Shown: positions 1 through 57,239 of the stretch, piece by piece | Layout: each line of letters opens with the position of its first letter | Numbering within the stretch: the stretch's first letter is position 1 | Virus record (IMG/VR): IMGVR_UViG_3300039159_000385 | Location: 1-57,239 of that record | Source of the DNA: a virus | Taxonomy: Duplodnaviria; Caudoviricetes | Strand: one strand, 5' to 3' | DNA: 57,239 nucleotides | The notes under the pieces: model-generated | The model's input: only the letters and a program-made list of their open reading frames with translations | The model's database searches: none | What the model was told of the DNA's origin: nothing | Program-made: the position numbers and the translations under genes

Positions 1-22
1 GCTCGGTGCCGGGGCCGGGGCC

Positions 23-92
23 GGTGCTCGGTGCTCGGTGCTCGGTGCTCGGTGCTCGGTGCTCGGTGCTCGGTGCTCGGTGCTCGGTGCTC
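23..92 (+). repeat. Tandem heptamer array (GGTGCTC) x10, flanked by GGGGCC units
   Basis: Directly visible. The same unit forms the last bases of the window (57208-57239), suggesting a circular junction. Confidence 0.95.
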
Positions 93-134
93 GGCACCGG
101 GGCCGGTGCTCGGGGCCGGGGCCGGAACGAACGA

Positions 135-161
135 CGGCCGGAGCTCGTGAGGCTCCGGCCG
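135..161 (-). terminator. Intrinsic terminator-like hairpin after the 185..505 gene
   Basis: CGGCCGGAGC-7nt-GCTCCGGCCG perfect 10-bp stem followed on the minus strand by TCGTTCGTT. Near-identical copy at 1252-1280. Confidence 0.7.
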
Positions 162-184
162 CTCGCCCACTGTCACGGCCGGGG

Positions 185-505
185 CTACAACCACTCGGCC
201 AACGCTATCCGGCCGAGACAGTCCCGGCCGAGTCCCGGCACGCTCAACCCGGCCGGTGGCATGTCATTCACGGCCGCCCACACTGTCGGTACGTCGGCCA
301 CGTATTCCACATATAAATAGTCGCCGAGTTGGGGGGCTACTACACAATACTTCGCCCACGCCGGGGCCGGGGCTACGCAATCGTCTCCGACATCGGCCAC
401 ACGGACGGCCAGAGTCTCGCCGGAGTTGCTGCCATACGTGCCGTCGGTCTGCCACTTCGGGCTATCGCCGATCATACTCTCCCGGCCCACGCTCCCGGCC
501 TTCAT
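185..505 (-). CDS. Hypothetical early protein
   Basis: 106-aa ORF whose start overlaps the upstream stop (ATGA), followed by a terminator hairpin. Confidence 0.65.
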   Translation of the reverse strand: MKAGSVGRESMIGDSPKWQTDGTYGSNSGETLAVRVADVGDDCVAPAPAWAKYCVVAPQLGDYLYVEYVADVPTVWAAVNDMPPAGLSVPGLGRDCLGRIALAEWL

Positions 506-993
506 AGGATCCCCATTTCAGCAAACGAACGGTAATTCCCACCACCTACCACTACGTGGTCATTTACCGGGATCCCAAGCAATAGCCCGGCCGCTACCAG
601 TTGGGTAGTTACCGCCCGATCCTGTCGGCTCGGATCCGGGTCGCCGCTCGGGTGATTATGGGCCACCACAATAGCCGCCGAACCGACTAGGATCGCTGGC
701 CGGAACACTTCCCTAGGATGGACTAGGCTTGAATCAAGTATCCCACGAGTGATTAGCACCGGATCCCCGATTACCCTGTGCTGTACGTCCAACATTATCA
801 CGTAGAAAGCTTCGGCCGTTTCGGACATAAAAATACCCGCCATGATAGCCGCCGCATCCCGTGGCCCACGCACACTCTGCCGCTCGGTCGTGGCCGGTGA
901 TCCTTCCCGGACTAGCCGCAGGGTACCGGCCGCCGGAGTCTGTAGCACGTACAGCTCGGCCAGCCCACGGACTACCTTTCTCGACATTGCCAT
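502..993 (-). CDS. RadC-like JAB/MPN domain protein (UPF0758)
   Basis: Motifs E..(EAFYVIMLD), VHPREVF, HNHPSGDPDPSRQD and DHVVVG. Start set at the ATG after a GGGGGA RBS. Confidence 0.93.
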   Translation of the reverse strand: MAMSRKVVRGLAELYVLQTPAAGTLRLVREGSPATTERQSVRGPRDAAAIMAGIFMSETAEAFYVIMLDVQHRVIGDPVLITRGILDSSLVHPREVFRPAILVGSAAIVVAHNHPSGDPDPSRQDRAVTTQLVAAGLLLGIPVNDHVVVGGGNYRSFAEMGIL

Positions 994-1051
994 TCTATCC
1001 CCCGGCCGCCGCCGGTTAGTGTGAACCTGAACAACCATTACTAGTGTATAC

Positions 1052-1080
1052 ATATTACTACAGTAACCGACGGGCCGCAA
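1052..1080 (-). promoter_or_regulatory. Sigma70-type early promoter
   Basis: TTGCGG-17nt-TAATAT in an AT-rich island upstream of the RadC-like gene. Confidence 0.8.
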
Positions 1081-1083
1081 GTA

Positions 1084-1241
1084 GGGGCCGGGGCCGGGGC
1101 TCGGGGCCGGGGCCGATTGTCTAAGTGTCTACCAGGGTATGCACCGGCAAGGATTGCCTAGTCCGTGGCCGGGGCTCGGGGCCGGGGCTCGGGGCCGGGG
1201 CTCGGGGCCGGGGCCGGGGCCGGGGGCCGCAGCTCGGGGCC
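1084..1241 (+). repeat. Intergenic GGGGCC/GGGGCTC array with a ~60-bp unique core, paralogous to 5166-5301
   Basis: The core gggccgattgtc..accaggg..gca.cggcaag..ttgcctagtccgtggccggggctcggggccgggg occurs at both loci. Confidence 0.9.
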
Positions 1242-1251
1242 GGAACGGACA

Positions 1252-1280
1252 ACGGCCGGAGCTTGTGAGGCTCCGGCCGT
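1252..1280 (-). terminator. Intrinsic terminator-like hairpin after the 1306..2298 gene
   Basis: ACGGCCGGAGC-7nt-GCTCCGGCCGT followed on the minus strand by TGTCCGTT. Confidence 0.7.
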
Positions 1281-1305
1281 CCGTTCCGTTCCGCTCCGCT
1301 CCGGG

Positions 1306-2298
1306 CTACTTCACCACCGACAGCCCCCCACGCTTGCCGGTAGGCTTGGGCTTGCCGGTACGCTTGGCCGTCTCGGCCGCCGGGGCCGGGGCCGTCCCAA
1401 CAATCAAATAATCGTCACTCGGGGCCGGGGCCGTCTCGGCCGTCATCCCGTCCGGCCGCACATTGGCCGCCCAACCGTCAAGTACCGCCACCGCCCGCAA
1501 CCGCACAACGTCACCGGCCGCCATTACACCGACAGACACGTTATCGGTCCACGCCCCGGCACACTCCGCAGGCCAGAGGGCCGCCGGGTCCCCGAGTATT
1601 TCCCCGTAGCCGTCCGGCAGACACACCACTACGCCACCGGCCCCGATATAGACCCGAAAAAACTCGGACGGGTCGTCGTGCTCCGCCGATACGTCCGGGG
1701 CATCCAGCACGATACCCGTACGGTACACCGGACGGCCGCCGGGCCGGGCCTTGAGCATGGAAAGCACCGCCCCACGCACCCGGCCGTCAGAATCGCTGTC
1801 ACCGGCCACAGTCACGAGGTCCAGACGATCGGCCAGCCCCAGCACGGCCGCCGTCCGCTCGGTCCACCGCCGGAGCTTGGCCGGATCGTGCAAAATTGCC
1901 CGTTCGCTCGGACGAAACAGGGAGACACGAGCCGCCCACCGGCCAGTTGAAATGACACCATCGCCCACGAGGGACACAAAGTTACCGGGAGTGCCACGGA
2001 GCATATCGGGATTGAGCAACCGGCCGCCGGACTGTGCCGGATCGCCGGGCCGGTGACTGTCCGGGCTCGCCGTCCCGGCCGCCGGATCGGTCCAGACGGC
2101 CGGGAGCAATCCGGCCGCCGTATTCACATTACCGGGCTTGAGCACATGCACCAGGGTCCCGGCCGGGAGAGATGTCCCGTAGTCGGGGAAATGTACCCGG
2201 CCGGGGCCGGAGACGGCCGCCGGGGCCGTCTCGGCCACCGGCACGGCCGCCGTTCCCTTCCCTTTCCCTTTCGCTTTCGTCGTCGTCGTCATCGTCAC
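1306..2298 (-). CDS. Hypothetical early protein with Lys-rich termini
   Basis: 330-aa ORF with a GGGGG RBS. No family recognised. Confidence 0.75.
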   Translation of the reverse strand: MTMTTTTKAKGKGKGTAAVPVAETAPAAVSGPGRVHFPDYGTSLPAGTLVHVLKPGNVNTAAGLLPAVWTDPAAGTASPDSHRPGDPAQSGGRLLNPDMLRGTPGNFVSLVGDGVISTGRWAARVSLFRPSERAILHDPAKLRRWTERTAAVLGLADRLDLVTVAGDSDSDGRVRGAVLSMLKARPGGRPVYRTGIVLDAPDVSAEHDDPSEFFRVYIGAGGVVVCLPDGYGEILGDPAALWPAECAGAWTDNVSVGVMAAGDVVRLRAVAVLDGWAANVRPDGMTAETAPAPSDDYLIVGTAPAPAAETAKRTGKPKPTGKRGGLSVVK

Positions 2299-2306
2299 AA
2301 CCCCCG

Positions 2307-3221
2307 TTAGAACGTAAGGAACGAACCGGCCGGGCTATCCGTCCGGGTAACCGTCACGGCCGCCGCCGCTTCCAACCGCACCGCTCGCACCGCTCGCACC
2401 GCTTGAGCCGCCGTAGCTTGTCCGTCCGCTACCGCTACCACCGCCCGAGTTACTGACGCCTCCCTAGCCGCCCGGAGCACTTGGGCCGCCGTTCCTTTCC
2501 CGTTCACCGTCGCATATATTGCCCTGTCTAGGGCCGCCTCTCGGGCCGCCTGTAGGGCCGCCGCCGCCGCCGCCGCCGCTACCGGGTGAATCGGGATCCC
2601 TACACCCGTCCGCTCGCCTTTCGCATTGCCTACCCGACTCGCCGGGGCCGCCGGGGCCGTCTCGGCCGATTCCAGAGACGTTAGAAACGCCTCGGCCCGC
2701 TCGGCTAAATCGGACGCCGCCGCCGCCGTCACTTTGCTTCGAGCTTTCGCCACACTCCCCCCCGTTGTTGTTGGTTGTGCCCACGGGTCCCGGCCGTCGG
2801 CCGTCCGGCCCATCCGTTCGTACACCGCCGCCCACTTGTCCCGCCGGGCTTCCCGATCGTCGGCCCGCCGTGCTTCGTCGGCCCGTATTGCTTTGATGTC
2901 CACCGTAGCCACTCCCCAACGGGATTGCCCGTAGTCGGTCGCTAGGTCACGGTGGTCGTACCACCAATTCCAACCGGTATTGTCCAGAGTGTACCGGCCT
3001 TCCGGCCAGTCTGCCGGGTCGTGTGGGCAATCGGTACCGGGGCCGGTGACGGGCTCCGGCAATAGCTCTAGGCCGTAGCCGTTCCCGTTATGCCGCACGT
3101 CGTCGGCCCGTAGCCGAGTACACTGTGCCGCTAGGGCCGTGGCCCGTTGAGCCGTCGTATACTCGTTGAGCCGCTTGATCGTCAAGCCCTGATTGTATCG
3201 GCTTGTGGTGTGCTTCTTCAC
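2307..3221 (-). CDS. Hypothetical early protein, Ala-rich helical C-terminus
   Basis: Long ORF with a GTG start overlapping the upstream TGA (GTGA coupling). Confidence 0.7.
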   Translation of the reverse strand: MKKHTTSRYNQGLTIKRLNEYTTAQRATALAAQCTRLRADDVRHNGNGYGLELLPEPVTGPGTDCPHDPADWPEGRYTLDNTGWNWWYDHRDLATDYGQSRWGVATVDIKAIRADEARRADDREARRDKWAAVYERMGRTADGRDPWAQPTTTGGSVAKARSKVTAAAASDLAERAEAFLTSLESAETAPAAPASRVGNAKGERTGVGIPIHPVAAAAAAAALQAAREAALDRAIYATVNGKGTAAQVLRAAREASVTRAVVAVADGQATAAQAVRAVRAVRLEAAAAVTVTRTDSPAGSFLTF

Positions 3222-3712
3222 GACACACCACCGGCCGCCGGGGCCGTCTCGGGTAGGGGCTCGGGGACTACCACATAGTCGGGCCGGTACTCCACCGCAG
3301 TGTCCCGCAGTAGGGAAAGCACGGCCGCCACCGTCGCCCAATTAACGCCGTATATCTTACGGCCCGCCTCGGTCGTCAAGCCGAACACCGACGCCACCGC
3401 TAGGCACGCCGCCTCACGGCTACCGCACAGTAGGACGCCCGGCAGATAGGGAGCCGACACTATCCAAGCAACCCACGCCGGGAGCCCGCTACTACCAACC
3501 CACCAACTAGCCGATAGGCCGCCCACGGGCACGGCCGTTAGTACCGGATCCGCACTGTGACACACGATATTGGAATATCGGCCGCTCGCCTTGAGCACGC
3601 CCGGCAAGTCTCGGAACGCACACGCTAGGACGGCCGAACCGCCACGGATCGGGACGCTACCGGGCACGGCCGGGGCTCCGGGCACGGCCGCCGCTTCGGC
3701 CGCCGTCAACAT
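3218..3712 (-). CDS. Hypothetical early protein
   Basis: 164-aa ORF overlapping both neighbours. Confidence 0.65.
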   Translation of the reverse strand: MLTAAEAAAVPGAPAVPGSVPIRGGSAVLACAFRDLPGVLKASGRYSNIVCHSADPVLTAVPVGGLSASWWVGSSGLPAWVAWIVSAPYLPGVLLCGSREAACLAVASVFGLTTEAGRKIYGVNWATVAAVLSLLRDTAVEYRPDYVVVPEPLPETAPAAGGVS

Positions 3713-4242
3713 GGCACACCACCGGCCGCCGGGGCCACGATCGCCGGGGTGACGACCGATACCCGGCCGTAGCCGCAGGACGCCACGGCCGCCGCTATCG
3801 CCTCACGGGCCGGAAGGTCCACGGCCGCCCGCTCACGTACGCCCCAGAACGTCGCCACGAGGATTCGGGCCGATTGAACCGACTCAGTCCAATAGTCGCC
3901 CGCTTCCATCGTCATTACGTACACTCCGGCCCACGCCGGGATAGTCGGCACATATGCCGGGTTCCCGTACCAACTCGGCACGATCGACACCGGCACGCCG
4001 ACCGCTACCGCACGGCCGCCGCTGTCGGCCACGAGCCCGTGGGCTTCCATCATCCGGAGCTCTAGGCCACGATCGCACAGACCGACGGCCGGTGAAAGCT
4101 CACGCCCGGCCGCCACGAGGGCCGGGACGGCCGCCACCGTCACCGGGGCCGCCGACGGTGGCAGTAGGATACGACGGCCGCCCGTCGGCAGTACCGGAAT
4201 GATCCGGAGCCGTGGCCCCATCGTCAACCGCCGGGCCGTCAC
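3706..4242 (-). CDS. Hypothetical early protein
   Basis: GTG start coupled to the upstream stop, after GAGGTG. Confidence 0.6.
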   Translation of the reverse strand: MTARRLTMGPRLRIIPVLPTGGRRILLPPSAAPVTVAAVPALVAAGRELSPAVGLCDRGLELRMMEAHGLVADSGGRAVAVGVPVSIVPSWYGNPAYVPTIPAWAGVYVMTMEAGDYWTESVQSARILVATFWGVRERAAVDLPAREAIAAAVASCGYGRVSVVTPAIVAPAAGGVPC

Positions 4243-4676
4243 GACAACACCTCGCACCGGCCGCCGGTAAGAGCCGCCACGATCGCCGCATATCCGGCCA
4301 GCTCGGCCGCCGTCGGGAACGTCTCGGCCTCGCCTTCCAATGCCCACACGAACGCCAACGCCATCCGGGCCGTCGCTTCGGTATTGCACACGAGTACACC
4401 GGCACCGTCTAGCCACTCGGCACCGGCCGCCCACGACGCCCACGACGGCATGGGCCGGAGCCCGGTAACATCCCATTTCTGGCCGTCGGCATCATAGGCC
4501 GACATAGCCCACGCCGAGCCGAGAGACGACACGTTCCCCAGAGCCGCACCGAAGTAGGCCCAACACTCCGGCCGGGCTTCCTCGGCCGTGGCCGTACCCA
4601 CAACACGGGCCACTTTCGCCACCGCCGCCACCGCCGCCGCCGTCATTACCATTTCCAACCGCTTGACTTGTCCCAT
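4239..4676 (-). CDS. Hypothetical early protein
   Basis: ATG after GGGGGGA, first gene downstream of promoter 4730-4758. Confidence 0.7.
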   Translation of the reverse strand: MGQVKRLEMVMTAAAVAAVAKVARVVGTATAEEARPECWAYFGAALGNVSSLGSAWAMSAYDADGQKWDVTGLRPMPSWASWAAGAEWLDGAGVLVCNTEATARMALAFVWALEGEAETFPTAAELAGYAAIVAALTGGRCEVLS

Positions 4677-4729
4677 AATCCCCCCCGGAGTGTATGAAAG
4701 CAACCGCCAACCACCAACCACATGTAAAC

Positions 4730-4758
4730 ATATTACTACACTACCGCACTGCCGTCAA
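4730..4758 (-). promoter_or_regulatory. Sigma70-type early promoter
   Basis: TTGACG-17nt-TAATAT, near consensus. Confidence 0.85.
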
Positions 4759-4770
4759 TCCCCCCAGACG

Positions 4771-5082
4771 TTACCCGGCCCGACACTGTGGGCAATCGTC
4801 GCACACCCCGGAGCCGTCTAGCACGCCGATTGCTCCGTGATCGCACACGCCGACGCACCCGGCTACCGGGGCCGGGGCCGCCACCGGGGCCGGACTACGC
4901 CGGACGCCGACTATAGTACGCCGACGCCCGGCCGATCGCTTTTCCGGTACCGGCACCACTTCGGCCCGATAGGGCCACCACCGGGCCAGATCATCGACAT
5001 ACCCGGCCGCTTCACGTTCCGTGTCCCAAGGTCCGACCCGGCACGGGCCACCACTACACACCGTCACCACATAGTAAAGCAT
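4771..5082 (-). CDS. Hypothetical Cys-containing early protein
   Basis: 103 aa with a G-rich RBS and C-terminal CxxxC/CxxCxxC, downstream of promoter 5131-5159. Confidence 0.6.
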   Translation of the reverse strand: MLYYVVTVCSGGPCRVGPWDTEREAAGYVDDLARWWPYRAEVVPVPEKRSAGRRRTIVGVRRSPAPVAAPAPVAGCVGVCDHGAIGVLDGSGVCDDCPQCRAG

Positions 5083-5130
5083 GCCCCCCCCGTCCGCCGA
5101 CGGTTAGTGTTCTCGTTGTCCTCTGTTTAC

Positions 5131-5159
5131 AGACTACTACACCAGGCCACGGAACGCAA
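5131..5159 (-). promoter_or_regulatory. Sigma70-type early promoter
   Basis: TTGCGT-17nt-TAGTCT. The leader ACACTAACCG.CGGCGG.CGGGGG is shared with the RadC-like gene leader. Confidence 0.75.
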
Positions 5160-5165
5160 CGGCTC

Positions 5166-5301
5166 TGGGGCCGGGCCGATTGTCCAGGATGTTTACCAGG
5201 GTTGCATCCGGCAAGCTTTGCCTAGTCCGTGGCCGGGGCTCGGGGCCGGGGCCGGGGCTCGTGGCCGTGGCTCGGGGCCGGGGCTCGGGGCCGTCTCGGC
5301 C
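5166..5301 (+). repeat. GGGGCC/GGGGCTC array plus core, paralog of 1084-1241
   Basis: Directly visible. Marks the edge of the GCG-free block. Confidence 0.9.
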
Positions 5302-5334
5302 AGGCCCGCGCGCCGCGCGCGGAACCGGCGGCCG

Positions 5335-6030
5335 CTAGGTCGGTGTCGGCTCGGCCAGGACGCGCGCCCAGTCCCAAAACGGGCGGCCGCGCGCCACTTC
5401 GACGAGCGGGGTTGGGTACACGACCCGGTGCGGCGTTTCGATGCGCCGATCCGCGCCCCGGCCCACGATCGCGCGCACCGGCACCTCGCCGTCGTCGTTC
5501 AGGAGCGGCGCTAACGCGCTCGCGGGCACCAGGAACACCGCGCCCCCATCCGGCGCACATTCGGCGTCCAGGCAGGCGTAGAACGCGATCCCGCCCGCCT
5601 CCGCAAACCGCATGAGCCAGGCGACTTGCCCCCGGATCCGGCGCACATCGCGCGGGTCGAGCTTCGGCGCGAGGACCGCGATGGTCAGCTTTGCTTTGCC
5701 GGTCGCGCCCTTGGCGTCGAACGCGACCGGCCGGGGCGCGCCGTTGACGGTCACGAGGCCGACAAAATCGGGCGCGAGCCCGCTTGCCGTCCGGCGCACG
5801 TTGCCAGGCGCGCCGCGCGTCTTTTCGCCCACGGCCGCGATCACCGCCACCCCGTCATGCGCGTAGCGCAGATGGGCGCGGTTCAGCATTTCCTCGAACC
5901 GCTCGCCGGAGCGGTTGCCGGCCGCTCCGGCGTGGGCGCGGGTCGCCGTATCAAGCGCACTCACCGGGTCGAGCGCGTACCCACCGCGCGGCAGCGCCAC
6001 CGTTGCCGGCATAAAGCGTCGAGCGCGCAT
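5335..6030 (-). CDS. RecU-like Holliday junction resolvase (PD-(D/E)xK nuclease)
   Basis: NRSGERFEEMLN..HLRY, PDFVG and VAFDAKG match the RecU pattern. Confidence 0.75.
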   Translation of the reverse strand: MRARRFMPATVALPRGGYALDPVSALDTATRAHAGAAGNRSGERFEEMLNRAHLRYAHDGVAVIAAVGEKTRGAPGNVRRTASGLAPDFVGLVTVNGAPRPVAFDAKGATGKAKLTIAVLAPKLDPRDVRRIRGQVAWLMRFAEAGGIAFYACLDAECAPDGGAVFLVPASALAPLLNDDGEVPVRAIVGRGADRRIETPHRVVYPTPLVEVARGRPFWDWARVLAEPTPT

Positions 6031-6545
6031 TACAGCGCCCGGTCCGTGTGACTCTGTGCCCGCAGCCGTTCTAGGGCGCGCCGTTCCTGCCGCGACGGCT
6101 GGCGCATGATCGGCGACAGCGGCGCCGGCGGTTCGTCCTCCGCAAACGCGTTCACCGCATCCACGAGCCGCAGGACGGCGAGCGGCCCGTGGGCGGCCGT
6201 CGAACCGGGCAGCGGTTCGATCACGCCGTGCTCGTTCACGCACCGCGCGTCGAGAAAGGCGTCGAGCGCCGTGGAGCCCACGAGGAGCAGCGTTTCGACC
6301 ATCGCCACCGGGAGCGTGCAGTTCGCGGCGCCCTCCAGGAGTGCGTTTTGCGACTGCGCCAGCAGTGCCCGGAGCCCCAACCGGGCGACGTTCAGGCTGT
6401 GCAGCCGTCGCTCCATCTGCTCGGCATCGCCGCCGGGCGGGGCGTCCAGGTCGGGCAGCCGGGTCGCGGGGTGCGCATTTGGTGCACCGGGTGCGGGCGG
6501 GGCCGACACGGGGCGGCCGTTGGCGTCAAAGATCATCGGGTACAC
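6030..6545 (-). CDS. Hypothetical protein
   Basis: 171-aa ORF between the initiator and resolvase, TAATG-coupled to the next gene. Confidence 0.65.
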   Translation of the reverse strand: MYPMIFDANGRPVSAPPAPGAPNAHPATRLPDLDAPPGGDAEQMERRLHSLNVARLGLRALLAQSQNALLEGAANCTLPVAMVETLLLVGSTALDAFLDARCVNEHGVIEPLPGSTAAHGPLAVLRLVDAVNAFAEDEPPAPLSPIMRQPSRQERRALERLRAQSHTDRAL

Positions 6546-7512
6546 CGGGGGTTTTTGAGAGTGAAAACGTCGCCAAAATGGCGGCGACCGAGTGCAGCGG
6601 CGCGCCGACCCGTTGCGGGGTGCGAGGTGCGGTATTCCAGCCCAAATCAGCGGGCGGATCGTGGATTTGGTGCTTTTGGTGCACCGGGTGCGGCGTGTGC
6701 AACTCGCGCGGCATCGGCAACGGGCGGAGGTCGAGCCGTGGCCCGGTGCCCAGGCCGGGGCCGGGGCTGTGGCTGTGGCTGGTGGTCGATTCCCCGAGCG
6801 GCGGCGGTGGCGGCGCGCCCTGCAAGGGAGCGCAAGCCGGCGACGACGACGCGGACTTTTCCTCCCGCGCGTTGTTGCTGTTGCGGTTTGAGATCGCTAA
6901 TCCGCTTGGGCTCTTTGGCAGAGCCCGCGTATTAGCTCTTTCTGTTGTTCTTACTTCTGTAGGCGCTATGCGAGATGCTATGGAAGATGCTTTGCGACTT
7001 GCATTGCGAGTTGCTTTGGAAGTTGCATTGCGAGTTGCAATGCTCGGCGGTTCGGGCGGGTTCTCGCCTCCCTCATGTGATACGTGAAGGGGTTCAGGTA
7101 ATGTGTCACGTGAGGCGTCACCGGCCGCGTCGTCAGGCGTGTCTGCGGTGTCATTTCCCCTATGACGCGCCGCCCAACCGCCCGACGCGCCGGCGGCCGC
7201 CCGCTTCTCGTATTTCTCGCGCTGTTCGTCGAACACCTCGGCCACCAGCGCCGCGATGCGCCACCCTGCTTCGGTCACCGGGAAGTGCAATAAAACGCTC
7301 TCGCGATGGCGCTTCCACCGGGCCGAACCGAGTCCACTTACGACGCTCAAAATCGCGTCAGAATCCGGCAAATGTGCGGGATAGTCGGCGTTCACCCAGG
7401 CCGCGCAGTTGAGCCGCATAATCGCGGCTTGCGCTTCCGGGGCGAGCAGTTGCGTCCGTTCCAGCCATTCGGTCGGGTTGAACGGCCACCAGGTCAGTAA
7501 GGGCCGTTTCAC
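6526..7512 (-). CDS. DUF1376/YdaU-family phage replication initiator
   Basis: N-terminus WWPFNPTEWL..TQLL..EAQAAIMRL...W....LPD.D..L....G....W, then KRAAAG..GG, with an internal iteron-like array. Confidence 0.8.
   Translation of the reverse strand: MKRPLLTWWPFNPTEWLERTQLLAPEAQAAIMRLNCAAWVNADYPAHLPDSDAILSVVSGLGSARWKRHRESVLLHFPVTEAGWRIAALVAEVFDEQREKYEKRAAAGASGGWAARHRGNDTADTPDDAAGDASRDTLPEPLHVSHEGGENPPEPPSIATRNATSKATRNASRKASSIASRIAPTEVRTTERANTRALPKSPSGLAISNRNSNNAREEKSASSSPACAPLQGAPPPPPLGESTTSHSHSPGPGLGTGPRLDLRPLPMPRELHTPHPVHQKHQIHDPPADLGWNTAPRTPQRVGAPLHSVAAILATFSLSKTPGVPDDL
6929..7039. promoter_or_regulatory. Putative replication origin: six 12-bp iterons plus an AT-rich tract
   Basis: 6968-7039 ATGCGAGATGCT/ATGGAAGATGCT/TTGCGACTTGCA/TTGCGAGTTGCT/TTGGAAGTTGCA/TTGCGAGTTGCA next to T-rich 6929-6961, inside the initiator gene as in lambda O. 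Confidence 0.7.
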
Positions 7513-8045
7513 GGCGCGTCCCCCGTATCCGGGCTGTTGTGTGGGCTGTCCGAGGATTCGGCCAGCGAGGACTCGTACCACGCGCGCAAGGCCACGCGCT
7601 GCGCCAGCGTCGGCGGCTGGGTGGGGTCGTTCAGGACGATCACCACGCGTTTGCCGGCCTTCGGCGCCGGCGTAGCTCCTTTCACGCCCGCCATTGTGAT
7701 GCGGTTGTACACGCGCGCGCCCACCGTCAGGGGCTCCGGCTCCGGAAGCGGGTCGAGCGTGGACCCGCCCGGCGGCAACTCGATGGTAATGCGCGGCCGC
7801 TCCTTCTGTCCCGCCAGATATTCCCGCGTCGCTTTCATGCGGATCGCGTGTGTGCGCTTCTTCGACGGCGGCCGGACGCCCACCCGCTGACACGCCGTAC
7901 ACACCGACGAAATCGCAACGCCGCACGCGGCCGCCGCTTGCGTCGCCGTCGCCCCGGCCGCCACCATGCCCACCGCCCGGTCGATCACCTCCGGCGCGAT
8001 CTGGCGCCTCGGTCCTCGGGGCGGGTGGTTCTCCCCGGTCGTCAC
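7509..8045 (-). CDS. HTH DNA-binding protein
   Basis: RAVGMVAAGATATQAAAACGVAISSV helix-turn-helix pattern. Confidence 0.65.
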   Translation of the reverse strand: MTTGENHPPRGPRRQIAPEVIDRAVGMVAAGATATQAAAACGVAISSVCTACQRVGVRPPSKKRTHAIRMKATREYLAGQKERPRITIELPPGGSTLDPLPEPEPLTVGARVYNRITMAGVKGATPAPKAGKRVVIVLNDPTQPPTLAQRVALRAWYESSLAESSDSPHNSPDTGDAP

Positions 8046-8224
8046 GGTTGGACCGCCCGTAGCACGCTCACGGCCGCCGCCCACACCAGCCACCACGCGG
8101 CCAGGCCGGCACCCACAATCAGCGCCCACACCACCGCGATTTTCAGCGCGTCCAGCCGCCGGACGCGCCAGTAATGGGCTACAGCCGTCGCACCCTTCGG
8201 CTTGCCTTTCGATGTGGCGCTCAT
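8042..8224 (-). CDS. Small membrane protein
   Basis: 60 aa with a long hydrophobic segment, coupled at both ends. Confidence 0.6.
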   Translation of the reverse strand: MSATSKGKPKGATAVAHYWRVRRLDALKIAVVWALIVGAGLAAWWLVWAAAVSVLRAVQP

Positions 8225-8820
8225 TTCGCCACCTCGGTCGTGTACCGGCGGCCGTGCGTCGCGGGTTCCGTCGCGCCCTGCTGCCGGGCCGCCTTGGCCG
8301 CCTCCATCGCGCGCTGCGTCCGGTACGGCACTGTCAGGGCGAACACGACCGGCGGCCGGCCACCGCGCGGCGTCGTCAGCCCAGACGGCTGCGCCTCCAC
8401 CACCTCGGCATGCACCAGGTTGTACAGAATCAGACTCGTCTGATACCGCGACAGGCAGATCAGGAGCGCGATTTCCGGCACACTCAACCCTGCGTCGCTC
8501 CGGGGCTCCAAAATGTCGATGATTTCGCGTTCCCGCGCGGCTTTCGATTTGATCGACAGCGGGCGGCGCCGGCCACGACCGTCCGGGTTGGGCAAGCGCG
8601 GGGCGTCGTCGTCAGCAAAGGCGATCGGATCGGGCAACGTGGGCATGAGACACAGGGCGAGGGGGACGCGGCCGGCAGGGAAGGGGCGCCGCTCCACAGC
8701 ATCTATGCACTTCTGTGCATAACGTGTAGCGGAACCCGCATAAACTACCCTGTTGCGCTCGCCGCGCCAACTGTGGCCCGGTTCCTCGCACTTTGTGACG
8801 CCGATCACGGCGCGCGTCAC
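8221..8820 (-). CDS. Winged-HTH protein
   Basis: IIDILE...GLSVPEIALLICLSRYQTSLILYNLV....V......GGRPPVVF. Confidence 0.65.
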   Translation of the reverse strand: MTRAVIGVTKCEEPGHSWRGERNRVVYAGSATRYAQKCIDAVERRPFPAGRVPLALCLMPTLPDPIAFADDDAPRLPNPDGRGRRRPLSIKSKAAREREIIDILEPRSDAGLSVPEIALLICLSRYQTSLILYNLVHAEVVEAQPSGLTTPRGGRPPVVFALTVPYRTQRAMEAAKAARQQGATEPATHGRRYTTEVAK

Positions 8821-9233
8821 GGCGCCGCCTCGAAGATCGGCGAGCGGCCCCGGCGCTCGTCCGTCCTTCGGACACACCCGTCGTGCATCAGCGTGAACAC
8901 CGCCGCTCGCACGCCATGAAACCCACAACCCACGGCCGCCGCCAGGTCGTACATCGTCATTGCTCCGTTGAGTTCTAACCGCGCCAGCACTGCATCGCGG
9001 CGCCGCGTTTCTTCCCAAATCGTGACCGCATCATGCGTGCCCACCGGCTGATACGCTACCCCCGCTTGGCGTAACGCGTGCCGCACCATGCCGCGCGTCG
9101 CCCCAGGCACCGCCATGAGCCGCCGAGGATCCGTCTCCCCGGCGTCCGCCATCTCGCGCAACCGCTGCCCCAGCGGCGACGGACGCCGCCCAGGCGCACC
9201 GCGATCAAGCGCCTTGCGTTCGTGGCGGCTCAT
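8817..9233 (-). CDS. Winged-HTH protein
   Basis: VLARLELNGAMTMYDLAAAVG....VRAAVFTLMHDGCV. Confidence 0.65.
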   Translation of the reverse strand: MSRHERKALDRGAPGRRPSPLGQRLREMADAGETDPRRLMAVPGATRGMVRHALRQAGVAYQPVGTHDAVTIWEETRRRDAVLARLELNGAMTMYDLAAAVGCGFHGVRAAVFTLMHDGCVRRTDERRGRSPIFEAAP

Positions 9234-9478
9234 GGTGCCCCGCGCGGGTCCGCGTGCCGGTCAGGCGCGAGCACATGCGCTGCCATCTGCGTGTACCACG
9301 CGGCCTTCGCCGCATCTTGCGCCGCGTCGTCCTTCGCGCCCGTGCGCCATGCGTATTTGATGGCGTTGCCTCGGCAAAACGCGACGAACCCGGCCTGTCC
9401 GAGCGCGGACCGAATGGCGTCAATGCACTCGATTGACCCCTGCGTATAATGGGCAGGGCGGTTGATGGCGTCGCTCAT
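9230..9478 (-). CDS. DUF3310 (SaV/T7 gp1.7-like) protein
   Basis: INRPAHYTQGSIECIDAI...FCRGNAIKYAWR.G.K....D..KA.WY. Confidence 0.9.
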   Translation of the reverse strand: MSDAINRPAHYTQGSIECIDAIRSALGQAGFVAFCRGNAIKYAWRTGAKDDAAQDAAKAAWYTQMAAHVLAPDRHADPRGAP

Positions 9479-10932
9479 GGCGTCGGTCCGAGTGCCGCTA
9501 TAAAGCGGCGTCCGATCCACTCCGTGACGACCGACCCGACGCCATTGCCGCACAGCCTGTACCGTGCCGTATCGCTGAGGGCGTATGGGGTGCCGTCCTC
9601 GCGGGTGCCGGTCGCCGTGTGCCCATCCGCCCACGACATCAGTCTTTCGCACTCGCGCGGCGTCAGGCGACGCGGGCGGGGGTAGAGTGCCAAGGTAGTG
9701 TTGCCCACGACGATCGGATGCGACGAACCGACGCCGGGTGTCCGCAACGCCGGAACCTCGATGCTGCACTCCGCCATGCTGCCGCCCGCACGGCCACGAA
9801 GCGCCACCACGATCGGTGTCCCGCGTCCCGTGCCGTCCTCGCTCGCGTCGCACCCCTCGCTCGTCAGCGCGTGCGTGATGTCGCCGGTGGCGCTGACGAC
9901 GCCCATCCCCGAAGAGGTGACGCCCAAGCACGGCGTTGCCTCGACTGCGCTAACCGGGTCTTGTGTCAGGTGAAACGCGATGGCCAGGACCACCGGCGTA
10001 TTGTCGTAGCTGTCGCCCGCGCCCTTATCTCTGCCACCAACGACCAGCGTCTGCACGATCGCCTGCTGCGGGACGACATGCGGCGCCGCATCGCCCGCCT
10101 TCCCGACACTTGCCGTCAGTGCCACCAGATCAGATGGCGCACCGACAGTCTTGTTGTCTCTCGTGTAGTATCGCGGCTCAAACGCGAAGACCGCCTGCTG
10201 CGCCCCAGCCTGCAACGGGACCACCTGGATGCCGCCACTCAACTCGAAATCCGTGCCTAATCCGCCGCCACCTTGAGTGCGTGCGCTAAGGCTGCCGGTA
10301 ACAGCTTCCCGCGACTGCTCGCGCGGCGAAGGATGCCCGCACAGGCTTTCGGCGAGAGCCAGTACTTCGGCGGGATCGACGCCGCCGGTTCGAGCAGCGA
10401 CGACAAAGACGCGACGCCGCCGCTGGGGCGGTCCGAAGTGCTGCAAGTCGAGCACACGCCACGCGGCCACTCCGGTCGCGCCAGCAACCACACCCGCGCT
10501 TGTCCATTGTTTGGCAGGGGCAGCGACGGGGGATCCCACGAGGGCTGATAGGATGGCGGCGAAATCTTCGCCTTTGCTGGATGACAGGGCTCCACTGACA
10601 TTCTCCCAAAGAAAGTAAGGCGCTTGGGTCTCTTCCCATGCGCGAATCTGTTCGTAAAACAATCCCGATCGTGCGCCCGCGAGCCCGGCGCGCTTCCCAG
10701 CGACGCTCAGGTCTTGGCAGGGCGAGCCGCCCGCGACGAGACCCACGCGGCCGGCGTACTGCGTCCAATCCACTTTCGCGACATCACCGTGCAGCGGCAC
10801 ATCCGGCCAGTGGTGCCGGAGCACGGCGCGGGCGTGCGGCTCTATCTCCGCATGGGCGACGGCGGTCATGCCTGCGGATTCGAGCCCGATGCTCAGGCCG
10901 CCAGCGCCCGCAAACAATTCGATGTATCTCAC
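9475..10932 (-). CDS. DNA (cytosine-5)-methyltransferase
   Basis: ELFAGAGG (motif I), GGSPCQD (IV), ENV (VI), PQRRRRVF (VIII), RRLTPRECERL (IX), GNGV (X). Confidence 0.96.
   Translation of the reverse strand: MRYIELFAGAGGLSIGLESAGMTAVAHAEIEPHARAVLRHHWPDVPLHGDVAKVDWTQYAGRVGLVAGGSPCQDLSVAGKRAGLAGARSGLFYEQIRAWEETQAPYFLWENVSGALSSSKGEDFAAILSALVGSPVAAPAKQWTSAGVVAGATGVAAWRVLDLQHFGPPQRRRRVFVVAARTGGVDPAEVLALAESLCGHPSPREQSREAVTGSLSARTQGGGGLGTDFELSGGIQVVPLQAGAQQAVFAFEPRYYTRDNKTVGAPSDLVALTASVGKAGDAAPHVVPQQAIVQTLVVGGRDKGAGDSYDNTPVVLAIAFHLTQDPVSAVEATPCLGVTSSGMGVVSATGDITHALTSEGCDASEDGTGRGTPIVVALRGRAGGSMAECSIEVPALRTPGVGSSHPIVVGNTTLALYPRPRRLTPRECERLMSWADGHTATGTREDGTPYALSDTARYRLCGNGVGSVVTEWIGRRFIAALGPTP
10257..10601 (-). 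CDS. Nested alternative-frame ORF resembling the beta polypeptide of EcoHK31I-type MTases
   Basis: SLSSLLE....PPKYWLSPKACAGILRRA..RGK.LP..L..AL in a shifted frame inside the MTase. True start uncertain. Confidence 0.6.
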   Translation of the reverse strand: MSVEPCHPAKAKISPPSYQPSWDPPSLPLPNNGQARVWLLARPEWPRGVCSTCSTSDRPSGGVASLSSLLEPAASIPPKYWLSPKACAGILRRASSRGKLLPAALAHALKVAAD

Positions 10933-11207
10933 GGCGTCGCCTCGTTGTCAGCGGTGGTTGCCTGCCGCATCAACGCAAACACATCATCACGGATCGGGGA
11001 GCAATAGACCGTCTCTCCGGGCCCGTTGAACGCCTCGCACGCGCAGACCGGCCCGCACGGTGTCACGCGCTTGGTCTCGACGCATACGCCCGATCCCTCG
11101 GCGGCTTCTTGCAGCCACCAGCCGTCGATGTCGCCACGCTCCCCGCCGTGCCACTGCGTCAAGACGGCGAGGGCGAACGATTGTAGTGCGATCTGTGCGT
11201 CGGTCAT
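10929..11207 (-). CDS. Hypothetical protein
   Basis: ATG after GGGGGG, Cys cluster, coupled to neighbours. Confidence 0.65.
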   Translation of the reverse strand: MTDAQIALQSFALAVLTQWHGGERGDIDGWWLQEAAEGSGVCVETKRVTPCGPVCACEAFNGPGETVYCSPIRDDVFALMRQATTADNEATP

Positions 11208-11536
11208 AGTCCGCCCCCCGCTTCCGCCCGTGCGGCGGCAAGGAATACCCGAGCACCGTCTCCCGCGACGGTCAGGTAGTGCGCTCGCACCGTGCCGCCG
11301 AAGGGGTCCACCGGGTCGGGCTGGCTGAGGTACAGCGCAAACGCCATCAGCTCCAACCACGCAGCCGGCGGGTCCTCGCAATCGGCTAGCGTGATGGCGA
11401 TCGACGGCACGTGCGGGGCGTCTGTACTGAACATCGTGTCAAATCGTTCCGGTGTTTCTAACTCGTCAACGAATCCGTATACACCGCCGTCGTTGTCAAT
11501 CACGCATCGCTGCGCCTTCACGCGCTTACTCATCAC
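11204..11536 (-). CDS. Hypothetical protein
   Basis: 110 aa with a GGAGG RBS. Confidence 0.65.
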   Translation of the reverse strand: MMSKRVKAQRCVIDNDGGVYGFVDELETPERFDTMFSTDAPHVPSIAITLADCEDPPAAWLELMAFALYLSQPDPVDPFGGTVRAHYLTVAGDGARVFLAAARAEAGGGL

Positions 11537-12056
11537 ACCTCCGACTATCGGTTATTGGTGTCGCCGCCGGCCCATCGCACCACCGGCCACGCCCGGCGTT
11601 GTGCTGGCTCTCGCGCGACCGACACCGCTCCACCTCACCCCAGGTGCCGATCACGCGGCCACTGAGCGTCAGATTGTCACCGACACGCCGCACACGCTCG
11701 ATTACGCGCCCGTGCATCAGCACATCGTGCCAGGTGACACGCGGCGGCCCGATCGGGTGCTGACTTTGTACGCCGGCGTTTTGGCACCACAGCGACGCTT
11801 GGCCTTTACTGACGCCGACCGAGCGCGCCACCTCCGTGATCGCTTCCCCCTGCGCCACTCGATCCACAACCGCCTCGCGGAACGCACACGTGTACCGCAC
11901 ATAGCGGTGCGGCGGTGCCACGCCCGCCTCGCGTCCCCACCGCCGTACCGTGTCGCTATCGAGCGCCAACGACTGCGCGACCGTCGCCACCGGCGTGCCC
12001 TCACGCAGCGCGCCCACGACGCGCTGCTGCAACGCGCGCAACCAGGGCGTCGTCAT
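11526..12056 (-). CDS. Tandem HTH protein
   Basis: Two HTH units: GTPVATVAQSLALDSDTVRRW and GEAITEVARSVGVSKGQASLW. Confidence 0.7.
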   Translation of the reverse strand: MTTPWLRALQQRVVGALREGTPVATVAQSLALDSDTVRRWGREAGVAPPHRYVRYTCAFREAVVDRVAQGEAITEVARSVGVSKGQASLWCQNAGVQSQHPIGPPRVTWHDVLMHGRVIERVRRVGDNLTLSGRVIGTWGEVERCRSRESQHNAGRGRWCDGPAATPITDSRRCDE

Positions 12057-12397
12057 ATTCCCTTCTCGCCGGGCCGGGCCGGCCGGTACAGCACGACGCA
12101 CCCAATGCGCTGCAACGCGTACACCATGCATCGCAGCGGCAACTGCACCACGCCGCACACAAGCGCCAGCCCTAACGACACCACGACCGGGCAAACGATA
12201 AGTACGGTCAGCACCGAATCGACGACGTACCCCCCGCGAGCGCGCACGCGCCGCGCCACCTTGCCGCGCCGGTCTAGGTCGTCCTCACTCGCGGCCATCT
12301 GGTAATCGTGCATTTTGCTTCGCGCGTCCACCACGGCAACACGCACCGCTTCAATCACCGAAAACAAATCGTACCTTCTTCTGTTGAACGCGATCAT
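12053..12397 (-). CDS. Hypothetical membrane protein
   Basis: C-terminal hydrophobic segment, coupled ORF. Confidence 0.55.
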   Translation of the reverse strand: MIAFNRRRYDLFSVIEAVRVAVVDARSKMHDYQMAASEDDLDRRGKVARRVRARGGYVVDSVLTVLIVCPVVVSLGLALVCGVVQLPLRCMVYALQRIGCVVLYRPARPGEKGI

Positions 12398-12942
12398 GGC
12401 GCACGCTCCGCTCGATCGCACACCTCACGGCCGGCACCCCGCGTCTGATCCGTCTCGGCGTCGGGCAGAATGAGGATGCGGACGGGGTTGGAGATCTTCG
12501 ACCACGGCTCGGAGTGCAGGAGTGAATCTTGCGGCCTCGCGGACGGGAAGGAGATATACCGCTTCTGCTCCACCGCGCCCATCGTCACGAGTTGCGCGAC
12601 CAGCGATGCGACGGTGACGGGCGTGTCGGCGGGTGTCTCCGGCCGGGCCTGTAACGCCAACGCGATCGCGTCCAGCTTGCGCGTTAAGTTCTCAGCCCGC
12701 TCGCGCTCACGTTCAGCCGCTACCCGCCAGCGCAGCTCACTGGCCGTTAGCTCGATCACACGATCCGCGTTGACGGCGGCGAGGTACGGGTCGTGGATGG
12801 TGCGTCTTTTTTCGTCCAGTGCCCCACGCAAGAGCATGATGCAGTCGCGCAGCCCGCGGTGACGCGCACTGCCGGTTCCCAAGTCTATGAATGGCCCGTC
12901 CGACAGGCCGCAGAAGGCGCACGTTGTTTCGGTGTCGGTCAT
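12394..12942 (-). CDS. Hypothetical protein with N-terminal CxxC..H..C and a coiled coil
   Basis: MTDTETTCAFCG start coupled to the upstream stop. Confidence 0.6.
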   Translation of the reverse strand: MTDTETTCAFCGLSDGPFIDLGTGSARHRGLRDCIMLLRGALDEKRRTIHDPYLAAVNADRVIELTASELRWRVAAERERERAENLTRKLDAIALALQARPETPADTPVTVASLVAQLVTMGAVEQKRYISFPSARPQDSLLHSEPWSKISNPVRILILPDAETDQTRGAGREVCDRAERAP

Positions 12943-13775
12943 ACGTCCCGTCCCACCGCACACATGCGGCGCACCAGATCCTGCGCGGACGCTTGCATGG
13001 TGACGACTGTCGGGGCGAGTGCAGTCAGTGCCGCAGCCCATGCCGCAGCCAGTGCCGCAGCCAGTGCCGCATCCGATGCCGCATCCGATGCCGCATCCGA
13101 TGCCGCAGCCGATGCCGCAGCCCATGCCGCAGCCAGTGCCGCATCCGATGCCGCCTCCGCTGCCGCATCCGATGCCGCCTCCGATGCGGCATCGGAGGCC
13201 GCAGCCCATGCCGCATCCGATGCCGCCTCCCATGCCGCAGCCAGTGCCGCAGCCCGTGCCGCATCCGATGCCGGGGCCCGTACCGCGCGCCCGTCCGCAG
13301 CCAGTGCCGCCTCCGATGCCGCAGCCGATGCCGCACCCGCTGCCGCATCCCGAACGACCTGCGACTGTAAAAGCGCGGCCGAGTCGGTGAGTGGTGGCAG
13401 TGCCGCCAGCGCGTCCGCGTGCGTGACGAGTGCAGGCGTCAGGCGCAGAAATGCGGGCAGGTGTGTACGACACAGCCAGTCCAGCGCCAGAAACCCACGC
13501 GCCTGAGTGTCTGCGTCCGTTGTCCGCGTCCCGATCACGCCCGGCAGGAGCGGGCCAATCAACCGCGTGCGGCTCGCTTCGTCTGGGAGCACGTCGTTCC
13601 AGTAGCGCAAAAATGCGTTAATGCTCCGGCAACTGCACGCGGGGTCATCGCTCCACGGCTCGCCTGCCACGTACGCGACCAGCTGCATCGCACACATCGC
13701 GGAGTGGTCGCCGTGCTCTCCTTGCGCCAGCGGCGTTGTCGTCAGCGTCGTGATTTGTTCAGGGGTAAGTGTCAT
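12939..13775 (-). CDS. Phage protein with AA(S/W/L)(D/A) low-complexity repeats
   Basis: CAMQLVAYVAGEPWSDDPAC...WND N-domain followed by 12-bp periodic Ala-rich repeats. Confidence 0.75.
   Translation of the reverse strand: MTLTPEQITTLTTTPLAQGEHGDHSAMCAMQLVAYVAGEPWSDDPACSCRSINAFLRYWNDVLPDEASRTRLIGPLLPGVIGTRTTDADTQARGFLALDWLCRTHLPAFLRLTPALVTHADALAALPPLTDSAALLQSQVVRDAAAGAASAAASEAALAADGRAVRAPASDAARAAALAAAWEAASDAAWAAASDAASEAASDAAAEAASDAALAAAWAAASAAASDAASDAASDAALAAALAAAWAAALTALAPTVVTMQASAQDLVRRMCAVGRDV
13022..13350. repeat. Degenerate 12-bp coding tandem repeat (GCCGCATCCGAT-like)
   Basis: Directly visible. Encodes the AASD/AAWA/AALA units. Confidence 0.9.
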
Positions 13776-13956
13776 TCCCAAAATCTCCGGCTGCTCGGGG
13801 TTCATGTCGCGCCGCATCGCGCGTTCGAGGCGGCGGCTGGCGGACCATCCGGGCATACCGGCGTAGCCAGTGCTCACGCTGCGCGCGGGTGGGCGTGAGC
13901 CCGATCAAAAACAAAACGCCGAGGACGGTCAGGGTCACTGTGGCGGTCGTGCTCAT
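13759..13956 (-). CDS. Small membrane protein
   Basis: MSTTATVTLTVLGVLFLIGL hydrophobic N-terminus. Confidence 0.5.
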   Translation of the reverse strand: MSTTATVTLTVLGVLFLIGLTPTRAQREHWLRRYARMVRQPPPRTRDAARHEPRAAGDFGNDTYP

Positions 13957-13990
13957 GCGGCACCGCCGCCCGGCTTCGTCGCTGGCTCCA

Positions 13991-14233
13991 TCACTCCCCC
14001 GCCTCTCGTGTTGGTTTCGTGCCCACGCGCCGCGTCGTTGCGTCGAATGGATTGCCCTGCCCGCCCGCCTCGTTGCCCTGCACCGCAAACCCGCGCGTCG
14101 CGTGATCGGCCGCGTGCGCCTCGGCCTCTGCGTACAGCCGCCGCATTTCCTGACAGGTCACCAGGAGCCCCGCCAGCAGCAGCCACGCGCACACGCGATA
14201 CACATGCAATGCGCGCCGCTCCCGGCCGCTCAC
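13991..14233 (-). CDS. Small membrane protein
   Basis: GTG start coupled to the upstream stop, hydrophobic VCAWLLLAGLLV. Confidence 0.5.
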   Translation of the reverse strand: MSGRERRALHVYRVCAWLLLAGLLVTCQEMRRLYAEAEAHAADHATRGFAVQGNEAGGQGNPFDATTRRVGTKPTREAGE

Positions 14234-14568
14234 GCCGACACCGCGACGCGCGTCGCGATCACGCGCGTCCAGAGCGTTTTTTTTGTCGTGAATCCCACGA
14301 GCGATCGCGTCACCAATCCCCGCTTTTCCAACCGGCGCAGGGCAAGCGTCACGCTTGACATATTCAGCGGCCCCTCCTGCCGCAGCAGCGCCGCCAGCAC
14401 CGCCGTCGTGTGCGGCCGCTGTCCCAGGTATTCCAGCACATGCGCCTCGTTCGGCGTGATCTGTGGCGGCACTCCGCCGAGCGTGATCTGTGGCGGCACT
14501 CCGCCGAGCGTGATCTGGTCGGTGTCGTACAGCGTGCGCCCCGGCCGGCCGATCGGTTTCGGAATCAT
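14230..14568 (-). CDS. Winged-HTH (MarR/BlaI-like) protein with an internal 27-bp duplication
   Basis: ITPNEAHVLEYL...SSVTLALRRLEKRGLVTR, with QITLGGVPP repeated twice. Confidence 0.65.
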   Translation of the reverse strand: MIPKPIGRPGRTLYDTDQITLGGVPPQITLGGVPPQITPNEAHVLEYLGQRPHTTAVLAALLRQEGPLNMSSVTLALRRLEKRGLVTRSLVGFTTKKTLWTRVIATRVAVSA

Positions 14569-14903
14569 CGGCCGCCTCGCGATCCGGCGTTGTATCCGGC
14601 GCCGGGCGGGATCGCACGCGCTGGGTAGCGGCCATCGGTCACCGACAGATCCCCAGAGCGGGCCGAGCACCACGCAAAATGCGGGGTGCCCTGCCCTCCC
14701 TCGGTCGCCGTGGGCGCCTGGCCGCTGCACCCAGACTCCACGTTGACCGGCACGCGCTTGAGCCCCTTGGTGGCCCAATAAATGCGGCCCCCACAGTGTT
14801 TGCAGGTGCCCGGACGCTCGCCCGCCTGCACTTCGAGCGGTTCCATGCGCGCGTCGTCCATGCGCGGCACCGGCTGTATCCGACGGGCTCGATTCGACAG
14901 CAT
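14565..14903 (-). CDS. Zn-ribbon-like protein
   Basis: CKHCG.RIYW...PV....HFAWC. Confidence 0.6.
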   Translation of the reverse strand: MLSNRARRIQPVPRMDDARMEPLEVQAGERPGTCKHCGGRIYWATKGLKRVPVNVESGCSGQAPTATEGGQGTPHFAWCSARSGDLSVTDGRYPARAIPPGAGYNAGSRGGR

Positions 14904-14906
14904 CGC

Positions 14907-15869
14907 CTAGACCCGCGCCGCGCCGAACCACACCGGCAACTCGGTGTCTTGCGCGATCACCAGCGCATTTTGGGCCGCGATGTGCTGCACCAGCGCGTCG
15001 GGGCGGTATAGCTCGTACTGCCATTCAATGCGGCCTCCGTTGACGCGGTACGCGAGCCGCGCCGGGACCGTGTAGGACGGTCCCCGGTAAAACACCGGGA
15101 TTTGTACGGCGAACAGCGTCGGCACCTTGAGCGGCACGCCCGCCTGCGCGGCTTCGTGTTTCTCCTGGAACGTCACGCTCACCTCACCCGTGGCCGTCGT
15201 CACGGCTTCATGCACCGTGGCGTCCACCTTGACGCTCAACTGCCGCGCCATGCGCAGCATGTCGGCCGGGCGGCCGATGCTCGTCTCCAACCGCGACGCC
15301 AGATCGGCCAGCGTCGGATCCCCGTTGCCGTCCACAAGCTCCAACGCGCGCGCTTCGATGAACCGCGCAAACTCACCCTGCTTCATCCACGAACCGGCGC
15401 CCTTGTGCCACACCAAAAACTCCGGCGCGTACGTCATCGCGAACCGGGCTAGGTGCTGCTGAAAGCTCGGCGCGTTGCCACCGGCGTGGTCGTACACGCA
15501 GGTAAACGTCGGCGTCGCCGGGTACGTCCCCGCGCAGTAGATCGCGCTGTCGTCACGCTTAAACCGCTCCACATGCTGCACGAACGACACCAGATCGTCG
15601 AGCACCGTCACCCCGAGGTGCGCGCGCGGCTGTGTCGGCAGGTTCGCCACCAGCGGCGCCAACGATTGGAGGCGCCGGCCCTCCGGCAACACGATGAAGT
15701 GCGCGCCCTCGGTCGGACTGTTGCCGTTGGTCGTGACCCGCGCGTACTCGGCGCGGCTCAATCGCTCGAACACGTGCGCCATCGCGGCCGCCTCGGTCGT
15801 GCCGTGTTCGTCCTCCATCGCGTCCGCGTCGATGGAGCTGAGGGGCTGGTGCTCTATGTTGCTGCTCAC
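14907..15869 (-). CDS. DUF2303 (YfdQ-like) protein
   Basis: SFVQHVERFK, W.....WMKQGEFARFIE, PTLFAVQIPVF......ARL.YR. Confidence 0.85.
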   Translation of the reverse strand: MSSNIEHQPLSSIDADAMEDEHGTTEAAAMAHVFERLSRAEYARVTTNGNSPTEGAHFIVLPEGRRLQSLAPLVANLPTQPRAHLGVTVLDDLVSFVQHVERFKRDDSAIYCAGTYPATPTFTCVYDHAGGNAPSFQQHLARFAMTYAPEFLVWHKGAGSWMKQGEFARFIEARALELVDGNGDPTLADLASRLETSIGRPADMLRMARQLSVKVDATVHEAVTTATGEVSVTFQEKHEAAQAGVPLKVPTLFAVQIPVFYRGPSYTVPARLAYRVNGGRIEWQYELYRPDALVQHIAAQNALVIAQDTELPVWFGAARV

Positions 15870-16474
15870 GGCATGACTCGCATTTTCGGGGCGTCCGGAA
15901 CCGTCTCGGCCGGGAGTGGCGCGGGCTCGGGGGACGCGACAGGAACAGGAACAGGAACCGGGGCCGCGATCGGGCTCGGGACCGGCGGCGCGGCGACCGG
16001 CGACGGCATCGGCATCGCAGCCACCGGGGCCGTGCCGTAGACCGTTTCGACCGCCATCCCGGCCGGCGTGTAGGCGTAGGACGCGCCTTCGACCGTCGCG
16101 GCTTCGATCAGCGCCGGGCGCACCTCGTCGGGTGTGAACATCTCCGACTGACGGCCCTTCGCGCCCGCTTCCAGGACGCCCTTCGCCGAGGCGAACAGGA
16201 GCGTACCGGGGCGCTTCGACTTCGGCAGATCGGTCTTGAGCGCCGTCACGCAAATATCCACCGTCGAGCGGTCCATCTGGATCGAGAACGCCAGCGACAG
16301 CTTGCCCTTCGGCTTGTCGATCCCGTGCCGCTCGGCGCGGTGACAGGCGGCCACCACCTCGGCGATCTTCGTCGTGACATCCCGGAGGAACTGCCCGCCT
16401 TCGAGCGCGGCAAACAACTCGTCCGCTTGCATCCCGTCCGTTTCCGTCGCCGGGAACACCGGGAGGCGGCTCAC
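15866..16474 (-). CDS. DUF2303-associated (YfdP-like) protein with a Pro-rich tail
   Basis: LEGG......I.EVV.A.......KGKLSL and position directly upstream of DUF2303. Confidence 0.7.
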   Translation of the reverse strand: MSRLPVFPATETDGMQADELFAALEGGQFLRDVTTKIAEVVAACHRAERHGIDKPKGKLSLAFSIQMDRSTVDICVTALKTDLPKSKRPGTLLFASAKGVLEAGAKGRQSEMFTPDEVRPALIEAATVEGASYAYTPAGMAVETVYGTAPVAAMPMPSPVAAPPVPSPIAAPVPVPVPVASPEPAPLPAETVPDAPKMRVMP

Positions 16475-16943
16475 GGGCGCACCCGGCCACGGCCGGAACG
16501 GGCGGCGTGCGTCGGGGCCGGCGCATCGAACAGGCTCCCGCTCAGGTACGCCGCATCAAACCCGGCCGACGCATACGGGGCGACATCCTGCCACCACGGC
16601 GCGCCCGCGCGCTCGGGGCCGTCGCCCAAGAGCGCGGCCGTGACGGCATCGCTCACCACGGCGCACATCGCCGGCCCACACTGACCGTCCGGCCCGACCG
16701 TGATCTGAAACCCGGCGCCCGTCTCAAGCGCCCGGCGCGCCCACGCCACGGCCAGCACCGTCTGTCCCAACCACTCCACCAGGGCCGCCATCATCGGCGT
16801 GTGCTCCCCGTGATCGAGTGACGCGGCGATGTCCGGGGCACCGATCCCGGCCTGCCGCGCCAGTTGCTCCCACACCGCGCGCGGTGCGAGGTCGAGCGGG
16901 CGCAACGCGCTCGCCGTTGAAGCGGCGCGGGCATCAATCCGCA
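16471..16943 (-). CDS. Hypothetical protein
   Basis: ORF from MRIDARA, coupled to the downstream gene. Confidence 0.55.
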
Positions 16944-17239
16944 TCGGACACCCCGGCGGCGGCCGACACTGCGTTCTCTTGCGTACGCTCGACTTCGGCC
17001 AGCAACTGCCGGGCGATCGACACACACGTACGAATTGCGGACTCGTCGATCCGGCCGGGCAACTCGGCCGTGCCGGCCAGGATCGCGGCCGCCGCGTCGG
17101 CGACCATGTACACGTTCTGGCTGAGCGGGAGCGCGGTGGCGCCGATCATCTCGCCGATCGGATCGGCGGCCAGTAGCGCGTCTACTTCGGTGTTCTGTTC
17201 GAGACTCGGGTCGATCGGGGACTCAGTGCGGCTTGGCAT
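16934..17239 (-). CDS. Hypothetical acidic protein
   Basis: ORF from MPSRTESP. Confidence 0.55.
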   Translation of the reverse strand: MPSRTESPIDPSLEQNTEVDALLAADPIGEMIGATALPLSQNVYMVADAAAAILAGTAELPGRIDESAIRTCVSIARQLLAEVERTQENAVSAAAGVSDAD

Positions 17240-17291
17240 TGTGTGCAACTCGGAAGGAGGGAAACCAACAGGGACCACCAGGGACAGCGAC

Positions 17292-17774
17292 CTACAACGG
17301 ACACGAACGGGCGCGCCAGATCGCGGCGCATTGCCTTACATACTCCCGCACCACGAGCGGCGACGTACCGAGCGGCAACAGGTCGGCCGAGAGCGGATCT
17401 ATCTGCGGCACCGCCGGCAGGGTCGCGTCGCTCACCACCGGCATCGAGTGCCCCGGACGAAGGCGCGTCACCATCGCGCCCACCATGACGCGCTCCCACG
17501 CGGGGCCGGACACAATGCCGTCCGTCACCGGCTCCCCTTCCAGCAAATCGCGCAGCAGGAACGCCGCCAGGAACAGCCGCTCCGTCGTCGAAAGCGGCTC
17601 CAACGACCGCGCGCCGGGCGCGGCCGGGCGGCGCGCGCACTTGCTGCACGTTTCCGGGTACGGTTTCTGTGGCAGCAGCCACCCGCACGCCGGACAGGTG
17701 CGCGATTGCGCGCCGATCCGGGGCGGGCGGGGGGCCACGCTCCCCGTGTCGTCGGTGTCAGAAGGGAAGCCCAT
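17292..17774 (-). CDS. Hypothetical Zn-finger protein
   Basis: CPACG...CSKC. Start uncertain. Confidence 0.5.
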   Translation of the reverse strand: MGFPSDTDDTGSVAPRPPRIGAQSRTCPACGWLLPQKPYPETCSKCARRPAAPGARSLEPLSTTERLFLAAFLLRDLLEGEPVTDGIVSGPAWERVMVGAMVTRLRPGHSMPVVSDATLPAVPQIDPLSADLLPLGTSPLVVREYVRQCAAIWRARSCPL

Positions 17775-18828
17775 CTTCTCCGTCGGCGAGAATGTCGGCC
17801 GTGCTTCGGCCCGCATGGGGCGCCCCAACCGGCACCGGGGCGCCCCGTTCCGGCACCGGGGCGCCCCGTTCCGGCCACGGCTTCGCGGGCGGCGTATTGT
17901 CGTACTTCCGGTACTCGGGCGACCGGCCCGACGGCTTCTCGAACGACCGCACTTCACCGGCCAGGGCATATTCGCGCGGCGTGCGGGCTTCCACCCCATC
18001 CGGCGCGCTGATGTGGCTCCCGGACGGCAGCACGAGACGACTCGACGCGCGGCGCACCCGCACGCCCCCCTCGGCCGGCGGCGTGGCGCCCGGATCCTCC
18101 ACCGGCTCCGATCGCATCGCGGCGTCCGCGTCGGCCATCGTCAGCAGCTCGCCCGGCCGTTCGTCGTATCGGTTCGCCAGGTAGAGGCCGAGCGTTTGCG
18201 GTAAATACTTTTGCAGCGCGCGCACCGGCGTCTTGCGCGCCCACCAGGGCCGCATGGGGCCGGCCGCCCACTTTTTGCTATGCTCCCGCCGAATCGCTTC
18301 GAGCTGCGCGGCCGACATCACTTCGCTGATAACCGAGCCGCCCCGCATCACGGCCACCGCATAGCTGCCGACGATCGCCGCTGTTTGATCGCGCCAGCCG
18401 ACGCGATGCACGATCTTGGGCTCCGTGCCCGCCCACACCTCGAAGTGCTCGCCGTCGCGGATCACGTTCGCGAACACGCTCTGCACCTGACCCGTGGCGA
18501 TCGCCAGCTCGACGTAGCCCCGGTAATGCACGATCATCGTGCAGGTTTTCTTCGCGGCGTCGCGCTCCTTGAAGGGCACGAGGAACACCGTGCGGCCGAG
18601 CGTCAGCCCGGTCTGCGCGGCTTGCACCAGCGCCGTGAGGATCGACGTACTCGAACACTCGTAAATGTCCGAGTTATTCATAGCCGTCACGAGCGCGCCC
18701 CACATCAGTTGCTCGTACGTCACTTCGTGCGGTAGAAACGGCTCGACCGTCTCGCGCATCTTTTCCAGGCGCGTGCGCAGTCCTTTCTGCGCAACACTCT
18801 CCTGCTCGGCTGTGAGTTGCTGTGCCAT
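17758..18828 (-). CDS. recT: RecT/Red-beta family single-strand annealing protein
   Basis: SILTALVQAAQTGL, FLVPFK, HYRGYVELA..TG, ARKTPVRALQKYLP. Confidence 0.9.
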   Translation of the reverse strand: MAQQLTAEQESVAQKGLRTRLEKMRETVEPFLPHEVTYEQLMWGALVTAMNNSDIYECSSTSILTALVQAAQTGLTLGRTVFLVPFKERDAAKKTCTMIVHYRGYVELAIATGQVQSVFANVIRDGEHFEVWAGTEPKIVHRVGWRDQTAAIVGSYAVAVMRGGSVISEVMSAAQLEAIRREHSKKWAAGPMRPWWARKTPVRALQKYLPQTLGLYLANRYDERPGELLTMADADAAMRSEPVEDPGATPPAEGGVRVRRASSRLVLPSGSHISAPDGVEARTPREYALAGEVRSFEKPSGRSPEYRKYDNTPPAKPWPERGAPVPERGAPVPVGAPHAGRSTADILADGEDGLPF

Positions 18829-18943
18829 TACTCCCCCCGTCACGCGCCCGGCTCTTGTTGCCCCCTAGCGGCGCCGAACGCCCCGCGCTAGGTTCTTCGG
18901 TGTGCCCGATGGCAAACGCCGTCGTCTCACACCCCCCGCCCCA

Positions 18944-19369
18944 TCAGATGCCGCCGCGTCTGGTGGGGCTTGGTGTTTGTGCCCTCGACGCGGCGACCTG
19001 CGCGGCCGGTCGTACCACGGAACGCCACACCGGCCGACGCGCCGGATGTTCGAGCTTCCAGACCTCCCACAACGCGCGCGCCTCGATCACCTCGCCACGC
19101 CGCCCCGCGTGCCACGCCACGCGAACCGGCGTCGGTACCTTGGGACCGTCGGGCCACGCCTCGCCAATCGCCGCCCCAGCCGCCCCGGCCGCCCAGGCCA
19201 TCACAAGCGGCTGCGGTCGGTGCCCGCTCAGAATCCGCGACGCATGTTGTACCGAGTAGCCCGTCGCCGCCGCCACCCGCTCGACCGCGCCCCGGCCCAT
19301 CGCAATCCGCCAGGCGATTGACCGCAGCAGCGCGGCGGGTAAGTTTGTAGGGTCGATATTGATATTCAT
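18944..19369 (-). CDS. Cro-like HTH regulator
   Basis: VERVAAATGYSVQHASRILSG, divergent from the XRE repressor. Confidence 0.7.
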   Translation of the reverse strand: MNINIDPTNLPAALLRSIAWRIAMGRGAVERVAAATGYSVQHASRILSGHRPQPLVMAWAAGAAGAAIGEAWPDGPKVPTPVRVAWHAGRRGEVIEARALWEVWKLEHPARRPVWRSVVRPAAQVAASRAQTPSPTRRGGI

Positions 19370-19375
19370 GGTGGT

Positions 19376-19404
19376 AGTATGCAGTCACGCATAGTATTAC
19401 GCAA
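19376..19404 (-). promoter_or_regulatory. Sigma70-type promoter for a leaderless cro-like mRNA
   Basis: TTGCGT-17nt-CATACT, 6 nt before the ATG. Confidence 0.7.
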
Positions 19405-19418
19405 GGGGGAAGTGAGAC

Positions 19419-19943
19419 ATGCACACGACAACACGGGGGGATATGCGTTCACGGCTGTCGTCCTTCGCGGCGCGACTGCGCTCGGCGAGGCTCGCGCTCG
19501 GCGCCCGGCGCGGCGCGGCGGTCAGTCAAACGGAGTTCTCGGCGCTCGCGCAGCCGTACCTCGGTGCGACGCTCCATCAGCACCGGCTCTCGCGCTTGGA
19601 ATCCGGCAACGCGCTGCCGAGCATTGACGAGGCGTTGGCGCTGGCCGTGGCGGCCGAAGTGTCGGTGAGCTGGCTCGCCTACGGGCTTGATGTGCAGCTC
19701 CACATCGGGGACGACGGGCGCGTGGAGCCCGATGTGGCGGCGCTCCAGGTGGCCGAGGCCGAAGCGTTTATGACGCGGCCCGACGGGCGCCCGAGCCCGA
19801 CGCGCCCACGCGAGCGGCACCCACCGCCGGTCGCATTACCAAGGCCGGGCGCGCCGTTACCCCCGGTTACAGCCCCGCTCGCACGCGTTGCAGCACGCGA
19901 CGAGCCGCCTCCAAGCGGAGCCGTTCACCGGCGAGCGCCGTAA
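19419..19943 (+). CDS. XRE-family (CI-like) repressor, the only convincing plus-strand gene
   Basis: FAARLRSAR...VSQTEFS....LSRLESGNALPSIDEALALA....VSVSWLAYG. Confidence 0.85.
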   Translation: MHTTTRGDMRSRLSSFAARLRSARLALGARRGAAVSQTEFSALAQPYLGATLHQHRLSRLESGNALPSIDEALALAVAAEVSVSWLAYGLDVQLHIGDDGRVEPDVAALQVAEAEAFMTRPDGRPSPTRPRERHPPPVALPRPGAPLPPVTAPLARVAARDEPPPSGAVHRRAP

Positions 19944-20215
19944 GCGGTTCGTCGCGGAGCGGGAACGTCCCGATCAGTTGGTCGTGCAGGTAGCACCGCG
20001 CCGATCGGGTGACGGGGGGGGCATCCGAGAGGGACGCGCAGGACGCGGATCGAGCGAGCGACATGGAGGGGCGTGGTGGGACGGTGGGCGGGCCGTGACG
20101 GGGCACCAGGTTGTGCCGCAGGTTATGCTGCCAGTTTAGCAACCTCTACCCCTTAAGAGCAATAGCGAGCGCGAGCGCACCTTGTGAATAAATCTCGAAT
20201 AAAATCGCGCCTGTT

Positions 20216-20629
20216 TTACCACACCGCCAGCATTGCCTGCGCGTCCGGGATCACCAGCAGCGGCCAGGCAATCGACCAGCTCGGGCCGTCCGCGCGCGCC
20301 CACAACGTGGCCGGGCCACTGACCGTCATCGGCCGCAGCGCATCGAGCACCGCGCGGGCCGGCATCTCGCGCGAGTAAAGCGCCGTCAGCACTTCGGTCG
20401 CCCGGCCATACAGCGCGCGATGGACCGGCGCTTGGGCCTCCGGCGTCGCATAGATGCCCATTTCCACCGGCATCCGGGCCAGCAGTGCCCCATTGCGGGC
20501 CAACGTCCCCATGACCAAGCAGTAGCCGCCCGTGTTGCCCTGCGCCTTTTCGCGCACGGCCGCCAGCGCGAGCGCGATCGGCGCCCGGCCGCGCTCGATG
20601 TGGAGCGGGATCCGGATGAAATCACGCAT
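20216..20629 (-). CDS. Hypothetical protein
   Basis: Last ORF of the late operon, 137 aa. Confidence 0.55.
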   Translation of the reverse strand: MRDFIRIPLHIERGRAPIALALAAVREKAQGNTGGYCLVMGTLARNGALLARMPVEMGIYATPEAQAPVHRALYGRATEVLTALYSREMPARAVLDALRPMTVSGPATLWARADGPSWSIAWPLLVIPDAQAMLAVW

Positions 20630-20987
20630 CGCCCGGCCCTTCGAGCGGCAAATCTTCCAGGATGTTGACCTCGGCCCAGCGGCGCAGGTTTTGCGCCTCG
20701 CGCACCATCAGGTAAATCGGCGTCCCGACATACGCCCCGGCGTGCGTCGTGATGTGGTGCCCTTCCAGGGTGAACTTGTACGCGACGACGCCCACGCGCT
20801 CCGGGCTCGTGGCGCTCGCCGGGATCGTGTACGTGCCGTACACCGGCACCACCGTGAGATTGGCATGGATCGCGGTCGCGACTTGTGTATTGGCGACCGA
20901 GAGAAACACCGAAAGCGTGAGCAGATCGGCCAGGTTCTCCAGGTACCCGTCGTAATCGTTATCCTTCGCGAGGTTGATCGTGAGCAT
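20622..20987 (-). CDS. Hypothetical, probably virion-associated protein
   Basis: ORF from MLTINLAKDND after a GGCGA/AGG RBS. Confidence 0.6.
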   Translation of the reverse strand: MLTINLAKDNDYDGYLENLADLLTLSVFLSVANTQVATAIHANLTVVPVYGTYTIPASATSPERVGVVAYKFTLEGHHITTHAGAYVGTPIYLMVREAQNLRRWAEVNILEDLPLEGPGDA

Positions 20988-21024
20988 GTGCGGATCGCCT
21001 GAGTGAGAGAAGAAAGGGACGCCG

Positions 21025-22281
21025 CTACTGCGGCATTGTGAACGTGGGCGGCCTCGGCACATGCCGCATCGTGAGCGTTGCCCGCTGCACCGACTGCACC
21101 GCGAGCGTCGGCGCCGTCTGATGGCCGGCCGTGAGCGCCGCCCGCTGCACCGACTGCACCGCGAGCGTCGGCGCCGTCTGATGGCCGGCCGTGAGCGCCG
21201 GGCTGGTCGGTTGCGCACGCAACAGCGGACGCAGCCAACCAGCACGCCCGATCGGCGCATCGGTGAGCGTGCCGGACGCTGACAGCGACAGCGCCGACGC
21301 CGCCGCGAGGGCCGCCGACGAGCCGCGCAGGAGCGCGGACGCGGTGACCGAGAGCGCAGCCACACCGGCCAGGGCCGCCGAAACGCCACTAAGGAGACCG
21401 ACACTGGTCAGGCTGAGCGTCGCCGCGCCGGCCAACGGCTTGAGTACCGTCAGCGCGCCGGCCGTTGTCACGCTGAGCGTCGCCGCACCGACGAGCGCGG
21501 CCGCCGCACCCGTCAGGGTGCCCGTGCCCGTCACGGCTAGGGTGGCGCCGCCCGACAGCGCCGCCGACGCACCGCGTAGGGTGCTGGTCGTCGTCACCGT
21601 AAGCGTCGCCGCGCCCGCCAACGGCTTCGCGACCGTCAGCGCACCGGCCGTTGTCACGCTGAGCGTCGCCGAGGCCGACAACCCGGCCGTCGCACCGGTC
21701 AGCGTCGCCGCTGTTGTCAGCGCGAGCGTCGCGACACCCGACAGGGCGGCCGTCGATCCGCGCAGGGTGCTGGTGGTGGTGACGGCCAACGGCGCCGCAC
21801 CGGCGAGTACGGCCGACACCCCGCGCAAGACCGCCGTCGTCGTCAGTTCGAGCGTCGCGGCCCCGGCCAGTGCGGGCGTTGACGAGCGGAGCACGCCGTC
21901 CGCCGTCACGCTCAGTGTCGCCGCGCCTGCCAGCGCCGCGCCGGGGACGATCAGCGACTCCTCGACTTCCATCGCGAGGTAATCGACCTCGATGCGGTTG
22001 GCGTCACCCCGCTTCGTCAGCGTGACGGTCAGCGCCGCTTCGTCAACAATCGCGCCGTACTCACCTGCCGTGAGCACAAACGAGTAATCGTCCCACGTTG
22101 TCGTCAGTGGCAGCGTGCGCGTTGCAATGACGGTTGCGCCTTCGCGCAGTTCGACCACGAGCTGCGCGTCGCCGAACGTGCCGCTTGACAGCGGCGCACT
22201 CGCGAGTGTTCCGTGCCATCCCCACTCAGTCGGGCGATGGCGAAGCGGGACGAACTCCGCGATAAACCCGAGCAACGACAC
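21025..22281 (-). CDS. Repeat-rich putative tail fibre/spike protein
   Basis: About 11 repeats of LAGAATL(S/A)VT(T/A).(G/S).L and a 60-bp tandem duplication at ~21070-21200. Confidence 0.65.
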   Translation of the reverse strand: MSLLGFIAEFVPLRHRPTEWGWHGTLASAPLSSGTFGDAQLVVELREGATVIATRTLPLTTTWDDYSFVLTAGEYGAIVDEAALTVTLTKRGDANRIEVDYLAMEVEESLIVPGAALAGAATLSVTADGVLRSSTPALAGAATLELTTTAVLRGVSAVLAGAAPLAVTTTSTLRGSTAALSGVATLALTTAATLTGATAGLSASATLSVTTAGALTVAKPLAGAATLTVTTTSTLRGASAALSGGATLAVTGTGTLTGAAAALVGAATLSVTTAGALTVLKPLAGAATLSLTSVGLLSGVSAALAGVAALSVTASALLRGSSAALAAASALSLSASGTLTDAPIGRAGWLRPLLRAQPTSPALTAGHQTAPTLAVQSVQRAALTAGHQTAPTLAVQSVQRATLTMRHVPRPPTFTMPQ

Positions 22282-22286
22282 GGTGC

Positions 22287-23114
22287 TTACGGCGGGCTAG
22301 AGATCAGTTGCGCGCCGCCCGTGAGTGTGCCGGTGCTTGTGGTTGAGGGAATCGTGACCCACCACAGACACGCCTCGGCGTGGATGCGCGGGAGGCCGAG
22401 CATCGCCCAATCCACCGTCTCGCCGCTATTCGCGAGCCCGAGCGCGACCGCCGCAAGACGACGACCCGCCGTCACCCCGAAGTTGCCCGCCGTGCCCGTC
22501 GAAACGCTGAGCGTCACCGTGTCCACCGATTTGATCCAACGACCCGCCACCGCTGACAGGATCGGGAGGATGCGAGACGCGCGCGTGGTGGCCGGTACTG
22601 CAACCACGATATTGCCCGTGGAGTTGTCGTCGTACGTGACGGCGCAGGTCGCGTTGGCGGCAGTCGCGCCCGTGTCCGTGTACCACTCCAAAAACCACAT
22701 GACGCTCGAAAAATCGGCATCGCCTTTGCGGGCGGCGAAGTTGTTCGCGGTTGAGTCGGCCGTCACGCCTGCGGTCTGCCCGGTCGTGACGTTGCCCACC
22801 AGACCGCCGCGATGACTGAGCCGATCAAAGAGCTGTACGTCTGTGCCGCTGTTCGATGACACGAGAAACGCGCGCACCACGTGCATTTCCTGCGTCGCGC
22901 CCACTTCATCGTATCGCGAGGAGCCGGTCAATCCATTGGCGCACACCGCCACCGTCGTCGGGATCGCGGCCTGTGCCGGTTGTCCAATGGAGCGCCACAT
23001 TGAGTGCAGTTGCCCCGCCACGGAGTTCCCCAAGCTGCTCTTGCTCACCTGCAACAACTGCGACCGCTGCGTCATGCCTGCGACGATGTCGTTGACGCTC
23101 AAAATACTGGGCAT
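22287..23114 (-). CDS. Putative virion (fibre-associated) protein
   Basis: 275 aa, Thr/Gly/Ser-rich beta-type composition, in the late operon. Confidence 0.65.
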   Translation of the reverse strand: MPSILSVNDIVAGMTQRSQLLQVSKSSLGNSVAGQLHSMWRSIGQPAQAAIPTTVAVCANGLTGSSRYDEVGATQEMHVVRAFLVSSNSGTDVQLFDRLSHRGGLVGNVTTGQTAGVTADSTANNFAARKGDADFSSVMWFLEWYTDTGATAANATCAVTYDDNSTGNIVVAVPATTRASRILPILSAVAGRWIKSVDTVTLSVSTGTAGNFGVTAGRRLAAVALGLANSGETVDWAMLGLPRIHAEACLWWVTIPSTTSTGTLTGGAQLISSPP

Positions 23115-23117
23115 TGG

Positions 23118-23387
23118 TTACACCACGCGCCGAGCGCGAATGTGGAGAGTGGCGGCAGCGACCGTGCCGAATAACGCGGGCGGATTGAGCGACACTTCGC
23201 ACACCGCACCATCGAGTAGCGCAAACGCGAGGGCGCTATCGGCGGCGTTGAGTGACTCGTGAATCGTCGCCGCGTTCGACGCGGTCCACGAGCCAGCGGA
23301 CACCGTGCTGTCGGGCACCCACCACGGGGCACCTGCGGGCCAAATCGCCTCCGCTTGCGCGATAAGCGCCGGGACGCCTTGCGCCAT
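23118..23387 (-). CDS. Hypothetical protein
   Basis: 89 aa, TGATG-coupled. Confidence 0.55.
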   Translation of the reverse strand: MAQGVPALIAQAEAIWPAGAPWWVPDSTVSAGSWTASNAATIHESLNAADSALAFALLDGAVCEVSLNPPALFGTVAAATLHIRARRVV

Positions 23388-23734
23388 CAGCCGTCAATCC
23401 GTTCAATCGCCCACGGAATCGCGCGCCCCGTGCCGCCTTCCTGCCGGATGCCGACGCGGATCTCAACGCCCACCGCCGCGCCGAAGAACGGCGTCTCGAC
23501 GACCCCGCTGCTCGCGTGCGCGGCCATGCCGATGCGAAACAACTCGCGGCGCGTGTCGGTGCTGCGCGTCTCACGTTCCACGTAAGCGTACAGTGTTTCG
23601 CCGTTCGCGAGTGCGGCGGCGTCCACCACAAGCGCGTAGGTCGCGCCCCCCGTGGGGGCGTCCCATGTTTGCAGCGCGTGATCCGTGGCAAGTGTGCAGG
23701 TTTGCGATCCTGAATAGACGACGGTGCGTGCCAT
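23387..23734 (-). CDS. Putative virion protein
   Basis: 115-aa beta-rich ORF. Confidence 0.6.
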   Translation of the reverse strand: MARTVVYSGSQTCTLATDHALQTWDAPTGGATYALVVDAAALANGETLYAYVERETRSTDTRRELFRIGMAAHASSGVVETPFFGAAVGVEIRVGIRQEGGTGRAIPWAIERIDG

Positions 23735-23735
23735 A

Positions 23736-24569
23736 TTACGCGTACCCGATGAGTGTGGCGTACATTTGATTTGGTGAGTTCCCGCCGTTCAATCCAGCGC
23801 ACAGCCGTGTGCCGCGCGGGACGAACAGCGGCATGTACGACAACCACTGGTCCGCTGGGGTAGGGACGGTGGCCCCGAACTGTGCATTGATAGCCTGTCG
23901 GCTGATGCAGCGAAACTCGGAGCCCGCCGGGCCGGTCCAAAACGTGAGCTGCGAACCGAACACGAGCGATCCCCCAACGGCGGGATCGCCCGCCACGAGT
24001 GCCTGCACCGCGAGATAATCACGCGCAGTCGATGCGATCAGCTCGTGTCGCGACGGATCACTCGCGTAGGTCTGTGTGACCAATGTCGGGTAGCGGTGCG
24101 TGGCCGTGTTGTAGCCAATCACGGTGGCGGTTTTGTATCCGACCGGTGTGTGCGACCCTTCGGGATGGAGGTGCATCCAAAAGTTGAGCGCCTGACCTGC
24201 TCCCGCAGTCACGAGGTTGCGGACACGTACACTGATGCGCGTATTCGCGGGGAGATGGAGCGGGAAAAACCCCTGTTGCGTGTCGCACCGGTACCGCGCA
24301 CAGCACAGATGAAACGGTCCGAGCACCACGACCTCCGATCCTGCGGCCCCGACGGCAATCTCAAGAGCGAAAATGTTCGAGATGTCAGCAGTCGTCGAGA
24401 GCGTAAAGCCTCGCGCAGCGTACGGCACGCCCGCTGTAAACTCTGTCCACGCGCTGACATCGTTGACCGTGGACGGGACAGTCAGGAAGACTCGGTTTTC
24501 GTCTCTCAGGTCGAGGTCAGCGGGCTCTCGCGGTCCGAGCCGGTGCGTCTGCACGGGTGCGAAACTCAC
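23736..24569 (-). CDS. Putative receptor-binding/virion protein with two internal repeats
   Basis: Twice-repeated pattern GAAGSE/GPAGSE ... PL.(L/V)P..TR. Lower GC than neighbours. Confidence 0.65.
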   Translation of the reverse strand: MSFAPVQTHRLGPREPADLDLRDENRVFLTVPSTVNDVSAWTEFTAGVPYAARGFTLSTTADISNIFALEIAVGAAGSEVVVLGPFHLCCARYRCDTQQGFFPLHLPANTRISVRVRNLVTAGAGQALNFWMHLHPEGSHTPVGYKTATVIGYNTATHRYPTLVTQTYASDPSRHELIASTARDYLAVQALVAGDPAVGGSLVFGSQLTFWTGPAGSEFRCISRQAINAQFGATVPTPADQWLSYMPLFVPRGTRLCAGLNGGNSPNQMYATLIGYA

Positions 24570-25012
24570 GGCGCACCGCCGACGATTGGCGCAAGCACCG
24601 CCGTCACCCATGCCGCGCGATGGCGCGCGGCGAGCACGCCAGCCGACAGCAGCGCATCGGCCCACGCGTTGACCGCAGACACGACCGCCGCTGACGACAC
24701 GTCGGCATCAGCGGTGCGCGTCAGCAGTGCCGACGGGATGCGGAGCGCGGGCGTTGTTTCCTTCGCCACTTCAATCGCAACCTGTTCGGCGTGCGTCAAG
24801 CGCGCGATGAACTCCTCGGCGCTCAACACCGTGCGCTGCGACGGGCCACGAAGCACGAGCGTCCTTGTCACGGCGTCCCACTCGTAGGTGCCCAACAGGG
24901 AGTACTCGACATCGAGCGTGTACAGCGTGAGTCCATCCGGCACACTTCCCGGCACTTGCGAGCCGATCGAGCGCGCGGCGCCGATCGCGGTGTCGTAGAC
25001 GACGACAATCAT
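24566..25012 (-). CDS. Tail fibre assembly chaperone-like protein, paralog of 29711..30187
   Basis: Y.WD, F.AR.T.AE.VA.E.A.E and L..GVLAAR motifs shared with the paralog. Confidence 0.6.
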   Translation of the reverse strand: MIVVVYDTAIGAARSIGSQVPGSVPDGLTLYTLDVEYSLLGTYEWDAVTRTLVLRGPSQRTVLSAEEFIARLTHAEQVAIEVAKETTPALRIPSALLTRTADADVSSAAVVSAVNAWADALLSAGVLAARHRAAWVTAVLAPIVGGAP

Positions 25013-25608
25013 AGGGGTGCTCTCGCCAGAGGATTGATACGCGGATCGCGCAGCATACGCGCCCGTAGTGCCGTGCGCCCGTTTGACGCGATCATGCGGA
25101 GGTGATCGGTGCGAATCTCCGGTGTCCCCAATCGTGCGCCAATCTCGCTGTACGGCACGCCCTGCACATGATGCAGCCACAGCACGCGGCGCTGTCGTTT
25201 GTTGATGCGCCCCAAGTGATGACGCAACGCCGCGAGTTCGTCGGCGCGCTCCATCTCGCGCAGCGGTTCCGGCATGGGGGCGTCGCGAAACACATCGCCC
25301 CACGACACGCGGCTCTGCTGCTGATCGGGGCGCTCGTGATTCAATACGCTGCACGGTCTCCGGATCCCCTCGTGCAGCTTATTCGACGCGACGCGGTACA
25401 GCCATGCGCTGAGGGAATCGACGCACGGATTCGTCTCGATGGCGCGCAGCACGGCGTGCGCCACCGCGTCATTGCACACATCAAGTGAGACCGCCCGACG
25501 TGTGCGGAACCGCGCGTGCAGCGTCGCCGCCATCTCGCGCAGCAGGGCGTCCGTCACGCCAAACACGGGCGACGGCATCTCATGCGCGAGCGGCGGCGTG
25601 GTCATCAC
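25009..25608 (-). CDS. ECF-type sigma-70 family RNA polymerase sigma factor
   Basis: Region 2 (DAVAHAVLRA...SLSAWLYRVASNKLHEGIRR) and region 4 (LGRINKRQRRVLWLHHVQGVPYSEIGARLG). Confidence 0.85.
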   Translation of the reverse strand: MMTTPPLAHEMPSPVFGVTDALLREMAATLHARFRTRRAVSLDVCNDAVAHAVLRAIETNPCVDSLSAWLYRVASNKLHEGIRRPCSVLNHERPDQQQSRVSWGDVFRDAPMPEPLREMERADELAALRHHLGRINKRQRRVLWLHHVQGVPYSEIGARLGTPEIRTDHLRMIASNGRTALRARMLRDPRINPLARAPL

Positions 25609-26516
25609 GCGCCCTTGTCGGCAGGCTTCGCCGGAACCGCGCGCACGGTTTCACTACGGAACGTGATCGAGTCGGCGAAGAATCGCACGGGCGGTTTCGT
25701 GGCATAGGCAACCGACACACTCGCGCCGCACCGATCTTTGTAGCGTCCGAGTTGCGCCGTTGTCGGGTATCCATTGAGTGGCACCACCACGAGCGGTGTC
25801 GAGTCTGATGTCAGAAACACGACACCGCACGTGACGGTCGCGTACCCGAGGGTCAGCGAGTCCGCGCCGGCGGCCTTCGCGAGTGGCAGACTGTCCACCC
25901 ACAGATCGCCGAGGCTGTCGCTTGCCACGGCGTACTGGTACACGCCGAACATCACGCGCAATCCGGCGTGCAGCGAGTCGAGCAGCGGCGGCGTCACGGG
26001 CGGGATGTTAAGCGAGTCCCACCGAATCGAATCGACAGCGGGCGGTGGTGCGTCTGGGGATTCAATGGTGCGACACGCGGAGCGCGCTTCTGAGGCGAGC
26101 CCGCGACGGACGGCGACCACATAAATACAAATCGTGCGCGGCATCCCGATTTCCGGGAGCGCCACGCGCACACTATCACGCGGCACGAGCACGGTGACAT
26201 CGCGCAGCACCGCCGATGCCGGTGTGTTGTCGCGCGACTCGGGCGTGCGCGTGCCGTTCGTGGCGATCGCCCATGTGACGCGGTACGCGTCCGCGCAGCC
26301 GAGCGCATTGCACGCCGGTTTCCACGACACGGGCACTACGAGCGAATCGGCGACGGCGTACGAGCGGCCCCACGCAAGAGTGTCGGCGGCGTCGGCGGTG
26401 CGGCAGCCGGTGAGCGCAAACAGCGCGACGGCCCAGAACGCCACGAGGAATGAGATGATTCCAACCGACGACCAGTTGAGGCGGCGGCGAAAGTCCGGCG
26501 GCGTGATCGGCGTCAT
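25605..26516 (-). CDS. Predicted lipoprotein/membrane-anchored protein with an FN3-like domain
   Basis: Hydrophobic N-terminus ending in the lipobox LTGC. VSWKP..YRVTW..IYVVAV.R.G.AS pattern. Confidence 0.65.
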   Translation of the reverse strand: MTPITPPDFRRRLNWSSVGIISFLVAFWAVALFALTGCRTADAADTLAWGRSYAVADSLVVPVSWKPACNALGCADAYRVTWAIATNGTRTPESRDNTPASAVLRDVTVLVPRDSVRVALPEIGMPRTICIYVVAVRRGLASEARSACRTIESPDAPPPAVDSIRWDSLNIPPVTPPLLDSLHAGLRVMFGVYQYAVASDSLGDLWVDSLPLAKAAGADSLTLGYATVTCGVVFLTSDSTPLVVVPLNGYPTTAQLGRYKDRCGASVSVAYATKPPVRFFADSITFRSETVRAVPAKPADKGA

Positions 26517-26830
26517 GGCGCAACCTCTGACAACAGGGTGGACAGGATTTCAGCGAGGAACACGAACTCCAAATCGGCGTCGGTCGAGGCGTCCCCGGCG
26601 GCCGCCACGGTCGCGTTGAGCCCGAGCCGCCACTGCACGCGCGTGGCTTCGCCGTAGGCGGCATCCTTGTTGCCGAGGATCGCGAGCGCCCACACGCGGC
26701 GCGCCGCGTAGTTGGGCGTGTCCGTCGCCTCGTTGCTGATGTTGTACGCGGTGTCCTGCATGATCTGCGCGAGGCGCGTGCGCAAGTTTTCACTGTTGCG
26801 CATCGCCCACTTTTCGAGGAGGGTCGCCAT
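26513..26830 (-). CDS. Hypothetical virion-associated protein
   Basis: 105-aa ORF in the operon. Confidence 0.65.
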   Translation of the reverse strand: MATLLEKWAMRNSENLRTRLAQIMQDTAYNISNEATDTPNYAARRVWALAILGNKDAAYGEATRVQWRLGLNATVAAAGDASTDADLEFVFLAEILSTLLSEVAP

Positions 26831-26836
26831 GATCGG

Positions 26837-27247
26837 TTAGGCGAAGGTGATGTCGAGCGCGCCGATCGCGAACTCCGGCGCGGCGTCCCCGTTGTTGATG
26901 ACACGCGAGGCCGAGAGCGCGCCCCAGATGAGCAGGTTGCCAGCGGTCGAGGCGTCGAAAATCCCGAAGTGCGTGACGGTGCCCCAGTTCGCCGTCGGTG
27001 CGGCAAACGTGATGACGGCCGCGTTGTCGGTCAGCCCGTCGGTGGAGGACGCGGCCGTCCAGTTGGCGTCCAGCGGGGCGCGCGCGACACGCGCATAGGA
27101 GCCGCCGGAGACTTCCGTGCCGCCGCCCGTGTCGCTCGGCGCGGCGGTGTACAGCCCAATCCACAACCCGGCGGGCTTCGTGAAGCTGGCCGTACGGAAC
27201 AGGTGGGCACGGAGCTGCCCTTCGAGATAGTCACTCATTTGCGACAT
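26837..27247 (-). CDS. Phage tail fibre-associated protein
   Basis: MSDYLE, IGLYTAAP, EVSGGSYAR, TF...TANWGTVTHFGIFDA.TAGNLL: a widespread phage virion family. Confidence 0.85.
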   Translation of the reverse strand: MSQMSDYLEGQLRAHLFRTASFTKPAGLWIGLYTAAPSDTGGGTEVSGGSYARVARAPLDANWTAASSTDGLTDNAAVITFAAPTANWGTVTHFGIFDASTAGNLLIWGALSASRVINNGDAAPEFAIGALDITFA

Positions 27248-27291
27248 GGATCAATCCTTGGGTGAGGCGTGAACGGGAGGTGTCCGGGCGA

Positions 27292-27486
27292 CTACTGCGG
27301 CTGAGGCCGGGGGCCGACCATGCGCGTGATGATCTGTTCCGCGATGCCGGAAAACGTGGCAATGCGCACCGACACGCCGAGCACGCGGATCGTCATGGGG
27401 CGCACCATCTCGTAGAGCGACCACACGAACAGCGCCCGCATTTGGGCGTCGATTCCTGCATAACCGGCTTCGGACAGCGCACTCAT
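27292..27486 (-). CDS. Small hypothetical protein
   Basis: ATG after GAGGT. Confidence 0.55.
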   Translation of the reverse strand: MSALSEAGYAGIDAQMRALFVWSLYEMVRPMTIRVLGVSVRIATFSGIAEQIITRMVGPRPQPQ

Positions 27487-27505
27487 GGACGACCTCAGTG
27501 GACGC

Positions 27506-27540
27506 AAAAGGGGGTGCGCTCCGGTGTGGAACGCACCCCC
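27506..27540 (-). terminator. Intrinsic terminator after the endolysin
   Basis: GGGGGTGCGTTCC-ACACC-GGAGCGCACCCCC-TTTT. Confidence 0.8.
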
Positions 27541-27541
27541 T

Positions 27542-27577
27542 ACAGTGCGCCGGACCGAGCCCGGCAGCGTGCGGAAC
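27542..27577 (-). promoter_or_regulatory. Late promoter motif
   Basis: GTTCCGCAC-21nt-CACTGT. Confidence 0.7.
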
Positions 27578-27594
27578 CTGCGTACCGCTCGCGT

Positions 27595-28245
27595 CTACTC
27601 CGCGCCCTCGCCGCTGTCGGCCCCAGGGTCAGTCCCGAGGCCGGGGGCGGGGCCGTCGTCCGCGCGCCACGCCGGGAGCGCGAAAATGTCCAGCATCCCC
27701 CACGCCGCAGGCACGAGGCGTTGGAAGTCGGCCCAGGTGCGGACCACCGGGTAGCCGGGGAACGCGCTGCGCCATCGCACACAGAACCCCGGCGCCGGGA
27801 ACCGCTTCGACGGCAGCGCAACATGGATGAACCCGCGATCGACGTAATAAATCGCCTGCCCGCACACGATCCGGCCCGCCACCGCCAACTGCCACAGGCG
27901 CACCCATGCGGCGAGCTGCGACACGACGACCGGCACGACATCGGCCGCCTCGCCGGGCACATGCTGCGAGGTGGGCGAGCCGCCCACGGCGTCGTTGAGC
28001 GCGCGGGAGCGATACCCGCTGATGATCCGCAGCGGCCCGATCGCGTCGCGCCACGGCTGCATGATCGTCTGCGCGTGACGCTCGACGGTGGGCCGAATGG
28101 CCGTCGGCACGCCGGTCGCCAGGTGCGGGTGGGCGCTGGACACGTTGTATTCGGCGAGCGTGAAATGGCGTGAGACGCGCGCCACGCGCTCGGCCGAGTT
28201 GAGCACCGTTTGTGCCGTCGTCTGCGGGCCGGCGGGCTCGCTCAT
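27595..28245 (-). CDS. Endolysin, peptidase M15A family Zn peptidase
   Basis: HFTLAE, ISGYRS..LN.AVGG...SQH..GEAAD, FIHV. Confidence 0.9.
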   Translation of the reverse strand: MSEPAGPQTTAQTVLNSAERVARVSRHFTLAEYNVSSAHPHLATGVPTAIRPTVERHAQTIMQPWRDAIGPLRIISGYRSRALNDAVGGSPTSQHVPGEAADVVPVVVSQLAAWVRLWQLAVAGRIVCGQAIYYVDRGFIHVALPSKRFPAPGFCVRWRSAFPGYPVVRTWADFQRLVPAAWGMLDIFALPAWRADDGPAPGLGTDPGADSGEGAE

Positions 28246-28700
28246 ACCCCGCGCCCCCCGGACGGATACCGTGGCGTCGGCGGGTCGATCTGCATCGGGT
28301 TGATGCCCGACGACTCCATCTCACGCGCCAGCGCGCCGATCGCGGCTCGATGGGCGCCCGCCAAGACCGCCGCGTTCTCCACCGCGAGCACTTCGGCCGC
28401 CTTCGCTTTTCGCCCGGCGTGCGTCGCAAACGCGATGCCGCTCGACAGCAACAGGTTCACCTCCGCGTGCGTCCAGGCGGACGGGTCGGCGCCAAGCTCG
28501 ACGCCGATCGCCGTCGCCACGCCGGTCAGGAGCGCCGAGAGGACCACGACCATGAACTGCTGCACTTCGCGCGCGCCCGTGCCCGTCGGCTTGCCGAGCT
28601 TCTTCAGGGCGTTCATCAGGTACGGCAGCACCAGCCCAATCACCAGCGGCTGTAATCCCTGTACCAGCATATCCACCAGACTCAGATTGAACACCTTCAT
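28242..28700 (-). CDS. Holin
   Basis: Two to three hydrophobic helices immediately upstream of the endolysin. Confidence 0.65.
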   Translation of the reverse strand: MKVFNLSLVDMLVQGLQPLVIGLVLPYLMNALKKLGKPTGTGAREVQQFMVVVLSALLTGVATAIGVELGADPSAWTHAEVNLLLSSGIAFATHAGRKAKAAEVLAVENAAVLAGAHRAAIGALAREMESSGINPMQIDPPTPRYPSGGRGV

Positions 28701-29182
28701 GTGTCGCCTCGCGCGTCGCGCGTCATAAGGTTGGCCCGCTGCACTAAGTCCTTCACCCCGCTCAGCGATTCCACGAGCGCGAGCGTGCGCGAATCGAGCG
28801 CGCGCAATACCTCCCGGTCGTGCTCCCCGCGCTCGACCAACTGGCCGATGAGGTGCCGCAGGCCGCCGCGCTGATCGGTGTCCCACAGCACTTGCTCGAT
28901 GCGCTGAAACCGCGTCTCGGCCTGCGCCGTTTGCGCCGTGATTTGGGCCGTCACCTGTGCCCGTTGGCTCTCGGTCGCGGCGTTCATCGCGGCAAATCGG
29001 GCGTCTATGTCGCGTTGGAGCGCGCCAATCTGCGCCACCACATCGCGCAGCCCCGGTCCGACCTGATCTTCGATCTTTTTGGCCGACCGCCACTTCGCGG
29101 CGACCCACGACACGATGCCGGTCGCGATGGTTATCACGACCAAACGTTCTACCGTCAGCCAATGGTCTGGTATGGGAATCAT
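28697..29182 (-). CDS. Membrane-anchored coiled-coil lysis-module protein
   Basis: Single N-terminal TM helix followed by a coiled coil, first gene of the lysis cassette. Confidence 0.6.
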   Translation of the reverse strand: MIPIPDHWLTVERLVVITIATGIVSWVAAKWRSAKKIEDQVGPGLRDVVAQIGALQRDIDARFAAMNAATESQRAQVTAQITAQTAQAETRFQRIEQVLWDTDQRGGLRHLIGQLVERGEHDREVLRALDSRTLALVESLSGVKDLVQRANLMTRDARGDT

Positions 29183-29187
29183 CCCTA

Positions 29188-29223
29188 AGGCTAAGGGCAC
29201 CAGCCTGCGGCAGGGTGCGTAAC
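29188..29223 (-). promoter_or_regulatory. Late promoter motif (lysis cassette)
   Basis: GTTACGCAC-21nt-TAGCCT-5nt-ATG. Confidence 0.7.
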
Positions 29224-29264
29224 CGGGTGCGTGGATCGGCGGCGTGGCCGGCCGGCGCCGCTCG

Positions 29265-29714
29265 CTACCAGCGCGGCCCGAACCAGCGCACGCCGCGCCC
29301 CAGGACTGAGGCCCGCCACGGGGCCGCTCCATCGCTTAGCAGCGCCAGTTCGAGCGTCGCGTGGACCTCGGCCGACGGACGCACACGGCGGCGACATTCG
29401 TCGTCATGCAGCATCGTCGCGCGCCGGAACTCGGGACGCTCACGCGAGCCCACGACGCGGCCTACCAGCTCTGGGAAGCTCGCCCCGTCGCTGATCTCGC
29501 CCGGCTCCACCGTCAGGATCCGGCCCGACGCCGTGCGGAAGCGCAACCGCCGCAGGTTGACGATCCGGTACGGGCGATCGCTCACGTGCCGGAACACAAA
29601 GGGGTCCAGCCAGGCGCCATGTGGCGTAATGTGCGGGCCGCTCGATGCGACCACCGTGAAGGCCAGCGCCGTCCCCTCGGCGTACGTGCGCGCCGTGACG
29701 GTGGGCGCGCTCAC
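29265..29714 (-). CDS. DUF1353 family protein
   Basis: TVEPGEISDGASFP...ATMLHD...VRWFG. Confidence 0.8.
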   Translation of the reverse strand: MSAPTVTARTYAEGTALAFTVVASSGPHITPHGAWLDPFVFRHVSDRPYRIVNLRRLRFRTASGRILTVEPGEISDGASFPELVGRVVGSRERPEFRRATMLHDDECRRRVRPSAEVHATLELALLSDGAAPWRASVLGRGVRWFGPRW

Positions 29715-30187
29715 GGGAGGGGCGCCGGTGGTTCGGTGAGCCCCAGCACGGCCGCGCGCCGGGCTTGCGTGTCGCGCGCGGCCAGCACCCCGACCGCCAC
29801 CAGCACATGCAGGCGCGTGGTCACCGCGTCGATCGTCCGTGGATCGTCGAGCGTGACCAGCGGCCCGCGCGTCAGGTGCTTTTCCGCGAGACGCAACGCG
29901 GCGCGTGTCGGCGCGTCGGCCGATTCCAGCGCCATTTCGAGCGCCACCGTCTCGGCGTCCGTGAAGCGCGTCGCCATCAGCGCCGGACTGATCGGCGCCG
30001 GGCGCGGATCCACCGGCACCGGCACGATCCAGTCGAGCGCGTCAGTGCTCCACACGTACGGCCAGGGCGGTGGCGCGTCCCACGCGGGGCGATGCACCAC
30101 CGCGCCGTTGGCGGGCACCACCAGCGCGTCGATGTCTTGATTCCAGCTCAGCAGCGCGCCGCGTGGGCTGACGACCACGTAGAGCAT
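29711..30187 (-). CDS. Tail fibre assembly chaperone-like protein
   Basis: Paralog of 24566..25012. Confidence 0.6.
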   Translation of the reverse strand: MLYVVVSPRGALLSWNQDIDALVVPANGAVVHRPAWDAPPPWPYVWSTDALDWIVPVPVDPRPAPISPALMATRFTDAETVALEMALESADAPTRAALRLAEKHLTRGPLVTLDDPRTIDAVTTRLHVLVAVGVLAARDTQARRAAVLGLTEPPAPLP

Positions 30188-30951
30188 CAGCGGATCGCCA
30201 ACAGTGTCGCAAGCGGCGGCGTGCCGTTCACGATTTTTACCACATGGAAGCACGCCCCGGCCGCCGGGTTCTCCGTGTCGCCGCGTGCGTTCAGCCGCAC
30301 TCGCGCCTCGCTCCCCCACGCCGTCGTCAGCGCGAGCGCGGCGGCCGTCGCGGTGGTCTCGGCCGCGTCGTTGATGCTCTGCCAGAGCGTCACCACGCCG
30401 GTGGCGCTCAGGGTCCACCGCAGGCGCACGCGCTGACCGCTGGTTGGCTGCCCGACGGTCAGGGTTGCGGTGCGCGTAATCGTGCCGTCCGACCAGTTGA
30501 TCCGGTAGTAGGTGCCGCTCGTGTCCAGCCAGAGCCGGGCGCCGCTGACCGCGTCGTTGCAGATCGCGAACAGCGTGGCCCCGGCGGTGCCCACGCGCGC
30601 GCCGGTTTCGACCATTTCGAGGTAGCCGCTGAGCTCCGAAATCGGCGGCGGATCGGCAAACACGAGACGGTCGCTCGGCCCCATCCGGATCCCGGCACGC
30701 ATGGCACCGCTCGCGTCGAGGCGCGATTCGTACGCCACCTGTGCATCGACCGCCGTGTAACTCACGGCGTTGTTGTCGAGCACGCCGGCGAGCGTCGCGC
30801 CGCGCGAGAACACGCCGAGGTGTCCCGACTCCGCGCGCAGCAATCCGTCGCTCGTTTCCTCCATCGCCGCGACATCGAGAAAGAACCCGCAGCGCGACAC
30901 GACTTCGAGCGCCGCCGCCGAGAGCGGGGACCCAAACGGTGGGAAACTCAT
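30187..30951 (-). CDS. Concanavalin/LamG-like tail protein
   Basis: Beta-sandwich-type composition, downstream of the Dit-like gene. Confidence 0.55.
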   Translation of the reverse strand: MSFPPFGSPLSAAALEVVSRCGFFLDVAAMEETSDGLLRAESGHLGVFSRGATLAGVLDNNAVSYTAVDAQVAYESRLDASGAMRAGIRMGPSDRLVFADPPPISELSGYLEMVETGARVGTAGATLFAICNDAVSGARLWLDTSGTYYRINWSDGTITRTATLTVGQPTSGQRVRLRWTLSATGVVTLWQSINDAAETTATAAALALTTAWGSEARVRLNARGDTENPAAGACFHVVKIVNGTPPLATLLAIR

Positions 30952-30952
30952 C

Positions 30953-31756
30953 TCAAAATCTCCACGCCAAACGGTGACGGTACTGCGCCGTCCCGGCCGA
31001 CATGGCCAGCGACGGATACATGCCGCGTGATCGGTCCACATCCGTCGCGTTCGGTGCGAACCAATCGCCGCCCGTCAGCCAGTGGTACACATTCGTGCGC
31101 ACACCGCTCGCACTGACGCGCGTGACACGCCACCGCGCCAGGTCGATGCGCAGATGTTCGCCCGCTGCAAACGTGTCCGTGGCCGGGACGAAAATCGTCA
31201 GCGAACCGTACACGATGCCATTCGCGCCGCGATACACGAGGACGCGCGAACCACTCCACCCACCCGGCATGGTGATAACGCCGAGCGACGGCAGTGTCCC
31301 GACGATGATCGGCGTCGGCGTCGTGGTCAGTGCAATGATCGTCGGGCTGATGTCGTAGCTCGCCGCATCATACGCGCGAAACTGTAGCGACAGCTTGAGC
31401 GACGGCAACACAAAATGTGTCGCACTCGCAAACGCTTCGACCGTCGCCCCCAGGTATTCCGCGCGCACCACCTTCGTCGCGCTATCCATGCGCGTGATAC
31501 GCACGATGCCCGTGAGCCAATCCGCGATCGCGTTCTGCTTGGCTTCGCGCTCCTCGATCGTATCGGCCCGCAGCAACGTGTGCAGCACCAGGTCGCGCGG
31601 CTCCGTGCGGGCGCGCGTGTTGGGGCGGCTCGCCATGTAGTCAACCACCGACTCACTCGTGCGATCCACGCGCGGCGTGTGAAACCAGTTATCAAACGGC
31701 GGCAACAGCGCGAGACTGAAATCGCCCAGGCTGCGGCCCTGCAACGTGATTGGCAT
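30953..31756 (-). CDS. Distal tail (Dit-like) protein
   Basis: EPRDLVL, LQFRAYD, LRIDL..W.V, terminal RLAWRF. Size and position fit. Confidence 0.7.
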   Translation of the reverse strand: MPITLQGRSLGDFSLALLPPFDNWFHTPRVDRTSESVVDYMASRPNTRARTEPRDLVLHTLLRADTIEEREAKQNAIADWLTGIVRITRMDSATKVVRAEYLGATVEAFASATHFVLPSLKLSLQFRAYDAASYDISPTIIALTTTPTPIIVGTLPSLGVITMPGGWSGSRVLVYRGANGIVYGSLTIFVPATDTFAAGEHLRIDLARWRVTRVSASGVRTNVYHWLTGGDWFAPNATDVDRSRGMYPSLAMSAGTAQYRHRLAWRF

Positions 31757-34074
31757 TACAACCGCTCCGCAAGTAGTCGAGTCATGCGCGTCGAGCGCCC
31801 ATCGAGCACCGCGCGCGAGTTGTCCGGGTTCACCAGGTCGAGCCTGAGCGCCACGACGCGCGGATACACACCCGCGTCGCCCAGATCGAGCCGGCCGCCG
31901 AGCGTCAACCGCTCCGTCGTGATGTCATAGCCGGCCGCAATCGACAGATCAAAGTACGTGACTTCGATGTTCTCGCCGTCGTGCTGGCGTGCCAGCAGTT
32001 CGCGGTTCGCGCGCTGCCACAGCAGCGTGCCCCACGAGCCGTCATAGATCGGCACGCCTTGGCTCAGGCCGAGCCACAGGTTGACCCAGCGCACCATCTG
32101 GAACATCGTCGTGAGGCCGGGGAGCAGCCCAACCGTGACCGTGCGGTCGGCCGTGAGCGTGGCGGCAATCTCGACGGTTTCGTGATACACCACCGGTCCG
32201 ACGGGGATGAGCCCCCAGACCATGCCATGCGCAAGCACTGTCGGCGTGGATGTCACGTCGAGCAGGAGCACCCCCGGCAACTCTTTCCGCGCATAGTTCG
32301 GGAAGATGGCGACCGCATCCGCAAACAACTGCGGGTTGTTCGAGTGAACCCACGTGCTGCCGTCAAAGTATTCATTCCCGCGCACGAGGGCGGTCCCATT
32401 GGTGATCGTGAACCCGACCGAGGCGTTGACCTGCTGCGTGCCGCCGCCCACCTTGACCGCGACGCTGGGCGCGCGCAGTTGGTTATGACCGACCACGGGC
32501 GGCCACGCAGTGCTCGACTGCGTGGTGGCAAAGCGGAGCATGAACCCGGCCACGGTGCGCACACGCGGCTCGTCCGGCATCGTCGCGTTGCTCGGCCGGA
32601 CCGGGCCGAACGTCTTGTTCGGCGGCGCAAACGGGTAGATGGTCGCTAGTTGCATGACGCGACCGGCCGGAATCGAAGCCGGACACGGCGTGATCGGGAG
32701 CGTGATGGCGCCAAAGGCGTCCGCCGTATGTACGGTCCCGGTCACGGTCACGGGGATACTGCCGATCGTCGAGCGGAGCACTTCCGTGCCGTAGAAGCGC
32801 GCCCCGGCGGTCGTCCCTTCGATCGCGATCGACGTGGCGTTCAGCGCCGTCACGCCGACCGTCGTCCCGCCTTCATCGCCCGACGCCTCCGGCCGCCGGT
32901 AGCGCGCGACCAGACACGTTCCCACGACCGTCCAGCCACCGACCGGCGTGCCGTCGTCCACCCATTCGACCCATGTCGCATTGGGGACCAGATTGCGCTC
33001 CCCGCGCACCGTGTCCACCGCAATCGTGCGCGCGATCCGGCGCGTGTTGGGCGCCGTCAACTCCACCAGGCGCTTGCCCGTCGCGGTGAGGACAAACTGC
33101 ACGCGCTGACCGACCACAAAGCCCGTATTACTCGCCACCTCCACCGCTTGGTCGATGATCCGTGAGCCGGTGATCGCGACCGTCACGCCGTCGTCGCGCA
33201 TGAGGCGCGCCCCGACATCGACCAACTGTCCATCGAACGCCAGCGGTCCCTCGCGGCCTTGCACATCGGCGAGCGTGAGCCAGGCGGGCGCGGTGCCGAT
33301 GATGCTCGTGAGCGTCCACACCGCGTCGGCAATCGTCGGGCCGCGCTCGGCGCCCGTCGGCACTTGGCCCATGATCGTGATCGCCGTCGCGCGCTCGCCG
33401 ATGTCGGTCTGTCGCGTGCGCGTGCGCAGGTTGCGACCCCACCGGATCACCGGGCGCGGCGCCCCCGCGCCTAACTCGGCTACCAGGTCCAGCGCGAACG
33501 CCGTCCCGCCGACGCGACGAAGCCCAAGCTCCAACCCTTGATCGGCTTGCAGCGCGCGCACGATTTCGAGCGGCGTGACCCCGGTCGCCCCGAATTGCAG
33601 CACCATCCATTCGTCCGATTCAATCGTGCCCGGCGTCCACCACGTTTGCCCGCGCGCGTCCATCCAGTCGCACACATACTGGACCCACTGCGTGATCGTC
33701 AACTCGGCGCCAGCATCGAACACCGGCAGCAGCCCCAGCGTATCGACAATAATGCCGACATCGGCCAGCTCCATCAGCGGCGACTCGCCCGTGAACTCAT
33801 ACACGTCGCTCTCGCTCGCGCCCTCGACAATCCGCACGCCCGCGACGCGGAACTCGCGCACCACGCCGGTCAAATCGACGACCCGATGCACCTCACCCGT
33901 CACGATGTCGCGCCCGATGTCCACCGGCACGCGCAGTCGGTACGATTGCGGCTCGTCAATCGCGTCGCTGATTTCACATTCGTCGTACACGCCGACCAGC
34001 CCGATCGGCACGCCGCCCGCGCACTCGTAGTCCGTCCACCGCGACACGCGGCCCGGCACATCGGTCAGCGGCAT
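31756..34074 (-). CDS. Tail tip/hub (Tal-like) protein
   Basis: 772 aa directly after the tape measure, with IRWGRNLR...T.I...G hub-like motifs. Confidence 0.7.
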   Translation of the reverse strand: MPLTDVPGRVSRWTDYECAGGVPIGLVGVYDECEISDAIDEPQSYRLRVPVDIGRDIVTGEVHRVVDLTGVVREFRVAGVRIVEGASESDVYEFTGESPLMELADVGIIVDTLGLLPVFDAGAELTITQWVQYVCDWMDARGQTWWTPGTIESDEWMVLQFGATGVTPLEIVRALQADQGLELGLRRVGGTAFALDLVAELGAGAPRPVIRWGRNLRTRTRQTDIGERATAITIMGQVPTGAERGPTIADAVWTLTSIIGTAPAWLTLADVQGREGPLAFDGQLVDVGARLMRDDGVTVAITGSRIIDQAVEVASNTGFVVGQRVQFVLTATGKRLVELTAPNTRRIARTIAVDTVRGERNLVPNATWVEWVDDGTPVGGWTVVGTCLVARYRRPEASGDEGGTTVGVTALNATSIAIEGTTAGARFYGTEVLRSTIGSIPVTVTGTVHTADAFGAITLPITPCPASIPAGRVMQLATIYPFAPPNKTFGPVRPSNATMPDEPRVRTVAGFMLRFATTQSSTAWPPVVGHNQLRAPSVAVKVGGGTQQVNASVGFTITNGTALVRGNEYFDGSTWVHSNNPQLFADAVAIFPNYARKELPGVLLLDVTSTPTVLAHGMVWGLIPVGPVVYHETVEIAATLTADRTVTVGLLPGLTTMFQMVRWVNLWLGLSQGVPIYDGSWGTLLWQRANRELLARQHDGENIEVTYFDLSIAAGYDITTERLTLGGRLDLGDAGVYPRVVALRLDLVNPDNSRAVLDGRSTRMTRLLAERL

Positions 34075-34080
34075 CGACGA

Positions 34081-37000
34081 TCAGCTCGTGATCGCCACAT
34101 TACCCGTCTCGCGCGTGAGGCGCCCCGCCTGTCGTCCCAGAATCTCATCCACGGCCGGCGCCACCTGGCGCGCGATCGTGTTGCCCGCGTCACGCGCCGT
34201 CATGCCGTTGAGCGACGCACCCGACACGGTGACGTTGACCGTCACGCCGCCGCTTGATGCGCCACCCGATTTTTGGTCGATCGAGCGCAACACCAACAAC
34301 TGCGACAGACTGATGTCCACGAGGCGCATCGCCGTGCCTTCGCTGATCGTTTGCACGCCCGTGCGCGAGTAGTTCATCGTCACGCCACCGGCGCCGCTCG
34401 TGCGATCCGCCTGGCGCACCGCCTCCGCTTCGCGATCCGTAATCGCAGCCTGCGATTCGTTGAACGATTGCGCGCGCGACGACGCTTGAAAGTATTGCGC
34501 AATCTTGTCGTTCATCGCCATCTGCGCCGCTGTCAACTCCACACCCGGCGTCGCACGCGTGAACAGCGCGCGGATCGCGCCTTCGTCCATGCCACCGAAT
34601 CCGAGCAGTGATTTCGTGTCCGCGAGTTGTTCGTTGGCGTCGGCGCCGAACACCGCCCACTGCTGATTGAGCGTCGTCAGGTTGGCCTGCATGATGCGCG
34701 CCGCTTCTTCGGCCGCGAACGCCGTTTCGAGCAACGCCGGCGCCACGCTGTCGCGCAATGTTTTCGCGAACGCCTCAAACGCTTCGCTCGTGATCGTGCC
34801 TTCGTCCACCAACACTTTCGCCGCACGGATGCGCTGCTCGACGTTCGTCGTTTGCTCAAGCGCGCCCGCCGCAAACCGATCCGATGCACTGCCCGTCAGC
34901 GACGCCGCCGCGTTCGCTGCGTCCACCGCGAAACCTTCTTGCGAACGCAGCACGTTCTCGCGCGCTATCGCAACCAAACGCTCGCGCTTTTCGCCCCACG
35001 CGGTTTCAATCGCGGCAAACTCAGCATCCGTAATCACGCCCGCACTCAACAGGTCGCGGTAGCCGGCGAGCGCCTGCTGCATCTGCAACCCGCTCGACAA
35101 AATCGCGCTCTCGATCGGATTGCGCGCCAACTCGGCATTGAGCCCGGCGAGGCCATCCTGAAACTGCTGGCGCAGCCCGGCAATAAAGAGCGCCATTTCC
35201 GCGCCGCTGCGCCGGATCTCGTTGGCCGTTTCCGTCACCCGTTCATCATTCGTAAGTGTCGTGTCCTGCTGAATCGCGCGCACCGCAAGCGCCGTCGCCG
35301 TCGCCATGCCGGCCAACTGGCCCGCCACCGGGCCGCCGACGATCGCCGCGTCACGCTGGAACCCGCTCAGGTTGCGATCGGTTCGCGCGTTCGCGTCGGC
35401 CTGCGCACGCTGCTGCTGCACCTGTATCCATTCCAACTCTTGCGCGATCAACAACTGCGTCACATCACGATTCGCTTCGCGCGCCTCGGCCAACTCGTTT
35501 TCGTACTGGTTGGTACGCCGCGCATCCTCGGCGGCGCGCGGATTGTTGCCCGCGTCCAGGATCCGGCCCGCGTTGTTCGTATCGAACGCCACCGCCGCGC
35601 GCTGCGCCTGCGCCTCGGCCAGCGCCGCCGCCTTGTTGATTTCGTCGATTGCTTTCGTGTGGATCACCCCGCTCTTGCGCACCGCCTCCGCGTACGCGTC
35701 CGTCGTGAGTTCGCCCGCGTCGAGAAACACTTTCAGATTCGCCAGGCGATCCTGCAACTGCCGGCCGGCTTCCGCGATCGCCACGAGCGCGCCCTGCCCG
35801 GTCGCTTGGAGATAGTCGACGTTCAGCGCCTCCATGACGACCGGCACGAGCGCCTTGATCCGCGCCTCAAGCGCGTCCACCACTTGGGCTAGCCCTTGGG
35901 CGAACTTGATGAGCTTCACGCCCTCTATGTCGTTGGTTGCGTTCCCGTCGCGCAGCAGCCCCTGCCCGCGCGTCCGGATCGCATCGACGTTCTGGCGCGT
36001 CAGATACTCCTCGGGCCGGCGGCCCGCTTGGAGATTGACCCCCGTCGCGGCCGCCAACCCGGTGACCAACGTGCCCGCGTCGCGCGTCAGGGCCTTGATG
36101 CTCGCCTGCACGGAGGACAGCACCTCGCCCGCGCGCGCAAACTCGTCGAGCGCCCGGTTGAACTGTGCGGCCGCCGCTTCCATCTGCCGTGCCCGCTCCT
36201 TCGCCCGCGTCCCGAACACGTCGAACGCATCAGCGACCGCCGCCACGCCAATGATGACGGCGCCCACGCCGCTGAGCGCCGCCACCCCAGCCGCCGCGCC
36301 CGCGCCGCCGGAGAGGGCCTTCCCGACGCTCACCGCCTCGCCTGCCCCATTCTTGAGGCCTTGGAGTGCGACGACCCCTTGGAGCGCGCCGGTCGCGCCC
36401 TGCAACCCTTGGCGCGCCTCGGGCGAGAGTTGCCGCGCCAGGCTCGCGAGCTGCGTCAACACGCCGAGCCCCTGCGCGAGCGTCTCCACCCACTGGCCGG
36501 ATTCCTTGTTCACCTCGGCCTGCGCGTCCAGCACCCGGCGCTGCTGCTTCACGATCTCGTCAGCCATCGCGGTCTCGCGGGCGGCATTGATGCCGCCCGC
36601 GACCAGCGTGCCCGTGACGCGCTGCTTTTCCTCGAAATCGTCGATCTTCGCCTGAAACGCGTCGGCGCCTTTCTGGCCGAGCACGGGCACCAGGTCCGTC
36701 TGGATCGCACGGGCGCGCTCCGCGCGGTCGGCCTCGCGCGTCAACTCGGCGATGTCCTTTTGCACGGCCCAGAGCGTTTTCATTTTCTCGACCAACCGAT
36801 CCACGCGCACCCCGGTCGTTGCTTGCGCGGTCGCGTTCAGGGCGTCCTTCGCCGTGTCCGCCCACCCGGCCAGCTCGGCCAACTGTTCGCGGTACATGAT
36901 GAGCCCTTCGACGTGCAGCGCCTTCGCCGTGCGCGTCTCAATCTCGGCGGCCGACAGGCCCGCCTTTTTCCACTCCGCTTGCGTCGCCTTGAGCTTCGTC

Positions 37001-38526
37001 AAGAACTGTTCGAGCGACGTCACATCGCGGTAGCTGTCCATCAGCTCGTCGTTCGCGCGGCGCAGCCCTTTGGCTTCTTTCGCGGCCTCCTTCATGGCCT
37101 CCGCTTTCTTTTCGAGTGCGGCCGTGGCGGCGGCGGCCTCCCCCTCAAGTATCGCTTTGGTTTGCGACGCCGTGACTCGATTATCGACCGTCGGCTGCCG
37201 GGTCGATGGGTCGCTGAACACCTTGAACGGACTGCGAATACCCGGCCCCGTGGGCGCGAAGAAATCAACCGACCCCACAGGAATGATGCCCGTATTCGGG
37301 CGCGCGATCCCAAACCGCTCCAACGACTTCGAGGTCAGCGCCGCGCCTACGATCTGGTTCCGCGCGTTCGTGGTCACGGCGTCCATCGCTTTATTGACCC
37401 CCAACACCTGATCCTTTACGTTCCCCAACTGGTTTCCAAGCCGGCCGAGCGCCGTCGTGTGCCGGTCCCACCCCTTTTCAAGCCCCTTCGCGTCGAACAG
37501 CACCAACGCTTTCCCCAACTGCAACCACCCGCCCAACGCACCCAACGTCGGCCCGACGACTCCCGCGATTTCGCGCATGACCGCGACCAGCACCAGGTAA
37601 TGCTTGACCGTCGCGTCTAACAGGATCCCCGTGCGAGTCAGCGGATCCTCGTTTTCCTTGACCTTTTGCGCCATCTGCTTGAGCGCATCGGCGTACGCAA
37701 ACACGAGCGTCGTGTAGGCGGGCTGAAACACGGCGCCCAGGGCGACGCCCAGATCCTCCGTGTACCGCTGCGTCGAGCGCATCTGTTTGGCCGCCGAGGT
37801 CATGGACGCCTCGTACAGTCCCTCAAGCGTCGCGGCCTGCTTTAGCACCGAGTTCATGCGCGACTGTACTTTTTCCTTCGCCGTCAGCTCGTTCTGCGTT
37901 TTGTTCAACGACTTCGCGAGCGTCTTGTACCCGGCCTCAAACTGCACATTGATGCCGATCGTGCGCAGCACTTCCGTTTGCCCGGACACAATGCCGTGCG
38001 TCATGCGCGCGAGCGCGTCGGAGGAGTTGAGCTGGCCCACCACCGCGACATCCTGCGCCGCGCGGGCGAGCTTCGTCGCCTGCGTCAGATCGAGATTGGC
38101 CTGCATCATCTTGAGAAGCGATTGCCGCGACTGAAGCGCGCTGATGCCCGTCTTTTGCAGATCCTTTTCCAGCCCGGCGAGCTGCGGGCGACTGTACCCG
38201 ACGTTTCGGCCGACCGCCGTCAGCGCCACATCCAGCTCGTCGAACCGCGCCGCGAGACTGTTCACCTCGCGCACCATGCCGACGATGCCAAGCGCGGCCA
38301 TGACGACCGCCACCCCCTTGAACGCCATGCCGACCGACGCCATGCCCGAGGCGACCGGCCCAAGCGCGCGGTTGAGCTGCTGGGCTTGCCCCTGCACCCG
38401 CGTCGTGGCCTGCGTGAACTGGTTGGCCCCGGCCACGGCGCGCGACGCGTCAATGCCGAGCATCAACGTCGCGTAATCCGCGCCGGTGCCGCTCGTTTGC
38501 CCGCCGCTCCCGCTGAAATCAAACAT
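34081..38526 (-). CDS. Tail tape measure protein
   Basis: 1481 aa, Ala/Gln-rich and helical, directly after the frameshifted chaperone pair. Confidence 0.92.
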   Translation of the reverse strand: MFDFSGSGGQTSGTGADYATLMLGIDASRAVAGANQFTQATTRVQGQAQQLNRALGPVASGMASVGMAFKGVAVVMAALGIVGMVREVNSLAARFDELDVALTAVGRNVGYSRPQLAGLEKDLQKTGISALQSRQSLLKMMQANLDLTQATKLARAAQDVAVVGQLNSSDALARMTHGIVSGQTEVLRTIGINVQFEAGYKTLAKSLNKTQNELTAKEKVQSRMNSVLKQAATLEGLYEASMTSAAKQMRSTQRYTEDLGVALGAVFQPAYTTLVFAYADALKQMAQKVKENEDPLTRTGILLDATVKHYLVLVAVMREIAGVVGPTLGALGGWLQLGKALVLFDAKGLEKGWDRHTTALGRLGNQLGNVKDQVLGVNKAMDAVTTNARNQIVGAALTSKSLERFGIARPNTGIIPVGSVDFFAPTGPGIRSPFKVFSDPSTRQPTVDNRVTASQTKAILEGEAAAATAALEKKAEAMKEAAKEAKGLRRANDELMDSYRDVTSLEQFLTKLKATQAEWKKAGLSAAEIETRTAKALHVEGLIMYREQLAELAGWADTAKDALNATAQATTGVRVDRLVEKMKTLWAVQKDIAELTREADRAERARAIQTDLVPVLGQKGADAFQAKIDDFEEKQRVTGTLVAGGINAARETAMADEIVKQQRRVLDAQAEVNKESGQWVETLAQGLGVLTQLASLARQLSPEARQGLQGATGALQGVVALQGLKNGAGEAVSVGKALSGGAGAAAGVAALSGVGAVIIGVAAVADAFDVFGTRAKERARQMEAAAAQFNRALDEFARAGEVLSSVQASIKALTRDAGTLVTGLAAATGVNLQAGRRPEEYLTRQNVDAIRTRGQGLLRDGNATNDIEGVKLIKFAQGLAQVVDALEARIKALVPVVMEALNVDYLQATGQGALVAIAEAGRQLQDRLANLKVFLDAGELTTDAYAEAVRKSGVIHTKAIDEINKAAALAEAQAQRAAVAFDTNNAGRILDAGNNPRAAEDARRTNQYENELAEAREANRDVTQLLIAQELEWIQVQQQRAQADANARTDRNLSGFQRDAAIVGGPVAGQLAGMATATALAVRAIQQDTTLTNDERVTETANEIRRSGAEMALFIAGLRQQFQDGLAGLNAELARNPIESAILSSGLQMQQALAGYRDLLSAGVITDAEFAAIETAWGEKRERLVAIARENVLRSQEGFAVDAANAAASLTGSASDRFAAGALEQTTNVEQRIRAAKVLVDEGTITSEAFEAFAKTLRDSVAPALLETAFAAEEAARIMQANLTTLNQQWAVFGADANEQLADTKSLLGFGGMDEGAIRALFTRATPGVELTAAQMAMNDKIAQYFQASSRAQSFNESQAAITDREAEAVRQADRTSGAGGVTMNYSRTGVQTISEGTAMRLVDISLSQLLVLRSIDQKSGGASSGGVTVNVTVSGASLNGMTARDAGNTIARQVAPAVDEILGRQAGRLTRETGNVAITS

Positions 38527-38559
38527 GCGCCGTCTCTCTCCCGTGACCCGTGTGTTCTG

Positions 38560-38973
38560 CTACGCCTCGTCGTCGTCCTCCTCGTGTGACGCGTCGGCGT
38601 CCTCGTCCTCATCCTCGTCGTCCGCAAATCCGTCGTGCATCCCTTCGAGGTAGTGCGCATCGCCGAGCAGGAGCAGCGCCAGTTCGCCCGGCGTCGGGCG
38701 CCGCCGCATCAACTCGGCCCACGCCCGGATCTCCGACCACAACAGCGGACCCAACCCGAACCCGTTACTGCCGCGCTGCGCATTGATCTCCTGCCACCAG
38801 CCAAACAACTCGATCGCGTCGCCCGGCACCTCTGGCCCGTCCAACAGCGCAGCCGCTTCATCACTGCCACCGGCCGCCGCCGCCGTCAACGTGTCGCGCA
38901 GTCGATCCTGACCACCATCGGGGCGCTTCTCGGCACTGCTGTCTACGGCGAGCAGCGCCCCGCAATGCCGCAT
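38560..38973 (-). CDS. Tail assembly chaperone, frameshift extension (gpT-like)
   Basis: Open in the -1 frame from the slippery site, with the R.SNGFGLGPL.WSEIRAW motif. Confidence 0.8.
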   Translation of the reverse strand: MRHCGALLAVDSSAEKRPDGGQDRLRDTLTAAAAGGSDEAAALLDGPEVPGDAIELFGWWQEINAQRGSNGFGLGPLLWSEIRAWAELMRRRPTPGELALLLLGDAHYLEGMHDGFADDEDEDEDADASHEEDDDEA

Positions 38974-39479
38974 TACGCGGCAGTACCGCCGTCGGATTTT
39001 CCCAAGCGTTCCTCGCGGTCGCGCAAAAACTCACTGAGCTGATCGCGCAGCCAGGACACCGCATCGAGCAACATTTCCGCGTTGCCCACACTGTAGGCCA
39101 GCGGCTCCCCGCTCCACATGACGCCCTTCCAGCCGGCCATCGCGCGGGCGAGCACATTGATCGTGTACTTCGTGCCGGCGCCGCCGACTTTCTTTTTCTT
39201 TTGGTTCGTCGCGAGCACGCGCTGCGCGTAGTCCTCGGCCCGGCGATACTCGGGCGTGTCCTCACCGAACAGGTAAAACTCGGTGCCCACGATCGGCGTG
39301 CCGTCGATCGGGCTCTGCGGCACAAACGTGTGTGTCGTGGTGTCGCGCGACTGCGCAAAATCAAACGGCCCGGACGGCGCGGTGACCGCGTGTGCGGGGG
39401 CCGTGTCCGTGATCGTCGGCGTGGCGATCGGTGCGCTCGCGCGGGCGGGGACTTCGTGCGTCGTGATGTCGTCGTCCAT
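38973..39479 (-). CDS. Tail assembly chaperone (gpG-like)
   Basis: Between tail tube and TMP, with PIDG.P, GEDT..YR, WKGV and WLRDQ. Confidence 0.8.
   Translation of the reverse strand: MDDDITTHEVPARASAPIATPTITDTAPAHAVTAPSGPFDFAQSRDTTTHTFVPQSPIDGTPIVGTEFYLFGEDTPEYRRAEDYAQRVLATNQKKKKVGGAGTKYTINVLARAMAGWKGVMWSGEPLAYSVGNAEMLLDAVSWLRDQLSEFLRDREERLGKSDGGTAA
38997..39003 (-). other. -1 programmed ribosomal frameshift site G GGA AAA
   Basis: In-frame X XXY YYZ heptamer eight codons before the stop. The -1 frame reads GKIRRRYCRVMRHCG into the downstream ORF. Confidence 0.85.
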
Positions 39480-39533
39480 GTGCAACACTCTCAAGTGAAA
39501 TGGTGGGTGGTCCAGCGTGTGGTCGTGCATCGT

Positions 39534-39588
39534 GCCATGTGCAAGCCATGTGCAAGCCATGTGCAAGCCATGTGCAAGCCATGTTCAA
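39534..39588. repeat. Intergenic tandem 11-mer GCCATGTGCAA x5 (last copy with 1 mismatch)
   Basis: Directly visible. Confidence 0.95.
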
Positions 39589-39767
39589 GCGACCGCGCGA
39601 GCGACACGAGGGTGGTTCGCTTCCGCGCCCCCCCAGGGCGCAGCCTCCCTTACTCGCCCGGCGATGCGGCGACGCACCCGAAGGTGCGGAGGTGTGGACG
39701 AATGGCCCGCCGGATTGCGTTGCCCACCCGCGCGATCGCTCAAACATCGCCTCAAACCGGCGCCCGG

Positions 39768-40697
39768 TTAGTCGGTCGCCGTGATCTGGAAGGAGCTGCT
39801 GGTCGCGTCGAACAGCGCGTCAAACGCGAACGTCTCCGTCAACGCCGTCGAACCGCGCACGCCGTCGAGCTTGCCCGCGCTGTACTTGATGAGCGGGAGC
39901 GTGAACAGGTAGTGCGCCGTCGTGGAGCCGCCGATGCGCAACGTAAACACGCTCGACGTTTGGCCCAGAAACTTGTTGAGCAGCACCGCGTCGCGCTTGT
40001 AGACCGACAGCGATCCCTTGAGACGGAACCGCCCGGCATACAACGCCAGCGGATCGGCCGTCAGCAGCGACGGCAGCTCAATCAGGTCGTTGGTGATGGA
40101 CAGCGACACGTTCGTGCAGCCGACGATGGCCGCGCCCGCGTCGGTGAGCGCCTGCACCGACGCGATCGGGCTCATGACCGGCGCCAAGTTCGCTGCCGCT
40201 ACCGTGCCGATCGCCGACGCACTCGCGACCACGCCCGCCCGCGACGAGGCCGAGAACCCAAACGTGATGCGCTGGCCGGTACGCACGCCGATGTTGAATC
40301 CCGTGACGATCGCGCCGTTATACGACGTGAAATGATTCGTCGGCGCCATAATCGGATGCTCTTCCTGAAACGTCAGCGACTTGAGCGTTTTGCCGACGCG
40401 CATCACGCGCGTCGTCGTGCCGGTGACCGTGCCGCCGAGCGCGGCGATCATAATCGCCTCGTACTGGTTGTACGACATTTCGCCTTCCACCTGGATCATG
40501 CCCTTGCGGGACACGGCGACCACATCAGACGTTTCGCGGTGGGCGGCGGTGATCTCCTCGCTCTCGGTGACCTGTTGATCCGTGGAGAGGTCGGCCGACA
40601 CTATGCGCAGGAACCGCGCGCCGGTCGTGACCGGGACGCCCCACGTCGTTTCGGCGTTCACGGACAGGCGATAGTCAGTACTCAGGGCGAACGTCAT
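39768..40697 (-). CDS. Major tail tube protein
   Basis: ETTWGV, ESEEI...R, GE.SY, SITNDL, GRFR.KGSL.VY. 309 aa in the expected position. Confidence 0.85.
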   Translation of the reverse strand: MTFALSTDYRLSVNAETTWGVPVTTGARFLRIVSADLSTDQQVTESEEITAAHRETSDVVAVSRKGMIQVEGEMSYNQYEAIMIAALGGTVTGTTTRVMRVGKTLKSLTFQEEHPIMAPTNHFTSYNGAIVTGFNIGVRTGQRITFGFSASSRAGVVASASAIGTVAAANLAPVMSPIASVQALTDAGAAIVGCTNVSLSITNDLIELPSLLTADPLALYAGRFRLKGSLSVYKRDAVLLNKFLGQTSSVFTLRIGGSTTAHYLFTLPLIKYSAGKLDGVRGSTALTETFAFDALFDATSSSFQITATD

Positions 40698-40774
40698 GGT
40701 GGTCGATCCTCGTTAAACGGTGTGGAGAAGGCGGTGGTCGTGGAAGCCCAACGACATGAACGTCATGCGGGGCG

Positions 40775-41248
40775 CTACGTGTAGCTCGTGAACGTGTGCT
40801 GTAGATCAACGGTGACCAGTGCGACAAACCAGCCAGCCGCGCGTGCTTGCGCCGTGCCCGGCGACGCGCGTTCCATCACGAACGCGCGGCCGTCGTACGT
40901 CAGCGTGAGCCCCGGCGCGAACTGCTGCGCCAGCGTATCGGCCCACGTCTCGGCCACCAGGAGCGGCGACGCGAGCGTGCTCGCCGGCGTATTGCGCGAC
41001 GTGCCGAGCCGGGGGGCCGGCGCCCACACTTCGAGCAGGAGCTGCGCCAAGGTTTCCGAATGTCGCACCGGCGTGCCGAGTGAAATCACCCGCGTCGCGC
41101 CCGGCGCCGTCCGCAGCGTCTCGCGCAGATGCAGCGTCGTCGGCGGCTCGAACGTCTCCCCTTCCCACAACACCGTCGGCACCCCCGACAGCGCCAGCAA
41201 GCGCGTGCGCAAGGCACCACGCATGGCCGCGCGTAACGTGTCGGGCAT
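40775..41248 (-). CDS. Tail terminator protein
   Basis: WEGETFEPP...LR.., AD.L...F.PG, upstream of the tube gene. Confidence 0.7.
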   Translation of the reverse strand: MPDTLRAAMRGALRTRLLALSGVPTVLWEGETFEPPTTLHLRETLRTAPGATRVISLGTPVRHSETLAQLLLEVWAPAPRLGTSRNTPASTLASPLLVAETWADTLAQQFAPGLTLTYDGRAFVMERASPGTAQARAAGWFVALVTVDLQHTFTSYT

Positions 41249-41251
41249 AGA

Positions 41252-41626
41252 TCACCGCACCCGACTCGCGAGCGCCGCGAGCCCGATCGCGCGCAGCCCG
41301 TCGCGTTGGATGTCCTTCCAGTGCAGAGCCACGAGTCCGCGAAATCCGTCTGGCGCTTGCCGCGAGTGGCCGCGCTCCAACGCCGCGATGTACGGCACGC
41401 GGTTGGCAAACGTCTCCACGACCCGCCCGCGCGTGCGGACCCATCCCGCGCGCGCCACGCCCGTGTCGATTGGCGTGCCCGGCGAATATGCGCCGCCCAC
41501 CGTCAGATTCGTTTCCACGATGTCCGAGGTGGCCGTGAGCCACTGCGGGACCATCGACTGATGCGCCACGCCCGTCTGTCTCACTTTCGCGATGAAATCG
41601 GGCAGGTTCTCCACCGTAGTGCTCAT
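41252..41626 (-). CDS. HK97 gp10-like tail completion protein
   Basis: TPIDTG.ARAGW and N.VPYI..LE.GHS.QAP.GF. Confidence 0.85.
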   Translation of the reverse strand: MSTTVENLPDFIAKVRQTGVAHQSMVPQWLTATSDIVETNLTVGGAYSPGTPIDTGVARAGWVRTRGRVVETFANRVPYIAALERGHSRQAPDGFRGLVALHWKDIQRDGLRAIGLAALASRVR

Positions 41627-42024
41627 CGGCTGCACGCACACGTGTAGACGACCGCGTTACTGTCCGCGCCCACCGCGCGCACGTTCTGCACGGGGAAGAT
41701 CACACCGTAGGGGTCCGTGATCGTGTCCTCGGGCTGCGGCGCCCAAGGGAGCCCTTCGGCCGAGAGCGTGAACGCCACGCCTTCCGCCAATAGCTTTGTG
41801 CCCGGCACCATCGACTCGCCCGCGCCGATCCCGGCGAGCGGCACATAATCTTTGCGCACCATCGGCACGGCAACCGTACTCACCACATCGGGCGTGCGCA
41901 ACTGCGTCACCGGGTTGAACGTGCCACGTGTAATACGCGACAACACGCACAGACCGCCTTCCTTGGCGATCATGCGCGTGGCGAGCTTCAAGGCGCGGGC
42001 TCCGGTGGCCGTCATGGGGGGCAT
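41623..42024 (-). CDS. Head closure/stopper protein
   Basis: A.RMI...G, GTFNPVT, PQPEDTI. Neck-gene position. Confidence 0.7.
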   Translation of the reverse strand: MPPMTATGARALKLATRMIAKEGGLCVLSRITRGTFNPVTQLRTPDVVSTVAVPMVRKDYVPLAGIGAGESMVPGTKLLAEGVAFTLSAEGLPWAPQPEDTITDPYGVIFPVQNVRAVGADSNAVVYTCACSR

Positions 42025-42030
42025 ACGCCC

Positions 42031-42066
42031 ACAGTGCGCGTGCGGGCGCCCTTCGTAGTGCGGAAC
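42031..42066 (-). promoter_or_regulatory. Late promoter motif (leaderless)
   Basis: GTTCCGCAC-21nt-CACTGT-6nt-ATG. Confidence 0.75.
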
Positions 42067-42093
42067 CGGGTGCGAAGCCGGGTCGCGGCCAGG

Positions 42094-42735
42094 CTACCCG
42101 GCCGGGATCGTTTCGCTCAGGTCGCCGCCGAGGAACCCGAGCGCGCTCCCATCGCTGAACGTGCCCGCGCGCAGCGCCGCGTCGTTCACCGGATCGTCGC
42201 GCTGCACGACCACGCGGAACTCGGCGTCCTCCAACTCGTCGCGCTGATCGCGCAGCAGTGACGACAGCATGGCATGTACGTCTTGATGCACCGTGTACAG
42301 CGGCGCGCCGTTGATATACGTCACGCTCGCCACGCCTGAGAGTGATTCGCTCGCAATCTGCCCATCCCGACCAACCGGCGGCTTGAGCGACGCGCCCTCC
42401 CGCATGGCGACAATCGCACGCGGCGCGAGGATCGCGGCCGCGTCCGCCAAGAGCGCCGGCACGATCGCATCCGGCAGCACGGCGCCGCGCCGATACGACA
42501 CGCCCGTACGGCCCCAGGGCAAGCGTCCACCGAGCCGCGTGCCGCGATACTTGAACTGCCCCTCGTCACAGAGGTAATCCGTGGCGAGCACCACGCCCGC
42601 CGTTTGCTCGGGCACGGTGGCGCCCGTCCAAATCGCATTGCCACCGCGCAGCGCGTGAAAGTCCGTCACCGACGCGACCGTGCAGAGCGCGTTCGCGTTC
42701 ACGAGGCCCGTCCCATCTTCAACGACCAGCGTCAC
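42094..42735 (-). CDS. DnaT-like head-tail adaptor
   Basis: MTLVVEDGTGL.NAN....A....FH..RG...W...ATDYL...G.R...L.W.R. Confidence 0.85.
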   Translation of the reverse strand: MTLVVEDGTGLVNANALCTVASVTDFHALRGGNAIWTGATVPEQTAGVVLATDYLCDEGQFKYRGTRLGGRLPWGRTGVSYRRGAVLPDAIVPALLADAAAILAPRAIVAMREGASLKPPVGRDGQIASESLSGVASVTYINGAPLYTVHQDVHAMLSSLLRDQRDELEDAEFRVVVQRDDPVNDAALRAGTFSDGSALGFLGGDLSETIPAG

Positions 42736-43219
42736 CGATCACCCCCTGCGGCGTTGTCTCCACGCCCGTTGACGCTACTTGCGCAGCGATGTGGTCGAGT
42801 CGCGGTGCGTCCACGAGCGCGATATGCACGTAGCGCGCCGCGTACATGCGGCGCAGTACGTGCGCGTCCAACAGCATCACCCGATCGCTCGTCAGCGGCA
42901 CGCCCATGACACACGGTTCCCCGGCAAGCATGAAATCACTCAGCGGCGTCACGCGCCAGCCCGCCGGCGCCGTAATCTCCGGGCTACTGTACCGCTCGCG
43001 CAGCACCGGCGTCCACGGCATCAAATCATGCGCCGTCGCGTCGTCCGGGATCGCCGCCGCCGCCGCTTCCGCCGCCTTATGCGGTTCCACCAGGGAAGCA
43101 GACGACGGGGCGGGATCCGGTGCCGTCTCCTGAACGCGCAACGCCGAGGCATCGCGCGTGGGCGCTGCATCGGCGGGTGATTCGGGCGGTGGCGCGGACT
43201 TCGGTTTGGGCTTGGTCAT
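42719..43219 (-). CDS. Hypothetical protein
   Basis: 166-aa ORF between the MCP and adaptor. Confidence 0.65.
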   Translation of the reverse strand: MTKPKPKSAPPPESPADAAPTRDASALRVQETAPDPAPSSASLVEPHKAAEAAAAAIPDDATAHDLMPWTPVLRERYSSPEITAPAGWRVTPLSDFMLAGEPCVMGVPLTSDRVMLLDAHVLRRMYAARYVHIALVDAPRLDHIAAQVASTGVETTPQGVIGDAGR

Positions 43220-43307
43220 CAGCGTGCGAGGGTGGGGCTCGACGTTCCAACGAACACAACACGGGCACTGAGGCGCGATCCTCGGCGCCTCAGTGCCCGT
43301 TCACAGA

Positions 43308-44306
43308 TCAGGGAATCGCGTTTGCGCCGAACATCGCCATATCGGCCGCCACCACGCGCATCTCGTACGCCAGATCCGACTGAATGTAATCGGTCCGCGC
43401 GGGACCATCGCGCCAGCGGGAAATCACTTCCCCGAGGTTCGGACCCTGACCGGGCAGGAAGCCCGTCCACGCGAACGTGTAGAACGCGCTCGGCAGCATG
43501 ATCGACGGGCGCTCCTGCGTGTACGAGAGCAGGAACCCCTTGGAGCCGATGAACGAAATGGCGTCCGGCGAGCCTTCGGCGGCCGTGTTCTGCACCGCGT
43601 TCATCACATTCACCTCGTCCACCTCGAACAACTGCGCGAGCGTGCGTGTGTTGACCTCAGCGGGTGCGCCCGGCGTCTGACCGTACTTGATACGGTCCAC
43701 GATTTCCGGGTGATCGACCAGCGCGTCATACACGCCGCGCTGCAACGTGAGCTTGTTGGGCTCGAAGCCGGTCGCTTCCAGCATCTCGCGCTTGATGGTG
43801 CGAATGACGCGGATCGGCACCGACGCCGTGTCCGTGAAATGCAGGAACTGCGAGGCGTTCGGCGCTGCCGCCACGCCGGTGCGGTTGAAACTCCACACGC
43901 CGGGCTTGAAGAACTTGTTCACAAACTCAAGCTCGCGCTGAAGGAGCCCCTGCTGCGTGAGGAACACCGTGGTGTCGCGGTCCAGGTTGACCGGCGGCGC
44001 CTGATTCACGCGGTCCTCGTCGGCGATCGGCTTCGCGAGCGCGTACGTCTCCGCGAAATACGTCTGCGAGTTGTCGATCTGGAAATCCGCGACCGTCGCG
44101 CGCGTGCCCTTGGCGCGCTTGCGCATGGCGCTGCGCATGAACGCGCCCTTCGGGTACGTGACGTAGCGGTCGCTCTGCTTCGACACCGGCACCGACCCCG
44201 CCAGGCGGCCAGCGACGAACGCCGATGCGCTCTGAATGTACGCGATCGAGAGATTCGTCAGCGGCGTGCTCACGTAAATCTCGTTCCCCTGCGGTGAAAA
44301 TGGCAT
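43308..44306 (-). CDS. Major capsid protein
   Basis: PLTNLSIAYIQ....FVA....VPV.KQSD.Y, G.EPN.L, L..HP.I.DRIKY. 332 aa. Confidence 0.92.
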   Translation of the reverse strand: MPFSPQGNEIYVSTPLTNLSIAYIQSASAFVAGRLAGSVPVSKQSDRYVTYPKGAFMRSAMRKRAKGTRATVADFQIDNSQTYFAETYALAKPIADEDRVNQAPPVNLDRDTTVFLTQQGLLQRELEFVNKFFKPGVWSFNRTGVAAAPNASQFLHFTDTASVPIRVIRTIKREMLEATGFEPNKLTLQRGVYDALVDHPEIVDRIKYGQTPGAPAEVNTRTLAQLFEVDEVNVMNAVQNTAAEGSPDAISFIGSKGFLLSYTQERPSIMLPSAFYTFAWTGFLPGQGPNLGEVISRWRDGPARTDYIQSDLAYEMRVVAADMAMFGANAIP

Positions 44307-44384
44307 GTGTCGTTCCGGTCAGAAGTGGCGTGGGCGGTGGAGGAGCAACAACAACGAATAGCCGAACAACGGACCGCGTGAGAC

Positions 44385-44789
44385 TTACGCGGCCGTCGTC
44401 GGGAGCAGACCCATCGGGATCGTGAGCATTTCAACTGAGCCGTTCGCGACGCCCGCCGTGAGGGCGATGCCCACCGCGTAGGAACCGACGACGGTCGCGG
44501 CGGACACAGAGGTCGCGGCGGCATCACGCACCGTGCCGTCCGTGTGCGACTTGAGGAACGCGCCGGCCGTGACCGTGGCGCTCGCGATAACGCGGTGAAT
44601 GTTGCCCACCCCGCCCAACGTGACCGCGCGGCCGCTCGCGCCGCCTACCACGATCGGGAGTCCAAACTGGCCCAACCCGGCCAGCACCCAGCCCGTCGAG
44701 GTCGGGCGTGCAATGCGTCCTTCCATGCCGGTCAGGTCGGCGCCGGCAATCCCACTGATCGGCGCGACCTGGAGAAGTTCATTTGCCAT
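44385..44789 (-). CDS. Capsid decoration/cement protein
   Basis: AGADL, VTAG..L....DG, VGIAL.A...G. Gly/Ala-rich, just upstream of the MCP. Confidence 0.75.
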   Translation of the reverse strand: MANELLQVAPISGIAGADLTGMEGRIARPTSTGWVLAGLGQFGLPIVVGGASGRAVTLGGVGNIHRVIASATVTAGAFLKSHTDGTVRDAAATSVSAATVVGSYAVGIALTAGVANGSVEMLTIPMGLLPTTAA

Positions 44790-44853
44790 GTTCGTATGCT
44801 CGGTAAGTGACGAAACTCAAGAAGAAGCGCCGGGCGGGTCGCCCGGCGCACGG

Positions 44854-45876
44854 TTAGCGGTTGTCGGGCGCCTGATCGCGGTCCGACGCCATCACACGCG
44901 CGGCCAGCTCGGGGTGCAGATCGAGCGCCTTCGCGTACGCGGCGTGGAACGTCGAGCCGCTGGCCGCCATCGCCGCCTTGGCGATCGCGTCCAGCTCGGC
45001 CGCCGCACCCGTCGCGGGCGCCGAGCGGGTCCGCCCAACGCTCTTGAACAGTTGCGCATCGTCGGCCGCCGCGCGGGCGAACGCCGTGACGCTCGTGAGC
45101 GCGGCGCGCTCCGTGTCGTCGGCCTTCGCGAGCAGCGTCATCAGGGCCGGCGCGTGATCGGGCGTCACCGGCACGCTCGCAAACACGTTCGCAAACTGCG
45201 TCTTCAGCACCGCGTCCTTCTCGGCCTTTTCCAACAGCGCGAGGCGCGCGCCGAGTGCTTCGTTCTGCGTCGTCAGCTCGGCCGACTTCGCAATCTGTTC
45301 CGCGACACGCGCATTGACAGCATCGTCGATTTGCTTCTGAATATCGGCCGGCGCGGGCGCCGTGGTGGCAGTCTGGGACATCGTGTGGGACTCCTGGCCG
45401 GTTGCGGCCACAGGGACAAGAGGAACAGCGTGGGCACCCGCGACGGCCGGAGCCGTCTTCGACATCACCGCCGACTCGCTCGCCGCCATCGCGGCCGCTT
45501 CGGCGGCTTTCTTCTTTTTCTTCGCGGCCATTTCTTCGGGCGAGCAATAGGCGTCGCCGGCCTTCTCGACCGACCCCAGCGACGGCATGGCCGTTGCGGC
45601 GTCCGCGAGCCCGGCGTCGATCTCGGCGTGCGTCTCGGCGTCGGATGGGCCACCGGGCGCCATCTTCGCCAGCACGGCCGTCATGGCGCGTTTGATGCCG
45701 CTCAGGAACCCGCCGGTCGCATCAGACGCCGCGTCGTCGGCGCTCTTGCGCGCCAGAATGTCGGCGTACTGATTGCCGCCGGACGGCACCAGACTGATTT
45801 CCCCGATTACCAAGCTGTCGAGCATGGACGCGGTGACCGTCGCGCTGTCCGGCATCGTTGTGTTGGGCGTTGTCAT
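44854..45876 (-). CDS. Capsid scaffolding protein
   Basis: N-terminal EISLVPSGGN and a coiled-coil EKAEK/IAKA body, upstream of the capsid genes. Confidence 0.7.
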   Translation of the reverse strand: MTTPNTTMPDSATVTASMLDSLVIGEISLVPSGGNQYADILARKSADDAASDATGGFLSGIKRAMTAVLAKMAPGGPSDAETHAEIDAGLADAATAMPSLGSVEKAGDAYCSPEEMAAKKKKKAAEAAAMAASESAVMSKTAPAVAGAHAVPLVPVAATGQESHTMSQTATTAPAPADIQKQIDDAVNARVAEQIAKSAELTTQNEALGARLALLEKAEKDAVLKTQFANVFASVPVTPDHAPALMTLLAKADDTERAALTSVTAFARAAADDAQLFKSVGRTRSAPATGAAAELDAIAKAAMAASGSTFHAAYAKALDLHPELAARVMASDRDQAPDNR

Positions 45877-45882
45877 ACCGCG

Positions 45883-45918
45883 ACACTACCGCCCCGCCCG
45901 CACCCCATAGTGCGAAAC
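45883..45918 (-). promoter_or_regulatory. Late promoter motif (leaderless)
   Basis: GTTTCGCAC-21nt-TAGTGT-6nt-ATG. Confidence 0.75.
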
Positions 45919-45956
45919 TCGGCGCGAAACGCCGACAGCGCCCCCGACCCGGCCAC

Positions 45957-47042
45957 CTACGGGGCCACCATCTCGCGTGGCAACGACACCGCGCGACGCG
46001 TCGCGCGGCCGCCAATCGAAAACATCTTGAACGTGCCCGCCTCCGTCGCCTTCCATGCCGACGCGTGACTCACGTGCATCGTGATCGCGAAGCCGTGCGG
46101 CGTGTCGGCCGGCAGCCCCAGCACCGCCTTGACCACCGGCGTCACGATCAGCCCCTCGATCACCTGGCCGACGCGCACCGGCTCCATGACGCCCGCCGCG
46201 TTCGGGAGCTGCATGTGGACGATACCGCCCGTGCGATCGGTGCGCATGTAATCGTGCGCGGCCTTCGTGATGTCGGCCATGCGGATCACATCGCCCTGCC
46301 GATCGACCACAATGCGGCCCTGCGCATCGCTCACCACCGACGCCCACCCCATCGCCAACTGTTGCGCGTCGGCCTTGCGCACCTCGCCCGGCCCCATTCC
46401 GCGACGCAACGCCGCAATGATGTGCGGCGTGCGCTGCTCCAACTGCGCCGCGATCGTGAGCTGTTTCACAATCATCGCTTGCGCCTCCGGCGTGCGATCA
46501 TTCTGCATCAGCGTCGCGATCTGCTTGGCAAACACATCGCCGCCGATCGGGCCATGACGCTCCGGGCCGAACCGCAACGCGAAGTCGGGCAACGGCACGC
46601 GCTGCCACTGCACACTGGCGCCGTCATACGTGAGCGTGATGTGCGGCTTATACGTCTCGTCCGGGTAGCTGCTCACCGCGCCCGCTTTTTGCAGCGCCGC
46701 GTACCGCGCACCGAGTTGGTCGTCACGCACATGCAACACGACCGCGCCCTTCGAGCCGAGCGGCGCGATGTGCGTGAACTGCTCCGGGTAGATCGTGTGT
46801 CCCCACCGCACGGAGTGCTCGCCCCGTGTATCGTCGCGCGTCTCCGCGCGCACGCTCACCGTGGAATGACAGAGCGTGATGTGCGGATGCGCATCGCACG
46901 CAATGCCATGCTCCGCGCACCACGCGCGCAACTGTGCATGGTTCTCCAACGGGCGCCCGATGTAGCACCCGGCGTCTGCCTTCGTGAGCGAATCAATGCG
47001 CATCGTGTGTGCCGGTGTGAGTGTGTGAGTGCGCGCGTTCAT
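45957..47042 (-). CDS. Fusion of a 2H phosphoesterase (Acb1-like) and an XkdF-like prohead serine protease
   Basis: Two HxT motifs (PHITLCHS, YKPHITLTY) with LRFGPE, then GWASV...VVDRQGDVI....KAAHDYM...H...FSIGG. Confidence 0.8.
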   Translation of the reverse strand: MNARTHTLTPAHTMRIDSLTKADAGCYIGRPLENHAQLRAWCAEHGIACDAHPHITLCHSTVSVRAETRDDTRGEHSVRWGHTIYPEQFTHIAPLGSKGAVVLHVRDDQLGARYAALQKAGAVSSYPDETYKPHITLTYDGASVQWQRVPLPDFALRFGPERHGPIGGDVFAKQIATLMQNDRTPEAQAMIVKQLTIAAQLEQRTPHIIAALRRGMGPGEVRKADAQQLAMGWASVVSDAQGRIVVDRQGDVIRMADITKAAHDYMRTDRTGGIVHMQLPNAAGVMEPVRVGQVIEGLIVTPVVKAVLGLPADTPHGFAITMHVSHASAWKATEAGTFKMFSIGGRATRRAVSLPREMVAP

Positions 47043-47050
47043 GTGCGTGC

Positions 47051-47383
47051 TTACGCGCGTGTCGTCGGGCGCGTCCAGCGATCGCGCTCGTGCGTGGTGT
47101 CGCCGTCATCGTCGTCGTCGTCGGACTCGACCGGCATCCCCGTGTGCAGGAAGTGCGCGAGCATGTCCTGCGTCAGATCCACCGCCATGTGCTCCGGCAT
47201 CCCGTGCGCGATCGCGCCGACGTAATACTGCGCCGTCATCGCGCCCAGGTGATACGACGCGGCACCCGCTTGCTCCAACGCCGACGCCATGCGCGCTGCA
47301 ATGATTTCAAGCGCGCGTGCGTCCTCGTTCGTCGGAATCACCATCGGCCGGGGCCGGCCGCGTGGGCGGCCGCTGCGACTCAT
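47051..47383 (-). CDS. Hypothetical protein
   Basis: AT-hook-like GRPRGRP N-terminus and an acidic tail. Confidence 0.6.
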   Translation of the reverse strand: MSRSGRPRGRPRPMVIPTNEDARALEIIAARMASALEQAGAASYHLGAMTAQYYVGAIAHGMPEHMAVDLTQDMLAHFLHTGMPVESDDDDDDGDTTHERDRWTRPTTRA

Positions 47384-47586
47384 GCAAGCCCCAACGCGGC
47401 CGCGTCCACCGCGAGGAGCCACTGCGCGTCTATCACGTTGCCCAGCAAATCGACGCCCGGCCAGCGCGCGCGCAGCACGCCGCACGCGTGCGGCTCAATC
47501 TCGGCGTGTGCCAGGCATGTCATGCCGGCGCGCCGTAATCCCATCGACAACCCACCCGCGCCGGCGAACAGCTCGACGTAGCGCAC
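47380..47586 (-). CDS. Truncated C5-MTase paralog (motif I-III region only), possibly a pseudogene
   Basis: MRYVELFAGAGGLSMGL..AGM...AHAEIEPHA..VLR..WP.V.L.G.V closely matches the first ~55 aa of 9475..10932. Confidence 0.75.
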   Translation of the reverse strand: MRYVELFAGAGGLSMGLRRAGMTCLAHAEIEPHACGVLRARWPGVDLLGNVIDAQWLLAVDAAALGLA

Positions 47587-49034
47587 TACCGCACCTTCCG
47601 CTTGCCTACGCGCGGCGCCTTCGGCACGCTCGGTGCTTCGGCCGTGTTCGTGTCGGGATCCTCGGGCGCGATCGCACCCGCGCCCGGCAGCTCGCGCGTC
47701 GTCGCTTCGTCACGCGGCGGCAGTCCGGCATACGTGCGCAGGAACGTTTCGAGGTTGTCGTCGGGCCGGATCACGCCGACTTGGCTCAACGCTTGCACAA
47801 AGCCCGCGATCGCCGGCAACTCCGCTTCTTCGACATCGCCCGCGACTAGCATCGGCTGGAACGCCGGATCCCCGCCGCGACGCGCCCACCACCGCTTGAG
47901 TGTTCCCGTCATCTCGGCCCCGAACACTTCGACGAAGCCGTAGAACGCGAGCGTGAACAGTTGCGTCTTTGTTTTGCCGAGCGCGAACGAACCCGTCGCC
48001 TGCTGCCCGAGCAACATGAAGTCCGCGAGCACCGCGCCCGCCATGCGCCGATCAAGGCGCTCGATCAGCGGCGTCATATCACCCGAGCGGCGCCCGTCGG
48101 CTAACAGATACTGCATCGTGAACATCGGCGCCTTGCTCTCCGGGTCTACATCACTCGGCAACACCACCGCGCTCTTGCGATCGCTCGACACCGCTTCCAC
48201 CACGGCCAGGATGCTATTGAGCTGCGCCTTCTCGTCGGGCGACGCGGTGCGCGACAGCAACCGATTCGGAACCGTCGCCACCACGAGCCCCGCCTGACGC
48301 ACGGCGGCGCGCGCTTCGGCTTCTTCGATGACGCGCTTCTTCATCCACGTGGTGTAGCTCGTGCGCAGCACCGAGCGCCCTTCCGGGTTGTCGAGCTTCG
48401 CCGTTGTGCGAAACAGCGCGAGACGCGAACGCGGGATCAACACCTCGTAGTTTTCGCCGACATTCACCTCGCGGTACGCGTCCTGCTGCCACATCCCCAC
48501 GCACTCGCCCGTGTCAATATCGAACTGCCAGCGCGCGACCGTCTGCTGATCGCGCAGCGCCATCTTTCGGATCACGAGCCCCTGCACCGGGTCGATGCCG
48601 TACACCACTTCACACGGCGCGTACCCATACTGAAACATCGTCGCCGCTTCGCCCACCACCTCACTGAACGGGCGCTGCATGTCGGTGAACAGCATGGCGG
48701 TCGTTTGCTCGCGCACCGCGATCCCTTCGGGTGTGTCGCGTACCGCCGCCGGCAGCTCGACCTTGAACGGCACGCGGCGCAGCATCATCTCAAACGCGAA
48801 CATGATCCCGCCCAGGAGCGGATCGTTGTTCGCCATTTCCGTGTACACGCGCGCCGCACTCAAGCCGTTCAACTGCGGCAGGAAGTCGGCCATGATGTAG
48901 TCACCGCTGCGCCGCAACCCGGTCGAACCGAGCTCCGTCGTCACGTCGCTCATCTCGCGGGTTTCGCTCGTCACACCACTCGGGGGGAGCGCCGGGCCGC
49001 CTGTCGCCGGCGTTATCGCATAGGGGGAAGTCAT
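47586..49034 (-). CDS. Portal protein (DUF935/Mu gp29-like)
   Basis: ELGSTGL, YTEM..ND, YGYAP.E.V, NPEGRSVLR..Y..W..K, GSFALG. Confidence 0.9.
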   Translation of the reverse strand: MTSPYAITPATGGPALPPSGVTSETREMSDVTTELGSTGLRRSGDYIMADFLPQLNGLSAARVYTEMANNDPLLGGIMFAFEMMLRRVPFKVELPAAVRDTPEGIAVREQTTAMLFTDMQRPFSEVVGEAATMFQYGYAPCEVVYGIDPVQGLVIRKMALRDQQTVARWQFDIDTGECVGMWQQDAYREVNVGENYEVLIPRSRLALFRTTAKLDNPEGRSVLRTSYTTWMKKRVIEEAEARAAVRQAGLVVATVPNRLLSRTASPDEKAQLNSILAVVEAVSSDRKSAVVLPSDVDPESKAPMFTMQYLLADGRRSGDMTPLIERLDRRMAGAVLADFMLLGQQATGSFALGKTKTQLFTLAFYGFVEVFGAEMTGTLKRWWARRGGDPAFQPMLVAGDVEEAELPAIAGFVQALSQVGVIRPDDNLETFLRTYAGLPPRDEATTRELPGAGAIAPEDPDTNTAEAPSVPKAPRVGKRKVR

Positions 49035-49040
49035 GCGCGC

Positions 49041-49076
49041 ACAGTGCGTGCGAAACCCGCGTCAGTCGTGCGAAAC
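49041..49076 (-). promoter_or_regulatory. Late promoter motif (leaderless portal mRNA)
   Basis: GTTTCGCAC-21nt-CACTGT-6nt-ATG, with a second GTTTCGCAC inside the spacer. Confidence 0.75.
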
Positions 49077-49078
49077 CT

Positions 49079-49138
49079 GCATAGCCTGCGGCATAGCCTG
49101 CGGCATAGCCTGCGGCATAGCCTGCGGCATAGCCTGCG
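49079..49138. repeat. Intergenic tandem 12-mer GCATAGCCTGCG x5
   Basis: Directly visible between terL and the portal promoter. Confidence 0.95.
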
Positions 49139-49156
49139 GCCTCTCACTCGTCGCTC

Positions 49157-50977
49157 TCACTCGTCGCTCTCGGCGTCCATCTCCCCGAACACCGCGACGC
49201 CGCCGAAGTGTGTCGAGCGGCCGAGCTGCTGGAAGCGATCGGCCGGGATCACGCCCGGCACCGCCAGCGCCTCGGACTCCGTGTAGCCGATGCTCCGCAC
49301 CTCCACATCCACGCGCCCGCCGATCGCGTCGGAACACTTGACGAACGCGCCGACGGTCGAGTCCCAATAGTCGTCGTGCGCCGCGTAGGGAAACCCACAG
49401 ATTTCCTCGAACAGCTCCGCGTTCCAGTCCCCCACCACATAGGCCACGTTCCGCGCCTCGGCCTGATCCCGCAGCGGCTCACCGCGCAGCTCCTTCGACA
49501 TGCCCAGCGGCGCCTCCGTGCGCACCCGGTGCCCGGCCAGCTTGCCCACGAGGGCCTTCGTGCGATCACGCCCACCGCCCCCGCTGTCGCGCTCAAGCCA
49601 GGTCGTCACGAAGTTTTGCCCGAACCGCGCCGCGTCGTCGGCCGTGACTTTGACGATATGGTCATCCCGCTTCTTCGGGCTCATCTGGCCGCCCGTCGCG
49701 TCGGCAATCACGAACAGCGTCAGCTTACTGCCGTTCTCGGCCGTGTCGCTCCCCGCGTCCATCGTCACCGCCAGCATCAGCGTCGAGCGCGTAAAGTCCG
49801 GGTCGTGCTCCGTGGCGTCCTCCTTCGCCGTCGCCGCCAAATCCCAATAGCGCACCGCCGCGAGGATCCCCACCTTCGGCATCGCGTGCAGCGCGCGGAA
49901 CCACTCGCGTTTGAGCAGAATACCGGCCTTCGGCTTCGGCCGCGCTTGATACATCGCCGACCAGTAGTAGGCGCCCATGCTCTGCCGCTTTCTGAGCAGC
50001 ACCGTGCGCGGGTACCGCTCCTCGCACAGCGCCTCCCCCTCGGCGCGCGGATCGGGTTCGAGCGTACACGTGGGCGGCACGAAAAACTTCTCACTTGTGT
50101 CGCGCAGCGCGTCGAGCGCGATAATGTGCCACCGCTCCGGGTACGTGCCCTCGCCCGACGTTTCGCGCCGGAGCAGCCAGTTCGCCAGGTCATCCTCGTG
50201 CCACGGCGTCATCACGATCACGATCGACGCGTTTGGCTCGGCGCGCGTCGAGAACGTGCCCTGCCACCACTCTTTTTGCTTCTCGCGGATCGTGACCGAC
50301 TGCGATTCCTCGGAGTTTTTGAGCGGGTCGTCAATGATCCCCAGGTGGAACCCCTTACCCGTGATCGGCCCCCCCACGCCCGCCGCCCACATGCCGCCCG
50401 ACGCGGCCGTGCCGATCGTGCGCACCGCCGTCTCGTCGCGCAGCGCGCCGAGCTTCCCGCCCGCGCGCACGAAGTTGTCGCGCGCCGAGCGCGCCAGCAT
50501 CCCCGCCAGGTCCGACCCGTAGCTACAGAGTCCCACCCACCGATGCGGGAAGCGGTACTGGTAGTAGGCCGAGAACAGGCGCGACACCAGTTCCGACTTC
50601 CCGTGGCGCGGCGGCGCGAAGATCATCAGACGCGACAGGCGGCCCTCAATCACATCCATCAGCCGCGCCTCGATCCGCTCGCCATAGTCGTACCAGCGGT
50701 AATCCGGCTTCGCGCGCGCCACAAACTCGCGGAACGGAATCGGATCGGGCGCCGGGGCGACATGCGCCAGCAGCCGACCCATTTCGATCTTGAACGCCGG
50801 CGGCAGGAGCGGCAGCAGCACCCCCATGCGCGCCAGGTGCGCAGCACTAAACTGCCGACGCTCTAACTGGCCGATCAAATCCGACGCCTCCACCAACGCC
50901 GCGCGCGTCGCCGCCTCGGCCGCCCGGTCCGCCTCGCGCCTCTGGGCCTGCCGCCCCGCCGCACTCACCCGCACCAT
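49157..50977 (-). CDS. terL: Terminase large subunit
   Basis: Walker A PPRHGKS, GPITGKG, Walker B IIDDPLK, YWDLA and FP..AHDD..D nuclease motifs. Confidence 0.96.
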   Translation of the reverse strand: MVRVSAAGRQAQRREADRAAEAATRAALVEASDLIGQLERRQFSAAHLARMGVLLPLLPPAFKIEMGRLLAHVAPAPDPIPFREFVARAKPDYRWYDYGERIEARLMDVIEGRLSRLMIFAPPRHGKSELVSRLFSAYYQYRFPHRWVGLCSYGSDLAGMLARSARDNFVRAGGKLGALRDETAVRTIGTAASGGMWAAGVGGPITGKGFHLGIIDDPLKNSEESQSVTIREKQKEWWQGTFSTRAEPNASIVIVMTPWHEDDLANWLLRRETSGEGTYPERWHIIALDALRDTSEKFFVPPTCTLEPDPRAEGEALCEERYPRTVLLRKRQSMGAYYWSAMYQARPKPKAGILLKREWFRALHAMPKVGILAAVRYWDLAATAKEDATEHDPDFTRSTLMLAVTMDAGSDTAENGSKLTLFVIADATGGQMSPKKRDDHIVKVTADDAARFGQNFVTTWLERDSGGGGRDRTKALVGKLAGHRVRTEAPLGMSKELRGEPLRDQAEARNVAYVVGDWNAELFEEICGFPYAAHDDYWDSTVGAFVKCSDAIGGRVDVEVRSIGYTESEALAVPGVIPADRFQQLGRSTHFGGVAVFGEMDAESDE

Positions 50978-50979
50978 GC

Positions 50980-51807
50980 CTACGCGTCCGCTTCTTCGGT
51001 CGTCAGTGCCACCGACGCGACCACCGACGCCTGCTTGTCGGCCAGCGTCCGCAGGCGCGCCAGGAGGTCGTCATCACTCAGAAACGCGTTCGTGCGCGTC
51101 TCCACCGGCCCGCCGTCCGCGCCCGTCATCTCGACACGCTGGTTTGGCTGGTACCCGAGCACACGTTCCTCAAAAAACCGCGCGTGCCCAAGCGAACCCA
51201 TCACCGCCTGCTGATAGACCGCCTGACGAACCCGGCTCTTGGCGATCGCGAGCCCGTGCGCGCGGAAGCTCTGCACCTTCTCCAAGTGCGCGTGCAACGT
51301 CTGTTCACTGATCCCCAGGAGCACGCTCGTCTCGTCGATGGACATGCCGAAACCGGCGTAGGCCATGATCTGCTCTTTTTCGGCCTCGGACGGCTCCCAC
51401 GCCGGCACCCCGTCGGCACCGGGCGCCTTGACGTATTCCTCAGTCGTTTTTGCGCGCGGACCACGCCGCCGCCGTTCTTTCTCCTTCGCACGCCGCGCGC
51501 GCTCGTCGCGTTTCTTCGCGTTGCGGATCGCGCGACGCATCGTGTCCTTCTCCTCCTTCGTCAGCCGCGCCCCGACGCCGCCGCCGTGCGCCGCGAGGCC
51601 CACCGCACGCGCGGCCAGTTCCTCGGCGCTGTACGAGGCGCGTTTCCGGCGATCGGGCTTTCCGGGTGCGGGCTCCCCGCCGGCGACGGGAACGACCGAT
51701 GCCCCGGCCGAATCCGCGTTGTTTTGCGGCTCGACCGGGGCGCTCAGGTCCGTCTCTGCTTCCGCACCAGGTGCGGGTGCTACTTCGTCATCCGTCTCGT
51801 CACTCAC
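50980..51807 (-). CDS. terS: Terminase small subunit
   Basis: HTH (GMSIDETSVLLGISEQTL), VRQAVYQQA..G, VEMTGADGGPV, directly upstream of terL. Confidence 0.8.
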   Translation of the reverse strand: MSDETDDEVAPAPGAEAETDLSAPVEPQNNADSAGASVVPVAGGEPAPGKPDRRKRASYSAEELAARAVGLAAHGGGVGARLTKEEKDTMRRAIRNAKKRDERARRAKEKERRRRGPRAKTTEEYVKAPGADGVPAWEPSEAEKEQIMAYAGFGMSIDETSVLLGISEQTLHAHLEKVQSFRAHGLAIAKSRVRQAVYQQAVMGSLGHARFFEERVLGYQPNQRVEMTGADGGPVETRTNAFLSDDDLLARLRTLADKQASVVASVALTTEEADA

Positions 51808-51881
51808 GCCGCGCGTTGGTTAAAGGGCCGCGTGCCTTCCCATTGGCAGCCCCGTCCCCCTCCGCGCGATGCGACCTCGAC

Positions 51882-52133
51882 TCAGGAGTCGTTGACCGCC
51901 ATCAAGCGGGAGTTGGGTCCACTGGTCAGCGGAACCAACTGGAACCGGCGACGACCGCGCATGACGATCGCGCCCGGCTGATTACGACCGCCACGCTCGA
52001 TGATGCCCTCACTCCGCGCCGAACGCCGGTTCGCCGTCACCGAGCGGTTGAACGCGCCTTCCTGCCGGCCAACATTGCGGCGGCCCCGAACGCCCAAAAC
52101 GCGGTTGACCGCGCGGCTTCTGCCTCGTGCCAT
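51882..52133 (-). CDS. Small Arg-rich basic protein
   Basis: 83 aa with a GAGGGG RBS, first ORF after late promoter 52255-52290. Confidence 0.6.
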   Translation of the reverse strand: MARGRSRAVNRVLGVRGRRNVGRQEGAFNRSVTANRRSARSEGIIERGGRNQPGAIVMRGRRRFQLVPLTSGPNSRLMAVNDS

Positions 52134-52254
52134 GATGCACCCCTCGCGACATCGGTCGCGGGTTATGTGTGTCAGGCGGCGCGTGCGTTCTCAGTGGCTC
52201 TCCGCACTCGGCCGGTGCCACTCGCATACGCGAATCGCCCGCCCAAGTGACCCC

Positions 52255-52290
52255 ATGCTACAGGGCACCAGGCGAGCGATAGTGCGAAAC
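52255..52290 (-). promoter_or_regulatory. Late promoter motif (packaging operon)
   Basis: GTTTCGCAC-21nt-TAGCAT. Confidence 0.7.
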
Positions 52291-52317
52291 GTGCAAACAA
52301 ACGCGGTGCGATCGCCC

Positions 52318-52818
52318 CTACTCGTCGCGGCGCCACCGATACGAGGCCCCGAGCGGCGGGGGCAGCACCGTCCGGCCGGCGCCGTCGCGTGTCAGATCAA
52401 CGAACGGCGCGTCATTCGGGTACGTCGTCACGAAGCGCCCCCCGTCCACGAGGCCGGGGAACGCGGCATCGTCCGCGCTGAACGTTACCTGCGACCCCTG
52501 CCGGCGGTACGTGCCGCGCCGAACGATCGTGTTCAGCGCCACCAGGCCCGCCACCCCGCCCGCGCGATGCTCGACCCGGAGCACATGCGTAAACGCACCG
52601 TCGCGGCGCAGATCGAGCACGCCGCCCACCACGCGCGTTATGCCCGGCGGCGCGCCGAACGACACCCACGCCCCAGGCACCGGCCCCCCGTCCACCGACA
52701 CCATCGTGTACTGCCCGGCCATCGCGTCACTGCTCGGCGCCGTTGTGCCACCACACGCGGCGGCCATCGTCGCCATGATCCCCGCCGCGAGTGCGCCCGC
52801 TCTGCTCGGTCCCATCAT
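52318..52818 (-). CDS. Lipoprotein, lipocalin-like beta barrel
   Basis: Signal peptide with lipobox AAAC. GQYTMVSVDG..VP, L.L..DG.F, GTY...G..VTF. Confidence 0.7.
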   Translation of the reverse strand: MMGPSRAGALAAGIMATMAAACGGTTAPSSDAMAGQYTMVSVDGGPVPGAWVSFGAPPGITRVVGGVLDLRRDGAFTHVLRVEHRAGGVAGLVALNTIVRRGTYRRQGSQVTFSADDAAFPGLVDGGRFVTTYPNDAPFVDLTRDGAGRTVLPPPLGASYRWRRDE

Positions 52819-52869
52819 CCACCCCCATGCGTGAGAACGGGGCGCCGTCGTGGCGCCCCGCGTCCTTCC

Positions 52870-53484
52870 CTACTCGAACCGTGGGTCAAACCCCTCGGGG
52901 ACGCCCGGTTCCGGCGGCTCCGGCACTTCCAGCGCCAGCTCCGCCCACTGCTCCAACACGTTGCCGCTCGGGTCCGTCAGGTTCGTGCGCGGGATCGGAT
53001 GCCCGATCGCGTCGGCGAACTCGTAGCCGTCGGCCCACTGCCCGATCCACTCCACATCATCCGGCACCTTGCTCAAAAACAGCTCCAAATCGGCAGTATT
53101 GGCGAACACCAGGCCCACCCAATACGAAATCTCCGTGGCTTGCGTGCGGCGCGCCTGCTCCTTCCGCTTCTTCTCGTAAAACTCGGCGGCCGTCAACTTC
53201 GTCGCGAGCTTCGGGTCATCAAACTGCGCCTGCAACTCCTCCAACTCCTCCCGGTCCTCGACCTCGATCGCCAGCGGCTCGCCCGGCGGCCGCTTCGTCA
53301 TGTCCGGCATCGACGCCGTGATCGGCCCCTGCGTGTTTACACGGCCCGACAGGCTCACCGAGCCCGCCCCGAGCGACATCGGACCCGCCCCGAGCGACAT
53401 CGGCCCGCCGCCGAGCGACATCGGCCCGCCGCCCAGCGCGTTCCCCTTCGGCGTGATCGTGCTCGGCCGTTTCATCTTCGCCAT
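52870..53484 (-). CDS. PAPS-reductase-associated phage protein
   Basis: YWVGLVF......E.FL......WADG..FA..IG, with N-terminal 21-bp repeats (GGGPMSL). Confidence 0.65.
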   Translation of the reverse strand: MAKMKRPSTITPKGNALGGGPMSLGGGPMSLGAGPMSLGAGSVSLSGRVNTQGPITASMPDMTKRPPGEPLAIEVEDREELEELQAQFDDPKLATKLTAAEFYEKKRKEQARRTQATEISYWVGLVFANTADLELFLSKVPDDVEWIGQWADGYEFADAIGHPIPRTNLTDPSGNVLEQWAELALEVPEPPEPGVPEGFDPRFE

Positions 53485-53496
53485 GTTCGCCGCTCC

Positions 53497-54345
53497 CTAC
53501 AGTGTGAAGGTTGACGCTTGGCGCATCGCGCGCTCTTGCGCCTTGAAACTGAACTCGTACCGCAACAGCTCGGCCTCGATCGCCGGAAACAGGCGCAACA
53601 CCCGCGCGTAGTCGTCCGGGTAGTGTTTGCGCAGCGGCGCCAGGAACCGATAGTCCAACCCGTCACCGCTGAACGAGCGGCCGAAGATGCGGTAATCCGT
53701 CAGGAGCCGCGTCTGCGTCTCAATCAATGCCTGCCGCAGCCGCTCGCGCGACCAGTCGAATACCGGATACAGCACGTTGCGCGTGCGCTGGTACACGCCC
53801 GATTTCTTCAAGCTCGCCGCGCGGAAAATGGAATCGTCCATGCGGATCCCGACGACGGTCGGCACGGACTTGCCCCACCCCAGGTCACGCCGCACTTCGC
53901 GCGAAATCGAATCGAACGACGGCGGCTCGGTCGGCTCCCACCGATGAATCAACGGGATGCGGTGGAACGGCTGATACGCATAGAAGCCGAGGCGCGTCAT
54001 AATCCCGCGACCCTGCACACGCGTGATCCGCGTATCCCATAGCGCCTCGTAGTACGCCAGCCCCTCCTCCATGATGCGCAGGCCGGGCACAATGTACATG
54101 TGGTACAGGTGCAAGTCAGTAAACCCCGCCTTTCGCAGCGCCAGGACACACCCTACCGCGTCCTTGCCGGCCGAGAACGACACGAGCGCGCGGCCCTTGT
54201 AAATGTCGCACAGAATCGGCAGCGCCTCGTCGCTCGACATCTCGTGAATGTTCATCGGGACATCCACCCCGAACCGGGGCGTCACCCGGCCCTTCTGCAC
54301 AATCGTCGTCGGCGCCGCGCCGCCCGCCTTCGATCCCTCACCCAT
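53497..54345 (-). CDS. PAPS reductase-like (PP-loop) protein
   Basis: SFSAGKDA, GIRMDDS..R, YPVFDW, DY..FGRSF. Confidence 0.85.
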   Translation of the reverse strand: MGEGSKAGGAAPTTIVQKGRVTPRFGVDVPMNIHEMSSDEALPILCDIYKGRALVSFSAGKDAVGCVLALRKAGFTDLHLYHMYIVPGLRIMEEGLAYYEALWDTRITRVQGRGIMTRLGFYAYQPFHRIPLIHRWEPTEPPSFDSISREVRRDLGWGKSVPTVVGIRMDDSIFRAASLKKSGVYQRTRNVLYPVFDWSRERLRQALIETQTRLLTDYRIFGRSFSGDGLDYRFLAPLRKHYPDDYARVLRLFPAIEAELLRYEFSFKAQERAMRQASTFTL

Positions 54346-54934
54346 CGCACACCTCACCCTCGACACGCGTCGCGTACCACGCCGCGTCACGCGGTGTGTA
54401 CAACATGCCCACGCCCTCGCCCTCGCGCACCACGAGCGGCCCGGCACGCTCGGATTCCAGTAGATCGACCACCGCGTACAACTCCGCGAGCGACAGCCCC
54501 TTGAACAGCGCGGCCGCCTCGGCATCCCGCTCGGGGAACGCCATCGACGCAAACGCCCACAGCATCCCCACCTGCTTGTCACTCGAAAACGACACGCCAT
54601 CGCACGCCAGGCGCAGCTTCGCCAGCCATGCCGGATCAAGCGCCCCGAGGCGCACCCGCAGCGCCTCGCTCACCACATCAAGCATTTCGTAGTACCGCAG
54701 CAAGTCCCGGCGCACCACCGACGGCGCCGGCATCAGCGATGTCGCCCGCGCGCCCACCGGGATCGCAAAGTCGGCCAGGCGCAGCGAAATCACCGCATCC
54801 CGCGCCAGCAGCTCCACCGGCGACACCTCGCCCGTAATGGGTGCCGCACGCGGCAATCGCTGCGGGCGCACCGACACCACCGGGCGCCCCTTGCCCGATG
54901 GTTTTCCGGCTCGTTTCTTCGTTGTAGTTTTCAT
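54338..54934 (-). CDS. Hypothetical protein with a basic N-terminus, possibly regulatory
   Basis: VVRRDLLRYY and L.LAELYAVVDLLE, with a leaderless promoter upstream. Confidence 0.65.
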   Translation of the reverse strand: MKTTTKKRAGKPSGKGRPVVSVRPQRLPRAAPITGEVSPVELLARDAVISLRLADFAIPVGARATSLMPAPSVVRRDLLRYYEMLDVVSEALRVRLGALDPAWLAKLRLACDGVSFSSDKQVGMLWAFASMAFPERDAEAAALFKGLSLAELYAVVDLLESERAGPLVVREGEGVGMLYTPRDAAWYATRVEGEVCDG

Positions 54935-54941
54935 ACCGTAC

Positions 54942-54970
54942 AAGATAGGCCCCGTGTCGGTTGTCGTCAA
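54942..54970 (-). promoter_or_regulatory. Sigma70-type promoter (leaderless)
   Basis: TTGACG-17nt-TATCTT-7nt-ATG. Confidence 0.8.
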
Positions 54971-54977
54971 CATGGCA

Positions 54978-55487
54978 TTACCCTACGTGAACGACGCGCA
55001 ACAGGCGCATCTCGGTGTAGCCGGTCGAACAGTCGGCGCCGTCACGCTCGCCGTGCTCGTAGTGGTCGCAGTGCGACTCTCTCGTGTCCGGCATCGACGC
55101 CCACTCCGCGAACGTGCGTAGCTCGGCCGTCTCACGCGGCTCGGCGTCCAGCCACTCGCCCGTCACCCGATCCGCACGCACCTCGAACACCGGGTAGAGG
55201 CGCGGAGGCATGAACAGCGACAACGGCAACACCGTGCGCGACCACCCCGAGGGGATGCCAGGCTTGTCCACGCCGTTGTACTGCACCGGCACCTCGCGGC
55301 CCACCACCTCGCGCATCGTGGCGACCGCGTAGCGCAGCGCGTCCACCCCCTCACTCACCGGCACGCTCGACGCGCCGTCCAGCTCCACGTAGTTGAAACG
55401 GGGCACCACCATGTAGCGATTGGGCAAATACTGGCCCTCCTGCGGCTCGAAGCGCACTAGGATGTTATTGGCGTCCGTCGGTTGCAT
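54978..55487 (-). CDS. Hypothetical protein
   Basis: TGATG-coupled to DUF3560, after a strong GGAG RBS. Confidence 0.65.
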   Translation of the reverse strand: MQPTDANNILVRFEPQEGQYLPNRYMVVPRFNYVELDGASSVPVSEGVDALRYAVATMREVVGREVPVQYNGVDKPGIPSGWSRTVLPLSLFMPPRLYPVFEVRADRVTGEWLDAEPRETAELRTFAEWASMPDTRESHCDHYEHGERDGADCSTGYTEMRLLRVVHVG

Positions 55488-56272
55488 CACTCCCCCCCTC
55501 CAATCAGCCCGGCCAGGCGCCGGGCGTGCCACTCGGCACTATTGCCGAGCTTGCGCGTGAACCCGCCCCGCGTCGGGCTCCACAGGAACCCCGCCGAGCG
55601 CATCAACTTGTAGTGCTCCGTGCTCAAGCGCGCCGGGAACACCAGCGTCACCCGGTTATCGTCCGGGTCGATCGTCAGCACCACGCCGCCGGCCAGCTCG
55701 TCCCGGCTCGCCTCGACCGCCCGCGTCTCCTCAATCACCTCGACCCGCTTGGCCGCCGCGCGAATCCGGGCGCCCACGTTCGATAGCGACCAGGCCGGGA
55801 AAGGCTGCTTCTCCCACGAATACGCCGCCTCGATCACCGGCGCCCACGCCGCCAGCCCCTTCCCCGTCGCGGCGATCAGCCCGGCGTCGTCCTGCTTCTT
55901 CCACGCCGCATTGGCCGCCTTCATCTGGTCCCGTTTCCGTTCCAGGTCCGTCCGCTTGTCCGTCAACTTCTCCACCGCCTCCGGGTCGTCCGACGAAATG
56001 CCGGCCGACCCGACCGACGCCGCGCGTCGTTCCAGCTCGTCGGCCTCCTTCGCCCGGTCGCACGCCTTCCGCAGCCGGGCGTCCGACTTCGCCAGCGCGC
56101 CCCGGTGCCGCTTCTCGGAATGGTGCCCTACGAGAATCGGCTGCCCGAACGGGATCCCCGCCACAGCGTCGCGGCTGGCCTGAAACGCCGCGTCGCTCTC
56201 GGCTCTCGCCCGCTCGGCCGCCCGTTCCAGGCGCGCCCGGCGGCGCTCTTGGGTTGCCTCGTAGGCGTTCAC
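55487..56272 (-). CDS. DUF3560 domain protein
   Basis: IPFGQPILVGHHSEKRHR, ISSDDPEA..KL, N....IR....R, GF.WSP..G.F.R. Confidence 0.9.
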   Translation of the reverse strand: MNAYEATQERRRARLERAAERARAESDAAFQASRDAVAGIPFGQPILVGHHSEKRHRGALAKSDARLRKACDRAKEADELERRAASVGSAGISSDDPEAVEKLTDKRTDLERKRDQMKAANAAWKKQDDAGLIAATGKGLAAWAPVIEAAYSWEKQPFPAWSLSNVGARIRAAAKRVEVIEETRAVEASRDELAGGVVLTIDPDDNRVTLVFPARLSTEHYKLMRSAGFLWSPTRGGFTRKLGNSAEWHARRLAGLIGGGE

Positions 56273-56691
56273 GGCGCCACCTTCGCCGTCAACGCCGCCA
56301 GGGTCGCCGCCACTTCCGCGCTCGCCGGGTCCACCAGATACGCAGCCGCCAGCGCCCACGCGTCCGTCAGGATCGCCGCCGCCACGCTCCCCGTCGCCTT
56401 GTCGCTCCGCCGCGCTGCGGCTCGGAGCACCCGGCTCAGCGGCTTGTCGCGCGGCTCGGGGCAAAACATCACGAACGTTTCCGACTCCAACCCGCCAACC
56501 GGCTGCGACACCCGCGCCGGCTGCACATGCAGCATGATCCCGCGCCGCACCGAGTGGTACACCCGTACGGTTACCGCCCGCGTCCCCTCGTCGGTTACGT
56601 CTCCCGCGTCGAGCACCCGCACGCGCCAGGTCGGCCCCTCGCCCCGCATCGACTGCTCGACGCGCCACGGCGCCACGCTCCCGGCCATCAT
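56269..56691 (-). CDS. Hypothetical protein
   Basis: ATGA-coupled ORF. Confidence 0.6.
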   Translation of the reverse strand: MMAGSVAPWRVEQSMRGEGPTWRVRVLDAGDVTDEGTRAVTVRVYHSVRRGIMLHVQPARVSQPVGGLESETFVMFCPEPRDKPLSRVLRAAARRSDKATGSVAAAILTDAWALAAAYLVDPASAEVAATLAALTAKVAP

Positions 56692-57002
56692 CGGGCGGCC
56701 CGCTTCGTGCCCAGCAACGCATTGGCCGCGCGCGCCGTGTCGAACAGCCAGAACGAAAAATCGTCCACGCCCTCGAACACATTCGGGTGCGCCTTGAGCG
56801 TCGCCTGAAATAACTCGCGCTGCGCGAACAGCCACGACGCCGCCGCCAGGCCCATCGCCGCGTCGGTCGTCGCGGCGCCGTACTCGGCGCCGATCGAATA
56901 CTCGTAATAGTGCTGGTGCCGCACCACGCCCGCGTCTTTCAACTCGTGCGGAAACAGCAACCGCCCGCGTCGGCCAGGTGCCGCCTTGCTCGTTTTCGTC
57001 AT
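56688..57002 (-). CDS. Hypothetical protein
   Basis: First ORF after promoter 57081-57109, with a GGGGTGG RBS. Confidence 0.6.
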   Translation of the reverse strand: MTKTSKAAPGRRGRLLFPHELKDAGVVRHQHYYEYSIGAEYGAATTDAAMGLAAASWLFAQRELFQATLKAHPNVFEGVDDFSFWLFDTARAANALLGTKRAAR

Positions 57003-57080
57003 CGCCCACCCCGGAAAAAAACGTGAATCCTGCGCTCGCCAGGCTCGCCGCCCGACGCAAGCCGTACGGCTTGTGTGTAC

Positions 57081-57109
57081 AATGTAATACATAAACCGAC
57101 CGAACGCAA
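57081..57109 (-). promoter_or_regulatory. Sigma70-type early promoter
   Basis: TTGCGT-17nt-TACATT. Confidence 0.75.
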
Positions 57110-57169
57110 TACCGGCCGTCGCCGGGGCCGTCGCCTATCGTCCAGGGTGTCGGCTACCGTCCAGACCGC

Positions 57170-57239
57170 CGGGGCCGGGGCCGGTGCTCGGGGCCGGTGC
57201 CGGGGCCGGTGCTCGGTGCTCGGTGCTCGGTGCTCGGTG
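57170..57239 (+). repeat. GGGGCC units and a (GGTGCTC)n array running off the end
   Basis: Directly visible. The last 8 nt (GCTCGGTG) equal the first 8 nt of the window. Confidence 0.95.

Follow-up and report, generated by a model that had tools for sequence, protein, structure and literature searches.

A total, polar and frame-independent exclusion of the trinucleotide GCG, with sharp limits, coincides with a discrete module in the genome of a tailed phage and is partly conserved in a relative. The window analyzed is the whole 57,239-nt stretch of the virus record, and its + strand has 2950 GCG and 3472 CGC. The outermost GCG copies on this strand start at 5308 and 57032, and direct counts gave none in 1..5307 and none in 57035..57239. 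With the contig taken as circular, these parts join into a GCG-free block of 5512 nt (9.6% of the contig), in which 208 CGC are kept on the same strand. The preliminary description of this DNA had noticed this absence next to a frequent complement, and had put the number of expected GCG at about a hundred or more. Both statements hold: a Markov-1 model predicts ~196 copies, and the frequency outside the block predicts 314. Simulating the block 300 times under Markov-1 yielded 195.2 GCG on average (sd 14.6) and never fewer than 144, and the Poisson probability of finding none, the Markov-based check proposed at the time, is ~1e-85. When the gaps of all trimers were compared, that of GCG reached 284 times its mean spacing; the runner-up, a GGG gap at 33452-35330, reached 29 times and is accounted for by local composition. 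Palindrome avoidance cannot account for the exclusion, as had been argued, since 103 copies are expected in the block outside GCGC and CGCG contexts alone and none is present. The edges are indeed sharp and close to G-rich arrays (5227-5293, and 57168-57239 with 1-113): directly outside the block, on both sides, GCG occurs at 40-60 per kb with no gradient. The short part at 57035..57239 has by itself 0 GCG against 10.6 expected, and 8 CGC. In it lie a portion of the terminal tandem array and ~35 nt at the start of the leader of the next operon.

All of the 75 model-called genes of the genome lie on the - strand, so the missing word is CGC on the coding strand of the block and in its mRNAs. The earlier claim that all codon positions are concerned is borne out: coding-strand CGC amounts to 0/0/0 by frame, against 63/99/93 expected from the other genes, and to none in 4491 coding nt. 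Hence, CGC serves for 0 of 110 Arg codons (55% elsewhere), a C-ending codon precedes Ala in 0 of 250 cases (43% elsewhere) and a C-starting codon follows NCG in 0 of 259 (31% elsewhere). Such a frame-independent loss marks selection that acted on the nucleic-acid sequence itself rather than on translation. It extends to intergenic DNA, again as described, with 0 GCG against 6.4 expected (P ~0.002) in the 299 nt of non-array spacer, where CGC is found 5 times against 6.2. A mutational bias of the deamination type cannot explain the loss, because GTG, GCA and ACG, the deamination products of GCG, are not enriched in the block; the synonymous replacements CCG and GCC are. Other words are scarce in the same stretch. 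GCCGGC is absent (26.3 expected; 75 sites in the rest of the genome), and TCGA (4 vs 18) and GCWGC (2 vs 26.7 scaled) are rare, which reflects DNA-level selection on the stretch that lost GCG.

The block is a discrete module, predicted from its motifs and hairpins to consist of self-contained transcription units (Table 1). It begins right past the hairpin of the upstream gene and has a repeating layout in which an array and a conserved element are followed by a promoter-like motif, genes and a strong hairpin. The upstream hairpin carries the first GCGs and marks the edge of the block, and its fold is no better than those of shuffled sequences. The first copy of the conserved element is more likely a DNA site, as it has no significant RNA fold, and the hairpin past the 330-aa gene, which has no U tract, may be a terminator or a 3' stabiliser. 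The 36-nt promoter-like motif has 3 matches in the genome at up to 3 mismatches, where 0 are expected, every one of them on the - strand of the block; of the four promoter-like sites, only one passed the sigma-70 threshold of the promoter tool. Of the eight ORFs of the block, one is a RadC-JAB gene and the other seven belong to no recognised family; we found none homologous to a T5 pre-early protein or to a known anti-restriction protein. The Pfam scan, which covered 59 ORFs of the genome, recognised neither a primase nor a polymerase nor an HNH nuclease. Among the phage genes are a C5 methyltransferase, with no nuclease gene recognised beside it, a terminase and a Mu-type portal. The contig ends lie in the block-side array, ~6 kb upstream of the terminase genes.

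Table 1. Features of the GCG-free block and its borders, from the upstream edge to the contig ends.
Feature	Positions	Strand	Evidence or remark
Main GCG-free part (coding strand without CGC)	1..5307	.	Direct counts, Markov-1
Rest of GCG-free block over contig ends	57035..57239	.	Counts
GC-rich hairpin directly past stop of upstream gene (5335-6243)	5308..5334	-	-27.2 kcal/mol, z -0.58
G-rich tandem array (GGGGCY)n, template strand, upstream of P1	5227..5293	+
Conserved ~50-60-nt element, copy 1, between array and promoter-like motif	5177..5227	-	z -0.62
Promoter-like motif P1 (the first), TTGCGT-17-TAGTCT	5124..5159	-
ORF, 103 aa, Cys-rich C-terminus	4771..5082	-	No family match
Promoter-like motif P2, TTGACG-17-TAATAT	4723..4758	-	9/12 to sigma-70 consensus
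ORF, 145 aa (160 aa from upstream GTG), acidic, pI 4.5	4239..4676	-	No family match
ORF, 145 aa, start uncertain	3706..4143	-	No family match
ORF, 164 aa	3218..3712	-	No family match
ORF, 304 aa, start uncertain, Ala-rich, weak codon score	2307..3221	-	No family match
ORF, 330 aa	1306..2298	-	Sole homologue found in relative L008, 31% identity, same position
Long hairpin past 330-aa gene	1236..1305	-	-45 kcal/mol, z -4.67, 0/200 shuffles as stable
G-rich tandem array (GGGGCC/GGGGCT)n	1163..1243	+
Conserved element, copy 2	1117..1163	-
Short (GGGGCC)5 array	1084..1115	+
Promoter-like motif P3, TTGCGG-17-TAATAT	1045..1080	-
RadC-like JAB domain protein, HNHPSG motif	502..993	-	PF04002, 2.2e-36; L008 homologue 53% identical
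ORF, 106 aa, acidic, pI 4.3	185..505	-	No family match
Long hairpin past last block gene, homologous to hairpin 1236-1305	120..184	-	-41.3 kcal/mol, z -4.54
(GCTCGGT)n/(GGGGCC)n tandem array, same kind as 57168-57239	1..113	+	Contig ends fall inside array
Divergent copy of promoter-like motif	~57075-57110	.	Precedes next operon

A relative, contig L008 (TerL 68% identical), shares the order of the resolvase-like gene, the homologue of the 330-aa ORF, RadC and terminase. In its homologous module, coding-strand CGC is depleted (29 vs 86.8 expected; 5 vs 30.5 in the RadC unit), while GCG is normal (84 vs 91.5), as are the flanks. The comparison with related genomes, suggested in the preliminary description, thus recovered a depletion of the same polarity, confined exactly to the homologous module, but only a partial one. 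In line with that description, we regard the exclusion as a functional, selected and strand-specific property of this module. Since synteny and polarity are common to L008 and the block proteins are only 31-53% identical, the module is old in the lineage. In addition, one public sequencing run (X1) contains short contigs 100% identical to parts of the block, and another (X2) contains pieces of a close variant, in which the 28 differences listed introduce no GCG, where chance would give 2.5 (P(0)=0.06).

We put at roughly two in three (0.65-0.7) the probability that the selective agent was a nuclease reading a single strand, of RNA or of DNA, and acting on the module first exposed. The block would be a self-contained immediate-early module, with three co-oriented transcription units and host-type promoters, from which selection would have stripped all targets of this nuclease. 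We infer the promoters, the transcript ends and the early timing from sequence motifs, and the RNA target is likewise a matter of interpretation. Our tentative choice of agent, slightly favoured over a template-strand nickase, is an endoribonuclease specific for a CGC core, either a MazF-like mRNA interferase or an enzyme of equivalent function, which would already be at work in the host on arrival of the DNA; early mRNAs without CGC would then stay intact and be translated. Most MazF motifs have 3-4 nt (PMC13107127). MazF-mt7, from a high-GC actinobacterium, cleaves U^CGCU with relaxed flanks, cells expressing MazF translate ACA-free transcripts, and mazEF and toxIN are known to act against phages (PMC5408214). 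The block would be like these cases in that the full absence of a 3-5-nt RNA motif, here with a precedent for the CGC core, protects the transcript (PMC5408214, PMC13107127). It is unlike the ACA-less mRNAs in that those were engineered and in that the exclusion here extends into spacer DNA. In the literature searched, no naturally occurring phage operon was described as cleared of the motif of a toxin, and no RNase of pure CGC specificity appeared.

The model of RNase-resistant early mRNAs, one of three put forward in the preliminary description, agrees with the 3-nt specificity and with the partial depletion in L008, which makes sense if the cost rises with the number of sites, as in mRNA cleavage. 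It has difficulty with the spacers: the exclusion reaches 299 nt of spacer and promoter DNA outside the predicted mRNAs, and the model therefore needs read-through transcription or a DNA-level cause. The block-only avoidance of GCCGGC and the scarcity of TCGA and GCWGC also point to DNA-level selection, and it counts against an RNA target that CGC is at a normal level from ~+35 onward in the next operon, which carries a related promoter-like motif.

A possible, if somewhat doubtful, alternative is evasion at the DNA level in a first-exposed segment (leading, like the first-step-transfer region of T5, or T7-like), for example from a frequent nickase recognising GCG. The + strand of the block, which serves all its genes as template, would be uncuttable, so that no opposed nicks arise and the host RNA polymerase reads the early genes, and the rest of the genome would enter or be exposed only once block products have disarmed the defences. 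This would accommodate GCG-free spacers and promoter regions, abrupt ends on both sides, and words lacking or rare in the block alone and common elsewhere. T5-like phages have a terminal segment of ~8-10% with pre-early genes, from which defence sites are missing while present elsewhere, and R-M, CRISPR and Ssp act only on first-step-transfer sites (PMC10644984). Like the first-step-transfer region of T5/BF23, the block alone lacks GCCGGC and GCG, with repeats at its inner edge and a comparable share of the contig. A GC hairpin also lies at this edge, and all genes are co-oriented; if the contig ends in the block-side array are true ends, it would lie at the last-packaged end. Unlike here, the sites missing in T5 are ordinary 4-13 bp R-M motifs on both strands, and the sections of PMC10644984 drawn on report no total polar trinucleotide exclusion in T5-like phages. 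That neither T5 pre-early nor known anti-restriction homologues were found in the block speaks against this alternative. The preliminary model of a nicking signal or first-step-transfer boundary agrees with the block-only palindrome avoidance and with the T5 precedent (PMC10644984), though no primase was recognised in the 59 ORFs of the Pfam scan.

Similar comparisons concern other phages and plasmids. In T7 and T3 the orientation of asymmetric EcoP15I sites decides sensitivity (PMC10644984, citing Kruger 1995), and in Autographiviridae (Murciavirus, Type I R-M) motifs are lost in a variable leading region that often encodes anti-defence functions (PMC12455610). As in the block, genes are co-oriented, and, as would hold for the block too, the orientation or position of sites matters, not their mere presence; unlike in the block, the motifs have at least 5 bp. 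The idea of a Type III-like orientation of sites, offered earlier, fails if read literally, given a motif of 3 nt that is abundant in either orientation in the rest of the genome. The Type III site bias of T7 is genome-wide. Target depletion has also been considered for the leading regions of conjugative plasmids (PMC13478746; PMC11541004), where palindromes of 4-8 bp are not consistently depleted and, in the parts of the source that bear on this, nothing polar or trinucleotide-wide is reported (PMC13478746).

Frequent strand-specific nickases exist in viruses and prophages, with sites of 3-7 bp, including Nt.CviPII (/CCD), Nt.CviQXI (R/AG) and phage HNH nickases (PMC3592412, PMC7019647). They read asymmetric words of ~3 nt and cut one strand, and sites on one strand only leave the other whole. 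Unlike the agent needed here, they are encoded by the virus or prophage, whose own DNA is protected by cognate methylation, and none of those covered in the relevant sections of these two sources is known to have GCG specificity. The 29 CGC that persist in the L008 module also count against evasion of a nickase, since a depletion of this kind would bring nothing if a single site sufficed to kill. We know of no bacterial defence nickase with a 3-nt site. Terminases and Mu-type portals of the kinds found here are often tied to headful packaging, which implies no fixed leading end.

The remaining explanations are much less probable. It is unlikely that the block came in recently as a foreign cassette, or preserves as a relic a composition shaped in another phage-host pair, with no function at present. 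Its codon usage does deviate (Leu CTA 25% vs 2% in the rest, lower GC3, low codon-model scores), CTAG is frequent (18 vs 1.5 scaled) and seven of the eight ORFs lack a recognised family. However, flanking synteny and depletion polarity are common to L008 despite the divergence of the proteins, a relic would regain GCG by mutation (none of ~200 is present, nor do the 28 listed differences of the X2 variant create one), and the question would merely shift to the donor. We also find it quite unlikely that the target is the non-template strand, single-stranded in transcription bubbles or R-loops of early units under heavy transcription and attacked by a CGC-preferring ssDNA nuclease or deaminase of the host. 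The polarity would be that of an RNA target, and the strongest promoter-like sites are in the block, but a deamination footprint is missing (TGC and CGT equivalents are not enriched), spacers upstream of promoter-like sites exclude GCG as well, and no enzyme with this context is known to us.

Even less probable is a role of + strand GCG as a start or stop signal for a replication, priming or packaging enzyme, such as a primase trinucleotide, a nick site or a translocation stop, from which the block would be kept free. Trinucleotide recognition on a single strand is known from primases and from some nickases. T5-like virion DNA is nicked in one strand only (PMC10644984), but 2950 GCG elsewhere make no rare positional signal, a ban on priming over 5.5 kb has no evident gain, and among the 59 ORFs of the Pfam scan neither primase nor polymerase nor HNH nuclease was recognised. 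Finally, an artefact of sequencing or assembly, such as systematic miscalls where a motif is modified or chimeric joining at the arrays, conceivable given the flanking arrays and the C5 methyltransferase, can be practically dismissed, as the RadC domain is intact, X1 and X2 hold identical and variant pieces, and both junctions are syntenic in the independent contig L008.

Taken together, the interpretation in the preliminary description is partly supported, and its statement that no such region had been described agrees with the literature searched. The block probably acts in counter-defence. Under the single-strand-reading nuclease that we prefer, one of its products would neutralise the host defence once the early genes are expressed, and the other ~68 genes, rich in CGC, would then become expressible.

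The preliminary description reported that the + strand carries no GCG from 1 to 5307 and from 57035 to 57239, and a recount agrees, with the first copy at 5308 and the last at 57032. Read as circular, these stretches form a block of 5512 nt, and the reverse complement CGC is frequent on the same strand inside it, as had been claimed (208 copies). The whole window holds 2950 GCG and 3472 CGC on the + strand, and both orientations are abundant outside the block (2950 and 3264, respectively). The early estimate, on the order of a hundred or more expected copies, also stands: a first-order Markov model of the block predicts 195.9 GCG, and 314.4 would be present at the density seen outside the block. 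The mean over 300 Markov-1 simulations of the block was 195.2 copies and the minimum 144, and the Poisson probability of finding none is around 1e-85. The edges are sharp, with 40-60 GCG per kb directly outside either side, and this density right beyond both of them leaves no sign of a selection gradient away from an end. The exclusion in the block is real and statistically overwhelming.

The gap in GCG amounts to 284 times the mean spacing of this trimer. The runner-up among all trimers is a gap in GGG at 33452-35330, which reaches 29 times the mean spacing and covers 1.9 kb of the + strand in tail genes, where Markov-1 expects only 6.8 copies. We rejected it as a second exclusion because it is compositional and reflects low GG in a proline-poor tail gene. 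The 1481-aa ORF at 34081-38526, presumably the tape-measure protein given its length and position, has only 22 proline codons. When ~663 kb of sequence (the window and the fetched loci) were scanned for windows depleted in a single trimer, the block alone passed the thresholds, which argues against the exclusion being a general property of the relatives of the large terminase (TerL). The largest trimer gap in any fetched locus was 31 times the mean spacing; an 818-nt GCG-free gap of that relative size was seen at 4097-4915 of L029, an unrelated 183-kb metagenome contig. Nowhere else in the genome is the ratio of GCG to CGC as high as at 6308-6807, where the asymmetry is reversed (33 vs 13 in 500 nt); a degenerate version of the G-rich array lies in this interval, at 6736-6788.

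All 75 ORFs picked by the codon-usage model lie on the - strand, so that what is missing is CGC from the coding strand and the mRNA or, equivalently, GCG from the template. The exclusion had been said to hold in every codon position. We find this in the 4491 coding nt of the block, where CGC occurs 0, 0, and 0 times in the three frames, against 63, 99, and 93 expected from the remaining genes. The arginine codon CGC accounts for none of 110 codons (55% elsewhere), none of 250 alanine codons is preceded by a codon ending in C (43% elsewhere), and none of 259 NCG codons is followed by a codon starting with C (31% elsewhere). The replacement words are CGG and GGC, seen on the + strand as 425 CCG vs 243 scaled and 358 GCC vs 227 scaled, while the products of deamination show no enrichment. 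Since CGC is absent from all frames and is replaced in this way, selection acts on the nucleic-acid string itself; translation or codon bias is ruled out by the effect on all three frames, and deamination bias by the lack of its products.

Avoidance of palindromes alone does not account for the exclusion, in line with the preliminary description: 103 copies of GCG would be expected outside GCGC and CGCG contexts, none is present, and CGC is kept. Several palindromes of 6 bp hardly occur in the genome as a whole, namely CCCGGG (0, ~42 expected), CCGCGG (1 vs 56), CTGCAG, CTCGAG, and GATATC (0 each), and AATT is found 3 times vs 34 expected in the rest of the genome. This scarcity is ordinary restriction-site avoidance, separate from the exclusions that are particular to the block. 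The latter concern GCCGGC (0 vs 26.3 expected in the block, 75 vs 109 in the rest), TCGA (4 vs 18 in the block, 302 vs 300 in the rest), and GCWGC (2 vs 26.7 scaled in the block). Their shortage in the block only is a second, DNA-level signal in the same stretch.

Followed along the coding direction of its genes, the block runs from 5307 down to 1 and then from 57239 down to 57035. It starts directly 3' of a GC hairpin, which itself follows the stop codon of a resolvase-like gene (5335-6243); this hairpin and the arrays occupy the inner edge, so the edges do lie near G-rich repeats as first described. The block is built from a repeating unit made of an array, a conserved element, a promoter-like motif, genes, and a very stable long hairpin (see the table). 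The arrays consist of (GGGGCC), (GGGGCT), and (GCTCGGT) units, are found upstream of every promoter-like motif, and could, judging by their sequence, form G-quadruplexes. With up to 3 mismatches allowed, the 36-nt promoter-like motif has exactly three copies in the window, each on the - strand of the block, and a fourth, divergent copy precedes the next operon. A single copy, at 4758-4730 (TTGACG-17-TAATAT), passes the sigma-70 threshold. Promoter-like motifs, arrays, hairpins, and genes together suggest that the module is early. No related sequence was retrieved when the conserved element and the promoter-like motif were searched for as DNA patterns; the four AT-rich matches are due to chance. 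Neither Rfam families nor tRNAs were found.

Features of the block and selected genes elsewhere in the window
Feature	Position	Strand	Details
G-rich tandem arrays	5227-5293; 1163-1243 + 1084-1115; 57168-57239 plus 1-113	template	
Conserved element	between array and promoter-like motif		~50-60 nt; without significant RNA fold
Long hairpin	1236-1305		-45 kcal/mol; 0/200 shuffles equally stable
Long hairpin	120-184		-41 kcal/mol; 0/200 shuffles equally stable
RadC-like JAB protein (PF04002)	502-993	-	124.9 bits vs cut-off 22.1; E 2.2e-36
C5 DNA methyltransferase	9475-10932	-	485 aa
Acb1 + protease ORF	45957-47042	-	between portal and capsid genes

The block has eight ORFs, among which Pfam, PHROGs, and PADLOC recognise only the RadC-like JAB protein and assign no family to the other seven. 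The RadC match spans positions 3-120 of the 121 of the profile, and the translation contains the metal-site motif HNHPSGD. Protein-atlas searches with the ORFs 1306-2298 and 2307-3221 were uninformative, as were PDB sequence searches with the family-less block ORFs.

We compared the block with a related phage, represented by the metagenome locus L008 (VFQN01000261.1:50660-72198), whose terminase is 68% identical to that of the window. The two share their gene order: L008 has the C-terminus of the resolvase-like gene (37% identity, E 3e-6 over 52 aa), then a counterpart of the block's 330-aa ORF (31%), RadC (53%), further genes, terminase, portal, and capsid. The homologous module (122-2553) is asymmetric too: coding-strand CGC is depleted (29 vs 86.8 expected, and 5 vs 30.5 in the RadC unit), GCG is normal (84 vs 91.5), and the flanks show the expected numbers (390 vs 395 and 660 vs 661). 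Relative to the flanking rate, the depletion of CGC in the module has P ~3e-28. As it is confined to the homologous module, the polar depletion also characterises this module in a divergent lineage, though to a partial extent. L008 lacks G-rich arrays, and a short hairpin repeat precedes its promoter-like sites instead. The contig that carries L008 measures 106,227 nt, about double the 53,325 nt of the contig with another TerL relative, and may be a ~53-kb genome assembled in two copies.

Two public DNA sequencing runs contain small shares of the window as short contigs, and no RNA run is listed among the runs containing it. One has contigs 100% identical to parts of the block, and the other has pieces of a close variant. 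The 28 listed differences of this variant introduce no GCG, a weak test given that 2.5 would be expected (P(0)=0.06), and its joint 5291>1083 is most likely an alignment between repeat arrays. Other homologues were scarce. Megablast with 1-8000 matched no isolated phage, the 330-aa ORF matched only itself among 5.8 billion proteins, and it had no homologue in viral contigs, whether searched singly or as an alignment. Scans of species genomes with portal and TerL returned nothing and identified no related prophage, and TerL scans of viral contigs gave relatives of at most 41% identity. Four closer TerL relatives, P0003, P0005, P0006, and P0123, come from Logan assemblies only, and their cluster representatives are 65-68% identical to the TerL of the window.

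At 57,239 nt, the window is an entire IMG/VR record, which is annotated as linear with a completeness of 77%. Both ends lie, beside the block, in tandem arrays of the same kind and overlap at 93% over ~72 nt. Because the ends share this kind of array and terminase relatives lie on contigs of 53,325 and 106,227 nt, the record probably represents a whole genome opened within a repeat. The window belongs to a tailed phage of a bacterium and has genes for a large terminase, a Mu-type portal, and a major capsid protein, as well as for an M15 peptidase, RecT, a DUF2303 protein, and a protein with sigma-70 region 4. The C5 DNA methyltransferase matches Pfam and solved structures (HhaI, HaeIII) only in its N-terminal catalytic half (residues 1-127); the remainder, presumably the target-recognition part, could not be aligned with any solved structure. 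The specificity of the enzyme may have a bearing on the exclusion. Among its neighbours, 11526-12056 matches helix-turn-helix families only, and 10929-11381, 11204-11536, and 12053-12367 have no Pfam match. The ORF at 45957-47042 joins an anti-CBASS Acb1 domain (residues 25-167, E 2.1e-14) to an XkdF-type phage serine protease (223-349, E 1.9e-8), and its product may be a counter-defence enzyme linked to a head-maturation protease. Long in-frame tandem repeats at 13029-13347 and 21070-21774 (a 12-nt unit in 26.6 copies; units of 60-63 and 186 nt) lie inside ORFs that probably encode repetitive structural or surface proteins.

A ban that is total, frame-independent, and strand-specific (0 vs ~200-300 expected), with partial conservation in a relative, implies strong selection by an agent that reads one strand with a specificity of about 3 nt. 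We consider, with a probability of roughly 0.55, that the block bears the footprint of an as yet undescribed nuclease of this kind, either a constitutive host defence or a phage-borne weapon of host shut-off, which would read CGC in RNA or GCG in template DNA, and that the phage survives because its whole immediate-early module has been recoded free of the target. For RNA and DNA targets alike, the block would have to function before phage countermeasures exist, a premise that we regard as likely. Three targets leave the same footprint: CGC in mRNA, CGC in the single-stranded non-template strand, and GCG in the template strand of duplex DNA.

We tentatively give slight preference to an RNase as the agent, although this version, too, is less likely than not. 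MazF-type interferases typically recognise 3-4 nt (PMC13107127). Also described are MazF-mt7, a CGC-core enzyme that cuts U^CGCU, the escape of motif-free transcripts such as ACA-less mRNAs, and the activity of MazF-type toxins against phages (PMC5408214). The U^CGCU site of MazF-mt7 was all that turned up in our literature search for an RNase of CGC specificity. The transcripts of the block would be motif-free in this sense, with no CGC in its coding nucleotides, hairpins, and leaders. The partial depletion in L008 also fits an RNase, since losing only some of the sites is an advantage if each of them adds to the cost.

An enzyme acting on GCG in the template strand of duplex DNA, for instance a nickase, is the closest rival and, in our view, only slightly less likely. 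With sites on one strand only, a nickase would make no opposed nicks and the template could still be read. The block-specific avoidance of palindromes speaks for a DNA target, and so does the spacer DNA: as stated in the preliminary description, the exclusion extends to intergenic DNA, with no GCG vs 6.4 expected in 299 nt of non-array spacer (P ~0.002). In the same spacer, which lies outside the mRNAs if their inferred ends are right, CGC is found 5 times vs 6.2 expected. There are two precedents. In T5/BF23, R-M, CRISPR, and Ssp systems are effective only via sites in the first-step-transfer region (PMC10644984), and Murciaviruses escape a Type I system if their leading region lacks the motif (PMC12455610). 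The block resembles the T5 region in that sites common elsewhere are absent or scarce (block/rest: GCCGGC 0/75, TCGA 4/302, GCG 0/2950), but Pfam, PHROGs, and PADLOC recognised no homologues of the T5 pre-early proteins A1, A2, and Dmp in it. The arrays and the GC hairpin at its inner edge would be no more than suggestive of an injection stop for DNA entry in two steps. Strand-specific nickases with sites of 3-7 bp and Nt.CviPII (/CCD) have been documented (PMC3592412, PMC7019647); unlike in a pair of the Nt.CviPII/M.CviPII type, no nickase gene was recognised beside the C5 methyltransferase of the window. We rank lower an enzyme acting on single-stranded DNA, a relic of foreign origin, a signal for priming or packaging, and an artefact. 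The earlier proposal of Type III-like site orientation fails if taken literally: the T7/EcoP15I type involves an asymmetric site of 5-6 bp held in one orientation over exposed DNA, whereas the word excluded here has 3 nt and both its orientations are abundant outside the block.

In our limited literature search, no phage was described as having a polar exclusion of a trinucleotide. To our knowledge, no defence or shut-off system of such one-strand, 3-nt specificity is known in high-GC bacteria. Avoidance of recognition sites in the first-exposed DNA of phages is known for ordinary restriction motifs only, not as a complete polar ban on a trinucleotide. The present case is best regarded as a new and extreme form of target avoidance, in a phage module that is probably among the first DNA to be exposed. 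If it is the footprint of an undescribed nuclease, the block would be a natural counterpart of the engineered ACA-less mRNAs and represent a new class of passive counter-defence. The footprint reveals which motif is read (CGC in RNA, GCG in template DNA) and which genes are protected, and it lends itself to direct testing; the nuclease and a phage-encoded inhibitor should therefore be directly findable. More broadly, mining genomes for long strand-specific intervals free of a given k-mer may flag first-exposed modules and the specificities of the defences that phages have met.
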